A stretch of DNA of 37,387 bases from Chrysochromulina tobinii (lineage: Eukaryota), in NCBI GenBank assembly GCA_001275005.1, contig JWZX01003368.1, positions 1 through 37,387 on the forward strand. Reading direction: 5' to 3'. How positions within the stretch are numbered: the first letter of the stretch is position 1; each line of letters opens with the position of its first letter. The position numbers were made by a program, and so were the translations under genes. The notes under the pieces are model-generated. The model saw only the letters and a program-made list of their open reading frames with translations. It did not search any database and was not told the DNA's origin. Below are positions 1-37,387 of this stretch, piece after piece.

Positions 1-2
1 TG

Positions 3-1090
3 CTGCTGCCTCAGGGGAACTCGCCGCGCACAAGCCTCGTGTCCGAGCGCCACGGCATCGAGTTTCGGCAGGTTTGGAAGGTGGCAAGTTCATCGCTCGC
101 CTCATTCTTCTACTGCAACATGTGGGGATCCCTGCGACTCGACAAGCTGCCGCCTAACCAGCCGTTGCCAAAGCGCGCGATGGGCACAGGTGCATCGGCC
201 CCTCGGCTCATTGCTTTCCTGTCCCGTGAGCCAATCAGCCGCTTCGTGGCCTCGTGCTTCGAGGTCCTTGTGCGGCTCCTCAATCATGTCTCGCCAAGCG
301 GGGAGCGAATGCCCGCCGAAATGTACACGGAGCCCAAGGGCCCGTTCTCGCCGAGCGTGCTGCGGCACGGCACGAGCTGGTATGGGCCGCTGCTGCGCAC
401 GCTCAATGCCTCGAGCGCATCGGAGCGAAGGCTGGAGCTCACCGCCCTCGCCAACGGCTTCATCGAAGACATCGAGTGCGCCATCGTCTACACTGCTGCA
501 GAGCATCTCGCCACCCAAATGTCGTTCATTACGAGCGGGTACGAGGAGCGCTCGACGCGCCCCGATGAGATTGCATGTTAATTGCATGTTGATAACATGT
601 AGATAACATGCTGATGGCCTCCCTCATCAGGTACGAGGAGCGCTCGACGCTCGACTTCCAAATCCGGCTGGCCAACGCGACCGTCGACCTTGAGCGGCTC
701 GGGCGGCGCATTACGTACCAAACCCTGCATGGCGTCCCGCCGCATGCCAATACCTCCGTCTGGAAGTGCGCTCTCGGCCGGGAGAATGACGCCTCGAACA
801 AGGCAAAGCTTGCGTTCAGCAAGGCTGACTTCGTTAGCGTGCTCGAGCACAACCCCGCGTTCGTGCAGCGCCTGTGCACGGTTTACATTCAGGACTATCT
901 TTGCTTGGGCTTCGCGCTGCCGCCCGAGTGCGAGGGCGGACGAGAATTGCACCAATGGCCCCATCCTCGGCGGTCGGGCCGACGCGGCGCTCCAGTATCT
1001 GCTGTCGCTGCCCCCGCTGCCATGCAGGCCGCCGTCGCAGGGGACGTCCCTTACATGCAGGGGACGACGGGTTGGCGGACAAGTCAATGA
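3..1090 (+). CDS. Sulfotransferase family 2 (HNK-1/CHST-like) protein, 5'-partial; exons <3..538, 631..1090
   Basis: Frame is open from the window edge. PAPS-binding-like motifs FRQVWKVASSSL and FLSREPISRFVAS; C-terminal LCTVYIQDYLCLGF. Removing GT-AG intron 539..630 joins ORFs 39..581 and 608..1090 in frame (ITSG|YEERSTLDF). Confidence 0.8.
539..630 (+). other. Spliceosomal intron, family A, with exon duplication (phase 2)
   Basis: GT..CAG; 538-558 identical to 630-650 (ggtacgaggagcgctcgacgc); ends ctgatggcctccctcatcag; removal restores the frame. Confidence 0.9.
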
Positions 1091-1480
1091 GTTCCGAAGC
1101 TCACGAGCCGCGAGCCGCGCGCAGTGCCAGGGTGGCCTGCGGAGCCATGCTAAAACTCACTGGGATCATGGCGGTTGTAATCGCCATAACTGTTTTCCCA
1201 TTTTGAATACACAGCTGTCTCATTCGATAGTCCTGCCCTCCTGTACTGCAAACGCGAAACGGGGGCGGGATCGTCTGGTGTGTGGTAGATCGTAACGTAA
1301 TGGCTGATGCTCGACTTGAGAGATGCATGCGTGAGTTGCGTGGGTAGCTGGGTAGATGGTACGCGTACGGAGCCAGAACCGAACGCTCCGTTCACCTGCT
1401 TGCGTTCGGTTTTAATAGCATTTTCTACATACCGCAACTTGTTTACTATTTGGCTCTACGCTCATTGGAAAACGGCATCG

Positions 1481-2710
1481 TCAACCAAAAGGCCGACGCG
1501 CCCGATCATCAAAGAGTGCGAGATCGTCGGCGGCGGGCGAGAAGGCGTCGCCGCAGAAGGCAAAACGAATGGTACGTCGGCGGACGGCCTCAGTGGCGTG
1601 GCGCGCTGCTCGGCCCTCCCGCCAAGCGTCGTTGGTCAGGGCCCACGCGCCGTAATCAGCGCAGCACTGGAGTAGGAAGAGGTCGTCGTACTTGCCCGTG
1701 GGTGTAAGTGAGATGCACCCAAGCTGATCGACGTAGGCCAACTCAGGGTCGGCCGCATCCCAGCGGTTCTCGTTGAGTATGACAGCCATCTCGGCCGCGT
1801 GCAGCCGGCGCCCAGTCGTCCGGCGCAGGTAGTAGTCGACGCATAGGCGGATGCCACGCGCCTCGAACCGTGCGTCGCGGCTGTAGTTGAACGCGACGTT
1901 TGCGCCATCGATGATCAGCACGGGCGGGGGCAGCGCACGGGGCGGCCGCGGTACTGGTGCTGGTCCTGGGTCTGCAGCAACGAGCAGATTTGGTGCGAGA
2001 ACGGAGCCCGGCGCCGCGGACGAGCGTGCGGAGCCCTTTCGATCTCCAGCGCGATCTCCAGCGCGATCTCCCACGGCGGTGACCAGCGCATAGCTCGGCC
2101 CGCTCGAGCCTGCGATTGGTGGTGGCGGACATGGCGGCTGCAGCGGGAGCTGGCATGGGGTTCCAGCTGCAAGAGTGCCGCCCGAGAAGAATAGGTGGTC
2201 CCGAAGCGCCTCGCTACGATGCTTGCTGGATCGACGCATCGCACTCGCCGCACCCTCACGCCTCGCTGCGGCCTCGTCGTCCCTTTGCAGCTTCCACGCG
2301 AGGGCAGCAGAGGCGTCCTCACCAGCAACGTGATTTGCGAGCAGAGCACTGTGGCTACGTTGCTCCTCCTCCGCTTCAAGCTGCATGGCGAGTGCTAGCG
2401 ATGCGTCATCGTCTGGCAGAGGAGACGCTGATGCAGCCGCTCGTGCTGCCGCCGACTCAGCAGCGTGATTATGCTGCTGAGCCTCCTCCGCTTCAAGCTG
2501 CATGGCGAGAGCCAGCGATGCGTCATCGTCTGGAAGAGGAGATGCTAATGCAGCCGCATGTGCCGCAGCCACTGCCTCTGCATACGGTCCGCTGCCACGC
2601 GAAAGGAATGCGTCAACGTCCACCTCGACCGTCGAAGCATTGAAACAAGTCTTGAGTTGCTCCAGCGTGATCGCGGGATGAAGCAGCTCGGCAACTTGCT
2701 GCACATCCAT
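1481..2710 (-). CDS. NYN/PIN-fold RNase (Zc3h12a/Regnase/N4BP1-type domain) with repeated ubiquitin-binding-like helices
   Basis: C-terminal VLIIDGANVA...GIRLCVDYY...TPTGKYDDLFLL...LTNDAWRE carries the four-acidic-residue pattern of RNase_Zc3h12a. N-terminal DDDASLALAMQLEAEE x2 plus EDASAALAWKLQRDDE. Likely ATG at 2710. Confidence 0.85.
   Translation of the reverse strand: MDVQQVAELLHPAITLEQLKTCFNASTVEVDVDAFLSRGSGPYAEAVAAAHAAALASPLPDDDASLALAMQLEAEEAQQHNHAAESAAARAAASASPLPDDDASLALAMQLEAEEEQRSHSALLANHVAGEDASAALAWKLQRDDEAAARREGAASAMRRSSKHRSEALRDHLFFSGGTLAAGTPCQLPLQPPCPPPPIAGSSGPSYALVTAVGDRAGDRAGDRKGSARSSAAPGSVLAPNLLVAADPGPAPVPRPPRALPPPVLIIDGANVAFNYSRDARFEARGIRLCVDYYLRRTTGRRLHAAEMAVILNENRWDAADPELAYVDQLGCISLTPTGKYDDLFLLQCCADYGAWALTNDAWREGRAARHATEAVRRRTIRFAFCGDAFSPAADDLALFDDRARRPFG
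2365..2557. repeat. Intragenic duplication, period 117 nt, encoding ASPLPDDDASLALAMQLEAEE twice
   Basis: cctcctccgcttcaagctgcatggcgag...agcgatgcgtcatcgtctgg at 2365 and again at 2482. Confidence 0.85.
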
Positions 2711-2999
2711 CGTCCGGGCTGCAGAGCGGGCCGATCCCGCCAGCACCAAGCCAATCCCAATACCGCGAGTCGACAAGGAAAACGAGTGTCTTCCGGGCCG
2801 CTTGTGAATGGGCTGTAAATACATATGTTCACGCCGACTACTCGGAAATGTTGGAAGGGCACGCAGGATTAGGTAGGATTCTCATCACAGTTACATGTAC
2901 CCGCACGGTGTGAAACCACGCGTGCGGACGTTGCTGTTGCGGCAGTCGAACCCTGTATTGCGGCCGCACGCCACACGCACGCGCCTCAGCACTGGCCAC

Positions 3000-5900
3000 A
3001 TGGTCGCGGGCACGCCGTCCGGGCCGACGGCGTCGGCGCTGGCCTCGTCGATGCGCGCGTTGTACCCGTCGAGTGCCGACGCGACGGCCGTATCGTTGCC
3101 GACGGCGCTCATCTCGGCCGAGCGCCTGCCGCCGCCGAACCCCATGCTGCAAAAGGAGTACGCCAAGATCGGCGGCGCGGGCGCCGTACGCGCGGAGCCG
3201 GCGGCGTTACACTTTGCGGGCATCGAGATCGGCGCGGGCGGCTCGCTTGTGCAGAAGCTGCGGCTCATCAACAGCTCCGGCCACCCCATTCGCATGCACG
3301 TCCTTCCGCCGAGCACGCCCTTCTTCACGATCAGCTTCGAGAAGAAGGGCCGGCTGATGCCGGGCCTGGCCGAGGAGATCATGGTGCGCTTCGCGCCCAA
3401 CGAGGTGCGCTACTACCACGACACCATCAAGGTGCACCTCGGCGACGGCGACGAGAACTGCCTGCTGGTGCCGATCCACGCGTACCCGGCAGTCGGCGAG
3501 CTTGCCTTCCCGGCGCGCGTCGACTTCGGGATCGTGGCGCAGGGGCAGTCGCGCGAGCGCGTGCTGCCGCTACACTCGCCCGATGGCGCCGAGTTCGAGT
3601 GGCGCATCGAGGTGCGCCAACCGCACGCTGACTTTGTGATACAGCCGAGATCGGGCATCGTGCCCGCACGCGGCGAGGCGGCCATTGTCGTCACGTTCAC
3701 GCCGTCGCGTTTGGCCACGGCGCACTGCGTCTTCGAGCTGCTGATCGCGCAGCTCGGCTATGCGCCCAAAACGATCTCTCTCGTCGGCACGTCCGCGCCG
3801 CTCCAGGTCAAGGACGCGACGCTCGCCCGCTTGCGGCACAGCGAAGATGAGCGCCTGGCTTCCGAGGAGGCCGAGTTCCGGGGGCGCATGTTCCCAAACG
3901 GGGCGCGGCGGGCGGCGGGGGACGATCCGAGCTTGGACGATCCCGCTAGCGGCGCGGCGGGCGACCCGGCTCTCGCGCCCTCGGTGCTCACTGCGCCGCC
4001 CCCCACCGGCCTGATCGAAAAGATCGCCCACGAGGCGCCCTACGGCGGCGGCTCGGCGGGCGGTGACTATGTGACGCGCGCGCGCGCGGCGCAGCTGCGC
4101 GAGGCGATCGGCGACGCGTCCGTCGAGGTCAAGTACCGGGAGGAGCGCCCGTCATACCCCGAGGAAATGAAGGAGGGCTTGCGCGTGCCGCCCTTCCTCT
4201 CGAACCAGTATGCAGTCAACTCGATGCTGCTGCAGCAGCCGTATAAGATGCGGGTCTCGGACTTGCGAGTCGCCATCGAGGAGCAGCAGGCGGACGCGGC
4301 GCGCCAGCAGGAGGAGATGGAGCTCGCGGCGATGGCGAGCCTGCCAGTGCAGTCGCAGCTGCTACAGTCGCTCGGCAAGCGTGTCGATGACGTCATCGCG
4401 TACCTGTTCGCGCGCGATTCGAATGGCGTCGGAACCGTCACCCGCAAACAGTTCCTGGGCGTACGCCATTTGCTCAAGGTGGCGTGCCTGATGGCATCCC
4501 TCATCTGATGACGTGCTTGATGGCCTCCCTCATCTGATGACGTGCCTGATGGCCTCCCTCATCTGATGACGTGCCTGATTGCCTCCCTCATCAGGTGCCC
4601 ACGGCTACGGCGGCGGACATGGGCGAGTTCTTCGACGGGATGGACCACCTCAACGCGGGGGAGCTCGACTATATGCAGCTGCAACGTGTGGCCAAGCGGC
4701 GTGCGGCGACTTTGGGCGGCGGCACGGGGCGGATGGCGTCAACGTCCGTCGAGCCGGGAGAGCTCGACATCGCGCTGCAGGGCCCCGAGCGTACGCGCCA
4801 GCTCAAGGACATGCTCTTCATGAAGGAGGTGGATGCCATCGAGACGTACGAGAAGATGAAGGAGGTCAAGTCCTTCGTGGCCACCGGCCCGCCGCTGACG
4901 CAGCCGTTCATCATCGAGGCCACTCACCGCGCTCGCGACGTTTTCTACGCCGAGAAGAGGCGTGAGGAGCGCGCGGTGGCGCGCGCGCGCCAAGCGACCG
5001 AGCTGTCCGATCCGGCCAAGGTACGCGTCGAAATCTCCGAGCCCGTGGCGAAGCTTGCTGCCGACACGACGCCCAAGTTTGACTCGTATGAGGCTGAGGT
5101 GTGGGGAAAGCGCGAGGGGGTGATGTTCGACCTGCAGCTGGCGGTGCGCGTGGCCACACTACGCGCGCGCCTCAGCCGGCGCGTGGCTGCTGTGCATGCG
5201 GCGCTGGCCAAGGCCGGCATAGGGCTGCACGACAAGCACGCGGTCCATCAGCTTGTCCTCTCGCGCTCGAAGGCAGGTGGCGGCGGCGGCGGCAAGTCGG
5301 CCGGCCTCGGGAGCTCCTCAACCCTGTCCGACGGCACGGTCGGTGGTGGGGGCCTCTCCGCTCTGGCCAAGGCGGCCAAGGCTGTGGGGCTGAGCATGGA
5401 GGGCCTCGCGCCCTTCATATTTCCGGAGGCGCCCTCCAAGGGGGCAGGCGTGCCGCAGGGGGATCCTCTCCCCATCCTGCCGATTGAGCCGTTTGATGAA
5501 ACCAAGCTCTTCGCCCTTCGCGTGCCTCGCCGGTACGTGCAGATGGACTATCGCGAGGCGCTGCTGAGCGCGCCGGGCGCTTTCCCGCCAATGGTGGATG
5601 ATCGGCCGCTGCGCATCGGCGCGCCGTTTGAATCGGGCCGGTTGCTCCCGACTGGGACAGCTGTACCGGTGCCGGATACGTGGGGTCTGCCGTCGCTGCT
5701 GCTCATGCCGCCGCCGCGCCCGCCGCCGCCGCCCGAGCCCGCCGACCCAACTATGGATGACCTGTCGGCGACCAAGGCGCTGGGTGGCGACGAGGCCAAG
5801 GAGGCGGCCGGCGACGAGGAGGAAGATGCCGAGCTGTCTTGGGATGAGAAGCATCGGATGCATCTGGCCCAGCTCAAGCCGCCGATACTTGTGCAGGTGC

Positions 5901-6633
5901 ATCCGCGGGTCATGTGCCGCCCTCCTCGCGCTAATGGCCTCCCTCATTGCATGCTGATTGCCTCCCTCATTGCATGCAGGTGCATCCGCGGGTCATGTGC
6001 CGCCCTCCTCGCGCTGTGGAGACGGATGCGCGTCAGATGTTCCGCCCGATGCCGCTCACCTGCAACGAGTTTTGGAAGGCGGAGCCGATCGGCTTCGGAT
6101 CGGGCCTTGTGCTGCTCGAGGCCGCCTCCCTCTCAAGCGTGTGGCGGCGTACGGCGGACCCCTGGGCGGATGCAGTCGCCGAGCTACCCGAGCGAATGGA
6201 GGACGTCAACCCGCCCGACGCCGCAAAGGAGCTGTCGGAGGACGAGAGCGATACCGAGATCGACCCGTCGTTGCTCTTCCCGCCCTCGCTGGATAAAGTC
6301 GGCCAGATTTTCGACTTGCCGACGCTGCCGGAGGCCGGTACCCTTTTGCCCAACGAAGCCGCCGGCTCGGCCGCGGCCGCCGTGGACGCGAAGCAGGCGT
6401 CGCCGGCGGCGGCGGCGTCTGAGTCGGTCGACGATGGCGACGTGTCGATCGCGCCCGAGCGCGACCTCATCGTCGATGCTCAGTCGGAGCGAGCGCGCGC
6501 CGAGGCGGACCTCGAGCTGCAGGCCCGCCAGGCGCGACGCATGCAGAGGCTCCGGCTGCGCGAGCAGCTCGCCGCGCTCAACGAGCACATCGAGCAGCCT
6601 CGCCACCAACTGAGCCTCACGCAAGGAGCCTAA
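3000..6633 (+). CDS. CFAP221: Cilia- and flagella-associated protein 221 (PCDP1); exons 3000..4478, 4595..5896, 5980..6633
   Basis: Tandem ASH/PapD-like domains with CFAP221 signatures (LHFAG, HVLPPSTPFF, RYYHDTIKVH, LLVPIHAYP, QPRSGIVPA, LSNQYAVNSMLLQQPYKMRVSDLR). Two phase-0 introns join ORFs 2895, 4571 and 5947. EF-hand-like pair flanks intron 1. Start codon uncertain (2895/3000/3051). Confidence 0.88.
4479..4594 (+). other. Spliceosomal intron, family A, built of four tandem 29-nt units (phase 0)
   Basis: AAG|GTGGC followed by three (gtgcytgatggcmtccctcatctgatgac) units and gtgcctgattgcctccctcatcag|GTG; frame restored. Confidence 0.92.
5897..5979 (+). other. Spliceosomal intron, family A, with 41-nt perfect duplication (phase 0)
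   Basis: 5892-5932 identical to 5975-6015; insert aatggcctccctcattgcatgctgattgcctccctcattgcatgcag; frame restored. Confidence 0.92.
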
Positions 6634-6970
6634 TTAGGCAAGGAGCCCCGCGAGGGCGGGAGCAGCAGGGCACGCGTGAAAGTCAAGGACGATCATGGGA
6701 ACATTGTGGGGCGCGGTGTGTACCGGTCCTGGCGGCGACGGCGCGAGAGCCAGACCCAGTTCGCAAGCCACGTAAGACTAAAAGTGAGAGCCAGGCCGCG
6801 CAACCGGCCGCGCAACCAAGCGCGAAGTGTGCCTGTGAGGGACTGACTCACTTACACACTGACTCACTCACCCGTACCTGCATATGCCGTACCGAAAAGA
6901 TAGTGGGTGCGCACCTCTCCAAATTGTGTATGGCGACGGGTTATCCCGGCGTCGTTCATAGGGAGACGAC

Positions 6971-6994
6971 GACTTGACTTGACTTGACTTGACT
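6971..6994. repeat. (GACTT)n = (TCAAG)n pentamer microsatellite upstream of an ATG
   Basis: gacttgacttgacttgacttgact read directly. Confidence 0.9.
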
Positions 6995-7077
6995 ACATGT
7001 CCTGCCCGTGGCTTTGCGGTCTTTGCGGTCGAGTCGTCGAAAAGGCCGCCAGAGCTCCACAACAGGACGTGGACGCC

Positions 7078-7458
7078 ATGTTCGCAGCGCAGCTCGCGCT
7101 CTGGGCGCGGCGGGCGCGCCTACTTCCCATCGCGCAGCCGCTGCGGCTATTGGCGCTCTCGCCACCCCGACTGTCTTGCGTTGCCTCGGTGCAGCTGCCT
7201 GTCGACGCGCCTGCGAGCGGCGCGCTGCGCGATGTCGCGACTGCGGTGTTGCCCGCCTTGGCTGCGGCGTGGACGCTTTTCCCACCCGTCTTGGCAGACC
7301 TCATGCCGAGCATCCTGATGACCGGCAAGCGCCGAACTTCGGGCAAGAGCAAACGGCATCCAAAACCCGCCAATCACGGCGCGCGTGCCTGCAACCACGT
7401 CGGTAGGAGGCAGCGTGCTGCAGCAATTGGCAACCTAAAGTATGCGACGAAAAAGTAA
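7078..7458 (+). CDS. Small hypothetical protein: mitochondrial presequence-like N-terminus plus short, highly basic C-terminal peptide
   Basis: GCCATG context; MFAAQLALWARRARLL... is Arg/Leu-rich without acidic residues; C-terminus GKRRTSGKSKRHPKPANHGARACNHVGRRQR. No family recognised. Confidence 0.55.
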   Translation: MFAAQLALWARRARLLPIAQPLRLLALSPPRLSCVASVQLPVDAPASGALRDVATAVLPALAAAWTLFPPVLADLMPSILMTGKRRTSGKSKRHPKPANHGARACNHVGRRQRAAAIGNLKYATKK

Positions 7459-7755
7459 GTGCATCAGGTGACGCATCTGTTCTCTGTGTTGGGCGTGTAC
7501 TGCAAGCCGCCTCCGCACTCATGTGAAACTCATGTGTGCATCACTTTTGGCCCGCGACCTGATTTTAGATTTATCGTGAGGACGTTAATGGGCTATCGTG
7601 TCGAAGTATCGGCGCATCTCGCCAGGACACACGCACACACTTGCTCTCTACCCCAGAAAACGGCACGTCGTGGACCGCACGCGTTTCGGTTTCTACGGAG
7701 CCGATGGCGGGCCCGGCGCGGGACTGGGAGCGACATGGCCATGAAGGCCATGTGC

Positions 7756-8814
7756 TCATGGCAACTCTTCGAGCCCCTTTGCCGCCGCCTCCTTTCGCTC
7801 ACGCAGCTTGGCGGACATCGCCCGATTGATCGCCGCGAGCGCCGCGAGCCGCTTTCGCCGCTTGGAAGGGAGCACACGCACCGGCACCGCCCCCTCCCCG
7901 AGCGGCTCCCCGTACAGCGTCGCACTCACCTCGAGGCTCAGAGGGTCGCCGAGCTCCTCCTCGGAGCCAGGGCGAAGGAAGTCGGCGGCGGGGATGGCCT
8001 GACCGCCCACGTACACGTGGCAGTTGTAACGCACTTGGTCAGGGCGCGACTTCGCCGGGGGCTGCCGATGCATTCGCACCTCGACCAAGTTCGACGGCAA
8101 CAGCTCGCCCTTGTATCGCATCTCGATGGCGAGCGCGTCCGCCGGAGGGTCCTTCTCGGGCGTGCTCCCATCGGTGGTGCGCAGCAAGATGGTGAACGAG
8201 TGCGCCGCCGCGAGCGGCAGCTCGCGCGCCGCCCCCGGGATGAACGGCGGCCACACCTCGCTGCGTGCGAGATCAATCTGCGACAGCGTGCACTCGCGAA
8301 GGTGCTCGGCGGCGAGGCGCTCGTCGCGCTCCTGCTTGGCGCGCTGGCGCTCGCCGAGCACGACCTTGATCATGGCCATGCTCTTGCGCGTCGCCTGGAC
8401 ACGACCTAGGTGCGGCATCTTCGTCTTGCGCTTCTTGTGCAGCATGCGCGTGCTGTGCAACATGTTGCGCTCCCGGAGCAGCACGATCCAGAGCTTCTGC
8501 AAGTCCTCGTTGCTCTTCAGCCGCAACTCCGCGGCGCGCCAGCGGCGCCCGGGCTCACCCCGGTCTGGGTCCTTCTCGTAAGGATCGATGAACTGCAGCA
8601 ACGCCTCGCGCGATGCAGTCTCTGGGTCCTCCCACGTTGGCTTCGGTGGCCGGTCCGGCGGGCCACGAGGAGCGTAAGATTTCAGCGCAGGAGCGATTTG
8701 CAACGCTCGGCTGAGCACCGCCGTCGGAGCAGCCAGCACAGCGCACTGCGACGATGTGGCCAACATCGAGGCTGGCCGCAGCATCGCGGCTGGGCGACGG
8801 AGAAGCGAAAGCAT
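7756..8814 (-). CDS. MRPL47: Mitochondrial ribosomal protein L47 (uL29m) with C-terminal extension
   Basis: GRRWRAAELRLKSNEDLQKLWIVLLRERNML...RKSMAMIKVVLGER is the MRP-L47 signature; N-terminal presequence MLSLLRRPAAMLRP. Confidence 0.92.
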   Translation of the reverse strand: MLSLLRRPAAMLRPASMLATSSQCAVLAAPTAVLSRALQIAPALKSYAPRGPPDRPPKPTWEDPETASREALLQFIDPYEKDPDRGEPGRRWRAAELRLKSNEDLQKLWIVLLRERNMLHSTRMLHKKRKTKMPHLGRVQATRKSMAMIKVVLGERQRAKQERDERLAAEHLRECTLSQIDLARSEVWPPFIPGAARELPLAAAHSFTILLRTTDGSTPEKDPPADALAIEMRYKGELLPSNLVEVRMHRQPPAKSRPDQVRYNCHVYVGGQAIPAADFLRPGSEEELGDPLSLEVSATLYGEPLGEGAVPVRVLPSKRRKRLAALAAINRAMSAKLRERKEAAAKGLEELP

Positions 8815-9044
8815 AGGGTCCCGTGCCCCTTGTTCTTCAATTCACAACGCAACAAAAACGCTTCTTACGCACGCGATGTGCAACGCAAACTGCGCTCACA
8901 TTCTACCAATACACCTCGGAAATAACGACAGTAAAGTTCAGCGAGTTTTTGGGATTTGGGTTGAACGACGATGGTCTTCCTGGGCGCGGACTCCGACGGA
9001 CGGGCGGCCTCTTCCCTCGTGCCGCTCTGGCGCGCGCGGGGAGG

Positions 9045-12000
9045 ATGAAGGCGGCCGTCACGGAGCGGCCGGGCGCGAAGGCGGCCGTCACGGAGCGGCC
9101 GGGCGCGATGCTCAAAGGAGCTCCGCCACCGCCGCCAGCCAAAGGCGCGCCTTCGGGCAAAGGCGTAGCCGCCGGCGCTGTTGCTCCAACAGCCCCTCCA
9201 CCGAGCAAGATCAGCACCTTCCGGCAAGGCGACCGTTGTGCGGTGAAGAGTGATACAGTCAGCGGCACAGGCGTGATTCAGTTCGTTGGCGAGGTTGCAT
9301 CGTTAGGCCCTGGGATGTGGGTGGGGGTGCTTCACGATGAGCCCGTTGGGACCTCGAACGGTGTCATCGACGGCCGGCGGCTCTTCGCGTGCCCCAACAA
9401 GCACGGCGGATTCTACGCCGTGCACGAGATTCGTGTGGACAAGCACGCCGATGAGAAGGCATCCGGCGGTGTCCCGAAGGCGTCCGGCGGTATCCCGCAG
9501 TCAACTGCGTCACCGTCTGGGGCCGTCGGTGACGAGGCTGGTCCCTCGGTCCCTTGCGCGGCGACGAGTGTCGCTGCGGGCCGTGGCCTGCATACGGCCG
9601 TGGTGGCACAGCTCTCGCAGATTACGATCACGTGCAACGATGCGTATGGGCGACGAACGAGCGGCGGGGATTCCCTGAGCGTCATCGTGCGTGGCGTCAG
9701 TCCACCGACGCAACTGCGCGTCAAGCTGCACGACCACGGCAAGGGAGTCTACGTGGCAGAGTACCGCGCGGAGCTCTCGGGCCAGCTGCTGATCGCGGTG
9801 TGCATCCGAGGCGAGGCCGTGCCAGGAAGTCCCTTCTCGGTGGAGGCGTTGTCGCTGCACGCTGAGGCATCGCAGTGCAAGCTGAGGGGAAACGCCCTCG
9901 TGGCGGCCGTGGCGCGGAAGCCGATGGCGTTTGAGATCGACTTTGTCGATGCGCTCGGCAACCCCGCGGCGGCCGAGGAACTCGACGTGCGGCTCGAGAG
10001 GGCGGAGCCCCTGCCGCCGGAGGCGGCGCCCGTCGGCATTGATGGTGACGAGGGACAGGATGCCGAGGCGCTGGCGGAGGAGAAGGCCGCGTTCGAGGAG
10101 CGCCTCGCTGCGGTCGGCACGCTTTGCGTCCTCCTGAGCAAGGCGTCGGGACTCGACTCGGCGGATCTGAACGGCAAGAGTGACCCGTACGTCGTACTGC
10201 TGTGCGCGGAGCACAAGGCGAAGAGCACGATCAAGCCCAAGACGCTGAGCCCCGTGTGGAACGAAGACTTCTCGTTTGCTGGTACGCTCCAGTCCTTTGT
10301 CACGTCGGGCCTGATGGTCAAGGTGTACGACTGCGACAATCCTCTCAAGCCGGAGAAGGATGATCTCCTCGGCGAGAAGCTCGTGTCCCTCGACAGCTTG
10401 AAGCATCAGAACACGAGCGAGTTAGTCGAGTTCCTGTCCCTCCAGGTAAAGGGGGAAACTAAGCCCGTGCCCAAGGGCAAGGTCATGCTCACGGTGACGT
10501 GGCAGCCGCCGCCCGGTGCGGAGGACGATGACATGAGCGCGAAACTGCTCGTGGGCGACGAGCGGGTGAGAGGATCGCGCCCTCTGATTGCCTCTGATGA
10601 CCGTTTGATGACACCCCTCATCGGCGTGCTGCAGGTGGTGAGGGGATCGCGCCCTCTGATTCTGCGCGAGCGTTGTGAGAAGAACTCGGCGGTGCTGTGC
10701 ATGCTACCCCCAGGCTCCCGGCTGCAGCTTCACGAGCTCAGGGAGATGAGTGACGGTACCCGTGCGCGCGTGCGCGTGGTCAGCTTCTCGGACCCGGTCT
10801 TCGGAGCTTCTTCGAAACTCAAGACCGCACGCCCCGCGGCGACCGCTCGGCTACCCGCACCCGCCCTTCCAGTTGGCGAGTAGCTCATTGGATGGGTCAC
10901 AGCATGGTACGCCAACGGGCGACGCATGCTGGTCAAGAGGCATTTGAAGCTCGACGCGAACGAGCGGCGCCGGCAGCTCGAGCTGTGGAACAAACGGACC
11001 TTTGACGAGAGGGCGCTGATGCAGCTCCAGGGGAAGGAGAAGGCCCAAGGCAAGGAGAAGGAGTTCAACGTGGGCTCGAGCTTCGTGCATGAGCTCGCTG
11101 AAGGCCCTCGTAAGATCGCGTTCGCGTGCGGCGGCGTCTTCCCGGGCACGCTCCACGCGCACGGCGCGCTGATCAAGACGCACCAAGTGTCGTACAGCGT
11201 CGGCGCTGCGGGCAAGTACCTGATGCACGTGGGCCTTCGCCAGCAGTCGGTGGTGCTTCCAGGCTCCCCGTTTGCTCTCGAGGTGAAGCCCGGTCCCGCG
11301 CACACTGAAGACCTCTGATGACCTCTGATGACCTCTGATTGAATCTGATGGCATCTGATTGCCTCCCAGGTGAAGCCCGGTCCCGCGCACGCGCCGTCGA
11401 CCAAGTTTCCCGAGGACGTGCTGCCGCTGCAAACGGTGGTCGGCACCCAAGGAAGGCTTGTCGTCCACTTATCCGACTGCATGGGCAACAAGTGCATCGA
11501 AGGCGGCGCTCATCTCGAGGTCTCGGTCAACACGAACGGCGCGCCCAAGGCCGCTCTCACGTGTAAGTGCGACGACCAGCAGGACGGCACCTTCCTAGTC
11601 ACCTGGTCCAGCGAGGTAAGCCACAAGTTGCATGCTCGAGCTCAAGATCCACAGCATGCATGTGCTCACCACGACGCTCCACCACTTCCCCACAGGTGAG
11701 CCACAAGTACATGCTCGAGCTCAAGATCCACGGGGTGCACATCGTCGGCTCCCCGGCGCCGCTGACCCTGCTTCCTGGAGACCTCGAGGTGAGCCGCTGC
11801 TCGCTGCTCGCGCCTCGCGAGGCTGTCGCGGGCGTCGCGAGCCTGGTCGAGACCAAGTGTTGCGACGCGTATGGGAATGAGGTTGCGCCGGACGTACTCG
11901 CGGGCCATGCGCCACCCTTTGGACTCCTCCTCGTGCCCGCGCTGCTCAAGGGCGTCAGCGGGCCGACCGGCAAAGACGGACGGGACGTCGAGGAGAAGCG

Positions 12001-13599
12001 CGGTCCCAACAAGGGCGACCACGTGGACGAGAAGCGCCGCGCAGCCCTGCTCAAGAAGGAGGAGCGCGCAAACCTCGTCAAGACGCTCGACACGATGAGC
12101 TTCCATGGCTCGTGGGACGGGTCCCGAATGAAGATGAGCTTCGTGCCCAAAGAGGCCGGCGACTTTGAGTTGCATGTTTGGTGCGAGCCCAACACAATTG
12201 GGGTTCGTCAGTTCCTTCCAGGCTGCCCGACGATGATACACGTGAAACCGGGGCGTGCTAGTGCGATTGGTTCGCATGTCCGATCCGATGGCGCGTCCGT
12301 CGCGCTGCTCACCGCCGGCGACAAGCTCGCCCTTAAGGTCCAGTGGCTGATGAGCTTTGATTGCCTCCCTCATCAGGTCTGATGAGCTTTGATTGCCTCC
12401 CTCATCAGGTCCAGATCTGCGACGAGTTCAACAACTTCGTCTCCCTCGCATCGGCGTCTGATATGACCTCGATGCTCGAGACGCCCATCGGGCAGCTCGC
12501 GCTGATCCAGAAGACGAGCGAGAAGCTCGAGGATCACAAGGAGGGCGACAAGAAGAAGCACAGCGTCGCCGCCGGCTCGTCCGCGGTCGGGCTGTACGAG
12601 ATCGTGAGCCCGGGCGAGCTCACTGTTAAGGGTGCGCATAGGGTATCGATCCAGCTCTTCGGCGAATCGATCACGGGCGCGCCCATCAATATTATGGTGG
12701 CGCCCGGGCCGCCAGTCTATCATAAGAGCTACCTCGAGGCCAAGGGTAGCCGACAGGAGATCGATTCTCCCATCGACGTCATCCTCCATCTTCTCGACAA
12801 GTACGGCAATCGGTGCGAGCAGGGCGGCGTACGCGTGGACGCGAAGGCGTACGGCTCCAAGGCGAGCGAGGCCAAGGTGATCGACAATCCGAACTGGCCA
12901 TTGATGGCGCCCTTCATCAGCCTCCCTCATCAGCCTCCTTGATTGTACCTTGATTGCCTCCCTCATCAGGTGGTCGACAATTCGAACGGGACCTTTTCGA
13001 TCTCGTTCAGCGCGGCGGTCCCGGGCGATTACAAGGTCCAATGCCGCCTCGAGAATGCAGACTTGCAAGTGCTGCAGCTACACGTCCTCGAAAAGGGCGA
13101 GAAGGCCGACAAGGCGGATTACGATGAGGAGATAGCGCCAGCCCTCAGAGCCCTCGCCAGCTCCAAGCCTCCAGCCCCTCCAAAGTCCGCAAGGTCAGCC
13201 TCGTCACCGACTTCGTCGGTGGTCACGGCGCCTTCAGCGCTGCCACCGGCCCCCATGATGCCCCCGCGGCCACCTGACGGCATGTCGGGTCCGGAAGCCG
13301 CCCTAGTCAAGCAAGATGCAGACGCAGCCAAGAAGAAGAGCAAAGAGAAGGGCAGCAAGACTGGCCGTGAAGAGAAGAGCGCCCGTGAAGAGAAGGGCGC
13401 TCGTGAAGAGAAGGGCGCTCCGAGCGCCACGAGCGCCGTGACGAGCGCTACCGAGGACGAGAGCACCAAGAAGACGGCCCGGGCCGGTAGCGGCAAGGGC
13501 ATCAAAACTGGGCGCGAAAGTACTGCGAGCAGTCCACCAACACCAAAGAAGGACGCCGCCAAGAAGGGTGGTAGTAAAACCGTGAGGGTGGTTGGATGA
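9045..13599 (+). CDS. Multidomain CAP-Gly + filamin(Ig)-repeat + C2 + SH3-like protein; exons 9045..10565, 10635..(in-frame TAG 10881-10883)..11282, 11370..11615, 11696..12337, 12409..12876, 12970..13599
   Basis: CAP-Gly (GVIQFVG..GMWVGVLHDEPVGTSNGVIDGRRLFACPNKHGGF); filamin repeats (DHGKGVY..GSPFSV, DQQDGTF..HIVGSP, DNSNGTFSISF..PGDYKV); C2 (ADLNGKSDPYV..KTLSPVWNEDF..KVYD). Five phase-0 GT-AG introns join successive ORFs; one unresolved in-frame TAG. Confidence 0.8.
10566..10634 (+). other. Spliceosomal intron, family A variant, 69 nt, in-frame and stop-free (phase 0)
   Basis: CGG|GTGAG...CTGCAG; 10566-10589 matches exon 10638-10661 with 1 mismatch; contains ctgattgcctctgatg and cccctcatcgg. 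Confidence 0.8.
11283..11369 (+). other. Spliceosomal intron, family A, 10-nt repeats plus 23-nt perfect duplication (phase 0)
   Basis: 11281-11303 identical to 11368-11390; insert (ctgatgacct)n...ctgattgcctcccag; in-frame TGA stops removed by splicing. Confidence 0.92.
11616..11695 (+). other. Spliceosomal intron, family B, ~36-nt diverged duplication (phase 0)
   Basis: gtaagccacaagttgcatgctcgagctcaagatccac vs exon gtgagccacaagtacatgctcgagctcaagatccac; ends gcatgcatgtgctcaccacgacgctccaccacttccccacag. Confidence 0.9.
12338..12408 (+). other. Spliceosomal intron, family A, two identical 30-nt units with internal AG|GT (phase 0)
   Basis: ctgatgagctttgattgcctccctcatcag at 12347-12376 and 12379-12408; aggtccag at both junctions; frame restored. 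Confidence 0.9.
12877..12969 (+). other. Spliceosomal intron, family A, ~18-nt diverged duplication (phase 0)
   Basis: gtgatcgacaatccgaac vs exon gtggtcgacaattcgaac; ends ttgattgcctccctcatcag; in-frame stop removed by splicing. Confidence 0.9.
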
Positions 13600-13856
13600 G
13601 ACGTCAGCAACAGTCACCTAGGGGCAACCTGGCAAGACCCGCGCAGCACACGCACATCAGAACGGCATGCCTCCCAGCGCAGTATTGGAAATTGCCGTGC
13701 GAGGTGCGAGCCGGATGCGGATCGCGTATTCCATCTAGTTAATTACCGAACGACCGGGTACCTCTTCAGGTGTCAGGAGGTATAGTACGTGTTCGACAAT
13801 CGCGTATTCGATAACGTACTGAGTCGTGAGTGAAACTGAGTGCAGAGTAGACACTC

Positions 13857-16587
13857 TTAGAGGGTGACGAGGGGTGCCTCGCCTCCTGCCGCGTCGCTGG
13901 ATCGGTGCTTGCGGCGGCGGCGCTTCTCCTTCGGCGCCCCGGCATCCTCAGGCTGCGCGGGCGCTCCGAACGCCTCCCCGTCCGCGTCTCCGAGCAGGTT
14001 GACAAGGAACGGCCCCTTTGCATGGCTGAGCAGGGCTTTGGACGGCGCAGCCAGCGGCGTGGCTGCGGTCGCTCCTGCGCCGCCGGCCATTTCAGGCACG
14101 CGTCGCTCGTCGTCATCGTCATCGTCGCCGGCCCCTTCGGGCATGGCTTCGTCAAGATCAACGGCCGTAACGGCCTCCTCGTCTCCGAATGCATGCGTAC
14201 CGCCTGCCATATGAGCCAAGTCGCCCGCGCCCGCAGCGGCGCCGCCCCTGCTGCTAGCGCCGCTGCCAGTGGTGGTGGCACCTTCGGAGTACATTAGAGA
14301 CGGCTCTGCCGCGCCGGGCAGCGCGGTGCTCGGCGGGCCGGCAGGCTCGTCCGTCGCCAGGTAGTACGGGCCGGCGCGCCCGGGGCGTCGTGCGCCGTCG
14401 GAGGAGGCGGAGGTGGCACTGCCCGGATAGGCGGTCGGCGTGGAGGGCGTGGAGGGCGCGGCGGGCGCGGTTGGCGGCGGCGGCGGCGTGTACAGGGGCG
14501 TGTGTAGGTCAAGGTCCGCTGGCGGCTTCACCTTACGCTGAGCTTTTGGGGCCACCGCCCGGAGCTCCACCGTGAGACCCTGCCGCAAGGCCGCGAGCAG
14601 CCGCAGCGCACTCGGCTCGGGCCAGCTCGGATCGGGCCCACCACCCGCACTCGGATCGGTCCAGCTCGGCTCGCGCCCACCCAACGCGACGGCGCCCAAC
14701 GCGGCGGGCGCGTGCATCAGCTTGGCCGAGCTCCCGAGCTCGGCGCCGTGTCGGGCGTGCGCACCGGCGCCGAGCACGAGCACGAGCACCTCAGCGGCCG
14801 AGGTGGCGCGTTCGCTCACCTCGAGGTGCGGGGAGGCATAGAAGCGGCACAGCGCGCCGTACGTGGAGCGCACGAGCGCTCGCAGCGCCGCGGCCTCGTC
14901 CCCTTGGCACGTCGCGCCGGGTCGATCGAGCGTGGCGAGGGCGCTCTCTACCTTGGGCAGGTGGACCAGAACGCGGGGGGCCGCCTGCACGCATGCCGCC
15001 TGGACAGACGGGGAGAGTGAAGCCACCGCTGGGCACAGGAGCACCTCGAGTGACCGAAGCTGTGAAGACGGTGGCAGCTGTGAAGAGTGCTCGCCCAAGA
15101 CCCAGGCGGCCGCGTACAGCGTGGCATCCGGCTGGAGCAGGCCGGGCAGGGAGGCGCCCGCCATTTGGTCGAGCGCCGTCTCGAGCACCTCGAGTGCCTT
15201 CTCCGCCGCAAAGCCGCGTACGGACTGTACGCGGAGCGTCACCTCGACGAGGAGCTGCGCCACGTCAGCATCGTGCTTCGAGGGGAGCGCCGCGAGCGCA
15301 AAGAGCGTCGTGACGAGCCAGCGGAAGGACGGCACGTGGGAGAAGCTCTCGGCCTTCACAGCCGCCAGGAGAACCTCAATCACCTCGTCGCGATACGAGC
15401 TCTCGCTAGTGTACAGCTGTCCCATCAGCTTCGCGACCAGCCCCGGCAGGCTCGCGCGGCTGACCATCCCCGAGATCAGGCTGAGAGCGCGTTGACGAAC
15501 CGTCGGCTGGTCGTCGAGGCATTTGAGAATCGCGTCGCGGCAAGGCTCGACCAACGCCTTGTCCGCCCTCTGAAGCTCCGCGAGCGCGAGCAGCCCGAGG
15601 GCCTGCAGGTTCGGGTCGCTCGTCTCGATGAAGCCCTGAAGGTGCGTCGCAGTCAGCTGCGCGAGCTGAGGGCTCGAGTCGGCCATCGTCGAGGCGACCG
15701 TGTACAGGCATTCAAACTGGAGCGATTTGGCGGGAGTCGTCTCGATCAAATGGGTGAGGGGCTGGACGAGCTTCTTGGCGAGCCGCGGCTCATGGGGCAC
15801 GAGCTGCCGAAGGAACTTGACCACCTTAATGAGCGTCCAGTTGGAGGACGAGGTGGTGAGCACCTGTGGGGAGACGCGAGGGCGCCGTAGTCAGCACTTG
15901 CATGCAGAGTGGCGTCCGGTGAAAGGACGAGGCAGTGAGCACCTGGTAGAGCGCGGGGGCTAGCCCGAGGTACCCTTTGGGATTCTCGGTCGCGAGCTCG
16001 GTGAGCACGTTGACGGTGCACGAGACGACGTTCGGATCAGGGTCGTCGAGCTTCTCGCGCAGCCGCGGGAACGCGGTCGGCAGCGCCTCGGGCAGACGCC
16101 GCAGCAGCCGGTACAGCGCGATGACCGCCTTTTTGCGCACGAGAGGGCGCGACGAGGAGAGCAGATTGGTCACGTCCTGAAGCAGGTCGCGCGAGAGGTC
16201 GGGCGTCGCCATGACTGAGAGGCTGTTGAGCGCGAGCGACGCGTCGTGGTGCACCGACGACGCGAACGACTTGCGCAGCAGGTTGGTCGTGAGCAGCATG
16301 ACGTCCGTCGCATCCGTGAAGGTCTGCGCGGCGGCGAGGTAGCCGATGCGCTTCCCGCGAAAGCGCGGCGAGGCCATCAGGTCGACGAAGTGAAAGGCGG
16401 CCCACGAGACGTCCTGGCCGAGCATGTGCATGTACATGAGCTTGAGCACTGCATGCTGCTTGACCGTCGTGTCCGTGCTCGAGAGCTCGCCCTTGCACTC
16501 GGTGATGCAGGTGGCAAGGTACGCGGCCTCGTTTTGCGGGTTGGCGCGGATGCCTTTGATCATATCGTTGAGTGTCTTCTCGAACAT
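13857..16587 (-). CDS. AP3D1: AP-3 complex subunit delta (adaptin); exons 16587..15943, 15863..13857
   Basis: MFEKTLNDMIKGIRA...KRIGYLAAAQTF...VRKKAV...LDDPDP..V..ELATENPKGYLGLAP..YQ|VLTTSSSNWTLIKVVK..EPRLAKKL..VAPKAQRKV matches delta-adaptin. Confidence 0.95.
15864..15942 (-). other. Spliceosomal intron, family B, 19-nt duplication with 2 mismatches (phase 0)
   Basis: Minus strand: CAG|gtgctcactgcctcgtcct...gcatgcaagtgctgactacggcgccctcgcgtctccccacag|gtgctcaccacctcgtcct; restores the conserved AP3D frame. Confidence 0.93.
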
Positions 16588-16687
16588 GGCTGCAAAGAGT
16601 TGGAGCAGTGCTCACTGGCGATGGCAATCGTCCGGCGCGGGCGCCTGCGACGGCTTTCCTCCTTCGCACTTGACAAAAGAGGGCAAA

Positions 16688-16711
16688 TCAAGTCAAGTCA
16701 AGTCAAGTCAA
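16688..16711. repeat. (TCAAG)n microsatellite in the divergent intergenic region between AP3D1 and the methyltransferase
   Basis: tcaagtcaagtcaagtcaagtcaa read directly. Confidence 0.9.
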
Positions 16712-16894
16712 AGAACGCTCATCCCTCGCCCGGCACGCATGCACGCAACCGAGTTTCAAACGAGACAGACTTTCGTGGGGCATACATGTACATGTTTAGG
16801 GTCTGCAGGCCGCAATTGCCCCAATTGGAAACCAACACATGGGGATTTTTCTCCGTAGAGGGCCGGCACAACCTCAGGAGTCCCACGTACGCCA

Positions 16895-18291
16895 ATGCTG
16901 TCTGTCGCTGTGGCCTGTTGCCCGGTCCTCGGTTCCAGTGCAACAGTCGCTGTGGCAATGGCCTGTACTGCACCGCGATCGTGCACCTCGTCGATGCTGT
17001 CAAAGCTGGAAGGAACCTCGTGGCACCCTTCTGTGGACGGTGCTGCCGCATTCGTTACCTTCACGGACGAAATGTACGAGGCGATGCTGCACGACGACGC
17101 TCGCACATCGGCCTTCGGACTAGCGATAAGCCGGAGGGTGCGTGCACACGCGGGCGACTGCGTCGTCCTCGACCTGGGAACGGGCCCATTTGCAGTGCTG
17201 GCCCTCTTCGCTGCGCGTGCAGGCGCCTCAAAAGTGTTTGCCGTCGAAGCCAATCCGGAAGCCGCGGCGAAAGCCCGCGCCTTGATCGCGAGCTCTGCAG
17301 CGTCTGACATTCCGCCAGGAACGATTGAGATAATCGAGGGCTTCTCGACGACGATCACGCTGCCGGAGCAGGCCGACCTGCTCATCTCCGAGATTGCGGG
17401 CTCGATTGCATCCGAAGAGGGCATGTTGGCCACGATCCGCGACGCGAGGCTGCGGCACATGAAGCGGCCGTGGGATCCCCGCTCCTATATCCCCGCCCGC
17501 GTCCAAACGCTCGCCGTACCTGCCGCCTACAGCCTTCACCACCGGCTCAATTGCGATTGGATCGCCTCTGGCCCTCCTGTGAGGTTTGCGTGCGACAACC
17601 CGTGGCTGCTCCCGCTCGCGACACCGCAGCTGTGGGAAGACTTTGCCTTCGGAGGCGAGGAGCTGCCGCCTGGATCGGGTGCGCGTTGCACGACGGTGCT
17701 CGAGTTCCGCGTGTGCGCGTCCACCCTCAAGGCCAACGCAGCTCGCTTGCTCGAGCAGCTCGATCTGCACGACGTCGACGCGGACCGAGCCGGTGTGCCC
17801 AAGCAAGGCCGCTCACAAAACCCTGCGCGCTGCGCCATGCCCTGCGCGGCCCGCCCCGAGCAGCTCGCCGATAGCTCGCCGAGCGCCTCTGATTATACTC
17901 CGATGGCCGCTGATTGCGACGGATTGCATGTTTGCTTCCCTCATCAGGTGCCCAAGGCCGCTCACTCGCGCAGCTCGCCGAGGACGTGGCGCACTCTCTG
18001 TCCGGGCTCGCCTGCTGGCCACGCCTCGTGCTCGATGAAGGCGGTGGTGGACCAGTCGACGAGCCCCCCATCCCTCCCATCGTCATCGAATCGCGCGGCA
18101 TGCGCGGAGAACCCTTTCGTAGCCATTGGCAAACGGTGCTCCCGTTGCTGTCGACGAGGCCAACGCCGGTCAAGGCGGGTGCGCTCATCTCAGTGAAGGC
18201 GACTGTTGAACTGAGCATGGACGTTGAGTTGCCGCCCTATTATGAGATCGAGGCTTCCATAGAGTACCCATGTGATGGCGCGCTGCCCTGA
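16895..18291 (+). CDS. PRMT-like SAM-dependent protein methyltransferase; exons 16895..17792, 17948..18291
   Basis: YEAMLHDDARTSAF, VVLDLGTGP, KVFAVEAN, ADLLISEIAG..EEG (double-E loop) and SHWQTV (THW-like loop) after the intron. Start codon uncertain. Confidence 0.85.
17793..17947 (+). other. Spliceosomal intron, family A, with fragmented exon duplication (phase 1)
   Basis: Contains gtgcccaag, caaggccgctcac and gcagctcgccga from the downstream exon; ends ctgattgcgacggattgcatgtttgcttccctcatcag; donor at 17793 restores the frame. Confidence 0.8.
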
Positions 18292-18597
18292 GAGCTTCAA
18301 TTTCAAATGAAAAACTCCTCCGAGAGCTAGCGAAACTTAGAAGTTACTGAAGAAGCGTGTTCACAGGCGAACTTTCGAAGTGCATCCTGGTGCGAAATCG
18401 GACCCGGCCGAGTGCGTCCTGGGCGAGCAAAAGGGCCCTCTACAGACTCTTGGCCCACCCTCCTGCTGAAGCGGATGACGCGCGCCAACATCTGGACGCC
18501 TCGCAAGTCAACGCTCCTCTACTCGTCACCATCATCGCCGCCGCTCGCTGGCTTTCCAATCCGGCATTGCGGGTTCCGGTCGTGGGGCGCTGCGCTC

Positions 18598-19842
18598 ATG
18601 GGACCCACGAGCAGCAGCGCCGACGCGTCGCAGGCGGGAATGTCGCGCCTAGGCGGACCAAAGGAGAGCGGTGCCGAGTCAGAGCGGCCTCCTACCAGCA
18701 GCGGCGCCGGCACATCGCGTGGCGGCGCAAAGAAGAAGGACGGGAAGAAGGATAAGGAGAAGCCCAAGGACGTGTCGTCGGCCGTGCTCTTCCAGCGCGC
18801 GCGTGAGCGGCTGCAGGAGGCGGCGATTTCCGATCAGAAAGCGCTGGAGGTCTACTCGAGCTTTGAGCGCGTGCTCGGCGCGGCGCTCAAGAAGAAGGGC
18901 ATGAAGATTCCCGAGCTGCTGCGGGACTGGGACAGCGAGGGCAAGGGTGAGATTAAGAAGATAGCGTTTCGCCAAAAGGTGCGCGGCAGCCTGGGCATCA
19001 AGGCGAACAATAGCGAGATAGACAACTTCTTCAACTCCATGGACGAGGACAAGGGCGGCTCGCTCGACCTTGCTGAGCTCAAGCCAGCTCTCAAGTTTCT
19101 GCTCGACTCAGCGTACGACGCGGAGGCGGAGGCGGAAGCGTTGAGGCGCAGAGCCGAGGAGTGCCGAGCGAAGGCGGCGCAGATCGAGGAGGCGGCGAAG
19201 GCGACGGAGGCGGCCGAGAAGGCTGAGGCCTCAGTCGTGGAGCTCAAGAGTGCCATAACGGGCCCGCCTGCCGTGCAGCTTGGAAAGATCATCACGAGCC
19301 GCAACCTCAAGGTTTCAGATATCATCATCAAGTGGGACCCGAGCAATGACGGCTCAGTGGACAAGAAGGAGTTCAGGGAGAATGTCAAGGAGTTGGGCGT
19401 CAAGGCCTCTGACGACGAGATCGACGCTCTCTTCGACTCCCTCGATGAAGACGGCGGCGGATCGCTCGGGGCGCCCGAGCTCAAACTGGCACTGGTGAAT
19501 CTTATGAATGACGCGAAAGCGGCGGTGCTGCAGGTGGCAGACATCGAAGCGAGCGCGCACGCGCTGCGCAAGGTCGCTTCCAAGCTGCAGCAGGTGCTGC
19601 ACACCGAGGAGAAAGCCAAGGTCAAGGCAGAGAAGGAGGCCAAGGAGGCTGCAGAGCGAGAGGCGGCGTCCAAGGCCGAGGAGGAGCGCGAGGTGGTGGA
19701 GGAGAAGAAGAAGGAACGCTTAGTGGCCGCGATGAAGAAGGCCGAGGAGAAGGCCGCCTTCGAAGCCAAGATCGTGGCGCGACGAAACAATAAGGAGGCG
19801 GCCGACTCGGGACTCGCACCCATGCAGGAGCTCGAGGCATGA
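18598..19842 (+). CDS. EF-hand calcium-binding protein (two EF-hand pairs separated and followed by coiled coils)
   Basis: WDSEGKGEIKKIAF, MDEDKGGSLDLAEL, WDPSNDGSVDKKEF, LDEDGGGSLGAPEL; start codon uncertain. Confidence 0.85.
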   Translation: MGPTSSSADASQAGMSRLGGPKESGAESERPPTSSGAGTSRGGAKKKDGKKDKEKPKDVSSAVLFQRARERLQEAAISDQKALEVYSSFERVLGAALKKKGMKIPELLRDWDSEGKGEIKKIAFRQKVRGSLGIKANNSEIDNFFNSMDEDKGGSLDLAELKPALKFLLDSAYDAEAEAEALRRRAEECRAKAAQIEEAAKATEAAEKAEASVVELKSAITGPPAVQLGKIITSRNLKVSDIIIKWDPSNDGSVDKKEFRENVKELGVKASDDEIDALFDSLDEDGGGSLGAPELKLALVNLMNDAKAAVLQVADIEASAHALRKVASKLQQVLHTEEKAKVKAEKEAKEAAEREAASKAEEEREVVEEKKKERLVAAMKKAEEKAAFEAKIVARRNNKEAADSGLAPMQELEA

Positions 19843-20380
19843 GGATGCTCTCATAGGTCAGAAGGTCGCACAGCGCAAGCCTCAAAAGCGCCAGGTCAGC
19901 AGGTCTACTTAGGAACTTACGCCTTTTCACTTTTGTGCACCGTGCACGGTAGGCGTTTTAGTCGTGGCACAGACCATAGTCCGAGAGATCCGGCACACGC
20001 GTCCCCGTAGACCCACCGTACTCCCGGTCACAGACTCACCGGTCGAACTCAGTGCGTCTGCGCGGACGGTGCGGTCGCTCGCTCGCTCCCGCGGCGCGGT
20101 CCGGACCGGACGGAAGACGTTACGTTAACTATTTAACTTAAAGATAACGCGTCGTGAAGTGGCTGTGCGGGTAGCACACGCGCGCGCCGCGGTCCGCGCC
20201 GCCGGCGCCGCGCGCGGTGCGGTGTGCCATGTTGCGCGCGGTGTCGTATGCCGTCGACTCACGCGACACAGCACTCAGCAGTCTCGGAGCGTCCTCCGTG
20301 AAACTGCTCAACCGACTACCCCGGTATTAAGTACGTCCGGTCGACCAGCTCTTCCGCATCCGATCGGAACCGCCAATGTA

Positions 20381-20612
20381 TCTCCCCTGATCACCTTACC
20401 TGTCTTCCGACGCCAACGATCCGACGCCCTTGCCAGGTCCAGTCTCCCCTGATTACCTTACCGGTCTTCCAACGCCGACGATCCGACGCCCTTGTCAGGT
20501 CCGATTCCCCTGAGTACCTTACATCCTCTGACGCCGACGATCCGACGCCATGCCAGGTCCAGTCAGCAGTCTCCCCTGATTACCTGTCCTCCGACGCCGA
20601 CGATCCGACATC
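20381..20612. repeat. Tandem array of four imperfect ~62-nt units
   Basis: Unit tctcccctgatyaccttacc..tcttccracgccracgatccgacgcccttgycaggtcc starts at 20381, 20443, 20505 and 20570 (partial). Confidence 0.9.
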
Positions 20613-20630
20613 ATTCATGCGCGTACGCTT

Positions 20631-20729
20631 TCCCTGATTGCATGCTGATGGGGCCCTCCCTCATCATGGCATGCCCATGGCCCTCCCTGATTGCATGCTG
20701 ATGGGGCCCTCCCTCATCATGGCATACAG
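20631..20729 (+). repeat. Orphan family-A-like element: two 42-nt copies (period 53) ending in ACAG
   Basis: tccctgattgcatgctgatggggccctccctcatcatggcat at 20631 and 20684, same vocabulary as the family A introns. Confidence 0.8.
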
Positions 20730-21481
20730 GCGATCGTGCCGATGTACCCCGGCGGGCGTCAACGTTCCGAGCCACAGCCCTGAGCCCAGAGACCACAGAA
20801 TCCTCGTCGTCGTCGTGATTCATGTCGAACGGGCTCAATCGCGAACGGGGTGTTTCGAAGGTAAGAGCGAAAGGTATCCGCGAAGGATTACAGCCATCTT
20901 GGCCTGCCGCGAGCTCGGGTGTGGTGGTGATGAACTCGGAATCGCCGGCGGGATGTGCAGGACCTCAACATTGGGCTCGTGGATCGCGAAGACCGTTTCC
21001 GGAGAGAGAACCTCTCCGACTATCTTGCTCTTCTTGTGATCCAGCCAGACCGTCTCATCGAACTCACTGCCAATCAAGGAGAGGCGCGCGCGCGATGCAA
21101 TCAATCGTCAATTCGACAAAAGGTGATTCTGCCCGCACGGGCAGCACGGTAGCACTGCACTCACCAAGAATTGCACTCGCGCCCGCAGTAAAGGCCGCAC
21201 CCGCACGAATTTACACGCATGGGCATCGCTGATTTGGCTAAGGGCTGAGCGAGCCGCCCTTGTGCTCGATGGGCTCGTCGCGGATCGACAGGAGCGCGCT
21301 TTCCGGAGACATTGAATGAAGGCGACTTCGTCGATTTCGTTCTTCGACACGAATGACGAAAAAGGTAATTTTCGGATTGCTGGACATTTATCTGGAAGAT
21401 TCGACAATCTTGAACTTTTGTTTAATTTCTTGTACATCCGGACCTATACACATCACACCACCTCGCACTACTCGACGTCCC

Positions 21482-22819
21482 TCACGTGATGGTGGGACAT
21501 CCCGCCAACAGATCGTCGCCCATGTGCATGTACGTTCGCGGGTACTGCCCAAGGGACACGTGCCATTGAGCCCCAATGAGCGGAAGACCCCTCGTGCACT
21601 GGCCGCTGGCACCTGGATGATCGCAAAGTACCATCACGGGAAACTGAGCCCACGGCTTGGATGTGCGGACTCGTCGGTAATTTGCGGCGATAAGCTCACC
21701 AAGAAGCATGGTGAAGGTGGATCCAAAGCTACCGAGTAGCACGTCCGCGCGGCTCAGCAGCGCCAGATCTTGCATCGCAACCTCGCCAGCGTCCTCTCCG
21801 TGCTCCAAGGGCACTCGATGACTGCGAGAGACGTTCTGATGTCCAGGGGGCCTGGGAATGGATACCACCTGGCATTCCGAGCCCTGGAGAGCATCCACAA
21901 AGGCTGATAGCGTGAGCCTCCTATCCGTCGCGAGAAGCACGATGCAAGCCTGCCCCGCATAAGCGTAACGACGTCTCGCCTCTCGCACAGCCTGCTTGTA
22001 CATATCAACCGCCTCAGTGCCTATGAAAGATTGGAGCCGGTGGCGAATGTGCGCCGCAATCAGGAGCGGTGGGCGACCGTGTGCAGCACTGCTCGCCGAT
22101 TGAAGCACTGCCTCAACGGGTTCTAGGACGCGCTTGGCATCAAACTCGAAGGAGAGTGTGAACAGTCGACCGAAGAGGTAGTGCGGTCCAAGAGCAAAAA
22201 GAGCAGCTGCGCGCGAATTTCCATGCTGGAATCTCACGCTGCACCCTGCCCCCAGTGCAGCCAGCTCCATGGAGTCGAAGCGCTCCGCACCTTTACTTGA
22301 AAGAACGATGAGATCGTTTTCCGTATCGCACCGCCGCAACTGGCGAGTGCCGACACAAGCTAAACGTTGCTCAAAGCTCGAGTTTGACACTTCTGCAAGG
22401 GCGTCTCCCAGGCGGCAAGTGGAGCGCTTGGCGCACCGATCAGTCGTTGAGTGCAACCTCACATTGTTCAACCACGACGAGCGCTTTATGTACGTATCAC
22501 ATGGCTCAACCTGGTACTTCCAAGACTGGGACCATGCGAATGGCACATTGCGAGTCGTTGCAAAGGCTAGCGCGTTCAGGTAGTGATGCATGAAATTTCC
22601 TATGCGTGCAGGGCACGCATAGTCACTCGACACGCACGGCTGCTTGTACCAAGCAGTATCACCCATCAATGTAGCTTGCACATACTCAGTCAGCAATTTG
22701 TCGATGCGTTCCATGTGCGCTGCGACGTCTTGCGCGGGCACTTGCTTGAGGTCGGACCATGCGTGCTGCTTTGACAGCAATACCGCAAAGTCAGTTGAAA
22801 GGTTAGGACCGTGAGCCAT
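21482..22819 (-). CDS. Fucosyltransferase-like glycosyltransferase (GT-B; FUT8/NodZ/GT37-like motifs)
   Basis: RIGNFMHHYLNALAFA, IAAHIRHR, IVLLATDRR and QDLALLSRADVLLGSFGSTF match the conserved alpha-2/6-fucosyltransferase motifs. First ATG at 22819. Confidence 0.7.
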   Translation of the reverse strand: MAHGPNLSTDFAVLLSKQHAWSDLKQVPAQDVAAHMERIDKLLTEYVQATLMGDTAWYKQPCVSSDYACPARIGNFMHHYLNALAFATTRNVPFAWSQSWKYQVEPCDTYIKRSSWLNNVRLHSTTDRCAKRSTCRLGDALAEVSNSSFEQRLACVGTRQLRRCDTENDLIVLSSKGAERFDSMELAALGAGCSVRFQHGNSRAAALFALGPHYLFGRLFTLSFEFDAKRVLEPVEAVLQSASSAAHGRPPLLIAAHIRHRLQSFIGTEAVDMYKQAVREARRRYAYAGQACIVLLATDRRLTLSAFVDALQGSECQVVSIPRPPGHQNVSRSHRVPLEHGEDAGEVAMQDLALLSRADVLLGSFGSTFTMLLGELIAANYRRVRTSKPWAQFPVMVLCDHPGASGQCTRGLPLIGAQWHVSLGQYPRTYMHMGDDLLAGCPTIT

Positions 22820-22957
22820 CCTTCGGGGAAGACACCGCCACTTGGTCCACTTGCCTCCACGCGGCGCGTGCGCCGCCTTTGCCACACTCCCTCACTAGCC
22901 TCTTCGCGGCGCGCGGCGCGGCGCGCGGCGCCTGAAAAGGGACTTGCGGACTTCATT

Positions 22958-22986
22958 TACCGGTAAAAAGACACCGGGGGAGCCGG
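22958..22986. repeat. Dispersed intergenic motif taccggtaaaaagacaccggggg..gccgg, copy 1
   Basis: 23 nt identical to 36611-36633. Confidence 0.8.
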
Positions 22987-23044
22987 GACACAGTTACCGG
23001 TATATGATTATATGAGATCATATTCCAGGACCCGATAGATACTT

Positions 23045-24082
23045 TTATCCGTCGAGAGCGTCAAGGAACTCCGCAGCACGCTGGTCCTTGGCAGTCCATT
23101 GCCGCGCCTTGTCGTCCCGCGTGAAGCGCGGGCCCTTCCGAGGCTTTCTGAAGGCCTCTACTACCTGCTTCGTCTTCCGTCGCTCCTCGGCCCTCGCGAG
23201 CCGCTCGATGGCCAAATCGAGCTCCAAAGAGGCCGCGAGTCGCAGGCAGGCTGTGGGCCGAATGGCGTCATAGAGGGCGGGGTCGTCAATCTTGCTGCGC
23301 TCCTCGTACAGGTAGAAGGCGGCCTCTTCGGAGCCGTCGAGCGGCGCCTGCTTCATCGCTTGAACCCACTGCTCAATGCCACGACGGACGTCCCGACGCA
23401 CGCCGATCCCGTGCACGAGAGCCCATCCCCAATTGAATTGGCCGAGTGCGGACGCCTGCGCGGCGGCGGCCTCGAAGCAACGCGCCGCCGCCCACGAGTC
23501 CTGCGTCATCCCGCACTGCCCCTCGTCGAGCATCACGCCGAGCTTGCAGAGGCCCACAGGGGAGCCGGCAGCGGCCGTCGCCTCGATGATGGCCCTGCCC
23601 ATGGCCTCGTCTTGCTCGACGCCGGAGCCACGCCGAATGCATCCGCCGAGGACGGCGAGAGCATCCAGGTTGCCTTGGGCAGCCGAGGCGGCGTGCCATT
23701 TCGCACTCGCGCGTAGGTCTGAACTGCACCCACCCACTCCCGAGAAGAGGAGAAGGCCAAGGGTCTGGGCAGCCAGAGGGTCGCCTGCTAACGCGAACGG
23801 CTCTATGCAAGCGAATCGGCCGGCGAAGGGGGTGTCAGCGCTGAAGATGTATTCGCCTTGCTTCGGCAGCGCCTCTGGTCGCTCCACGACGCTACTGCTG
23901 GTAGCTGTGTGTAACGCAGCAATCACCGCGCAAGCCACGGCAGCTGCTTCTTCTGGCTCCGGTCGGGAATTGACGCCGAACGCAGCGGCGCACGCGTCGC
24001 GCATACCCAGTGCAAGCGGCAACGGCGGACGCGCAGGCACGACGACCGTGGACACGGAGAGGAGCACAAAGGAACTGCACAT
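23045..24082 (-). CDS. SEL1-like repeat protein with signal/transit-like N-terminus
   Basis: GDPLAAQTLGLLLFSGVGG, AAQGNLDALAVLGGCIRRGSGVEQD, GQFNWGWALVHGIGVRRD are Sel1 repeats. Confidence 0.85.
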   Translation of the reverse strand: MCSSFVLLSVSTVVVPARPPLPLALGMRDACAAAFGVNSRPEPEEAAAVACAVIAALHTATSSSVVERPEALPKQGEYIFSADTPFAGRFACIEPFALAGDPLAAQTLGLLLFSGVGGCSSDLRASAKWHAASAAQGNLDALAVLGGCIRRGSGVEQDEAMGRAIIEATAAAGSPVGLCKLGVMLDEGQCGMTQDSWAAARCFEAAAAQASALGQFNWGWALVHGIGVRRDVRRGIEQWVQAMKQAPLDGSEEAAFYLYEERSKIDDPALYDAIRPTACLRLAASLELDLAIERLARAEERRKTKQVVEAFRKPRKGPRFTRDDKARQWTAKDQRAAEFLDALDG

Positions 24083-24379
24083 GCTCCTCGTGACGAGCAC
24101 TCGAGCAGGGCCTCTCCATGTGTGCTGTACTCCTTTGTGTGAATGTGAATGTGTGTCTGCAATTTCTTAGGTTCACACATCCGAAGAAAACCGGCACGCG
24201 GACCGACGCACGGACGCAGGCACACGCAATCGGCAGCAGCGGAGTACACCCGTCGGACGTGGCGAGGCCGAGGGTGTTCAATACTAGAAACGTTGTCGAA
24301 CTCTTTTATACTCTGAGACTTACCTCTGTATCGAACCAAAAAGCTTCGAGGTGATGGATCTGACGCGACCGCGGTTGTC

Positions 24380-25067
24380 TCATTCCATCGAAGAGTAGAC
24401 CCTGTGGAGCGGCGACGGGCACGGCACACACATCCACACATCGCCCACAGGGCGCGTGTGCCGTCAGCCGCGCTCGCTGCAAGGCACGGCATGCGCAGGG
24501 AGCACGAAAGTGAAGGCCTCGGGTTCGATGGCGGACGCGCGTGCACTCCCAAAACCACGAGATCGGTAGCTTGACCTCGCCGTCCAGGCGGCAGTATTCG
24601 GACGGGAAGACGATGACAGGCATCACCTGGTTGCCGTCCGCGTCGGGCTTGACCAGGAACTTCAACGCCTCGTGCACCTCCGCCAACTCGAGCACGCCAT
24701 TGTTGTTCTTGTCAAAGTGGCGGAAGAGAACCTCGCAATAGTAGCGTGAGAAGACCTTGGCCGTCAGCACCTTGACGCCGTCTTCCCTGTCGTCGGCATG
24801 CGCCAAAAACTGATACTCCATGGCCTGGAAGACGTGCGGCGCGAGCTCTTCCACGCCAAGCTCCTTCGCCATCCCAGCCTTGAGCTCCTCGAGAGTCAAG
24901 CCGCCCGAGCGGTTCAAATCCATCTGCTTAAAGGCATGGCGCACACGACCAGGCGGCCTCGTGCGGTCCGCCGGCTTGAGCAGCGTGCCAGGTTCTGCAG
25001 TCGGCGGCTTCTGCAGGCACTGTGCCAGTAGCCGGCACAACAATCCGACCAAGTCCCCAGGGACCAT
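24380..25067 (-). CDS. Small EF-hand protein; exons 25067..24547, 24401..24380
   Basis: FKQMDLNRSGGLTLEEL and FRHFDKNNNGVLELAEV. Predicted ordinary intron 24402..24546 (GTGCAC...CTGAC...CCACAG) gives the end ISWFWEVYSSME*. Confidence 0.75.
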
Positions 25068-25277
25068 CACTCCACCAGATCCCTCACAGAGGTTCCGCGC
25101 ACCGCAAGTAGGTGAGAGAGAGAGCAGGGGACACAAACAGCCACCAAATTGTGCTCCGCCAGGAGTCAATTGTTACTGTGAAATCAAGGTAAGTTGAGGA
25201 TAAGTTCGGCGATCGGTCTGCGCCCCCCCACGGTGTGTGTCCACGGGACCGGTGGGTGTGCGACTTGCCGCGACTTT

Positions 25278-25296
25278 GCAAAATACGTGAACGTGA
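25278..25296 (+). promoter_or_regulatory. Candidate promoter motif gcaaaatacgtgaacgtga, copy 1
   Basis: 19 nt identical to 30898-30916; both lie upstream of + strand ATGs. Function is inferred. Confidence 0.45.
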
Positions 25297-25343
25297 GTTC
25301 CGTCCGGCGCGAACTGTGATCGTGAAAGCCCTCTTTGGCTACA

Positions 25344-26552
25344 ATGCGCACACCGTCTCTGCACATCCGATTCGACGGGAGCTTTCGCGGCAGCTGCGGC
25401 GGCTGTGGCGCAGTGCTTTGGCTCGACAACGTACTGCTGTGGGAGGGCGCCCGGTTCTTGCCGCGGTGTCCCTCGTCGACCGCTGCAGAGTATGAGGGCC
25501 TGTTGCTCGGTCTTGCGGCGGCGGCACAGCATGCCCTTGAGCCCTCAGTGCGTGCAGCCTTGACCGTCGAGGGCGATTGTCGCGTCGTCCTCACGCAATT
25601 CGAGGGGCGTGCCACGCCGCGCAAGCTCTCAAAACTGCACGCGCGCGCGCATGAGCACGTCGCGCTGCTCGCGCCGAGGTCGCTCTCGACCTCACTTGTG
25701 CCACGCGAGCAGAACGCACACTGCGACGCGCTCTCGCGGGCAGCCATGGACGCGGCCGTCGATTTGAGAACGGGATCCATCCTCGGCACCGCCCGTGCCG
25801 GCCAGCGTCAGCAAGCGCTCGCGCTGCTTGAAGGCGCGGGGCGCGACGGCGTGCCATGCGACCCAACGCTCATCCTCGAGTTGCTCCTCGGCGCGCGCGC
25901 CGCCTCTGACTGGGGCGGCCTGCTCTCCGTGTACGCGGAGGCGGAGGCACAATCTGGGATCGGCACGGGCCGAGGCTCGAGCGGCGCTGGGCCGGGCGGG
26001 CGGGCGCTCGCGATCGAGGCGCTCGAGGCACTTGAGGTGCGTCGTGGCACGTCGGCGGGACGGCACCTAGTCGAGCTCCGGCGGCAGGCGAGAGACGAGG
26101 CGCAGCGGCGCCCGAGACGGTATGCTCTCGCAGAGGCGCGGCCGCAGACGCAGACGTCACTGCGCAGTGACGGCGAATCAGTCGAGAGAGTAGCGGCCGC
26201 TGCGGCGGCGTTGGACGCGGTCGGCGTTCACGGTCGGCGTTCACGGTCAGCGGCGATGGACACGGTCGGCGAGGAAGAGATAGCGGCGGCGGCGGCGGCG
26301 GCGGCTGACGAGGAGCGACTCCGCACACCCATCGACGACGGCCCCAAAGATGACCGAAAAGAGGAGCGCGCGTTGGCGGCAGCCTGCTGGCGTGAGGCGC
26401 TCGAGCGTGAGGTCGGCGGCCCCGAGGCGCTCCGAGGAGAGAGGAGCGAGCCCGAGGCGCTCGAGCGGCTCGTAGCGCTGGCCGAGCGGCTGCAGAGTGA
26501 GCACGGCTTTGGTCGCACTCCAGAGAACTGTCCTACCAACGACAGGCGGTAA
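25344..26552 (+). CDS. RNase HI-like domain protein followed by a PPR-like helical repeat
   Basis: IRFDGSFRG..GCGAVLW, AAEYEGLLLGL, LTVEGDCRVV, VPREQNAHCDALS give the D-E-D-D set of RNase H type 1. Confidence 0.85.
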   Translation: MRTPSLHIRFDGSFRGSCGGCGAVLWLDNVLLWEGARFLPRCPSSTAAEYEGLLLGLAAAAQHALEPSVRAALTVEGDCRVVLTQFEGRATPRKLSKLHARAHEHVALLAPRSLSTSLVPREQNAHCDALSRAAMDAAVDLRTGSILGTARAGQRQQALALLEGAGRDGVPCDPTLILELLLGARAASDWGGLLSVYAEAEAQSGIGTGRGSSGAGPGGRALAIEALEALEVRRGTSAGRHLVELRRQARDEAQRRPRRYALAEARPQTQTSLRSDGESVERVAAAAAALDAVGVHGRRSRSAAMDTVGEEEIAAAAAAAADEERLRTPIDDGPKDDRKEERALAAACWREALEREVGGPEALRGERSEPEALERLVALAERLQSEHGFGRTPENCPTNDRR

Positions 26553-26811
26553 GCTCAATTTTCGTCGTCATCACCGCAGGAAGAGAGATACCGACGTACC
26601 GTGCGTACGGCCTTCATCTTGTGTAGCTACCGAGCCCGGCGCGGGTGTTGGATACCGGCTTTTATGTGCACGAGGAGCTGTGCAAATCTTGTCAAAATCT
26701 TTATGTACGTATCTTTCCGTTCGTGTGGGTACTTTCCTCTGTCTCGCGTCGCCGCCTTGCTCCTCGCATGTCACACAGGACCGCCGTGACACGCGTCACA
26801 GGACACACTCA

Positions 26812-27949
26812 CTACCGTATGGTACACCTTGTCCCATACCGCGAGAGGCGCGGGGTCTCAGGTGGGCCTGAGGGACGCGACTCCATCTCCTCAACCGGGC
26901 GCAGAGGCGCAGGCTCGCCAAGCTGCACGAGCGCCCGGTCCCGGTTGGCGCGTGCGGCCTCGTACCACGCGTCGATACCCAGCGCCGTGTGGAAATCGAG
27001 AACCGCCTTGTCCGCCTCGCCCGTCGAGAGTCGCAGCGCGCCGCGGTTGTTGTGAGCACGCGCCGTAGTGATATCCGAGCCGCCAGAGGCCGTTGAGAGC
27101 TCGATGGCACGGTCAAAGGCCTGCTGAGCGGCGCGTTCGTGCCCCTGACACCACTCGACCAGCCCCAGGTTCGTCAACGCGCGCGCATGCCCAGGACGAC
27201 GCTCGAGGGCTTCGAGAAGCGACTCGCGCGCTGTAGTGAGCTGGTTACCCGGCTGGATGATGGACGTCATCAGGCTCTCGAGGAGCGCCGCCTCATAGTG
27301 AGCGACGCCGCGGTCATTGAGGAGTTCCACCAGCTCCTCCTCCGCGCACGCGCCTGCGCCCGCTGCCCCACCGGCACCATTGGCAGGATCGGCAGGGTCG
27401 GTGGCGGCCGTCACATCGTCGTCTCTGAGTGCCGCCCTGAGGAGCCGCAACGCCTCATCGAAGCACTCGAATAGAGCGCGCCAGCCGCTCGGCCTTCGCG
27501 TCTTCCTCGTCCGCTGTCGCCTTGGCCCACTCAAGCAGCGTACGCGCCGCCACCGCCTGCGCCGCCCACCATGTGGGCGCCGCGCCATCAAGCAGCTCCG
27601 CGCAACAAGACCACCCTTGCTCGAAACGGCCATGACGAAGCGCGGCGTCGGCGTCCTCCCGAAACCGATGCTGACTAGCGGTTGGAGACCCAGGTGACGA
27701 TGGCGGCGGCGATGGCGGCGGCGATGGCGGTGGCGATGGCGGCGGCGATGGCAGCGGCGAACACGGTGGTGGCGATGATGGCGGCAAGGGCGGCGGCGGC
27801 GGTGATGGAGGAGGTGGTGGCGGCAGCCCCAGAGCAGCCGATTGAACTACCCATGCCCCACATGCCGCATTTGATCCAAAGCCAAGGGCGCCCAGCCGGC
27901 GACGGGCACAGCAAGGACATCGAGGTGCCGTGTTCGAGATGCTTGCCAT
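26812..27949 (-). pseudogene. TPR-repeat protein with SPPP repeat, interrupted by a 1-nt frameshift at ~27470 (pseudogene or assembly error)
   Basis: TPR motifs HARALTNLGLVEW..AQQAFDRAIEL and AHNNRGALRL..AVLDFHTALGID. The upstream ORF 27455..28030 joins ORF 26812 if one T is removed (TCT ATC GAG TGC = SIECFDEAL). Confidence 0.65.
27696..27825. repeat. 12-nt repeat (gatggcggcggc)n encoding (SPPP)n on the minus strand
   Basis: Read directly. Confidence 0.85.
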
Positions 27950-28237
27950 CCATTCATTCCTTCTAAAGGTGCTCAGAACGACGGTTGGTTGCAGCTGAAA
28001 ACTTGGTCGTATAGGTTGGTTATTGCCCATACTCAGGGCTTTCTTTCCGGCATCCCCTATGTTTTTTAGAACGGTCTACTTCTGAGAAGCGTTAAAACTT
28101 TCTGGTTGGCCGAGAGCGAACAACCACATCGTGTGGCTCCCGCAAGGCCACACCTCAAAGGACACGCTGTTGGATCCGGACGTGAGTGCAAGCGCCACAA
28201 CCTCACGCTCAGAACTCTTACGGCGAACACCCTCGCT

Positions 28238-30751
28238 ATGCTGCCAAGGACCCTCGCTATGCTGCCCAGGACAGAACGGCGACGGCGAGAGCAGCTGTAT
28301 ACGAACAACGGGCGCGAGCCGAGCCGCTGCCAATGGGTCATCGATCCACGCGTCACAGAGTGGATCGCCTACTGGGACTTGGCGATGGGCTTGGCGCTCA
28401 TCTACACTGCGATGGCGACGCCCGTCGAAGTCGCCTTCTTGGTCCCACAAACAGACGACTCACGCTGGCAGGACGGGCTCTTCCTATGCAACCGCGTCGT
28501 CGACCTCGTCTTCATCTGGGACCTGCATCTCCAGTTCCGCATCGCCTTCAAGAGCGAGAGCGCCGAGGAGGGCATCAGGTGGCACACGCGGCCGCGCGAA
28601 ATTGCGCGCCACTACTTGCTCTCGTCGTGGTTCTGTGTGGACGTGTTCTCGATCTTCACTTCGATCTTCGATTTGGGCGTGGTGGGCGGCACCGAAGGCG
28701 TCTTCGCGCTCCGCGTCGTGCGCATCCTGCGGCTGACGAAGCTCGTGCGCCTCGCACTCTCTTCGCGCATCTTCAAACGGTGGGAGTTGAGCGTCTCCAT
28801 CAACTACGCGTACCTATCCATGGGGACAACGATGGTGGCGATCTTTCTCGGCTGTCATTGGATGGCATGCGTATGGGGCCTGCAGGCATCCTTTGCACCG
28901 CTCGAGTCATGGCCGCGAAGCAAGGCCTACTGCGTGCCCTGGGGCCACCCAGACGAGGCCACCGCGCGCGCGATGCTCGCGACGAACTGCTCGGCGATCG
29001 CAAGCGCCGTGCACCGGAGGGCCGACCACTGCGAGATCGGCACTTGTACGGGCGGGGTGTGCTCTGGCGGCTTCAGCTGCGTCGATGCCTGGTCGATGTA
29101 CGCGTACTCACTCTACTTTTCCGTCATGACCATAACCTCCGTCGGGTATGGTGACATCACGGCGACACCTTTCAACCCGACGGAGCAGGTGATCGCGTCG
29201 GCCATAATGCTCGGCTCGGGCATGCTCTGGGGTTATCTGATCGGTACCTTCTGCGGGCTCGCAGCCAACCTCTCGCCCGCCGCCGCCGCCTTCCATGAGT
29301 CCCTCTCACAGCTGAACAGCTTCATGTCGACGCACCTCCTGCCCGCTGAGACGCGCTTCCGGCTGCGCGAGTACATGCACGAGATGGCGAACCTTCGCAC
29401 GGGGTCGCAGTCGCGGCTCATGCTCAGCCACCTCTCGCCCGCGATGCAGGGCGAGGTGCTGTGGCTCATCCATCACAGGTGGATCCGCAAGGTGTGGTAC
29501 TTACGGATGCTCTCGTCGCATCACGGCATGTTGATCCAGGTCGCGTCCAAGCTGGCCAACATGGTCTTCCCGCCGGCCGAGTTCTGCCCGTCGGGCTACA
29601 TGTACATTGTGCAGCGTGGCTCGGTGCTCTGGGCGGGTCGAGTGATCCGCGAGGGCGGTGTGTGGGGCGATGACGTGATCCTCGAGTCTGAGGACCTGCA
29701 GCTCGACTTCCCAGCGCTCGCGGCCTCGTACCTGCTCGTATTCACCATCAACGGCGCCTCCGTCATGCAGACGATGCGCAACTTCCCCGAGGCGTACAAC
29801 GAGTTCCACAGGGTGCGATCCCGCTGGCGCATCACGCGCGCCCTCGTACGGGAAGCCGAGCGGCGTGCCTTCAAAAGCGGCGCCCAGTTCCGCAACCGTC
29901 TGCGCCCGATCTATGACAAGCAGCTCGCGCGCGAGATGGACGAAAGGGCGCCCGGCAATTGGCGAAAGAAGCTGGACCTGAAGCTCGAGACAATGGCCGG
30001 CCACCTGCCAACTCTCGAGCAGACTACTTTGCATGCAGCGTCGCGGGGCAGTTCGGGCGCGATCGCTTCACTGTCGGGACGCCGTGCGCGCGCGCGCAAG
30101 GCCTCCGTCATTCCAAGGATGCCCCATGTGTGGGGCGTCAAGCACGTGCTTCCAGCTGACTTCGAGGCGCGGAGCAGGGCGGAGAGCTCGTCGCGCGGCT
30201 CCGTACTCTACGCTGCTAAGCAGATCGGCGTCGCCATCATGAAACAGCAGATGTCGGCCTCCGTCGAGGCGCAGGCGGATCACCCGCCACACCAGCTGCC
30301 CAATCTCTACAGCACGCACGCCGACGAGGACACGAGCGGCTGTGCGCATGCTCACGAGACGGCGGCTGCCGTCGAGCGACTCGAGATGCGCCTTGCTAGC
30401 TCGCACGAGAAGCTCGAAGCGAGGATGTGCGAGCTCGAGAGACTCCTGCTCAGAGCGTTCGGCCCGTCCTCGGCGCTCGATGCCGCTTGCAACAGAGCCT
30501 CGGACCCCGGCGCCGTAAGTGCTCCAGCGCGTTTACAGCCGGGTGCAACACCGGGCTCCATCTGTACCAGACGGATTGGCCAGGGCAGTACCTCGACGGC
30601 GGCTTGGGAGGGGCCGCTCGCTCGCCTTTCTATTCTCGCCAAAGCCACCGGCGCTGGCGCCAGAGAGACGGCTTCTTGGGACGGACCGCTCGCGGGCTTT
30701 CTCTTCTCCCCGGCGCCACCGCCGCGGGTGCCAGAGAGAGAGGATGTCTGA
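28238..30751 (+). CDS. Voltage-gated K+ channel of the CNBD (EAG/ERG/AKT-like) class
   Basis: S4 LRVVRILRLTKLVRL; GCHWMACVWG; pore YFSVMTITSVGYGDITA; C-linker and cNMP-binding-like domain (MYIVQRGSV..GGVWGDD). Start at 28238 or 28259 (21-nt tandem duplication). Confidence 0.92.
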   Translation: MLPRTLAMLPRTERRRREQLYTNNGREPSRCQWVIDPRVTEWIAYWDLAMGLALIYTAMATPVEVAFLVPQTDDSRWQDGLFLCNRVVDLVFIWDLHLQFRIAFKSESAEEGIRWHTRPREIARHYLLSSWFCVDVFSIFTSIFDLGVVGGTEGVFALRVVRILRLTKLVRLALSSRIFKRWELSVSINYAYLSMGTTMVAIFLGCHWMACVWGLQASFAPLESWPRSKAYCVPWGHPDEATARAMLATNCSAIASAVHRRADHCEIGTCTGGVCSGGFSCVDAWSMYAYSLYFSVMTITSVGYGDITATPFNPTEQVIASAIMLGSGMLWGYLIGTFCGLAANLSPAAAAFHESLSQLNSFMSTHLLPAETRFRLREYMHEMANLRTGSQSRLMLSHLSPAMQGEVLWLIHHRWIRKVWYLRMLSSHHGMLIQVASKLANMVFPPAEFCPSGYMYIVQRGSVLWAGRVIREGGVWGDDVILESEDLQLDFPALAASYLLVFTINGASVMQTMRNFPEAYNEFHRVRSRWRITRALVREAERRAFKSGAQFRNRLRPIYDKQLAREMDERAPGNWRKKLDLKLETMAGHLPTLEQTTLHAASRGSSGAIASLSGRRARARKASVIPRMPHVWGVKHVLPADFEARSRAESSSRGSVLYAAKQIGVAIMKQQMSASVEAQADHPPHQLPNLYSTHADEDTSGCAHAHETAAAVERLEMRLASSHEKLEARMCELERLLLRAFGPSSALDAACNRASDPGAVSAPARLQPGATPGSICTRRIGQGSTSTAAWEGPLARLSILAKATGAGARETASWDGPLAGFLFSPAPPPRVPEREDV

Positions 30752-30897
30752 CTGAGATCTCGAGTCCACCAAGGAGTCCACTTCATCTCCACCCCCACCC
30801 CGAGAGTCGGAGCTTGAACAGTTCTGTACACTGCGCTCGTCAAGTAGTCTGTCGGCGGCATTGAGATGTGCGCGTCGCTCCCTGCCGAGGCGAGATG

Positions 30898-30922
30898 GCA
30901 AAATACGTGAACGTGAACGTGA
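30898..30922 (+). promoter_or_regulatory. Candidate promoter motif gcaaaatacgtgaacgtga(acgtga), copy 2
   Basis: Identical 19-mer at 25278; repeated ACGTG cores. Confidence 0.45.
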
Positions 30923-31082
30923 CGTGTCCTCGTTCGTTTCAGACTTTATCCAATGTGACCGAGGGAAACGTGTGTGTTAAGGAATCATCCATTTACAGAC
31001 ATATTCACACTTCACACTCCGCATTCATGTTCATACTTGTCGGGCCTGGCCGATTCCTCCACCCGCCCCGCGCGATCGCGAC

Positions 31083-32258
31083 ATGTTCACCTGTGACGCG
31101 CTCACGCCCTCTCTGTGCTCACTCACTGTCAGAGAAGGCACTCTCCAGGTTCGAGGTCTCAACCTTACGTACTGGAAATACTCGGGCTCCAAGAAACCGA
31201 CGGGTGAGCCCATCGTCATGGTTCACGGTGGGCCTGGCTGGAGTCACCACTACATGCTGCCGCTGAAGCAGCAAGCATGCCGCGGCCGTGACGTGTACTT
31301 CTACGATCAGATGGGCGCAGGGCTCTCTGAGCGGCCGGTGCCATCCGCCAAAACCTCAGCGCCGTGGCTCTTCGATCTCTCGTACTACGCAGAGGAGCTC
31401 ACGGCTCTGATTGCACACCTCGGTCTGACGCGTCACCACGTGCTCGGCTCGTCGTGGGGCACCATCGTCGCACAGCTCTATGCTCTGACGCATCCAGCCG
31501 GCCTCTCAAGCCTCGTTCTCTCGGGCCCGCTCTCCGACGGTCAGCTCTACATTCGGTCGCAATGGGATGAGGCCGAGGGTAGCCTCGGCTCCCTGCCCCC
31601 CTTCGTCCAGCGCACGCTGAAGTCACTGGACGCAGCGGGCAGGTACGACTCGGCTGAGTACGTCGCGATCGTGCGCGCGCTCACGCCCTTTTTCACAGTG
31701 CGCACGACGCCGGCGCCCGACTGTTTCGAGACGGCCAATAACCACATGAACTCCGAGATTTACGTGGGGATCCAAGGGGCCTCGGAGTTCACCATTGGAG
31801 GCGTGCTGAAGCATTGGAACATCACGGGTCAGCTCCCGGCGCTGGGCCATCTGCCGACGCTACTCACGTACGGTCGCTACGACACGATGCGCCCACCGTT
31901 GATCCGCGCGATGGCGCGAGCGCTGCGGAATGCACGCCAGGTAGAGTTTCCTCATTCCGGCCACTGCTCGATGATCGATGATCCCGGGCTGATGAACGAT
32001 GCGATTGACAGCTTCTTTTTGTGCGTGGAGCTCGGCGCTTGCTCGAAGCGGGCTGCGCATGAGCCGACCCATCACGTCACCGGCGCGTTCTTGCAGGTCG
32101 ACAGCGCGCCGTCACGAGCGCCGTTTATCGGGACGTCACCTGTCGCCTTGATGACGGCCGCTACAGCCATCTTCGTGGGTGGGGCGAGTGCAGGCTTCCT
32201 CATGGCTCGCAGGGCCCCTCCGTATCAGCTCCTGCCCCCAGCTCTTGGGCTTCTGTGA
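31083..32258 (+). CDS. Proline iminopeptidase (peptidase S33, alpha/beta hydrolase) with C-terminal hydrophobic helix
   Basis: VHGGPGWSHHY, FYDQMGAGLS, nucleophile GSSWG, GRYD, SGHCSMIDDP. Confidence 0.9.
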   Translation: MFTCDALTPSLCSLTVREGTLQVRGLNLTYWKYSGSKKPTGEPIVMVHGGPGWSHHYMLPLKQQACRGRDVYFYDQMGAGLSERPVPSAKTSAPWLFDLSYYAEELTALIAHLGLTRHHVLGSSWGTIVAQLYALTHPAGLSSLVLSGPLSDGQLYIRSQWDEAEGSLGSLPPFVQRTLKSLDAAGRYDSAEYVAIVRALTPFFTVRTTPAPDCFETANNHMNSEIYVGIQGASEFTIGGVLKHWNITGQLPALGHLPTLLTYGRYDTMRPPLIRAMARALRNARQVEFPHSGHCSMIDDPGLMNDAIDSFFLCVELGACSKRAAHEPTHHVTGAFLQVDSAPSRAPFIGTSPVALMTAATAIFVGGASAGFLMARRAPPYQLLPPALGLL

Positions 32259-33010
32259 CTATTCTGTGACACCTCTGCCCTGTGTGTGTCAGTCTCAGTG
32301 TCTGGATCGAGGATGGGGGGTGTGTTTGGGGGTGAACATGCTGATGACCAGGTCTGCGCAGAGCGCACTGCGGGGCTCCTGAGCATGTGCAGCGCGCTAC
32401 ATTCTTTTACCCGACGCTGAACGAAACGGGGGAGGGGTACCCGGAGTAGGGCCTAGAGGGAGGGATCATCTGAGGGATCATATCTGAGCTCATCTTAGGA
32501 TTCGCACACAATCCTCAACCTGGATGCTGGAAGTGAATGAAGTGACCGCGAACGTGCAAGCTGGAACCTTATTTGTTCATACCCTTAATCTGAGTGTGCC
32601 GTTCGTCGCAGTGGAAATCGCCGATGGCGATGTTATGGCGATGCCGCCGATGCCGCGCGCCGCGAAATCTGATGTGGCGATGTGGGGATTACCGGGACAA
32701 TGAATGACGATGACGAAGCACGGGAAAAAGTTTCGAGATGACGTACCCGGTATCTTTACGTTGACGACTCGATGACCCGAGCCCCGAGCCTTTCCCGCTG
32801 GAAAACATGCTTCCCAATCACACGATCAACCAGCGCCTTCTCGGGCGCATGAACACACCCACACATCTCTCTGAGCGGGCAGTAACAGTGCCGTAGCACC
32901 GGTTGTCGCGTCTGTCGTGTTAACGTTCACACCTCACACGACGGTTGGTTGGTTATCATGCTTGTAGCGTGCACTTGTAGCGAGGGTGTGGCTCACGCGC
33001 TTGTCGGGTC

Positions 33011-34150
33011 ATGGTTGTTACGCAACAGAGCAAGCTCCGCAGCGATCCATTTGGACAATGGTCGCCGTACGGCAGGCATGAAGCTGAGGCCGACCCTGGC
33101 GAGTGGTTGCCTGTGTCGCAACCAAATGCAGCGCCGCCGCTGCATGGAGTGCCGAAAGAATACGGGCTGCGCGCAGTGGCCGCACAAGGCTATGGCTCGC
33201 GCGAGTCGTTACTGAGCGAGAAATCGCTCCTGAGCGAGAACTCAGACTGGACGCCGCATCAAACAGTGGCTTTGCTCTCGACCCACCGTTCCGCTCCGAC
33301 GTTCCGGCCGCGAAGTGCGCCGGCACATCGGCCAGCTCCACTTTTCTTGCTTAAGAGTGCGTCGACTGCATCTGTCGCTGCTCCGTGTCGACCTTCGTCT
33401 GCCGCTACACCGTCCGGCGGTGGAAGTGCTTCGGGCCTTGCGTCTGGCGGTGATAGCGGCGCAGCGCTAGCCGCCTCTTTCACGCTCGCGAGCTCGATCG
33501 AGCTGGCTGGTGATAGCGCTACAGCGCGCCGCCTCAGGCCGCCTCGACCTCAGTCGGCGAGTGTGCTGGGAGGTACTCGGCCATCCAGGACAGAGCTCTG
33601 GGCTGCCAAGAAGGCCGCCAAAGAAAGCCGTGGCCTCCAAGCTTCAGTGACGCAATCGAGGACCGAGCACCGGGCCACGCAACAAGCTACCGGTATGAAA
33701 GAGAGGAGAAAGGTGTTGACGGATGGGCATCCCCAGGATGGGGAGGCGAATTCCGAGAGCATGCCTCTGGATCGGGTGAGCAGGTGGCACGGATCGACAG
33801 AAGCCCGCACTCAACCCGACCCGCTGCTCGCAACCACGCAACGCGAGAACGTGCAGCGCCAGAGTAACGAGCTCTTCATGGCCCATAAGCTGGAGGAGAT
33901 GAGTGCGCAGATCCTGCGCTTGGACGCGACCATACGCTCGAGGAACGAATGCATCGCGACCCTGACGCGCGAGCTGGACACGACGCGGCACGCGCTGCAG
34001 GTGGCAAACAGTCGCGTCTGGCAGCCCGGCGAGAATTGGCAGCCGGGCAAGTACGCTGGAACAAGCAGTGGGGTCGTGAATGGTGTTGGGGGATCAGATG
34101 AAGCTGAGCCAGTGCGCGTGTGCCGCGTCAGCATCAGCGTGCGTCGATGA
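33011..34150 (+). CDS. Hypothetical protein, low-complexity with C-terminal coiled coil
   Basis: 379-aa ATG-initiated ORF between intergenic-like flanks; heptad segment KLEEMSAQILRLDATIRSRNECIATLTRELDTTRHAL. No family recognised. Confidence 0.55.
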   Translation: MVVTQQSKLRSDPFGQWSPYGRHEAEADPGEWLPVSQPNAAPPLHGVPKEYGLRAVAAQGYGSRESLLSEKSLLSENSDWTPHQTVALLSTHRSAPTFRPRSAPAHRPAPLFLLKSASTASVAAPCRPSSAATPSGGGSASGLASGGDSGAALAASFTLASSIELAGDSATARRLRPPRPQSASVLGGTRPSRTELWAAKKAAKESRGLQASVTQSRTEHRATQQATGMKERRKVLTDGHPQDGEANSESMPLDRVSRWHGSTEARTQPDPLLATTQRENVQRQSNELFMAHKLEEMSAQILRLDATIRSRNECIATLTRELDTTRHALQVANSRVWQPGENWQPGKYAGTSSGVVNGVGGSDEAEPVRVCRVSISVRR

Positions 34151-34541
34151 GTGCGCCAGTGGCGGCAGGCAACCTGTGGTCGGTCATGATTATACTGCTA
34201 CTTTTCGGTATGTGTGAATCCAGTTGCTGGTTCCCCAAGTGTGTGTTTCGTCGGATCGTCGCGGACAGCGCGCACATCGTCCGTCTCCGTACTTACTACT
34301 TTCGCCTTCTACTTTGTACTTAGTACTTTCGAAACAAAGTGAAGGTCAGTTGAACCGACACGCACGCGAACGCGCACCGACCAGCCAAGTCAAGTCAACC
34401 AGGCACGCGTACGCGCACCGGCCTCGTCGTGAAAAGGTGAGATCAGAATGGACTCGAACGAAAAGGTCAGCTCGACAACGCGCAAACGTGAGGAAGCTCG
34501 AGGCGAGGCAAACCCCGTTCGCTCGGTTTGGTGCGGCCGCG

Positions 34542-35696
34542 ATGTGGCCGCTGATGACCGCTGCGATCTCAATGCTGCTGCCCTCTTGTAGCATCCTACG
34601 ACACCTGTCGCCTCGGGTCATGGTTCCCGCGATGTCGGCTGCAGCGGCGGCGGCGGCGGCACCACTGCTCACCCGCCGCGCTCCGCTCTTTTCCTTTGTT
34701 GGCGCCGGGCGGGAGGAGGCGCTCGGCATGTGGGAGCGTATCGACGATGTGATCATGGGCGGCGTCAGCAGCAGTCGACTCGTGCTCGCTACCGACGCGG
34801 CCGGCGGCGCCATCTTCGAGGGGCGCATCCGCGAGCAGGGTGGCGGCTTTTGTGGCCAGCGCATGAGGTTGCTCGCGGAGCCACTGGACCTCTCGTCGGC
34901 GTCCGGCCTCTACCTGGACCTGGACGCGTGCCAGGTGGGCGTGGGCACGCGCGTTCTGAAGGTGGCCATGCGCACGCGCCAGGACAGAGGCGAGGTTGTC
35001 TACCAACGAGCCTTCCAGCCGACCGCGCGCGGGCGTGAGCTCGTCTATCTTCCCTTTGATGAGTTTCGTCTCGTGCGCGGCCCGCGGCTGGTGCCCGGCG
35101 TGCCGCCGCTCAGCCCACGCCAGGCCAATGAGACGTACCAGATCTCGCTCGTCGTCAGCAAGTTCGAGGTAAGTGAGACGGGTGCGCCACTGGCTTCGTT
35201 CAAGGAGGGACCCTTTGCCCTCCGCCTCTTCGAGGTGGGCACCTACCGGTACGTGGAGGGCGCAGCGGGCGCAGCGGCGGCGACGGCGGCGGATGCGATG
35301 ATCGCACCCGCGCCGGTGCCCGTCCCGAGGGCGCTGAGCGAGGCGGAGCAGGCAGCGGCCGCTTCGCCTCTGCTGCGTATCCTGCGGCCCGTGCTCGGGC
35401 TTCTCTTTGGAGAGGCGGCGCGCCGGAGGCGGGCGGCGACGCTCCTACTGCAGGGGCGCGGCACGGGCGCCTTTGGGCGCTGGCGGCTCGGGTGGGCTTG
35501 GCGGGCGGCCGGTACGGCCGGTCTGCTGGGCGCGGCTCGCACCACGTGCGCCCTCGCCCTTCGCGACGTTGCAGCGCTCGCCCTTACCCTGCCAGCGCAA
35601 CTCCTTTTTCGCACTGTGGTGCTGGTGTCGCGAGCGGTGCGCTGGCTCAAGGCGCGGGTGAGCGGCGGGGCCGGGCAGAAGGCGGCGGTCGCGTGA
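34542..35696 (+). CDS. CIA30 (complex I intermediate-associated protein 30) domain protein, probably plastid-targeted
   Basis: WERIDDVIMGGVSSS, FEGRIREQGGGFCGQR, VYLPFDEF, QISLVVSKFE; signal-peptide-like MWPLMTAAISMLLP followed by a transit-like segment. Confidence 0.85.
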   Translation: MWPLMTAAISMLLPSCSILRHLSPRVMVPAMSAAAAAAAAPLLTRRAPLFSFVGAGREEALGMWERIDDVIMGGVSSSRLVLATDAAGGAIFEGRIREQGGGFCGQRMRLLAEPLDLSSASGLYLDLDACQVGVGTRVLKVAMRTRQDRGEVVYQRAFQPTARGRELVYLPFDEFRLVRGPRLVPGVPPLSPRQANETYQISLVVSKFEVSETGAPLASFKEGPFALRLFEVGTYRYVEGAAGAAAATAADAMIAPAPVPVPRALSEAEQAAAASPLLRILRPVLGLLFGEAARRRRAATLLLQGRGTGAFGRWRLGWAWRAAGTAGLLGAARTTCALALRDVAALALTLPAQLLFRTVVLVSRAVRWLKARVSGGAGQKAAVA

Positions 35697-36174
35697 GAGC
35701 AGGGTAGCCATGATGGCAGCACGCGCGGTCACTGCTCGATTGCGCCGCGACGCTGTGTCTGGGTTTCGTCAAGTATCTCGTGGTGTCTCGTGGTACGGCT
35801 TTGTTGCGAGGGTGCACCAGGCGCGGCGGGGAGAGAGACTGAAGCGTTAAGGGCAGGGAGGTGTGCGTGCATGTGCCCCGCATACGGCGTTGCCCCTCAC
35901 CGACCGCGAGAACCGCGGCGCATCCACGCCGGCACAAAAGTCAAAACGGAAATAGATAGTGGGTGTCCCGCGGGACCGGAGAAATGAGGGTCTCCACCGG
36001 TCTCCACCGGTCGCCTCGCGGCGCTCGCGGCTCGGCGGCAGTCGGGCTTCTCGGGTCTCGTCTGACAAAGGGTCTGAGTAACTGAGATACAATTAACTGA
36101 ACCGCGAACCGGAACCCCATTCGTGTTAGCCTGTAGGAAGCTCGAAGCTGCGGACGCCTTGCCGTGCTCCTCCG

Positions 36175-36471
36175 TCAGAAGAGGCCCAGGAACTTCTTTG
36201 GTTCGATGGGTGGTGGCGGCGGTGCGAGTTGCGGTACGCATTGATAGACCAGCTCTTGGGCTCCAGCAGGCAGCATGTTCGTCACATGCAGCGCGAGCTG
36301 CCATGCTGTTTTCTCAAACGTGAGGACAAGGAGCGCGATGATGACGATGGACGAGATGAGCGACGCAAGGAGCGGCTTCGCGGTCGGTTTAGCTTTCGAG
36401 CTCTTGAGCAGCGCACTCTGCTGCCAGCTCTTGAGCGTCACGGTGCTGCCGGTGCTGCTCTTCCACGACAT
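36175..36471 (-). CDS. Small single-TM hypothetical protein
   Basis: 98-aa ATG ORF with hydrophobic LLASLISSIVIIALLVLTF and C-terminal KKFLGLF. Confidence 0.5.
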   Translation of the reverse strand: MSWKSSTGSTVTLKSWQQSALLKSSKAKPTAKPLLASLISSIVIIALLVLTFEKTAWQLALHVTNMLPAGAQELVYQCVPQLAPPPPPIEPKKFLGLF

Positions 36472-36610
36472 GGTAGTGTAGAGGCGCTGCCGGTCAACCT
36501 CCTAGCACGCTCCCGCGTGGTAGCGCGGCGATCCCTACACGCACCAGCAGGGGCTGATGCACCGTGACCGCGGAGAGCGCAGCTCGAAACAATCTCGATT
36601 CACCCAAAAG

Positions 36611-36640
36611 TACCGGTAAAAAGACACCGGGGGGTGCCGG
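36611..36640. repeat. Dispersed intergenic motif taccggtaaaaagacaccggggg..gccgg, copy 2
   Basis: 23 nt identical to 22958-22980. Confidence 0.8.
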
Positions 36641-36751
36641 TACTGTGCTGTGCATTACGCATCAACTTTTCACTTAATTAAGCGCTGCATTTGTCGAGTT
36701 CTTGTCGTCGCCACAGGACCAGAATTCGCCACCACTTTCGCCTCAGCAAGA

Positions 36752-36840
36752 CTTTGACGCGAAACAAAGCCCCTTGCAACAAAGCTCCCAGCCCCTTGGT
36801 CAAAGCCGCGGCGTTTCGCGTCAAAGCCCATTGCTTTGAC
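36752..36840. repeat. Perfect 14-bp inverted repeat plus overlapping 8-bp hairpin
   Basis: ctttgacgcgaaac (36752-36765) / gtttcgcgtcaaag (36813-36826); gtcaaagc-ccatt-gctttgac (36820-36840). Confidence 0.8.
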
Positions 36841-37387
36841 GAAGCACAAACACGCGGCGACTCCGACCGACGGCGATTCCGATCAAACGAGAGAGCTCCC
36901 TCAATGTCGTCCTCGCCTAGGGCTCTCTTTGTCGCGCTCGTTCTCTGCTTCGTGGGCGCTTGCCACGGTCAAGGAGGTTTACCCCCTGACCAAATGTGCT
37001 CAGAAGACCGCCGCGCGCAAAGCGAGCTCACGTGCAACCCAACATATCAGCCACCGAAGTTTCCATTTGCGTTTGTGTTAAATGGAACGCGGAGGATGAC
37101 TACCCCGGGGAACGACGACTGCGGCCCCCCCGCTGGGAGTCTAGGGGAGTGCTGGGAGTGCTGCTACAAGGAGCCACCTGCACCGCCGCCACCGCGATGC
37201 TTGGACATCAATACGCCACCTGTTGGTGATTACCGATGCGCCGATCAAGGCGGCTGGGATGCGGGGGTGAACAAGATCATGTGCTGGGTGTTCGATCCTC
37301 AGGGATTAGCGGTACAGGCACAGTGTTCCGAGCAAATCGCTGCTACAATGCCCGACAAATCCAGAGTCGCAAGCTACTCCTGCTGTG

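Follow-up and report, generated by a model that had tools for sequence, protein, structure and literature searches.

The stretch of Chrysochromulina tobinii DNA analysed here (37,387 nt of contig JWZX01003368.1, the window) carries five genes in which ten introns had been proposed to share one layout. An unnamed gene on the forward strand hosts the intron 539..630 and is followed by a CFAP221-like gene (3000..6633, forward), its name taken from the initial annotation, with Pfam CFAP65/HYDIN Ig domains and a reading frame that is open once two introns are taken out and not otherwise. The CAP-Gly/filamin/C2 gene (9045..13599, forward) has five introns, its frame being set anew from the ATG at 9045 for the assignment of phases. 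On the reverse strand lies an AP-3 delta adaptin gene (13842..16588, 3' end approximate), which has homologs and an Adaptin_N match on both exons (profile 6-193 and 201-484), and a methyltransferase gene (16838..18291, forward, start approximate) is the last of the five. The C. parva gene model P0137 is an exact match to the three CFAP221-like exons of the window. It had been claimed that splicing restores the proteins exactly, which fails for the window allele of the filamin/C2 gene, with its in-frame TAG at 10881, a site at which RNA contigs from three runs carry C.

All ten introns are GT..AG segments at the coordinates first proposed, and the counts given with them are reproduced, with G|GT at ten of ten, AG|GT at seven of ten, phase 2 at 539, phase 1 at 17793 and phase 0 at the other eight. 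That the start of the intron copies the next exon holds for eight of the ten, which in an anchored alignment score at least 18 (cross-pair maximum 12, n=90), but taken singly the exact 3-nt match at 4479 and the 6-nt match at 12338 are no better than chance. The idea of one shared motif did not survive; instead there are two unrelated tails, A and B, and several 3' end variants. As is the case for spliceosomal (U2-type) introns, seven of the ten are joined exactly in RNA contigs, which bears out the proposed junctions for these seven but not for 539, 11283 and 17793, for which there is no RNA joint among the matches listed.

Intron 539..630 begins with an exact 20-nt copy of the next exon start (539-558) followed by tail A, it is also present in another assembly (L079), and frame continuity is the sole sign of its splicing. 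In 4479..4594 the exon match reaches 5 nt with the AG and tail A is a 29-nt tandem unit present 3.8 times, the joint being exact in RNA contigs of four of four runs. Intron 5897..5979 has an exact 36-nt exon copy at 5897-5932 (41 nt with the upstream TGCAG) and a variant of tail A; its joint is exact in three of four runs, and the data contain no independent DNA record of this intron, DNA run X2 having a skip at the site that may be a polymorphism or a collapse of the 41-nt repeat. The 24-nt copy in 10566..10634 is one codon short with one mismatch, its end overlaps tail A by CCTCTGATT, and the joint is exact in two of four runs. Intron 11283..11369 combines an exact 21-nt copy with an array of a 10-nt unit, its junction being backed by homologs P0074 and P0100. 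A diverged copy of about 37 nt (11616-11652) and tail B make up 11616..11695, whilst in 12338..12408 the short copy is followed by tail A in two tandem units of 32 nt; both joints are exact in two of four runs, 12338 is also joined in DNA run X2, and intron-less alleles could be the source of the RNA joints of both. Intron 12877..12969 has a 21-nt copy (18/21) and tail A, and is joined exactly in four of four runs. These introns are on the forward strand, as is 17793..17947, which has a fragmented exon copy and a degenerate tail A, is kept in a DNA contig and has its junction backed by homolog P0166, contiguous across the site. On the reverse strand 15864..15942 has a 31-nt copy (25/31) and tail B, and is joined out in one RNA contig with 0 other letters, with a DNA contig retaining it. 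The clearest cases of removal from RNA and presence in DNA are 4479, 12877 and 15864.

The layout is not confined to the window. Genome-wide figures come from at least 131 motif-seeded loci (743 kb), a sample that over-represents tail A with GT after it, in which 351 motif-A ends were reduced to 243 by dropping 17 redundant loci, sites less than 200/120 nt from contig ends and non-terminal array units. Of these 243 ends, 90 have upstream of them an exon copy with a score of at least 12 and a length of 11-55 nt, as against 0 of 714 control sites; the other 153 lack a copy of that score, and short copies are modestly enriched (at least 6 nt in 10 of 119, against 1.6). Tail B was found through a motif-independent repeat scan, which was noisy and served for nothing else; at motif-B ends, which lie outside the search selection, an exon copy occurs at 39 of 82, some of them in tandem arrays, with 35 of 813 in the control. 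It is apparent that the copies start with a potential donor, with GT/GC at 80 of 90 in the GT-biased sample and 23 of 28 in the unbiased set, and GT/GC follows 78 of 101 unbiased ends compared to a background of 14%, which holds in the non-coding class too. The copies are not always perfect, with 57 of the 90 differing from their own exon. By a crude codon classifier 17 of the 243 motif-A ends are antisense, and within the window neither antisense nor intergenic copies were seen. Arrays of the 'mirage' type also occur inside introns with ordinary donors (e.g. L016).

A hairpin or terminal inverted repeat (TIR) reading of tail A was rejected, with z of -1.4 to +1.1 in six folds, and self-complementarity at the tail end (5-7 bp) is not above that of shuffles. 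The viral contigs screened for the motif gave 0 matches. For intergenic insertions of 200 and 101 nt, which have repeats of 13-14 nt, the loci contain no match over the full length.

Comparison with relatives suggests that most of the window introns are probably recent gains, because they are absent in outgroups and in a sister lineage of 94-98% identity. Proteins of the sister lineage, from contigs of 16-73 kb, are uninterrupted at 4479, 5897, 11616, 12338, 12877 and 15864, and have a B-type intron of their own at another position; the DNA origin of such homolog proteins was inferred from the size of the carrying contigs or from read-through into another intron. The outgroups lack these intron sites; the 4479 intron is absent in both sister and outgroups, that at 10566 in a paralog and the outgroups, and that at 15864 in the sister lineage and three outgroups, with P0026 having an unrelated intron at the 15864 site. 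Intron 12338 is polymorphic in DNA, being skipped in run X2 and missing from P0084 and P0091. Elsewhere, a 79-nt intron in L030 is missing in the 98%-identical L058. In a quick AP3D tree the two intron-bearing rows fall in separate clades with intron-less rows beside each, and read-through introns of distant haptophytes have no A or B tail. The positions are mostly not conserved in distant haptophytes, contrary to the refuting condition set in the initial annotation, but distant homologs do have an intron at the 15864 site and probably at that of 11283; the 11283 intron is common to the sister lineage and the window, and its site is probably intron-bearing in some paralog alleles too. Furthermore, the exon copy at 15864 is 19% diverged though the sister lacks the intron, and that at 11283 is perfect though shared with the sister, therefore some absences may be losses.

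The likely source of a tail is often close by. For 17.6 of 224 introns the tail most like their own is in the same locus, where 3.9 are expected (0 of 2000 permutations); in a one-culture assembly subset, a grouping made in this analysis, the figures are 18.1 of 175 against 4.7 (0 of 5000). The most direct case is the strain-specific intron of L030, the tail of which matches an intron 359 nt upstream that both strains have; the match extends to a T in the donor of L030, at a position where L058 and L008 read C. The entry junction of the L030 intron has 2 unmatched bases and no microhomology. Taken together, however, the junctions are enriched for microhomology on both sides. Among the 33 of 64 junctions between copy and tail that could be scored, 15 have microhomology of at least 4 nt, compared to 10% in simulation. 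The start of the exon is also shared over at least 4 nt by 7 of 15 related local pairs, against 57 of 415, although the 15 pairs are non-independent, and 3 of the 15 lie on opposite strands 9-13 kb apart. Within 13 kb of L022 four introns, lying on both strands, have one private tail variant in common, which turns up a further time in L069; with the variant on both strands of L022, a DNA template is favoured over the same transcript. Near-identical tails within a gene are seen in L022, L030, L034, L046 and L106, not in the eight A-type window introns, for which the best within-window partner ranks just 6-80 of 247. A whole intron is copied in one case (L034). No more than about 8% of introns have a recognisable local donor, and later gene conversion could be an alternative source of the local likeness.

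These introns, in which a copy of the next exon start is joined to a shared tail carrying branch point and acceptor, are strain-variable spliceosomal introns, and we think it rather likely that they are new, gained by template switching of a DNA polymerase onto the 3' end of an intron already present, often one close by. The division proposed in the initial annotation, with the donor from exon duplication and the remainder from a recurrent sequence, is supported, and its alternative of templated filling of staggered breaks comes close to the best reading here, that switching guided by microhomology copies an existing intron 3' end, from DNA or pre-mRNA, to a new AG|GT site. The event would begin in replication or break repair, when a growing 3' end that has reached exon position +N (about 5-55) pairs over a few bases with the repeat tail in a different intron. 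Copying would then run through the tail and its CAG into the opening bases of the donor exon, a step visible directly once, at L030, and statistically elsewhere. Return to the target at +1 through AG|GT microhomology would allow +1..+N to be copied again, and the product would be exon 1, the GT copy of +1..+N, the tail to CAG and exon 2, spliced to the original mRNA, which is the arrangement observed. Within exons only products with GT/GC at +1 and a total of about 60-110 nt would survive. Slippage at a later stage would produce 'mirage' arrays in tandem, and exact loss would be possible through the flanking repeats. As every new intron would be a new donor, the tail could spread without a transposon. 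Against a DNA process, intergenic and antisense copies would be expected, and few are seen. The chances appear about even that this amounts to self-amplifying mass gain free of transposons, in which selfish intron 3' ends are copied in cis to AG|GT with the target duplication as donor, and which has built most of the lineage's introns (thousands), is still active in populations and was missed by introner pipelines.

A reverse transcriptase that jumps from the transcript it is copying to the 3' end of an intron in that pre-mRNA (or its lariat) and back to a downstream exon position, with the cDNA recombining into the gene, would account for copies that are confined to genes in sense, for same-gene donors, the fixed CAG end and co-occurring precise losses. 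This is the model of Roy and Irimia, as cited in PMC3443670 and PMC3609843. Related tails also occur on opposite strands at a distance of 9-13 kb (in 3 of 15 pairs, and in L022), exon-start homology past the CAG speaks against an excised lariat, although not against pre-mRNA, and a weak screen of about 640 kb (about 1% of the genome) has no reverse transcriptase signature; we regard this route as unlikely. The initial annotation had put forward, as one of two readings, target-primed reverse transcription (TPRT), here with a short SINE-like or intronic RNA as template for a non-LTR or Penelope enzyme, and the features that suggested it stand, namely variable target-site duplications (TSDs) of 11-55 nt, a fixed 3' end, and a truncated, ragged 5' end with microhomology. 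This combination resembles LINE insertion. What is missing is a set of dispersed copies from common masters that includes intergenic and antisense ones (by the crude classifier, in 1% of the genome); instead private tail variants are restricted to single loci, the window lacks intergenic copies, the excess of GT/GC after unbiased ends extends to the non-coding class, and the exon-start homology of the pairs is not supplied by excised intron RNA. With this local likeness and the near confinement to sense, splice-competent sites TPRT becomes very improbable. Non-LTR elements make up about 5% of classified introners (PMC12130899).

It is also conceivable that the introns are old and only their 5' part was replaced, by slippage over an existing acceptor (a mirage) and then an AG|GT deletion, with the absences being repeat-mediated losses. 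Mirage-type arrays in introns with ordinary donors, positions common with P0026 and probably with paralog alleles, and the diverged exon copy at 15864 would fit, but the sites are empty in the sister and several independent outgroups, and the separate clades of the AP3D tree, the distant haptophyte introns without either tail and the passage from donor to new site in L030 make this an improbable account. Misassembly, with de Bruijn loops forming at a high-copy repeat, might explain why 5897 is skipped in a DNA contig, and some perfect tandem arrays may be loop errors; yet the introns stand in ungapped DNA contigs and other assemblies, most copies are not identical to their own exon and RNA joins the segments out, so that such an origin is scarcely credible.

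The origin of new spliceosomal introns is a long-standing question, for which recent surveys put forward introner transposons as the only mechanism explaining bursts of gain (PMC12130899). The layout described here is possibly a transposon-free route to mass gain, in a culturable, sequenced alga with abundant young introns that introner surveys scored as zero. Its footprints are readable, in duplication length, junction microhomology and an identifiable donor on the same haplotype, and with donor-recipient pairs and strain polymorphisms the rate, the template (DNA or RNA) and the repair pathway are directly testable. The finding suggests re-screening other genomes for introns that start with a copy of the next exon.

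As introners are described (PMC9860276, PMC12130899), they likewise provide many new introns of related sequence and co-opt one splice site from a target duplication. Here there is no end-to-end family identity, similarity stopping short of the 5' boundary at site-specific exon copies, which departs from the Gozashti definition; long variable duplications (11-55 nt) and the lack of TIRs separate these introns from DNA-transposon (MITE) introners, as the initial annotation had argued, and the tail variants are locally private. The same papers report a family from a marine Chrysochromulina MAG that has a 4-bp TSD and carries its 5' site, and Emiliania fam24, with five copies and 10-bp terminal direct repeats, that co-opts the 5' site and carries the 3'; the 2025 survey gives C. 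tobinii 0 families. No description of the layout in Chrysochromulina was found in the literature searched, which took in the first 32 of 214 'Chrysochromulina' matches of the PMC9860276 supplement, with files 13-14 of the PMC12130899 supplement outside it. The Rogers model of tandem genomic AGGT duplication, as given in PMC3443670, also has an AG|GT exon duplicate as donor and is precise, leaving the protein unchanged, but its intron is the duplicated exon alone, whereas here the tail is foreign to the target exon, a different intron providing branch point and acceptor, and such events recur across the genome. Staggered-break repair in Daphnia (PMC4202315) is alike in that its inserts end in direct repeats and are polymorphic for presence and absence, that parallel gains are frequent and that secondary internal duplications occur, and here too the insertions are flanked by direct repeats, polymorphic and absent in outgroups; the Daphnia repeats are 4-17 nt long and its parallel inserts non-homologous, in contrast to duplications of 11-55 nt and two common tails with traceable neighbour donors. 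In the fungi of PMC3609843 the source of a new intron is an intron already in that gene, but whole introns are copied, at most 16 per species and almost no share of gains, where here it is mostly 3' halves with an exon copy at genome scale. The amphioxus 'mirage' repeats (PMC3087553) are tandem units of intron end and exon start, similar to the arrays inside many introns here, but they remain at an existing junction, whereas here single units stand at formerly intron-less sites.

The ten introns of the window, named by their start coordinates, are all GT..AG and all lie at G|GT, with 7/10 at AG|GT, just as initially annotated. That every one of them begins with a copy of the first bases of the next exon holds for eight, for which alignment scores of intron start against next exon are 18-72, the maximum among 90 cross-pairs being 12. 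On the plus strand the matches are 20 nt at 539, 36 nt at 5897, 24 nt at 10566, 21 nt at 11283, ~37 nt at 11616, 21 nt at 12877 and a fragmented ~18 nt at 17793, with 31 nt on the minus strand at 15864-15942, but those at 4479 (+, 3 nt) and 12338 (+, 6 nt) have no significance by themselves. The introns end in one of two unrelated shared tails, A and B, and every match to these tails in the window is intronic and on the strand of the gene. Retention gives a stop or frameshift in 9/10, with 10566 staying in frame. In the exon start at 15864-15942 (-) an 11-nt stretch (GTGCTCACCAC) is in common with the tail B core, possibly a targeting homology or chance.

The host genes encode a CFAP65/HYDIN-domain protein, initially named CFAP221, a CAP-Gly/filamin/C2 protein, AP-3 delta adaptin (AP3D) and a methyltransferase. 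The C. parva protein P0137 is letter-for-letter identical over the three CFAP221-like exons, and two of the window's proteins cluster at 90% with C. tobinii KOO31929.1 and with C. parva models. The window GC of 63.4% is the same as that of the C. tobin genome, where there is roughly one intron to a gene (PMC4580454). Exon 2 of the filamin/C2 gene has an in-frame TAG at 10881-10883 (+). RNA contigs of three runs show C at its first position, 10881, and in another haplotype one nucleotide is deleted at 10757; the TAG allele is a null allele, a paralog or an assembly error. A second haplotype or paralog, ~98% identical, spans ~7800-13000, with DNA depth about doubled and intron content differing at 12338. 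At 20381-20730, where no ORF is assigned, three copies of a 62-nt unit that contains CAG/GT and a site like CTGAT precede a degenerate repeat of tail A, possibly a mirage (tandem intron-end/exon-start) array in an unannotated transcript.

Splicing is exact in RNA contigs for 7/10 introns: 4479 and 12877 are joined in 4/4 runs, 5897 in 3/4, 10566, 11616 and 12338 in 2/4 each, and 15864 in run X17. For 539, 11283 and 17793 there is no joint among the matches listed, depth being low at 539 and 17793; homologous proteins are uninterrupted across 17793 (P0166) and 11283. That the segments are assembly artefacts is barely credible, as an ungapped contig of DNA run X2 retains 15864 and 17793 and the same run reads into 4479 from either side. 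5897 is also skipped in X2 and is the least secure intron, since the 41-nt repeat it carries can be collapsed by assembly at k=31.

The layout recurs beyond the window, as had been predicted. A motif scan of other contigs covered at least 131 loci and 743 kb, in which the sequence downstream of 90/243 non-redundant, terminal motif-A ends is repeated upstream with a score of at least 12 (control 0/714), with no long copy at the other 153. Copies are 11-55 nt (score at least 10), mostly 15-35, implied introns mostly 60-110 nt, and divergence from the exon 4.6%, with 33/90 copies perfect. After motif-A ends outside the search-pattern selection (n=101), GT follows in 66 and GC in 12, against backgrounds of 6.4% and 7.9%. 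A crude codon model places 150 of the 243 ends before sense coding and 17 antisense, leaving 76 unclassified (random: 233, 271 and 496 of 1000). Tail B, which was not search-selected, has the same layout in 39/82, arrays among them (control 35/813). With seeds removed there are ~123 A and B ends per 403 kb, which scales, roughly and with upward bias, to the order of the genome intron count. Tandem arrays of exon start, tail and CAG occur in eight loci (L006, L011, L013, L016, L031, L043, L061, L064), and as every unit is itself GT..AG, recursive splicing is possible.

Age was read from gene calls on long contigs, with DNA origin judged from how large the contig is or from calls that continue into another intron. 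On contigs of 16-73 kb, a sister lineage with 94-98% amino-acid identity reads through 4479, 5897, 11616, 12338, 12877 and 15864. It does have the 11283 intron, and its AP3D contains a B-type intron of its own with no counterpart in the window; more distant homologs (contigs 7-104 kb) lack the sites. Intron content is polymorphic, with other alleles lacking 12338 and keeping 12877, in agreement with a 12338 joint in X2; among other assemblies, strain L030 has a 79-nt intron whose duplication, AG+28 nt, is perfect, and L058 lacks it. Most sites are thus empty in relatives, as recent gain would have it, but three points speak against gain alone: the intron of P0026 at the site of 15864 is unrelated, paralog alleles that stop or start at the site of 11283 probably have an intron in that place, and copy divergence does not follow presence in the sister lineage. 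A quick AP3D tree puts P0026 and the protein of the window in different clades, each beside intron-less rows, and that these are old introns since renewed seems a slim prospect. Three proteins (P0122, P0125, P0104) are chimeric between two filamin paralogs with breakpoints at intron sites, through assembly chimerism or gene conversion.

Tails resemble those of neighbouring introns more often than expected. The closest tail lies in the same locus for 17.6/224 introns (null 3.9; as many in 0/2000 permutations), and for 18.1/175 against 4.7 in a subset of assemblies. Private variants are confined to one locus each in L046, L034, L106 and L068, and another is on both strands of L022 with one additional copy in L069. 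The tail of the L030-specific intron matches an intron 359 nt upstream that is present in three assemblies, and has the base of the L030 donor, not that of the L058 and L008 donors, so in this one case an intron was copied from a same-haplotype neighbour; GTGA starts donor and target exon alike. Among the eight A-type introns of the window, none has a conspicuous donor nearby; the best partner in the window ranks 6-80 of 247. In L034 (+) a whole intron including the exon copy of its donor has seemingly been copied 2.9 kb away (7448 and 10316, both starting GCAA, GC donors). L030 also has intergenic insertions of 101 nt (8391-8491) and 200 nt (8548-8747), absent in L058, with 13-14 nt direct-repeat flanks and no full-length match among the loci; insertions with long duplications arise outside introns too.

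We think it reasonably probable that these introns arise by microhomology-guided template switching on DNA. Synthesis would leave the exon at position +N for a donor tail and return at AG|GT, both switches guided by microhomology; splicing would filter the products, each of which would become a new donor, and arrays would form by secondary slippage. Local related pairs share exon starts of at least 4 nt in 7/15 cases against 57/415 (Fisher p=0.003, the pairs not being independent), and copy and tail overlap by at least 4 nt at 15/33 scorable junctions (of 64) against 10% simulated. What a DNA template chiefly fails to explain well is that so few copies are intergenic or antisense. RT switching on pre-mRNA is an unlikely alternative. 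Insertions of LINEs have variable target duplications, a fixed 3' end and a ragged 5' end with microhomology, and target-primed reverse transcription of a dispersed element was one of two origins first suggested; tails most like those of the same locus argue against it, and it is now very doubtful.

The introns work like those gained by tandem duplication (PMC3443670) and at staggered breaks in Daphnia (PMC4202315), their donor relation is like that of fungal same-gene duplications (PMC3609843), and the arrays resemble amphioxus mirages (PMC3087553). They fail the introner definition of similarity near both ends (PMC9860276); the introner illustrated in that paper for Chrysochromulina is of opposite polarity and has a TSD of 4 bp. 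A 2025 survey gives C. tobinii 0 introner families; it also lists a five-member Emiliania family with the polarity seen here and 10-bp direct repeats (PMC12130899). The literature searched, which lacked most subscription papers, held no description of this layout; prior notice is possible, but this is a real, genome-wide, probably recent and apparently undescribed intron gain. It is akin to the previously known duplication/repair type, to which these introns would add a plausible self-amplifying element.

Follow-up and report, generated by a model that had tools for sequence, protein, structure and literature searches.

Introns with flanking exon duplications and repeat-rich fillers in Chrysochromulina tobinii: a probable origin by copying from other introns

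Introduction

How does an intron come to consist largely of imperfect copies of a word of 10–11 nucleotides? The question is raised by positions 559–630 of a contig from Chrysochromulina tobinii (37,387 nucleotides, the whole of which is referred to here as the window), which an initial annotation read as reiterations of a short monomer, typical of a class of inserts termed family A, and attributed to telomerase-like or stuttering reverse transcription of a short RNA template, or else to slippage after insertion. The units are indeed present as quoted, and similar arrays occur at 11304–11369, 5933–5979, and also 4483–4592. Strand-biased 10–11-bp tandem repeats are reportedly concentrated in haptophyte introns, as told in the 2013 Emiliania huxleyi genome paper by Read and colleagues, and we know of no mechanism proposed for these repeats, nor of any tie to flanking duplications. 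The window itself encodes eukaryotic domains (ciliary Ig, filamin, C2, and ion-channel), its nearest named proteins are from haptophytes (Prymnesium parvum, 69%; Emiliania huxleyi, 69%), and its GC content of 63.4% is the same as that published for Chrysochromulina tobin (PMC4580454).

The transposon-free origin of new spliceosomal introns is an open question, to which the duplicate-and-fill introns described below would offer one route. In the passages available from a 2012 review, five break-repair gains and 14 intron transpositions were counted as unambiguous (PMC3443670).

Anatomy of the intron at 539–630

The element is larger than first noted, because an exact 21-bp direct repeat of a piece of exon (538–558 and 630–650) flanks the filler; the predicted intron is therefore 539–630, with a length of 92 nt. 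Its parts are as follows.

538–558 (+): duplication copy 1, 21 bp, exact; its own GT at 539 is the predicted donor
559–630 (+): filler, consisting of four decayed 11-nt units and then the terminal cassette
573–610 (+): fold-back hairpin within the filler; units 3–4 are a near-inverted copy of units 1–2
611–630 (+): terminal cassette CTGATGGCCTCCCTCATCAG, with a branch-point-like CTGAT and an AG acceptor; itself a short inverted repeat
630–650 (+): duplication copy 2, the start of the downstream exon

The GT is supplied by the duplication, and the branch point and AG by the filler. With the intron taken out, two frames are open over 150 nt on each side; with it left in, stops occur in all three. 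The starts that had been given for three inserts need correction. The true predicted starts lie earlier, at 539, 11283, and 5897, and from there onward the intron exactly repeats the opening 20, 21, and 36 nt, respectively, of the exon downstream. Nor does every monomer contain CTGAY, as had been stated: the stretch at 559–630 has one, in the last of its five units, and 998 of 1,689 units begin with CTGAY among the matches listed.

The hairpin at 573–610 has a z score of −4.4 against shuffles and a perfect 8-bp stem, which is among the seven longest in 144 fillers. The odd units are therefore partly mutual inverted copies and not plain direct monomers, and judged from their sequence they look like fold-back copies. 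The last six bases of the cassette at 611–630 are the reverse complement of the first six of a unit; a unit copied in fold-back fashion could thus by itself yield an acceptor 3′ of a branch point.

A DNA run over 380–800 revealed two haplotypes, both with the filler at 559–630, the second having a 2-nt deletion within 538–558. They differ at nine exon sites over ~140 nt (~6%) and also inside the filler, which must therefore be old, as both carry it despite this divergence. Only three DNA-run pieces cover 560–600, at haplotype depth, and over 380–800 the second haplotype shows a different filler structure. In the same interval, three RNA runs gave only cross-matches of the cassette and no contig bridging the filler, uninformative either way on splicing of the predicted intron. 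Pfam returned no family for the exon frames of the host gene (4/9 queries).

Other introns in the window

Nine further inserts were delineated, among them two of a second type, family B, in which the filler is non-repetitive, with a colinear 3′ end, 3′-anchored, and 5′-truncated (11616–11695 and 15864–15942).

4479–4594 (+): family A predicted intron built of 29-nt higher-order units; duplication from the GT limited to 3 nt; ORF phases join
5897–5979 (+): family A predicted intron; 41-bp exact duplication (5892–5932, 5975–6015)
10566–10634 (+): family A predicted intron; diverged ~25-bp duplication, its end matching the unit
11283–11369 (+): family A predicted intron; 23-bp exact duplication; 10-nt units
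11616–11695 (+): family B-type predicted intron with non-repetitive filler; diverged ~38-bp duplication
12338–12408 (+): family A predicted intron; doubled cassette; 6-nt duplication from the GT
12877–12969 (+): family A predicted intron; 12–14-bp duplication with one mismatch
15864–15942 (−): family B-type intron in AP-3 delta; diverged ~30-bp duplication; spliced
17795–17947 (+): complex family A insert with nested duplications; ORF phases failed to join at the tested donor

GT..AG ends, a branch-point-like word, and a frame restored on removal are common to 539–630 and seven other window introns, and the 20-nt terminal cassette has eight window matches with at most two mismatches, compared with none in 100 shuffles. 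The host of 4479–4594 is a CFAP65-like Ig-domain gene. Splicing of 15864–15942 is documented by an RNA contig that joins 15855 to 15935, with a DNA contig running through and P0001 reading across. The intron at 12338–12408 is joined in 3/3 RNA runs, but weakly in the DNA run too. Over 7843–13000, DNA-run depth is about double and many alternative letters are present, suggesting a second diverged copy or haplotype, which may lack the intron at 12338–12408. At 20381–20725, a decayed 62-bp tandem array is followed by two 53-bp units of family A words, outside any long ORF chosen by the codon model.

Sample of related loci

At least 128 related loci were obtained from one scan of metagenome contigs for the exact cassette, amounting to 786 kb including the window; the loci are thus ascertained on an exact cassette match. 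The cassette pattern had no match in viral contigs and prokaryote genomes. Counts for the strand control, for cassettes followed by GT, and for reverse transcriptase (RT) motifs refer to all 129 sequences (the first two de-duplicated by sequence), and for later counts 24 overlapping or allelic loci were dropped, leaving 105. The set of 166 clean fillers (among the matches listed) was defined by a filter that excludes duplications shorter than 12 bp.

Repeat units and tracts

At the 105 loci, family A comprises 476 tracts and 2,048 units among the matches listed. Tracts with at least three core words numbered 488 on the real strands and 0 on complement-only control strands (among the matches listed). 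Units are 10 nt long in 1,167 cases (57%) and 11 nt in 291 (14%), together 71%, with a second mode at 20–23 nt, and the consensus of the 10-nt unit is CTGATKRCCT, all among the matches listed. Family words make up a median of 74% of a filler among the matches listed, which is at odds with introns of duplicated local sequence alone, and the inserts span 36–145 nt between the 5th and 95th percentiles (also among the matches listed).

The units are far from uniform. Among the matches listed there are 751 unit types, with 124 dominant types across 270 tracts, and pairs of units are identical 27% of the time when drawn within one tract vs 1.8% when drawn between contigs (~15 times). Heterogeneity within fillers is equal beside perfect and imperfect duplications (1.27 vs 1.17 mismatches per 10 nt), and stepwise drift along the tract is absent, with 1.24, 1.21, 1.33, 1.20, and 1.16 mismatches at lags 1–5, in both cases among the matches listed. 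Hence the heterogeneity was mostly there at insertion, and stepwise slippage is not the sole source of unit variation. Slippage after insertion, as the initial annotation had envisaged, does take place: unit number differs between assemblies at four orthologous introns, by 11–94 bp (among the matches listed), showing that slippage continues.

Cassettes are followed by GT in 215 of 297 cases (among the matches listed). The 298 complexes among the matches listed were classified as 181 sense, 11 antisense, 64 ambiguous, and 42 noncoding-like, by a classifier that wrongly called 2 antisense when tried on 143 known exon sites. On inspection, nearly all of 53 odd-orientation cases look like gene introns beside other introns, and no clearly intergenic or antisense tract was seen among the matches listed.

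Flanking duplications and junctions

A flanking repeat is present at 252/476 tracts vs 112/624 control sites (among the matches listed), and on a stricter test the first 12 exon nucleotides recur upstream at 95/257 cassette ends vs 19 and 20 for control windows (among the matches listed). The 166 clean cases among the matches listed consist of 60 ending in the cassette and 106 arrays without it; their duplications are 12–54 bp long, with a median of 23 bp and no fixed length, shorter ones being excluded by the filter. Short duplications occur, several window introns having 3–6 nt from the GT. No helical 10.5-bp periodicity was found in the duplication or the added length of the 166 clean inserts (among the matches listed). 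The added length of these inserts is uneven modulo 3 (3n+2, 71; 3n, 56; 3n+1, 39; p 0.003 vs a jitter null).

Copies vary in number and register, as had been noted from the window. Among the matches listed, fillers start at all 11 unit positions and end at all 11 counted positions. In-register microhomology of at least 3 nt is found at 23 of 70 left junctions, with 2.0 expected, and at 9 of 44 right junctions, with 1.1 expected (among the matches listed). Mean microhomology is 1.66 nt on the left (n=70) and 1.73 nt on the right (n=44), the null being 0.38 for both, and 0/2,000 permutations reach either value. With entry possible at any register and with primer-like microhomology at the 5′ junction, the copies do not behave as one colinear full-length element, in agreement with the initial annotation.

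An exact GT..AG register is found in 49/60 cassette fillers and 42/106 cassette-less fillers (among the matches listed), the AG in the latter being supplied by the second copy of the duplication. Of 70 fillers that lack the cassette and have a strong donor, 36 have no AG in register (among the matches listed). In two loci read by eye (L012 and L032), fillers without AG lie within an already existing intron, at its 5′ end. Non-canonical acceptors were considered for the AG-less cases and dropped in view of this nesting.

Could the element be a classical introner, that is, a non-autonomous DNA transposon whose copies, once of one fixed length, have since decayed and grown through local slippage? 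Such an element would account for the conserved 20-nt 3′ cassette with its 6–7-bp inverted repeat, for the frequent GT after the cassette (215/297 among the matches listed), and for the active slippage. As to terminal inverted repeats, the sequences offer a hairpin of 6–7 bp inside the 3′ cassette and nothing further. Against it, the 5′ end of the element is not conserved and the copies are not similar from end to end, entry is at an arbitrary register with microhomology, and the cassette is absent from 106/166 clean fillers (among the matches listed). Furthermore, duplications run to 12–54 bp in place of a fixed 3–9 bp or none, with those below 12 bp filtered out and 3–6 nt occurring in the window. 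This origin is the most improbable of those considered.

Family B shares the anatomy around a different filler. Long duplications are found at 46/105 of its ends vs 4 in the control, with a median of 30 bp (among the matches listed), and A/B chimeras exist (L044). Since equally long duplications occur here without the 10-mers, the insertion process is independent of the 10-mers, and the reiteration does not lie in the insertion step.

At three sites (L123 (−) 524–648, L042 (−) 12698, and L069 (−) 5354), the duplication begins upstream of the GT, which would leave additional exon sequence in the spliced product (18 in-frame nt for L123); events can therefore lengthen proteins. At L041, L042, L062, L022, L012, and L123, whole intron units (duplication and filler) are tandemly amplified several times, probably via unequal exchange between direct repeats.

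Donors and a presence/absence polymorphism

For 24/163 fillers, the best alignment is found within the contig that carries them, with 3.2 expected (among the matches listed). For the other 139/163, including 559–630, no local match is better than a distant one, among the matches listed and within ~1% of a genome; for 559–630, no local donor was found, the best local match being 18 and the best distant one 34, of 71. Same-strand neighbors less than 1 kb apart are 2.2–2.5 times more alike than permuted pairs (p 0.0045 and 0.0005; among the matches listed). Beyond ~1–2 kb or across strands, sharing is at background on a rarity-weighted test, with one bin positive on a cruder test. Among the matches listed, 14 of 246 near pairs lie above the 99th percentile, with 2.5 expected, and 7 of those 14 share at least 4 nt of exon start vs a background of 16%. 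Private non-repeat words are common to the filler and a neighboring intron at L021, L025, and L080. The donor lies upstream in eight cases and downstream in three, including one reciprocal pair (a weak bias, among the matches listed). The similarity between neighbors could partly stem from gene conversion after insertion.

The most instructive case is L021, where 79 bp, including a perfect 30-bp duplication, form a block that L040 lacks; L040 has a single copy of the target, retains the neighboring intron unspliced, and is ~98.5% identical to L021 elsewhere. The L021 filler matches this neighboring intron, 448 bp upstream, via a word that occurs in no other locus (among the matches listed), and differs from it by one 10-nt unit fewer and two substitutions, with 4 nt shared past the acceptor; the missing unit reflects a slip, and the slip produced a new unit variant. 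The simpler reading of the two sequences would be that the block was gained in L021 and not precisely lost between direct repeats in L040; such a loss could nevertheless explain the difference, its direction not being proven.

These donor–recipient pairs bear directly on the proposal that break ends are extended with repeats by a telomerase-like or stuttering RT that reads a single short template RNA. The check for a circularly permuted template that went with this proposal gave a divided answer, with arbitrary register and in-register annealing on one side and, on the other, no single invariant unit (124 different dominant types across the 270 tracts). Such an enzyme would leave circular permutation and, at the 5′ junction, in-register microhomology, and it would likewise fit the sharp 10-nt mode, the lack of drift along tracts, the sense-only orientation, and the pure arrays without cassette (106/166 among the matches listed). 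It is contradicted by unit diversity, with 751 types overall and 124 dominant ones across 270 tracts (among the matches listed), by an identity within tracts 15 times that between contigs, by the private non-repeat words shared with neighbors, by the 3′-junction microhomology (9/44 vs 1.1), and by the same anatomy around the non-repeat filler of family B. The only telomere-like words among the matches listed are two TTAGGG triplets inside contig L065 (5640–5690), Rfam had no match in 64 kb, and the suggested search for a template RNA found none in ~0.79 Mb. A single telomerase-like template is contradicted, because it is unable to yield locus-private words or family B; the model as a whole, on the evidence of the paired sequences, appears largely refuted and is very improbable. 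Thus the reading of the inserts as short monomers is largely right, and the inference of a fixed template is not supported.

Replication template switching (FoSTeS/MMBIR-like) would dispense with a staggered break, the nascent strand copying a nearby intron and returning 12–54 nt upstream. Microhomology at both ends, local donors on the same strand, the many other tandem duplications, and the fold-back hairpin are all compatible with it; alone, however, it leaves unexplained both the lack of clearly intergenic or antisense tracts and the many fillers without a local donor, and we consider it improbable.

Mechanism

The explanation that we consider probable is that each element arose when a staggered break was repaired: 12–54 bp of the gene became duplicated, and the filler between the two copies was taken over from the 3′ region of some other intron. 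Removal of the insert by splicing is predicted. Directly observed are the anatomy, the microhomology at both junctions, the arbitrary register of entry and exit, nearby donors for a minority of fillers, a single presence/absence polymorphism, and subsequent changes in the number of units. Offset nicks would leave 3′ overhangs, which become the duplication; one end would anneal to a donor array or a donor splice junction, copy part of it, and anneal back, primed by microhomologies of 1–7 nt. Slippage during or after copying would reiterate and remix the units, the reiteration presumably being inherited and amplified and not templated anew. Selection would keep those events in which copy 1 contributes a GT, the filler a CTGAT branch point, and either the cassette or copy 2 an AG, so that splicing is clean, and also those falling inside an existing intron, and a filler rich in branch-point words would make spliceable or intron-internal events frequent. 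A limit on this explanation is that 95/257 cassette ends alone keep a detectable duplication (among the matches listed).

Since the shared sequence runs past the acceptor of the donor, the template would be DNA or unspliced pre-mRNA and not an excised lariat. Between these, we lean slightly to nascent RNA, because of the sense-only orientation and the weak upstream donor bias (eight up, three down); what leans toward a DNA template is an inverted neighbor copy in L093, perhaps an assembly error. In this locus, 88–160 (−) and 400–536 (+) contain an inverted copy of the end of a neighboring intron, with 7 nt shared past the acceptor, which may be either a DNA-level switch or a misassembly.

A retroelement could also perform both the cutting and the copying, with an identical product: in non-LTR or Penelope-like target-primed reverse transcription (TPRT), acting in trans on unspliced host pre-mRNA, its endonuclease and RT would do so. 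Variable long duplications and 3′-anchored, 5′-truncated fillers with microhomology are found, as expected of this process, the sense orientation agrees with it, and variable duplication length is known for Penelope-like TPRT (PMC8557442). The listed fillers, however, have no poly(A) or fixed tail, an RT-like motif is absent from the 129 sequences scanned (~1% of a genome, crude pattern), and the one inverted neighbor copy, maybe an assembly error, also speaks against it. TPRT is unlikely, if somewhat less so than template switching.

Staggered-break repair by microhomology-primed copying could in turn be coupled to transcription. As a tentative extension, which we regard as rather doubtful, a host polymerase or a retroelement RT, with unspliced pre-mRNA as its template, would place the branch-point array and acceptor of an existing intron between two copies of the target at staggered breaks in active genes, and thereby form a self-propagating intron factory without a transposon. 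If so, introns would seed new introns by the thousand, often from an upstream intron of the same transcript, and the junction repeats would still record donor and recipient. No enzyme, template RNA, or RT was found in the ~0.79 Mb searched (~1% of a genome), a crude pattern found no RT-like motif in 129 sequences (~1% of a genome), and Rfam gave 0 matches in three sources (64 kb). In a fraction of one genome there are already hundreds of events whose junctions can be read and whose donors can be identified, together with an empty site that segregates, and break-repair gain, intron-to-intron copying, and RNA-templated repair are therefore testable by population genomics and in culture.

Comparison with known systems

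The feature is real, and is a variation on known intron-gain routes at genome scale. No description of duplicate-and-fill introns was found in the literature searched, mostly without subscription papers, and supplements with introner tables could bear on this novelty; a paper on Phaeocystales contains nothing on such introns, and long duplications in Chlamys were not confirmed in PMC8557442.

In break-repair intron gain, new introns are flanked by direct repeats, which are read as the fill-in of a staggered break. The present introns are alike in that flanking repeats stand above background and one relative (L040) has an empty site with a single repeat copy. What sets them apart from break-repair gain is the length of the duplications (median 23 bp), a filler that probably stems from other introns, with a branch point and, often, the acceptor already in it, and the scale, complexes occurring about once every 3.5 kb (61 over 214 kb, counted away from the anchoring match, among the matches listed). 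In tandem genomic duplication of AGGT, as outlined in the available part of the same 2012 review (PMC3443670), the duplicated exon gives the donor; it does so here too, and also gives the acceptor in 42/106 cassette-less cases. In contrast to that route, foreign filler lies here between the copies, and the AG of the cassette type comes from the filler.

Introners, according to the accessible text of three sources (PMC9860276; 10.1101/2024.06.04.597373; Micromonas IEs, PMC4540971), resemble the present introns in forming a repeated coding-strand family, in taking the donor from the target duplication, and in presence/absence polymorphism; unlike family A, they are similar from end to end, with duplications of 3–9 bp or none. 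The Chrysochromulina example in the portion available of the introner survey includes the 5′ site, and its duplication is 4 bp long (PMC9860276). According to the same portion, the survey required similarity to both intron ends and removed low-complexity families, and family A would therefore likely have been removed there (PMC9860276). This suggests that introner surveys that filter low-complexity introns would miss the duplicate-and-fill class.

Finally, templated insertions by SD-MMEJ and polymerase theta, as far as described in the excerpts available (PMC2943611), are alike in the microhomology-primed copying of nearby sequence into a break and in their loop-out and snap-back products. Here, unlike in SD-MMEJ, the inserts are 36–145 nt long and have donors at distances of 0.2–2.9 kb or beyond, and what results is an intron.

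Follow-up and report, generated by a model that had tools for sequence, protein, structure and literature searches.

A contig of the haptophyte alga Chrysochromulina tobinii (JWZX01003368.1, 37,387 nt; hereafter the window, by which we mean the whole stretch of DNA that was analysed) carries at 5897–5979 a young spliceosomal intron that belongs to a recently active intron-making system. It consists of 36 nt copied from the exon that follows it and a 47-nt repeat tail, and introns of the same general kind recur along the first half of the window. The origin of spliceosomal introns has long been an open question, and the source of most new introns is not known. Here the scar of insertion is kept in the new introns, which are sorted among cultured and wild haplotypes, and as the alga is culturable and has public genomes, the route (RNA or DNA template) and the rates of gain and loss are directly testable.

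Anatomy and splicing of the focal intron

The host gene, which we take to be CFAP221/PCDP1-like, matches ASH/Ig-like domains of Pfam in its first exon, and its spliced product is 100% identical to the Chrysochromulina parva entry P0008 of EukProt. Around the focal intron, 5892–5932 equals 5975–6015 exactly over 41 nt, at a spacing of 83. Five of these 41 repeat letters (TGCAG) are the acceptor, and the same terminal letters close other introns of the genome, as loose ends at 5982–5983 reveal; the part of the focal duplication that is sure is therefore 36 nt and not 41. The tail carries the putative branch site and acceptor.

Splicing of 5897–5979 is supported, indirectly, by the annotated protein and by colinear homologues. 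None of the RNA contigs listed spans the junction formed by splicing out the focal intron; in runs X13 and X14 the RNA pieces at the intron junctions have a depth of 10–13 compared to 19–30 for the exons, and X13 has no depth in two silent bins. These contigs, which are no measure of level and whose depth was not used as a splicing rate, hint at partial retention of the focal intron. A transcript retaining it would enter another open C-terminal frame (5897–6613) and terminate at 6613, 20 nt short of the normal stop.

Ten introns of the same general kind

We found ten introns of this general kind, all in the first 18 kb of the window (Table 1). A sequence-only reading of the same DNA had listed perfect duplications at 539, 5897 and 11283, slightly diverged ones at 10566, 12877 and 15942, an indel-bearing one at 11616 and a fragmented one at 17793. 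The three perfect duplications are exact, and the positions given for them are intron starts; the exact repeats at 538–558 (21 nt, spacing 92) and 11281–11303 (23 nt, spacing 87), like the focal one, include flanking splice letters in the quoted lengths of 21, 41 and 23, the copied exon parts being 20, 36 and 21 nt. Alignment confirmed the diverged, indel-bearing and fragmented copies. The list was accurate but missed the introns at 4479 and 12338, which share just 3 and 6 nt with their own downstream exons.

Table 1 Coordinates of the host gene, the parts of the focal intron and the other introns of its kind
Feature	Position	Strand	Description
Host gene, three exons	3000..6633	+	1144 aa with both introns spliced out
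Focal intron	5897..5979	+	83 nt, phase 0, GT..CAG
Copy, within the intron, of the next exon's first 36 nt	5897..5932	+	Provides the GT donor
Repeat tail of focal intron	5930..5979	+	Two 23-nt units (91% alike) plus GCAG
Exonic copy, original target	5980..6015	+	Identical to the intronic 36 nt
Intron	539..630	+	Perfect 20-nt exon copy; upstream exon ends GG
Intron	4479..4594	+	29-nt unit four times (three times in L006); exon match of 3 nt; sister-lineage proteins lack the intron
Intron	10566..10634	+	23/24 copy (offset by 3 nt); ends in a 9-nt tail-motif match
Intron	11283..11369	+	Perfect 21-nt copy; apparently common to the sister lineage
Intron, second tail family	11616..11695	+	36-nt copy, changed by two substitutions and an inserted base; no mismatch in L006; the sister lineage apparently lacks this intron
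Intron	12338..12408	+	Copy of 6 nt; 32-nt unit present twice (four times in L006); a DNA run and several proteins show an intron-less form
Intron	12877..12969	+	Copy 18/21, or 16/18 over the part that has no mismatch in L006; the sister lineage apparently lacks this intron
Intron, second tail family, AP-3 delta gene	15864..15942	-	25/31 copy
Intron with fragmented exon copy	17793..17947	+	13-nt exact core, broken by inserts

To score these copies, we used two controls, the best foreign exon and the 99th percentile of ~500 random stretches of the window. A copy of the intron's own exon (18–36 nt) exceeded both in seven of the ten introns, with scores of 13.5–36 for these seven, 7.5–11.5 for the best foreign exon and 10–11 for the random percentile; the intron at 17793 fell narrowly below its random control (13.0 vs 13.5). 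The duplication starts at the donor in every intron and is 3–36 nt long, the exon copy making up as much as 43% of the intron. Every intron also has a non-exon tail of 43–113 nt. The tails fall into two families, terminate at CAG and have ragged 5' ends, where they overlap the exon copy by 3 nt at 5897 (within the first 23-nt unit), by 9 nt at 10566 and, judged by eye, by about 4 nt at 11616.

The downstream exon begins with GT in 10/10 cases. The upstream exon ends in G in all ten and in AG in only seven, which indicates that the donor comes from the exon copy and the acceptor with the tail; at 539, where the upstream exon ends in GG, the AG must have been supplied by the tail. These counts bear on another possible origin, in which tandem duplication alone, of an exon segment containing AG|GT, made the intron and the tail was a later addition. 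TGCAG precedes both focal copies, so a 41-nt tandem event would fit, and the accessible part of one report (PMC3443670) gives in vivo support for the mechanism. Given that 3/10 upstream exons do not end in AG, that a non-exon tail is present in every intron and that the identical acceptor end occurs at other loci, we consider this origin very unlikely.

Matches to the tail motifs lie on the sense strand of their own intron or array in 22 of 22 cases, 20 of them in introns and two in an array at 20631–20729. The latter is part of a stretch (20378–20729) of 62-nt tandem repeats followed by a doubled 42-nt tail-like array that ends in CAG, in which neither an exon copy nor a gene was identified. 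Between 21000 and 37387 the window has no tail-motif match, despite several long single-frame genes. Other features of the window are a 469-aa open frame in a lower-GC stretch (21482–22891, minus strand), for which no Pfam match was obtained, and a 466-aa frame (1481–2881, minus strand) that encodes a Zc3h12a-like NYN ribonuclease domain and contains an internal duplication of 117 nt. Scans elsewhere gave 0, 0, 5 and 2 matches in viral contigs and 2 in prokaryote genomes, eight of the nine being chance matches on inspection; a 4.5-kb record of the viral collection carries at one end a second-family intron tail with CAG|GT (L016, 401–460).

Age, gain and turnover

From 75 candidate stretches we obtained seven relatives, six of which cover the focal site. 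The same 83 nt are present in 6/6, three of these loci being near-copies of the window and not independent. Fourfold-site differences amount to 19/696 in L006, 10/400 in L007 and 14/694 in L008 (2.0–2.7%), and the focal intron predates a divergence of ~1–1.4% per lineage if it shared its history with its flanks; the copy itself, at 0/36 mismatches, bounds its divergence only at <8%.

The sister lineage (96.5–96.7% identity, tree support 100/99) apparently lacks the focal intron. Among the matches listed, six of its full-length proteins, one of them on a 72,977-nt contig, read through the focal site, and four outgroups at 51–53% identity also do. Presence and absence in relatives were read from predicted proteins matched to contigs by equal length and, for the large clusters, from 15 of 40 members among the matches listed. 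Reading through can be taken as absence of the intron, because gene calls of this type ignore introns: P0017 and P0070, entries from the same sources, have starts or stops that lie within introns. The read-through peptide, used as a query, gave among the matches listed only one intron-bearing cluster, of five members. Since both the sister-lineage proteins and the four outgroups read through, the change at the focal site is, on these predicted proteins, a gain. The protein tree separates only the sister lineage and leaves six intron-less and seven intron-bearing proteins of the species group unseparated (three changes).

DNA contigs of runs X1 and X11 skip the focal intron, with 41 letters fitting both sides. 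We rejected these skips as proof of an empty allele, as the 41-nt repeat is longer than the 31-letter assembly word and skipping is expected when such words meet it. Assembly collapse can thus fake an empty site, and short-word assemblers erase introns of this kind and so create false empty alleles; the Logan-only proteins P0009 and P0016 are accordingly weak evidence of an intron-less state. Could the focal intron itself be an assembly artefact, or an old intron lost in relatives? The skips would agree with this, direct repeats could drive exact loss, and P0007, which has no focal intron, equals the intron-bearing L006, L007 and P0038 over exon 2. Yet the 83 nt are held in all covering loci, junction pieces occur in the RNA runs and the distant outgroups read through the site, which makes either possibility extremely improbable.

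The sequence-only reading had further proposed that the intronic copy decays neutrally, so that each intron would have an internal clock and the copies of the window would form an age series. Change does fall in the intronic copy: with L006, 5/6 mismatches were polarised to the intron side, the sixth, at 10566, being common to L006 and unpolarised. For the copies at 11616 and 12877, each of the five letters in which window and L006 differ has changed in the intron, and donor positions +3 and +4 account for two of these changes; at 15942 the AP-3 delta exon keeps the NW motif of human AP3D1 that is lost from the intron copy. Two window-specific G-to-A changes, at 11618 and 12880 (two cases only), lie at donor +3 and +4 and shift the copied exon toward the usual donor consensus.

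The clock and the age series did not hold up. L006 has no mismatch in either of the 'decayed' copies, 36 nt at 11616 and 18 nt at 12877. The perfect intron at 11283 apparently occurs in the sister lineage (~94% amino acid identity), which seems to lack 11616, 12338 and 12877: among 20 close relatives examined, six sister-lineage proteins have the last part of intron 11283 as their N-terminus, and the same six read through the other three. Mismatch counts, the suggested distribution of duplicate divergence, are not heterogeneous when 15942 is left out (permutation P 0.18; P 0.017 with it). The two findings said to speak against the idea were perfect-copy introns that are fixed and shared with distant species, which is partly the case in that 11283 apparently reaches the ~94% sister lineage, and mismatches mainly in the exon copy, which were not seen.

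The introns 12338, 12877 and 4479 are absent in some relatives where collapse cannot act, the repeats at 12338 and 12877 being too short for it. A contig of 32,138 nt, to judge by the proteins linked to it through its length, probably has 4479, 11616 and 12877 and lacks 5897 and 12338. We infer that 11283 arose first, then 4479, 11616 and 12877, and then 5897 and 12338; dating is limited to these and to what diverged loci cover, none of which covers 539, 15942 or 17793. On this order a perfect copy sits in the oldest datable intron and another among the youngest. The claim that a perfect copy means recent activity therefore stands for the focal intron, a recent gain or loss, and fails for 11283, which is likely older than its decayed neighbours. 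Some proteins do not fit a simple order: P0071 contains 12338 while reading straight through 12877, and P0067, in which 12338 is missing, shows the altered 12877 copy of the window; these may be transcripts, recombinants or exact losses.

Empty-site alleles, which had been suggested as a check, are confounded by assembly collapse at the focal site, but an empty site is likely at 12338. An X11 contig joins across 12338–12408 (8 shared letters, 22 on the short side, 'between: not known') and a second X11 contig ends at branch point 12343; the region has doubled depth and a second version that shares 15/37 listed variant letters with L006. The second version is present in the same cultures, with doubled DNA depth over ~7.8–13 kb and small indels at 9159, 9232 and 10757. 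A short contig without intron 4479 (L009, 1–700), its start joined to unrelated sequence, is either a transcript or an empty allele.

Unit number varies relative to L006 at four introns, which points to slippage: three units at 4479 in L006 vs four in the window, four vs two at 12338, one extra decamer in the comparison at 11283, and at 10566–10634 a doubling, in L006, of the whole intron plus exon copy into back-to-back introns with no clear exon between. Because slippage, intron doubling and possibly exact loss follow insertion, copy identity is only a coarse clock. The CAP-Gly/filamin/C2 gene at 9045–13599 holds an in-frame TAG near 10881 (CAG in L006), and the five introns in it may be under relaxed selection.

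Proposed copying of intron tails, and known systems

How might such introns be made? We give about an even chance to a route in which an exon undergoes a staggered break and receives there a copy of an existing intron's 3' tail, with a 36-nt duplication left in the focal case. A nick at G|GT would expose a 3' end for pairing with a template whose last letters are CAG-GT(G); synthesis would copy 43–75 nt of intron tail; rejoining by microhomology would occur at a second nick 6–36 nt downstream; and fill-in would duplicate the target, so that the first copy provides the GT donor and the tail the acceptor. Slippage between repeats could later alter the tail or double the intron, and the direct repeats could also permit exact loss. 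As the introns precede GT(G), and a CAG-GT template could pair with any nicked G|GT site, the proposal would explain the choice of target. What is seen directly is the anatomy, its recurrence in 7/10 introns, the two tail families, sharing among haplotypes and the changes in intron copies.

As to the template, RNA copied by a borrowed reverse transcriptase, in the target-primed style of non-LTR elements, is slightly preferred over DNA-templated repair. In target-primed synthesis the 3' end of the insert is fixed, its 5' end is ragged and shows microhomology, and a duplication of variable length starts at the 3' junction. A fixed 3' end and a truncated 5' end with microhomology are seen here, in just ten selection-filtered exonic cases, and the target duplication varies (3–36 nt) as it does for non-LTR target-primed insertions. 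Since selection has filtered the survivors in exons, any mechanism should leave fixed 3' ends and sense orientation among them. A lariat would stop reverse transcriptase at the branch point, and the tails extend past the expected branch point, which counts against the RNA route. The tails have degenerate 10–32 nt repeats instead of poly(A), no reverse transcriptase or transposase gene was found among the 24 ORFs or exons scanned, and the window ORFs include no LINE partner sharing the tail's 3' end. An intron-less gene at 25326–26552 (plus strand) has an RVT_3 domain, by our reading of the match an RNase H-like domain.

Alternatively, a staggered break or a replication template switch might copy the tail of another intron by microhomology and return at G|GT, a purely DNA-templated repair that we consider possible but doubtful. 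It needs neither RNA nor a mobile element, would yield the same product as RNA-templated copying and leaves it to selection to retain spliceable products. Template would be abundant (the focal-tail sequence is high-copy in DNA runs, at a summed depth ~1000× the flank), microhomology is present at junctions, and neointrons of Daphnia have 4–12 bp repeats from staggered breaks, according to the accessible part of PMC4202315. The duplications here are longer than those, though, and 0/22 tail matches are antisense in 37 kb including intergenic DNA, admittedly a small sample.

A short non-autonomous DNA transposon, that is, a classical introner or MITE taking its donor from the target duplication, is in our view unlikely. 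The splice-site polarity is that of Polarella classes 4/5 and 6/8/10, and some tails contain a palindromic pair, CTGATG..CATCAG. Those classes have fixed 3–8 nt duplications, however, compared to 3–36 nt here; at the focal intron this pair is missing from the tail's ends, and the fold is no stronger than that of shuffled sequence (z -0.95); 5' ends are ragged; and a published screen gives C. tobinii no families. Going beyond copying at the focal site, we would put forward, tentatively and with low confidence, that introns of Chrysochromulina breed introns, their 3' tails being reverse-copied from RNA into G|GT sites, with long target duplications, in an ongoing, genome-wide process of gain and loss that has no dedicated element and is invisible to introner screens, which would miss it because every intron takes its 5' half from the exon it interrupts.

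Like introners, the introns of the window draw their two splice sites from different sources, the target (through the exon copy, which gives GT in 10/10) and the insert, and they vary in presence among close relatives (4479, 12338 and 12877, and the focal intron relative to the sister lineage). They are not similar end to end, as only short motifs are common and the 5' parts are locus-specific, and their duplications of 3–36 nt differ from the fixed short ones (3–9 bp) of TIR introners. Classes 4/5 and 6/8/10 of Polarella glacialis and the ILEs of Symbiodinium likewise draw the 5' splice site from the target duplication, carry the 3' site on the insert and are biased to phase 0, as described in the accessible text of bioRxiv 10.1101/2020.10.14.339549; their duplications have a constant length of 4 or 8 nt and the Symbiodinium elements have inverted repeats, whereas here the duplication is 3–36 nt and the insert a degenerate tandem tail.

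Among haptophytes, the consulted portions of PMC12130899 describe fam24 of Emiliania huxleyi (5 copies, class unknown, '10bp terminal direct repeats') and fam1 of Pavlovales (non-LTR), both of which co-opt the 5' site and carry the 3' site, and give non-LTR introners as 5% of classified cases. The two share with our introns their polarity and either direct repeats or a non-LTR assignment, but are small families of near-identical introns, a distinction drawn from their description and not from sequence. The same portions list 0 families for C. tobinii. Of a published Chrysochromulina-labelled introner, what is available shows the genus label and a figured family without inverted repeats in common with our case; its Family 5, with a duplication of 4 bp, brings its own 5' site and recruits the 3' site from the target, which is the opposite polarity. 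In the literature as accessible to us we found no account of such an architecture in Chrysochromulina, and further Chrysochromulina MAG families (PMC9860276) may bear on its novelty. As the standard screen missed this system, similar ones may hide elsewhere.

The inserts of Daphnia pulex neointrons reportedly have no shared tail family. By the accessible account (PMC4202315), those introns resemble ours in their direct repeat with the adjacent exon, their polymorphism and their later internal duplications, and differ in that the repeats are 4–12 bp, while 7/10 introns here have longer copies. Finally, intron transposition and template switching during reverse transcription, as treated in the part of PMC3443670 available, also derive a new intron from existing ones; these models move the whole intron, whereas here only the 3' tail comes from an intron and the 5' part is exon.

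Follow-up and report, generated by a model that had tools for sequence, protein, structure and literature searches.

The origin of new introns is a long-standing question, and the stretch of Chrysochromulina tobinii DNA analysed here (contig JWZX01003368.1, 37,387 nt; the window) raises it in a particular form: how did two introns in separate genes come to end in related sequences, each behind a copy of the start of the following exon? An earlier note on this DNA had assigned these introns, B1 and B2, to an acceptor family B, unrelated to a family A. Family B recurs at many unrelated sites, where a repeated 3' end and a duplicated piece of exon together form an intron, and it offers a route to new introns.

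Two related introns in the window

As shown in Table 1, B1 and B2 lie in different genes on opposite strands, each sense to its host gene, an arrangement proposed in the earlier note and borne out by gene models and domain calls. The B tails (11654-11695, plus strand; 15905-15864, minus strand) were identical at 31 of 42 ungapped positions (22/30 without the last 12 nt), whereas no other 42-mer in the window, whichever the strand, did better than 25/42 against the B1 tail or 24/42 against the B2 tail, which confirms that they are related. The duplication architecture claimed for both held as well. Both branch-like motifs, CTCAC in B1 and CTGAC in B2, were present; the latter is a private variant, with G at that place in 0 of 170 distinct scan matches, though the pattern permitted G. 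A 20-nt core pattern with at most 3 mismatches matched the window twice against 0.03 expected; as the pattern was derived from B1 and B2 themselves, this count shows only that a third copy is absent.

Table 1. Features of the two family B loci and their host genes
Feature	Positions	Strand	Evidence
Host gene 1, CAP-Gly, filamin and C2 domain protein	9045..13599	+	Pfam on exon 1; spliced translation
Family A intron, 21-nt duplication, 10-nt repeats (CTGATGACCT)	11283..11369	+	
B1 intron, 80 nt, GT-AG, phase 0	11616..11695	+	RNA joint in X14; frame restored on removal
B1 target duplication, copy 1, source of 5' GT	11616..11652	+	34/37 columns equal to 11696-11731
B1 24-nt B core with branch-like CTCAC	11654..11677	+	sharp-edged core conserved in 170 distinct matches
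B1 variable pyrimidine linker and CCCCACAG acceptor	11678..11695	+	
B1 duplication, copy 2, exon start	11696..11731	+	alignment to intron start
Family A intron, short duplication	12338..12408	+	joined sequence seen in three RNA runs and in one DNA run
Family A intron, 21-nt duplication	12877..12969	+	X15 RNA contig on both sides
Host gene 2, AP-3 complex subunit delta	13857..16587	-	Adaptin_N on both exons; homologue search
B2 duplication, copy 2, exon start	15833..15863	-	alignment to intron start
B2 element: core 15905-15882, linker, acceptor	15864..15905	-	31/42 identity to B1 tail
B2 intron, 79 nt, GT-AG, phase 0, in AP-3 delta gene	15864..15942	-	frame and homologues
B2 target duplication, copy 1	15912..15942	-	25/31 match to next exon start

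Splicing of B1 was observed directly: the X14 RNA contig joined 11613 to 11694, skipping 80 nt with GT..AG ends, with 142 letters on the shorter side. Removal of B2 gave an open frame of 883 codons, and AP-3 delta homologues ran continuously over its junction in 9/9 cases, which fixes its ends. No RNA joint for B2 was among the joints listed, and its splicing is predicted from homology. Host gene 1 contained five duplication-type introns, four of family A and one of family B.

Anatomy of family B

A metagenome scan yielded at least 139 further B loci. Under strict matching, 88 distinct sites were found, spread over 68 contigs, that is, similar introns at many non-paralogous sites. The parts of family B are a core of 24 nt, a pyrimidine linker that is hypervariable, and CCCCACAG, placed between target duplication copies of 12-50 nt; the same core with the same edges was seen in more than 200 copies over many data sets. 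CCCCACAG terminated 76 of the 88 strict sites. Among 130 linkers there were 118 different ones, and linkers differed in 17/17 copies with perfect duplications. The duplication began at GT in 80/92 sites and a G immediately preceded the donor in 72/92. Among acceptor copies, 75/95 had a duplication score of at least 10, compared with 1.2% of swapped pairs. Intron length was narrow (65-94 nt, 5-95%); about half of each intron is duplication copied from the host exon, so that the 5' 26-50 nt (5-95%) is site-specific and similarity does not reach both intron ends. The lengths of B1 and B2 (duplications of 37 and 31 nt in introns of 80 and 79 nt) hinted at a fixed duplication length, an idea that was dropped as the metagenome copies vary.

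The concern, raised in the earlier note, that the motif might be a generic 3' splice-site consensus was not substantiated: besides the metagenome loci, a prokaryote genome collection gave a single core match, which had no acceptor. In viral contigs a 20-mer matched once, at a contig end, and core plus acceptor not at all, so there was no sign of a viral source. No terminal direct or inverted repeats were seen by eye, and the B sequence contained no terminal inverted repeats. It formed no stable fold relative to shuffles (z 0.34 and -0.54) and ended in the pyrimidine linker and acceptor, with no poly(A) or simple-repeat tail. An Rfam search for an RNA-family head (tRNA, 5S, 7SL) on 7 of 141 loci returned two sub-threshold snoRNA matches only. 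Templating of the linker by the upstream exon was considered and rejected, with 326 matches to the own exon against 332 +/- 10 to other exons.

Truncated, acceptor-less and stuttered copies

Core remnants of the 3' half only numbered 21 in 12 loci, against one clear 5'-half-only case and 0.05 chance matches per shuffle; the anchors were of unequal length and selection may enlarge this bias. Several loci had common extensions 5' of the core, which decayed in length. The 5' stop at GCATGC was sharper than random truncation predicts, an edge partly set by the search pattern. Stuttered copies ran head to tail in repeated target-core-target-core rounds, and patchwork fillers also occurred.

Cores lacking an acceptor were flanked by duplications in 39/60 cases under a loose filter, and several were joined at short shared GCGC-type words. 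They were sense in 29/49 (p 0.25, no significant strand bias) compared with 57/72 introns (Fisher p 0.024). At 2 loci they lay on the strand opposite to B introns. Since duplication-flanked cores occur without an acceptor, without a significant strand bias and on the opposite strand, insertion appears to be wider than intron sites, with selection as the filter.

Relation to family A

Within the same genes, family A introns have acceptors that differ from the B tail. The claim that the two families share only GCATGC needs correction, however: of 238 B cores, 11 followed directly on A-type repeats (on 7 of the 118 contigs), compared with 0.015% of random positions, and the 10-nt repeat type of the first family A intron in Table 1 leads into B cores at other loci. 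Family B stands as a second repeated family with the same duplication architecture, and these composites argue against calling it unrelated to A. Duplication length and identity did not differ between 14 A and 104 B introns (Mann-Whitney p 0.86 and p 0.66), the A sample being small and drawn from flanks of B copies. Because the duplications are alike and A repeats run into the B core, we favour a single machinery that uses at least two templates, which was one of two options in the earlier note; the other, two separate waves of insertion, found no support in this small sample. We infer the single machinery from these likenesses and not from an identified enzyme.

Possible mechanisms of insertion

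Sites on the same contig resembled each other. In 29 such pairs the linker score was 0.51, against 0.34 +/- 0.045 for shuffled labels, and 14 minor core bases were shared, against 3.1 (p 0.0004). The similarity persisted when a single name-series group was taken by itself (p 0.005 and 0.001).

We favour, with a probability of about 0.5, a reading in which B is a repeat resembling an intron 3' end that is copied via an RNA template by a borrowed reverse transcriptase/endonuclease of the non-LTR or Penelope type and filtered by splicing. The enzyme would make nicks in the two strands that are offset by some tens of bases and copy the template starting at its CCCCACAG end, imprecisely across the C-rich linker, usually stopping at or just past GCATGC; fill-in would then duplicate the target. 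Survivors in exons would be sense copies only, with a duplication starting with GT or GC and a length reaching about 65 nt, because in these the first duplicate and the element are removed together by splicing, which leaves the mRNA exactly as it was. The donors would be B introns already present, frequently close by, and longer A+B templates. Such copying is supported by the variable long duplications, the fixed 3' and ragged 5' end, the shared 5' extensions, the stutters, the duplication-flanked acceptor-less cores and the narrow range of intron lengths. LINEs and Penelope-like elements are described in parts of PMC9977147 as making variable-length duplications and short 5'-truncated insertions, and an entry in supplement file 8 of PMC12130899 classes a haptophyte introner family of Pavlovales sp. 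as non-LTR, 'co-opt 5' carry 3''. Against it stand a rough motif search of 150 kb, covering loci and flanks, for a reverse transcriptase or long source element, which gave three unconvincing matches, the lack of a poly(A) or simple-repeat tail and, in the 7 loci searched, of an RNA-family head, the over-sharp GCATGC stop, and the absence of an intron-less B1 allele, which would have spoken for current activity, from the DNA runs X1 and X6. Given the linkers of the perfect-duplication copies, one master template would be insufficient without error-prone synthesis, and the neighbour similarity fits DNA-level copying equally well. It is also possible, though doubtful, that introns seed themselves, the part from branch point to AG being reverse-transcribed into nicks in the gene itself or in its neighbours, while the duplication supplies the rest. 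Each new intron would then be a new donor, in an RNA-based intron factory without a transposon body that would yield A, B, hybrids and perhaps the majority of the genome's introns.

The main rival to reverse-transcriptase copying, which deserves real if minor weight, is repair: a polymerase-theta-like enzyme would patch a staggered break by copying an existing, often nearby, intron 3' end and re-anneal upstream, so that the target is duplicated. The linkers and minor core bases shared within contigs, the stutters and patchwork fillers, the GCGC-type joints and the lack of a convincing reverse transcriptase in the motif scan all suit it, as do the new introns of Daphnia, attributed in parts of PMC4202315 to staggered breaks, in which the adjacent exon end is directly repeated at the far end of the intron as in B. 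The Daphnia repeats measure 4-12 bp, however, with fillers mostly of unknown, unrelated source, whereas B places one core at hundreds of sites with identical edges; the 3'-anchored polarity and the linkers, no closer to their own upstream exon than to others, also speak against repair. An unlikely reading is that nicked DNA is extended, round after round, by the core and the 10-nt A repeats through a dedicated telomerase-like reverse transcriptase that carries a small RNA as its template. Sharp core edges, target-core-target-core rounds, A-type repeats leading into the core and a new linker in nearly every copy speak for it, but variants shared by neighbours and long 5' extensions shared by loci imply many donors and not one RNA, and neither the RNA (Rfam, 7/141 loci) nor the enzyme (150 kb) was found. 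Improbable, too, is a DNA transposon, either a MITE-type introner or a Replitron-like HUH element, although the majority of classified introners are DNA transposons (entries in PMC12130899). Replitron-1 of Chlamydomonas makes variable duplications at an orientation-specific RG target, which recalls the G before the B donor, and one C. tobinii locus has a reported Replitron-like protein (parts of 10.1101/2022.12.15.520654). As described there, however, Replitron-1 is 0.9-3.6 kb long, has terminal direct repeats and palindromes and is under-represented in coding sequence, unlike B, which has no terminal repeats or stable fold and a ragged 5' end; its duplications also exceed the 3-8 nt of published MITE introners. 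Least probable is plain tandem exon duplication, with selection or gene conversion having shaped the tail into an ordinary acceptor consensus. The tail does carry branch-like, pyrimidine and AG signals and neighbours are alike, but 24 invariant bases lie far above what an acceptor consensus holds, the acceptors of family A introns in these genes are unlike B, and acceptor-less and opposite-strand cores exist. Unless they are assembly artefacts, the duplication-flanked cores without acceptor refute this reading.

Comparison with known intron-generating elements

Like introners that co-opt a 5' site, B supplies the AG while the duplication supplies the GT, the mRNA is exactly restored and phase 0 is favoured. 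Such introners have fixed duplications of 3-8 nt, often with terminal inverted repeats, whereas in B the duplication is variable and the linker hypervariable. B shares with introners the presence of similar introns at many sites and precise spliceosomal removal (by RNA for B1, by homology only for B2), and differs from the MITE type in lacking inverted repeats and a short fixed duplication. Its site-specific 5' part takes it outside the end-to-end similarity filter of the published pipeline. Introners of marine Chrysochromulina MAGs and other haptophytes come from the algal group to which the B host probably belongs and are of similar size, 75-108 nt among the rows listed (parts of PMC9860276; PMC12130899 supplement files 7, 8). 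The Pavlovales non-LTR family has a Chlamys-like match and, as B does, co-opts the 5' and carries the 3' site (entry in PMC12130899), while the figured Chrysochromulina family has a 4-bp duplication and brings its own 5' site, unlike B. In the tables of these two sources C. tobinii has 0 introner families and the listed duplications are 2-5 nt; B differs from the listed families as described, but may in sequence be the same as one of them.

The variable duplications and the 5' truncation with a fixed 3' end are traits of non-autonomous non-LTR or Penelope-like elements, though the crude motif scan of 150 kb gave no autonomous partner. Chlamys, Dualen and R9 have short 5'-truncated inserts, variable duplications and head-to-tail repeats like B, whereas Chlamys targets (C)n tracts and intron creation is not reported in those parts of PMC9977147 and PMC8557442. 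Reverse-splicing introners of the fungal type make no target duplication, unlike B, and a SINE has an RNA-derived head, which B lacked in the 7/141 loci searched. The mechanism is unassigned for about 72% of introner families (figures in PMC12130899). Since half of each B intron is a host exon copy, a filter requiring similarity at both ends would probably reject such families, and hundreds may be present in genomes recorded as having none. DNA and RNA runs exist for mixed cultures in which the host grows, which opens the mechanism to direct testing.

Alleles, recency and reading frame

Family B was multicopy in the sequencing runs that contain the window. In DNA run X1 the contig depth over the B2 element bin was 1844, against 58-62 in adjoining bins; these values are sums over contigs, not copy numbers. 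B2 was crossed by one unbranched DNA contig. The DNA runs X1 and X6 contained a second B1 allele whose duplication copy is without the 1-nt gap, and no intron-less B1 allele; a 1-nt gap at 11629, considered as such an allele, proved at 97% likeness to be this second intron-bearing one. The duplications date every intron separately, and they were still perfect in 33 of 104 B introns; their identity was uncorrelated with core divergence (rho 0.13, p 0.22). Phase 0 was preferred (26/45). Frames were open across the junction in 45/45 introns, partly by construction, so this count carries no weight as support.

B1 and B2 in the window

Two related intron tails lie where the earlier note had placed them, at 11654-11695 (+) and 15905-15864 (−). 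Each is 42 nt long and 31 positions are identical without gaps, whereas any other 42-mer of the window matches the B tails at 25 positions or fewer. Both introns, B1 and B2, were found when the window was scanned for introns beginning with a copy of the exon that follows, and long reading frames were regained once the two were taken out. B1 interrupts a gene for a CAP-Gly/filamin/C2 protein (host gene 1) and B2 a gene for AP-3 delta, whose two exon pieces aligned end to end with nine of nine homologues picked from 28 matches, the closest named one being from Prymnesium parvum (45% identity), which makes a haptophyte source likely. The B1 and B2 cores, 4 kb apart, are unlike at all three polymorphic core positions.

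Introns of family B in the window, with other introns of family A or repeats resembling introns
Feature	Position	Strand	Remarks
B1 intron, 80 nt	11616-11695	+	phase 0; first duplicate 37 nt
B2 intron, 79 nt	15942-15864	−	phase 0; first duplicate 31 nt
Family A intron or intron-like repeat	539-630	+	
Family A intron or intron-like repeat	4479-4594	+	
Family A intron or intron-like repeat	5897-5979	+	
Family A intron or intron-like repeat	10566-10634	+	
Family A intron or intron-like repeat	17795-17947	+	
Family A intron or intron-like repeat	about 20620-20730	+	

The stretch was present in eighteen runs labelled mixed culture. B1 was spliced in a contig of RNA run X14, in which 11613 was joined to 11694 with 80 nucleotides skipped and GT..AG ends; unspliced B1 was also present in RNA run X13. 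No joined (intron-less) form of B1 was found in the two DNA runs examined, and the DNA runs contained a second B1 allele with a cleaner duplicate. For B2 no splice joint was found among the matches listed; X13 and X14 contigs end at 15935, the first difference between the B2 intron and the next exon, a weak hint of splicing. Because summed DNA depth rises over both tails (1552 and 1421 versus about 83 at 97% likeness; 1844 at the tail versus about 60 at 90% likeness; these sums are not copy numbers), the B tail is repetitive in the runs containing the window.

In host gene 1 the window allele has an in-frame TAG at 10881 (+); RNA runs X13 and X15 have a C there, which opens the frame, and X14 and DNA run X1 do not. 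The X1 depth over 9000-13020 is about twice that over 13019-18500, with several alleles; a second copy of host gene 1, or a divergent haplotype, is possible.

Anatomy and spread of family B

Metagenome contigs were scanned with a 20-nt core pattern that included neither acceptor nor duplication, which gave at least 139 loci; a prokaryote collection gave one core match, without an acceptor. The metagenome contigs with B also carry family A introns and may not be from the window's species. Among the matches listed (170 distinct), conservation extends beyond the pattern by 4-5 nt, reaching 92-99% at four positions, then falls off on either side, so the core is taken as 24 nt. The earlier note's proposal of a repeated family with duplication architecture was borne out among the matches listed: a strict acceptor follows in 95 of 159 copies with sufficient flank, and the next-exon duplication scores at least 10 in 75 of these 95, versus 1.2% of 2000 swapped pairs.

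The matches listed gave 92 independent introns (relaxed core, arrays left out), 65-94 nt long (5-95%), with duplications of 12-50 nt. The duplication starts with GT in 80 and GC in 3, and is preceded by G in 72 and by AG in 34; for comparison, 148 of 541 exonic GTs follow G and 39 of 541 follow AG. Also among the matches listed, the linker is different in 118 of 130 copies and CCCCACAG stands at the 3' end of 76 of 88 strict sites, 23-35 nt from the branch-like A.

The earlier note had suggested seeking antisense or intergenic copies. Acceptor-less cores occur among the matches listed, 39 of 60 directly flanked by a duplication under a loose filter that admitted some weak acceptors and arrays, and at two loci (L116 and L134) one lies on the strand opposite a B intron. 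A crude codon model built on five genes of the window scores 57 of 72 intron copies as sense, versus 29 of 49 acceptor-less copies (Fisher p 0.024, among the matches listed), and gives the acceptor-less copies a lower coding score as well; within the limits of such a model, these results fit wide insertion followed by selection.

Three loci contain arrays of 3-6 repeats (L063 1297-1620, L073 1333-1440 and L125 300-420, strand as matched) whose units are an exon start plus a B intron, or core fragments; these are either real expansions or assembly effects. At L001 401-449 a B core and acceptor, without a duplication, end a contig filed as viral that is probably host DNA.

Relation to family A

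The earlier note had called the two families unrelated. This holds for the bulk of the sequence but not throughout: one A acceptor type ends in GCATGCAG, which matches the start of the B core, and among the matches listed an A-type repeat runs straight into 11 of 238 cores (7 of 118 contigs), versus 0.015% at random positions. The comparison of ages that it had called for gave no A versus B difference in duplication length or identity (14 A and 104 B introns, among the matches listed). Because the duplications are alike and A-type repeats lead into cores, we assign A and B a common architecture, a common apparent age and some common templates; B is tied to family A.

Nearly all introns visible in the window are of A type (including intron-like repeats) or B. 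The A intron at 12338-12408 (+) has a joined form in DNA run X1 (depth 114) and in three RNA runs, the short side being just 22 letters at 90% likeness; a presence/absence polymorphism is possible.

Origin of family B and comparison with known introners

Target-primed reverse transcription characteristically leaves long duplications of variable length, a fixed 3' end, 5' truncation and stutters (PMC9977147, PMC8557442). Because family B has these features, we favour copying by this route, at a probability of about 0.5. Remnants in which just the 3' half of the core survives made up 21 entries at 12 loci among the matches listed, of which 10 come from two arrays and 2 are probably full copies that have diverged; the six 5'-half-only entries comprise four family A acceptors, one indel-bearing full copy and one clear case. 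Some unrelated sites share 5' extensions past the core. No reverse transcriptase was found in a crude motif scan of 150 kb of loci, no known RNA family in 7 loci and no special fold of the B element.

Distinct sites on the same contig are more alike than under shuffled labels. Repair-templated copying with nearby introns as donors accounts for this local likeness and for patchwork fillers, but leaves the constant core unexplained, and we hold it to be doubtful. A telomerase-like enzyme with its own template is improbable, a DNA transposon rather more so, and plain tandem duplication hardly credible.

B is a real, spliced, repeated intron-making element. Like introners that bring their own AG while the duplication supplies the GT, it behaves as an introner co-opting its 5' site; its duplications are 12-50 nt, whereas theirs are 3-8 nt (10.1101/2022.06.06.494994; 10.1101/2020.10.14.339549). 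Yet it fails the usual membership filters: the pipeline of PMC12130899 demands similarity at both intron ends, which B lacks. That source gives C. tobinii 0 introner families. Among its 15 haptophyte rows, called duplications measure 2-5 nt, and one row is classed non-LTR. Marine Chrysochromulina MAGs with introners appear in the PMC9860276 supplement. Other work describes 4-12 bp repeats at Daphnia intron gains (PMC4202315); in a broad survey (PMC11782384), repeats of 4-30 bp lie close to intron borders and have no core in common. No published family with the B anatomy was found by full-text searches, judged by their listings and the papers cited here; subscription papers and GitHub sequence sets lie outside that scope and may bear on novelty.

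Other features of the window

An intergenic 18-21 nt duplication at 34362-34420 (+) surrounds a short insert of CAAGT repeats that terminates in CAG, which may be a third template built in the same way; other CAAGT runs (6971-6994, −; 16684-16711, +) are without a clear duplication. An array of about 62-nt repeats (20381-20614, +) adjoins an A-type repeat where no gene is obvious. An identical 20-mer (0 expected by chance) occurs in two intergenic regions (22960-22979 and 36613-36632, +) and may be a transposon end or a promoter element.
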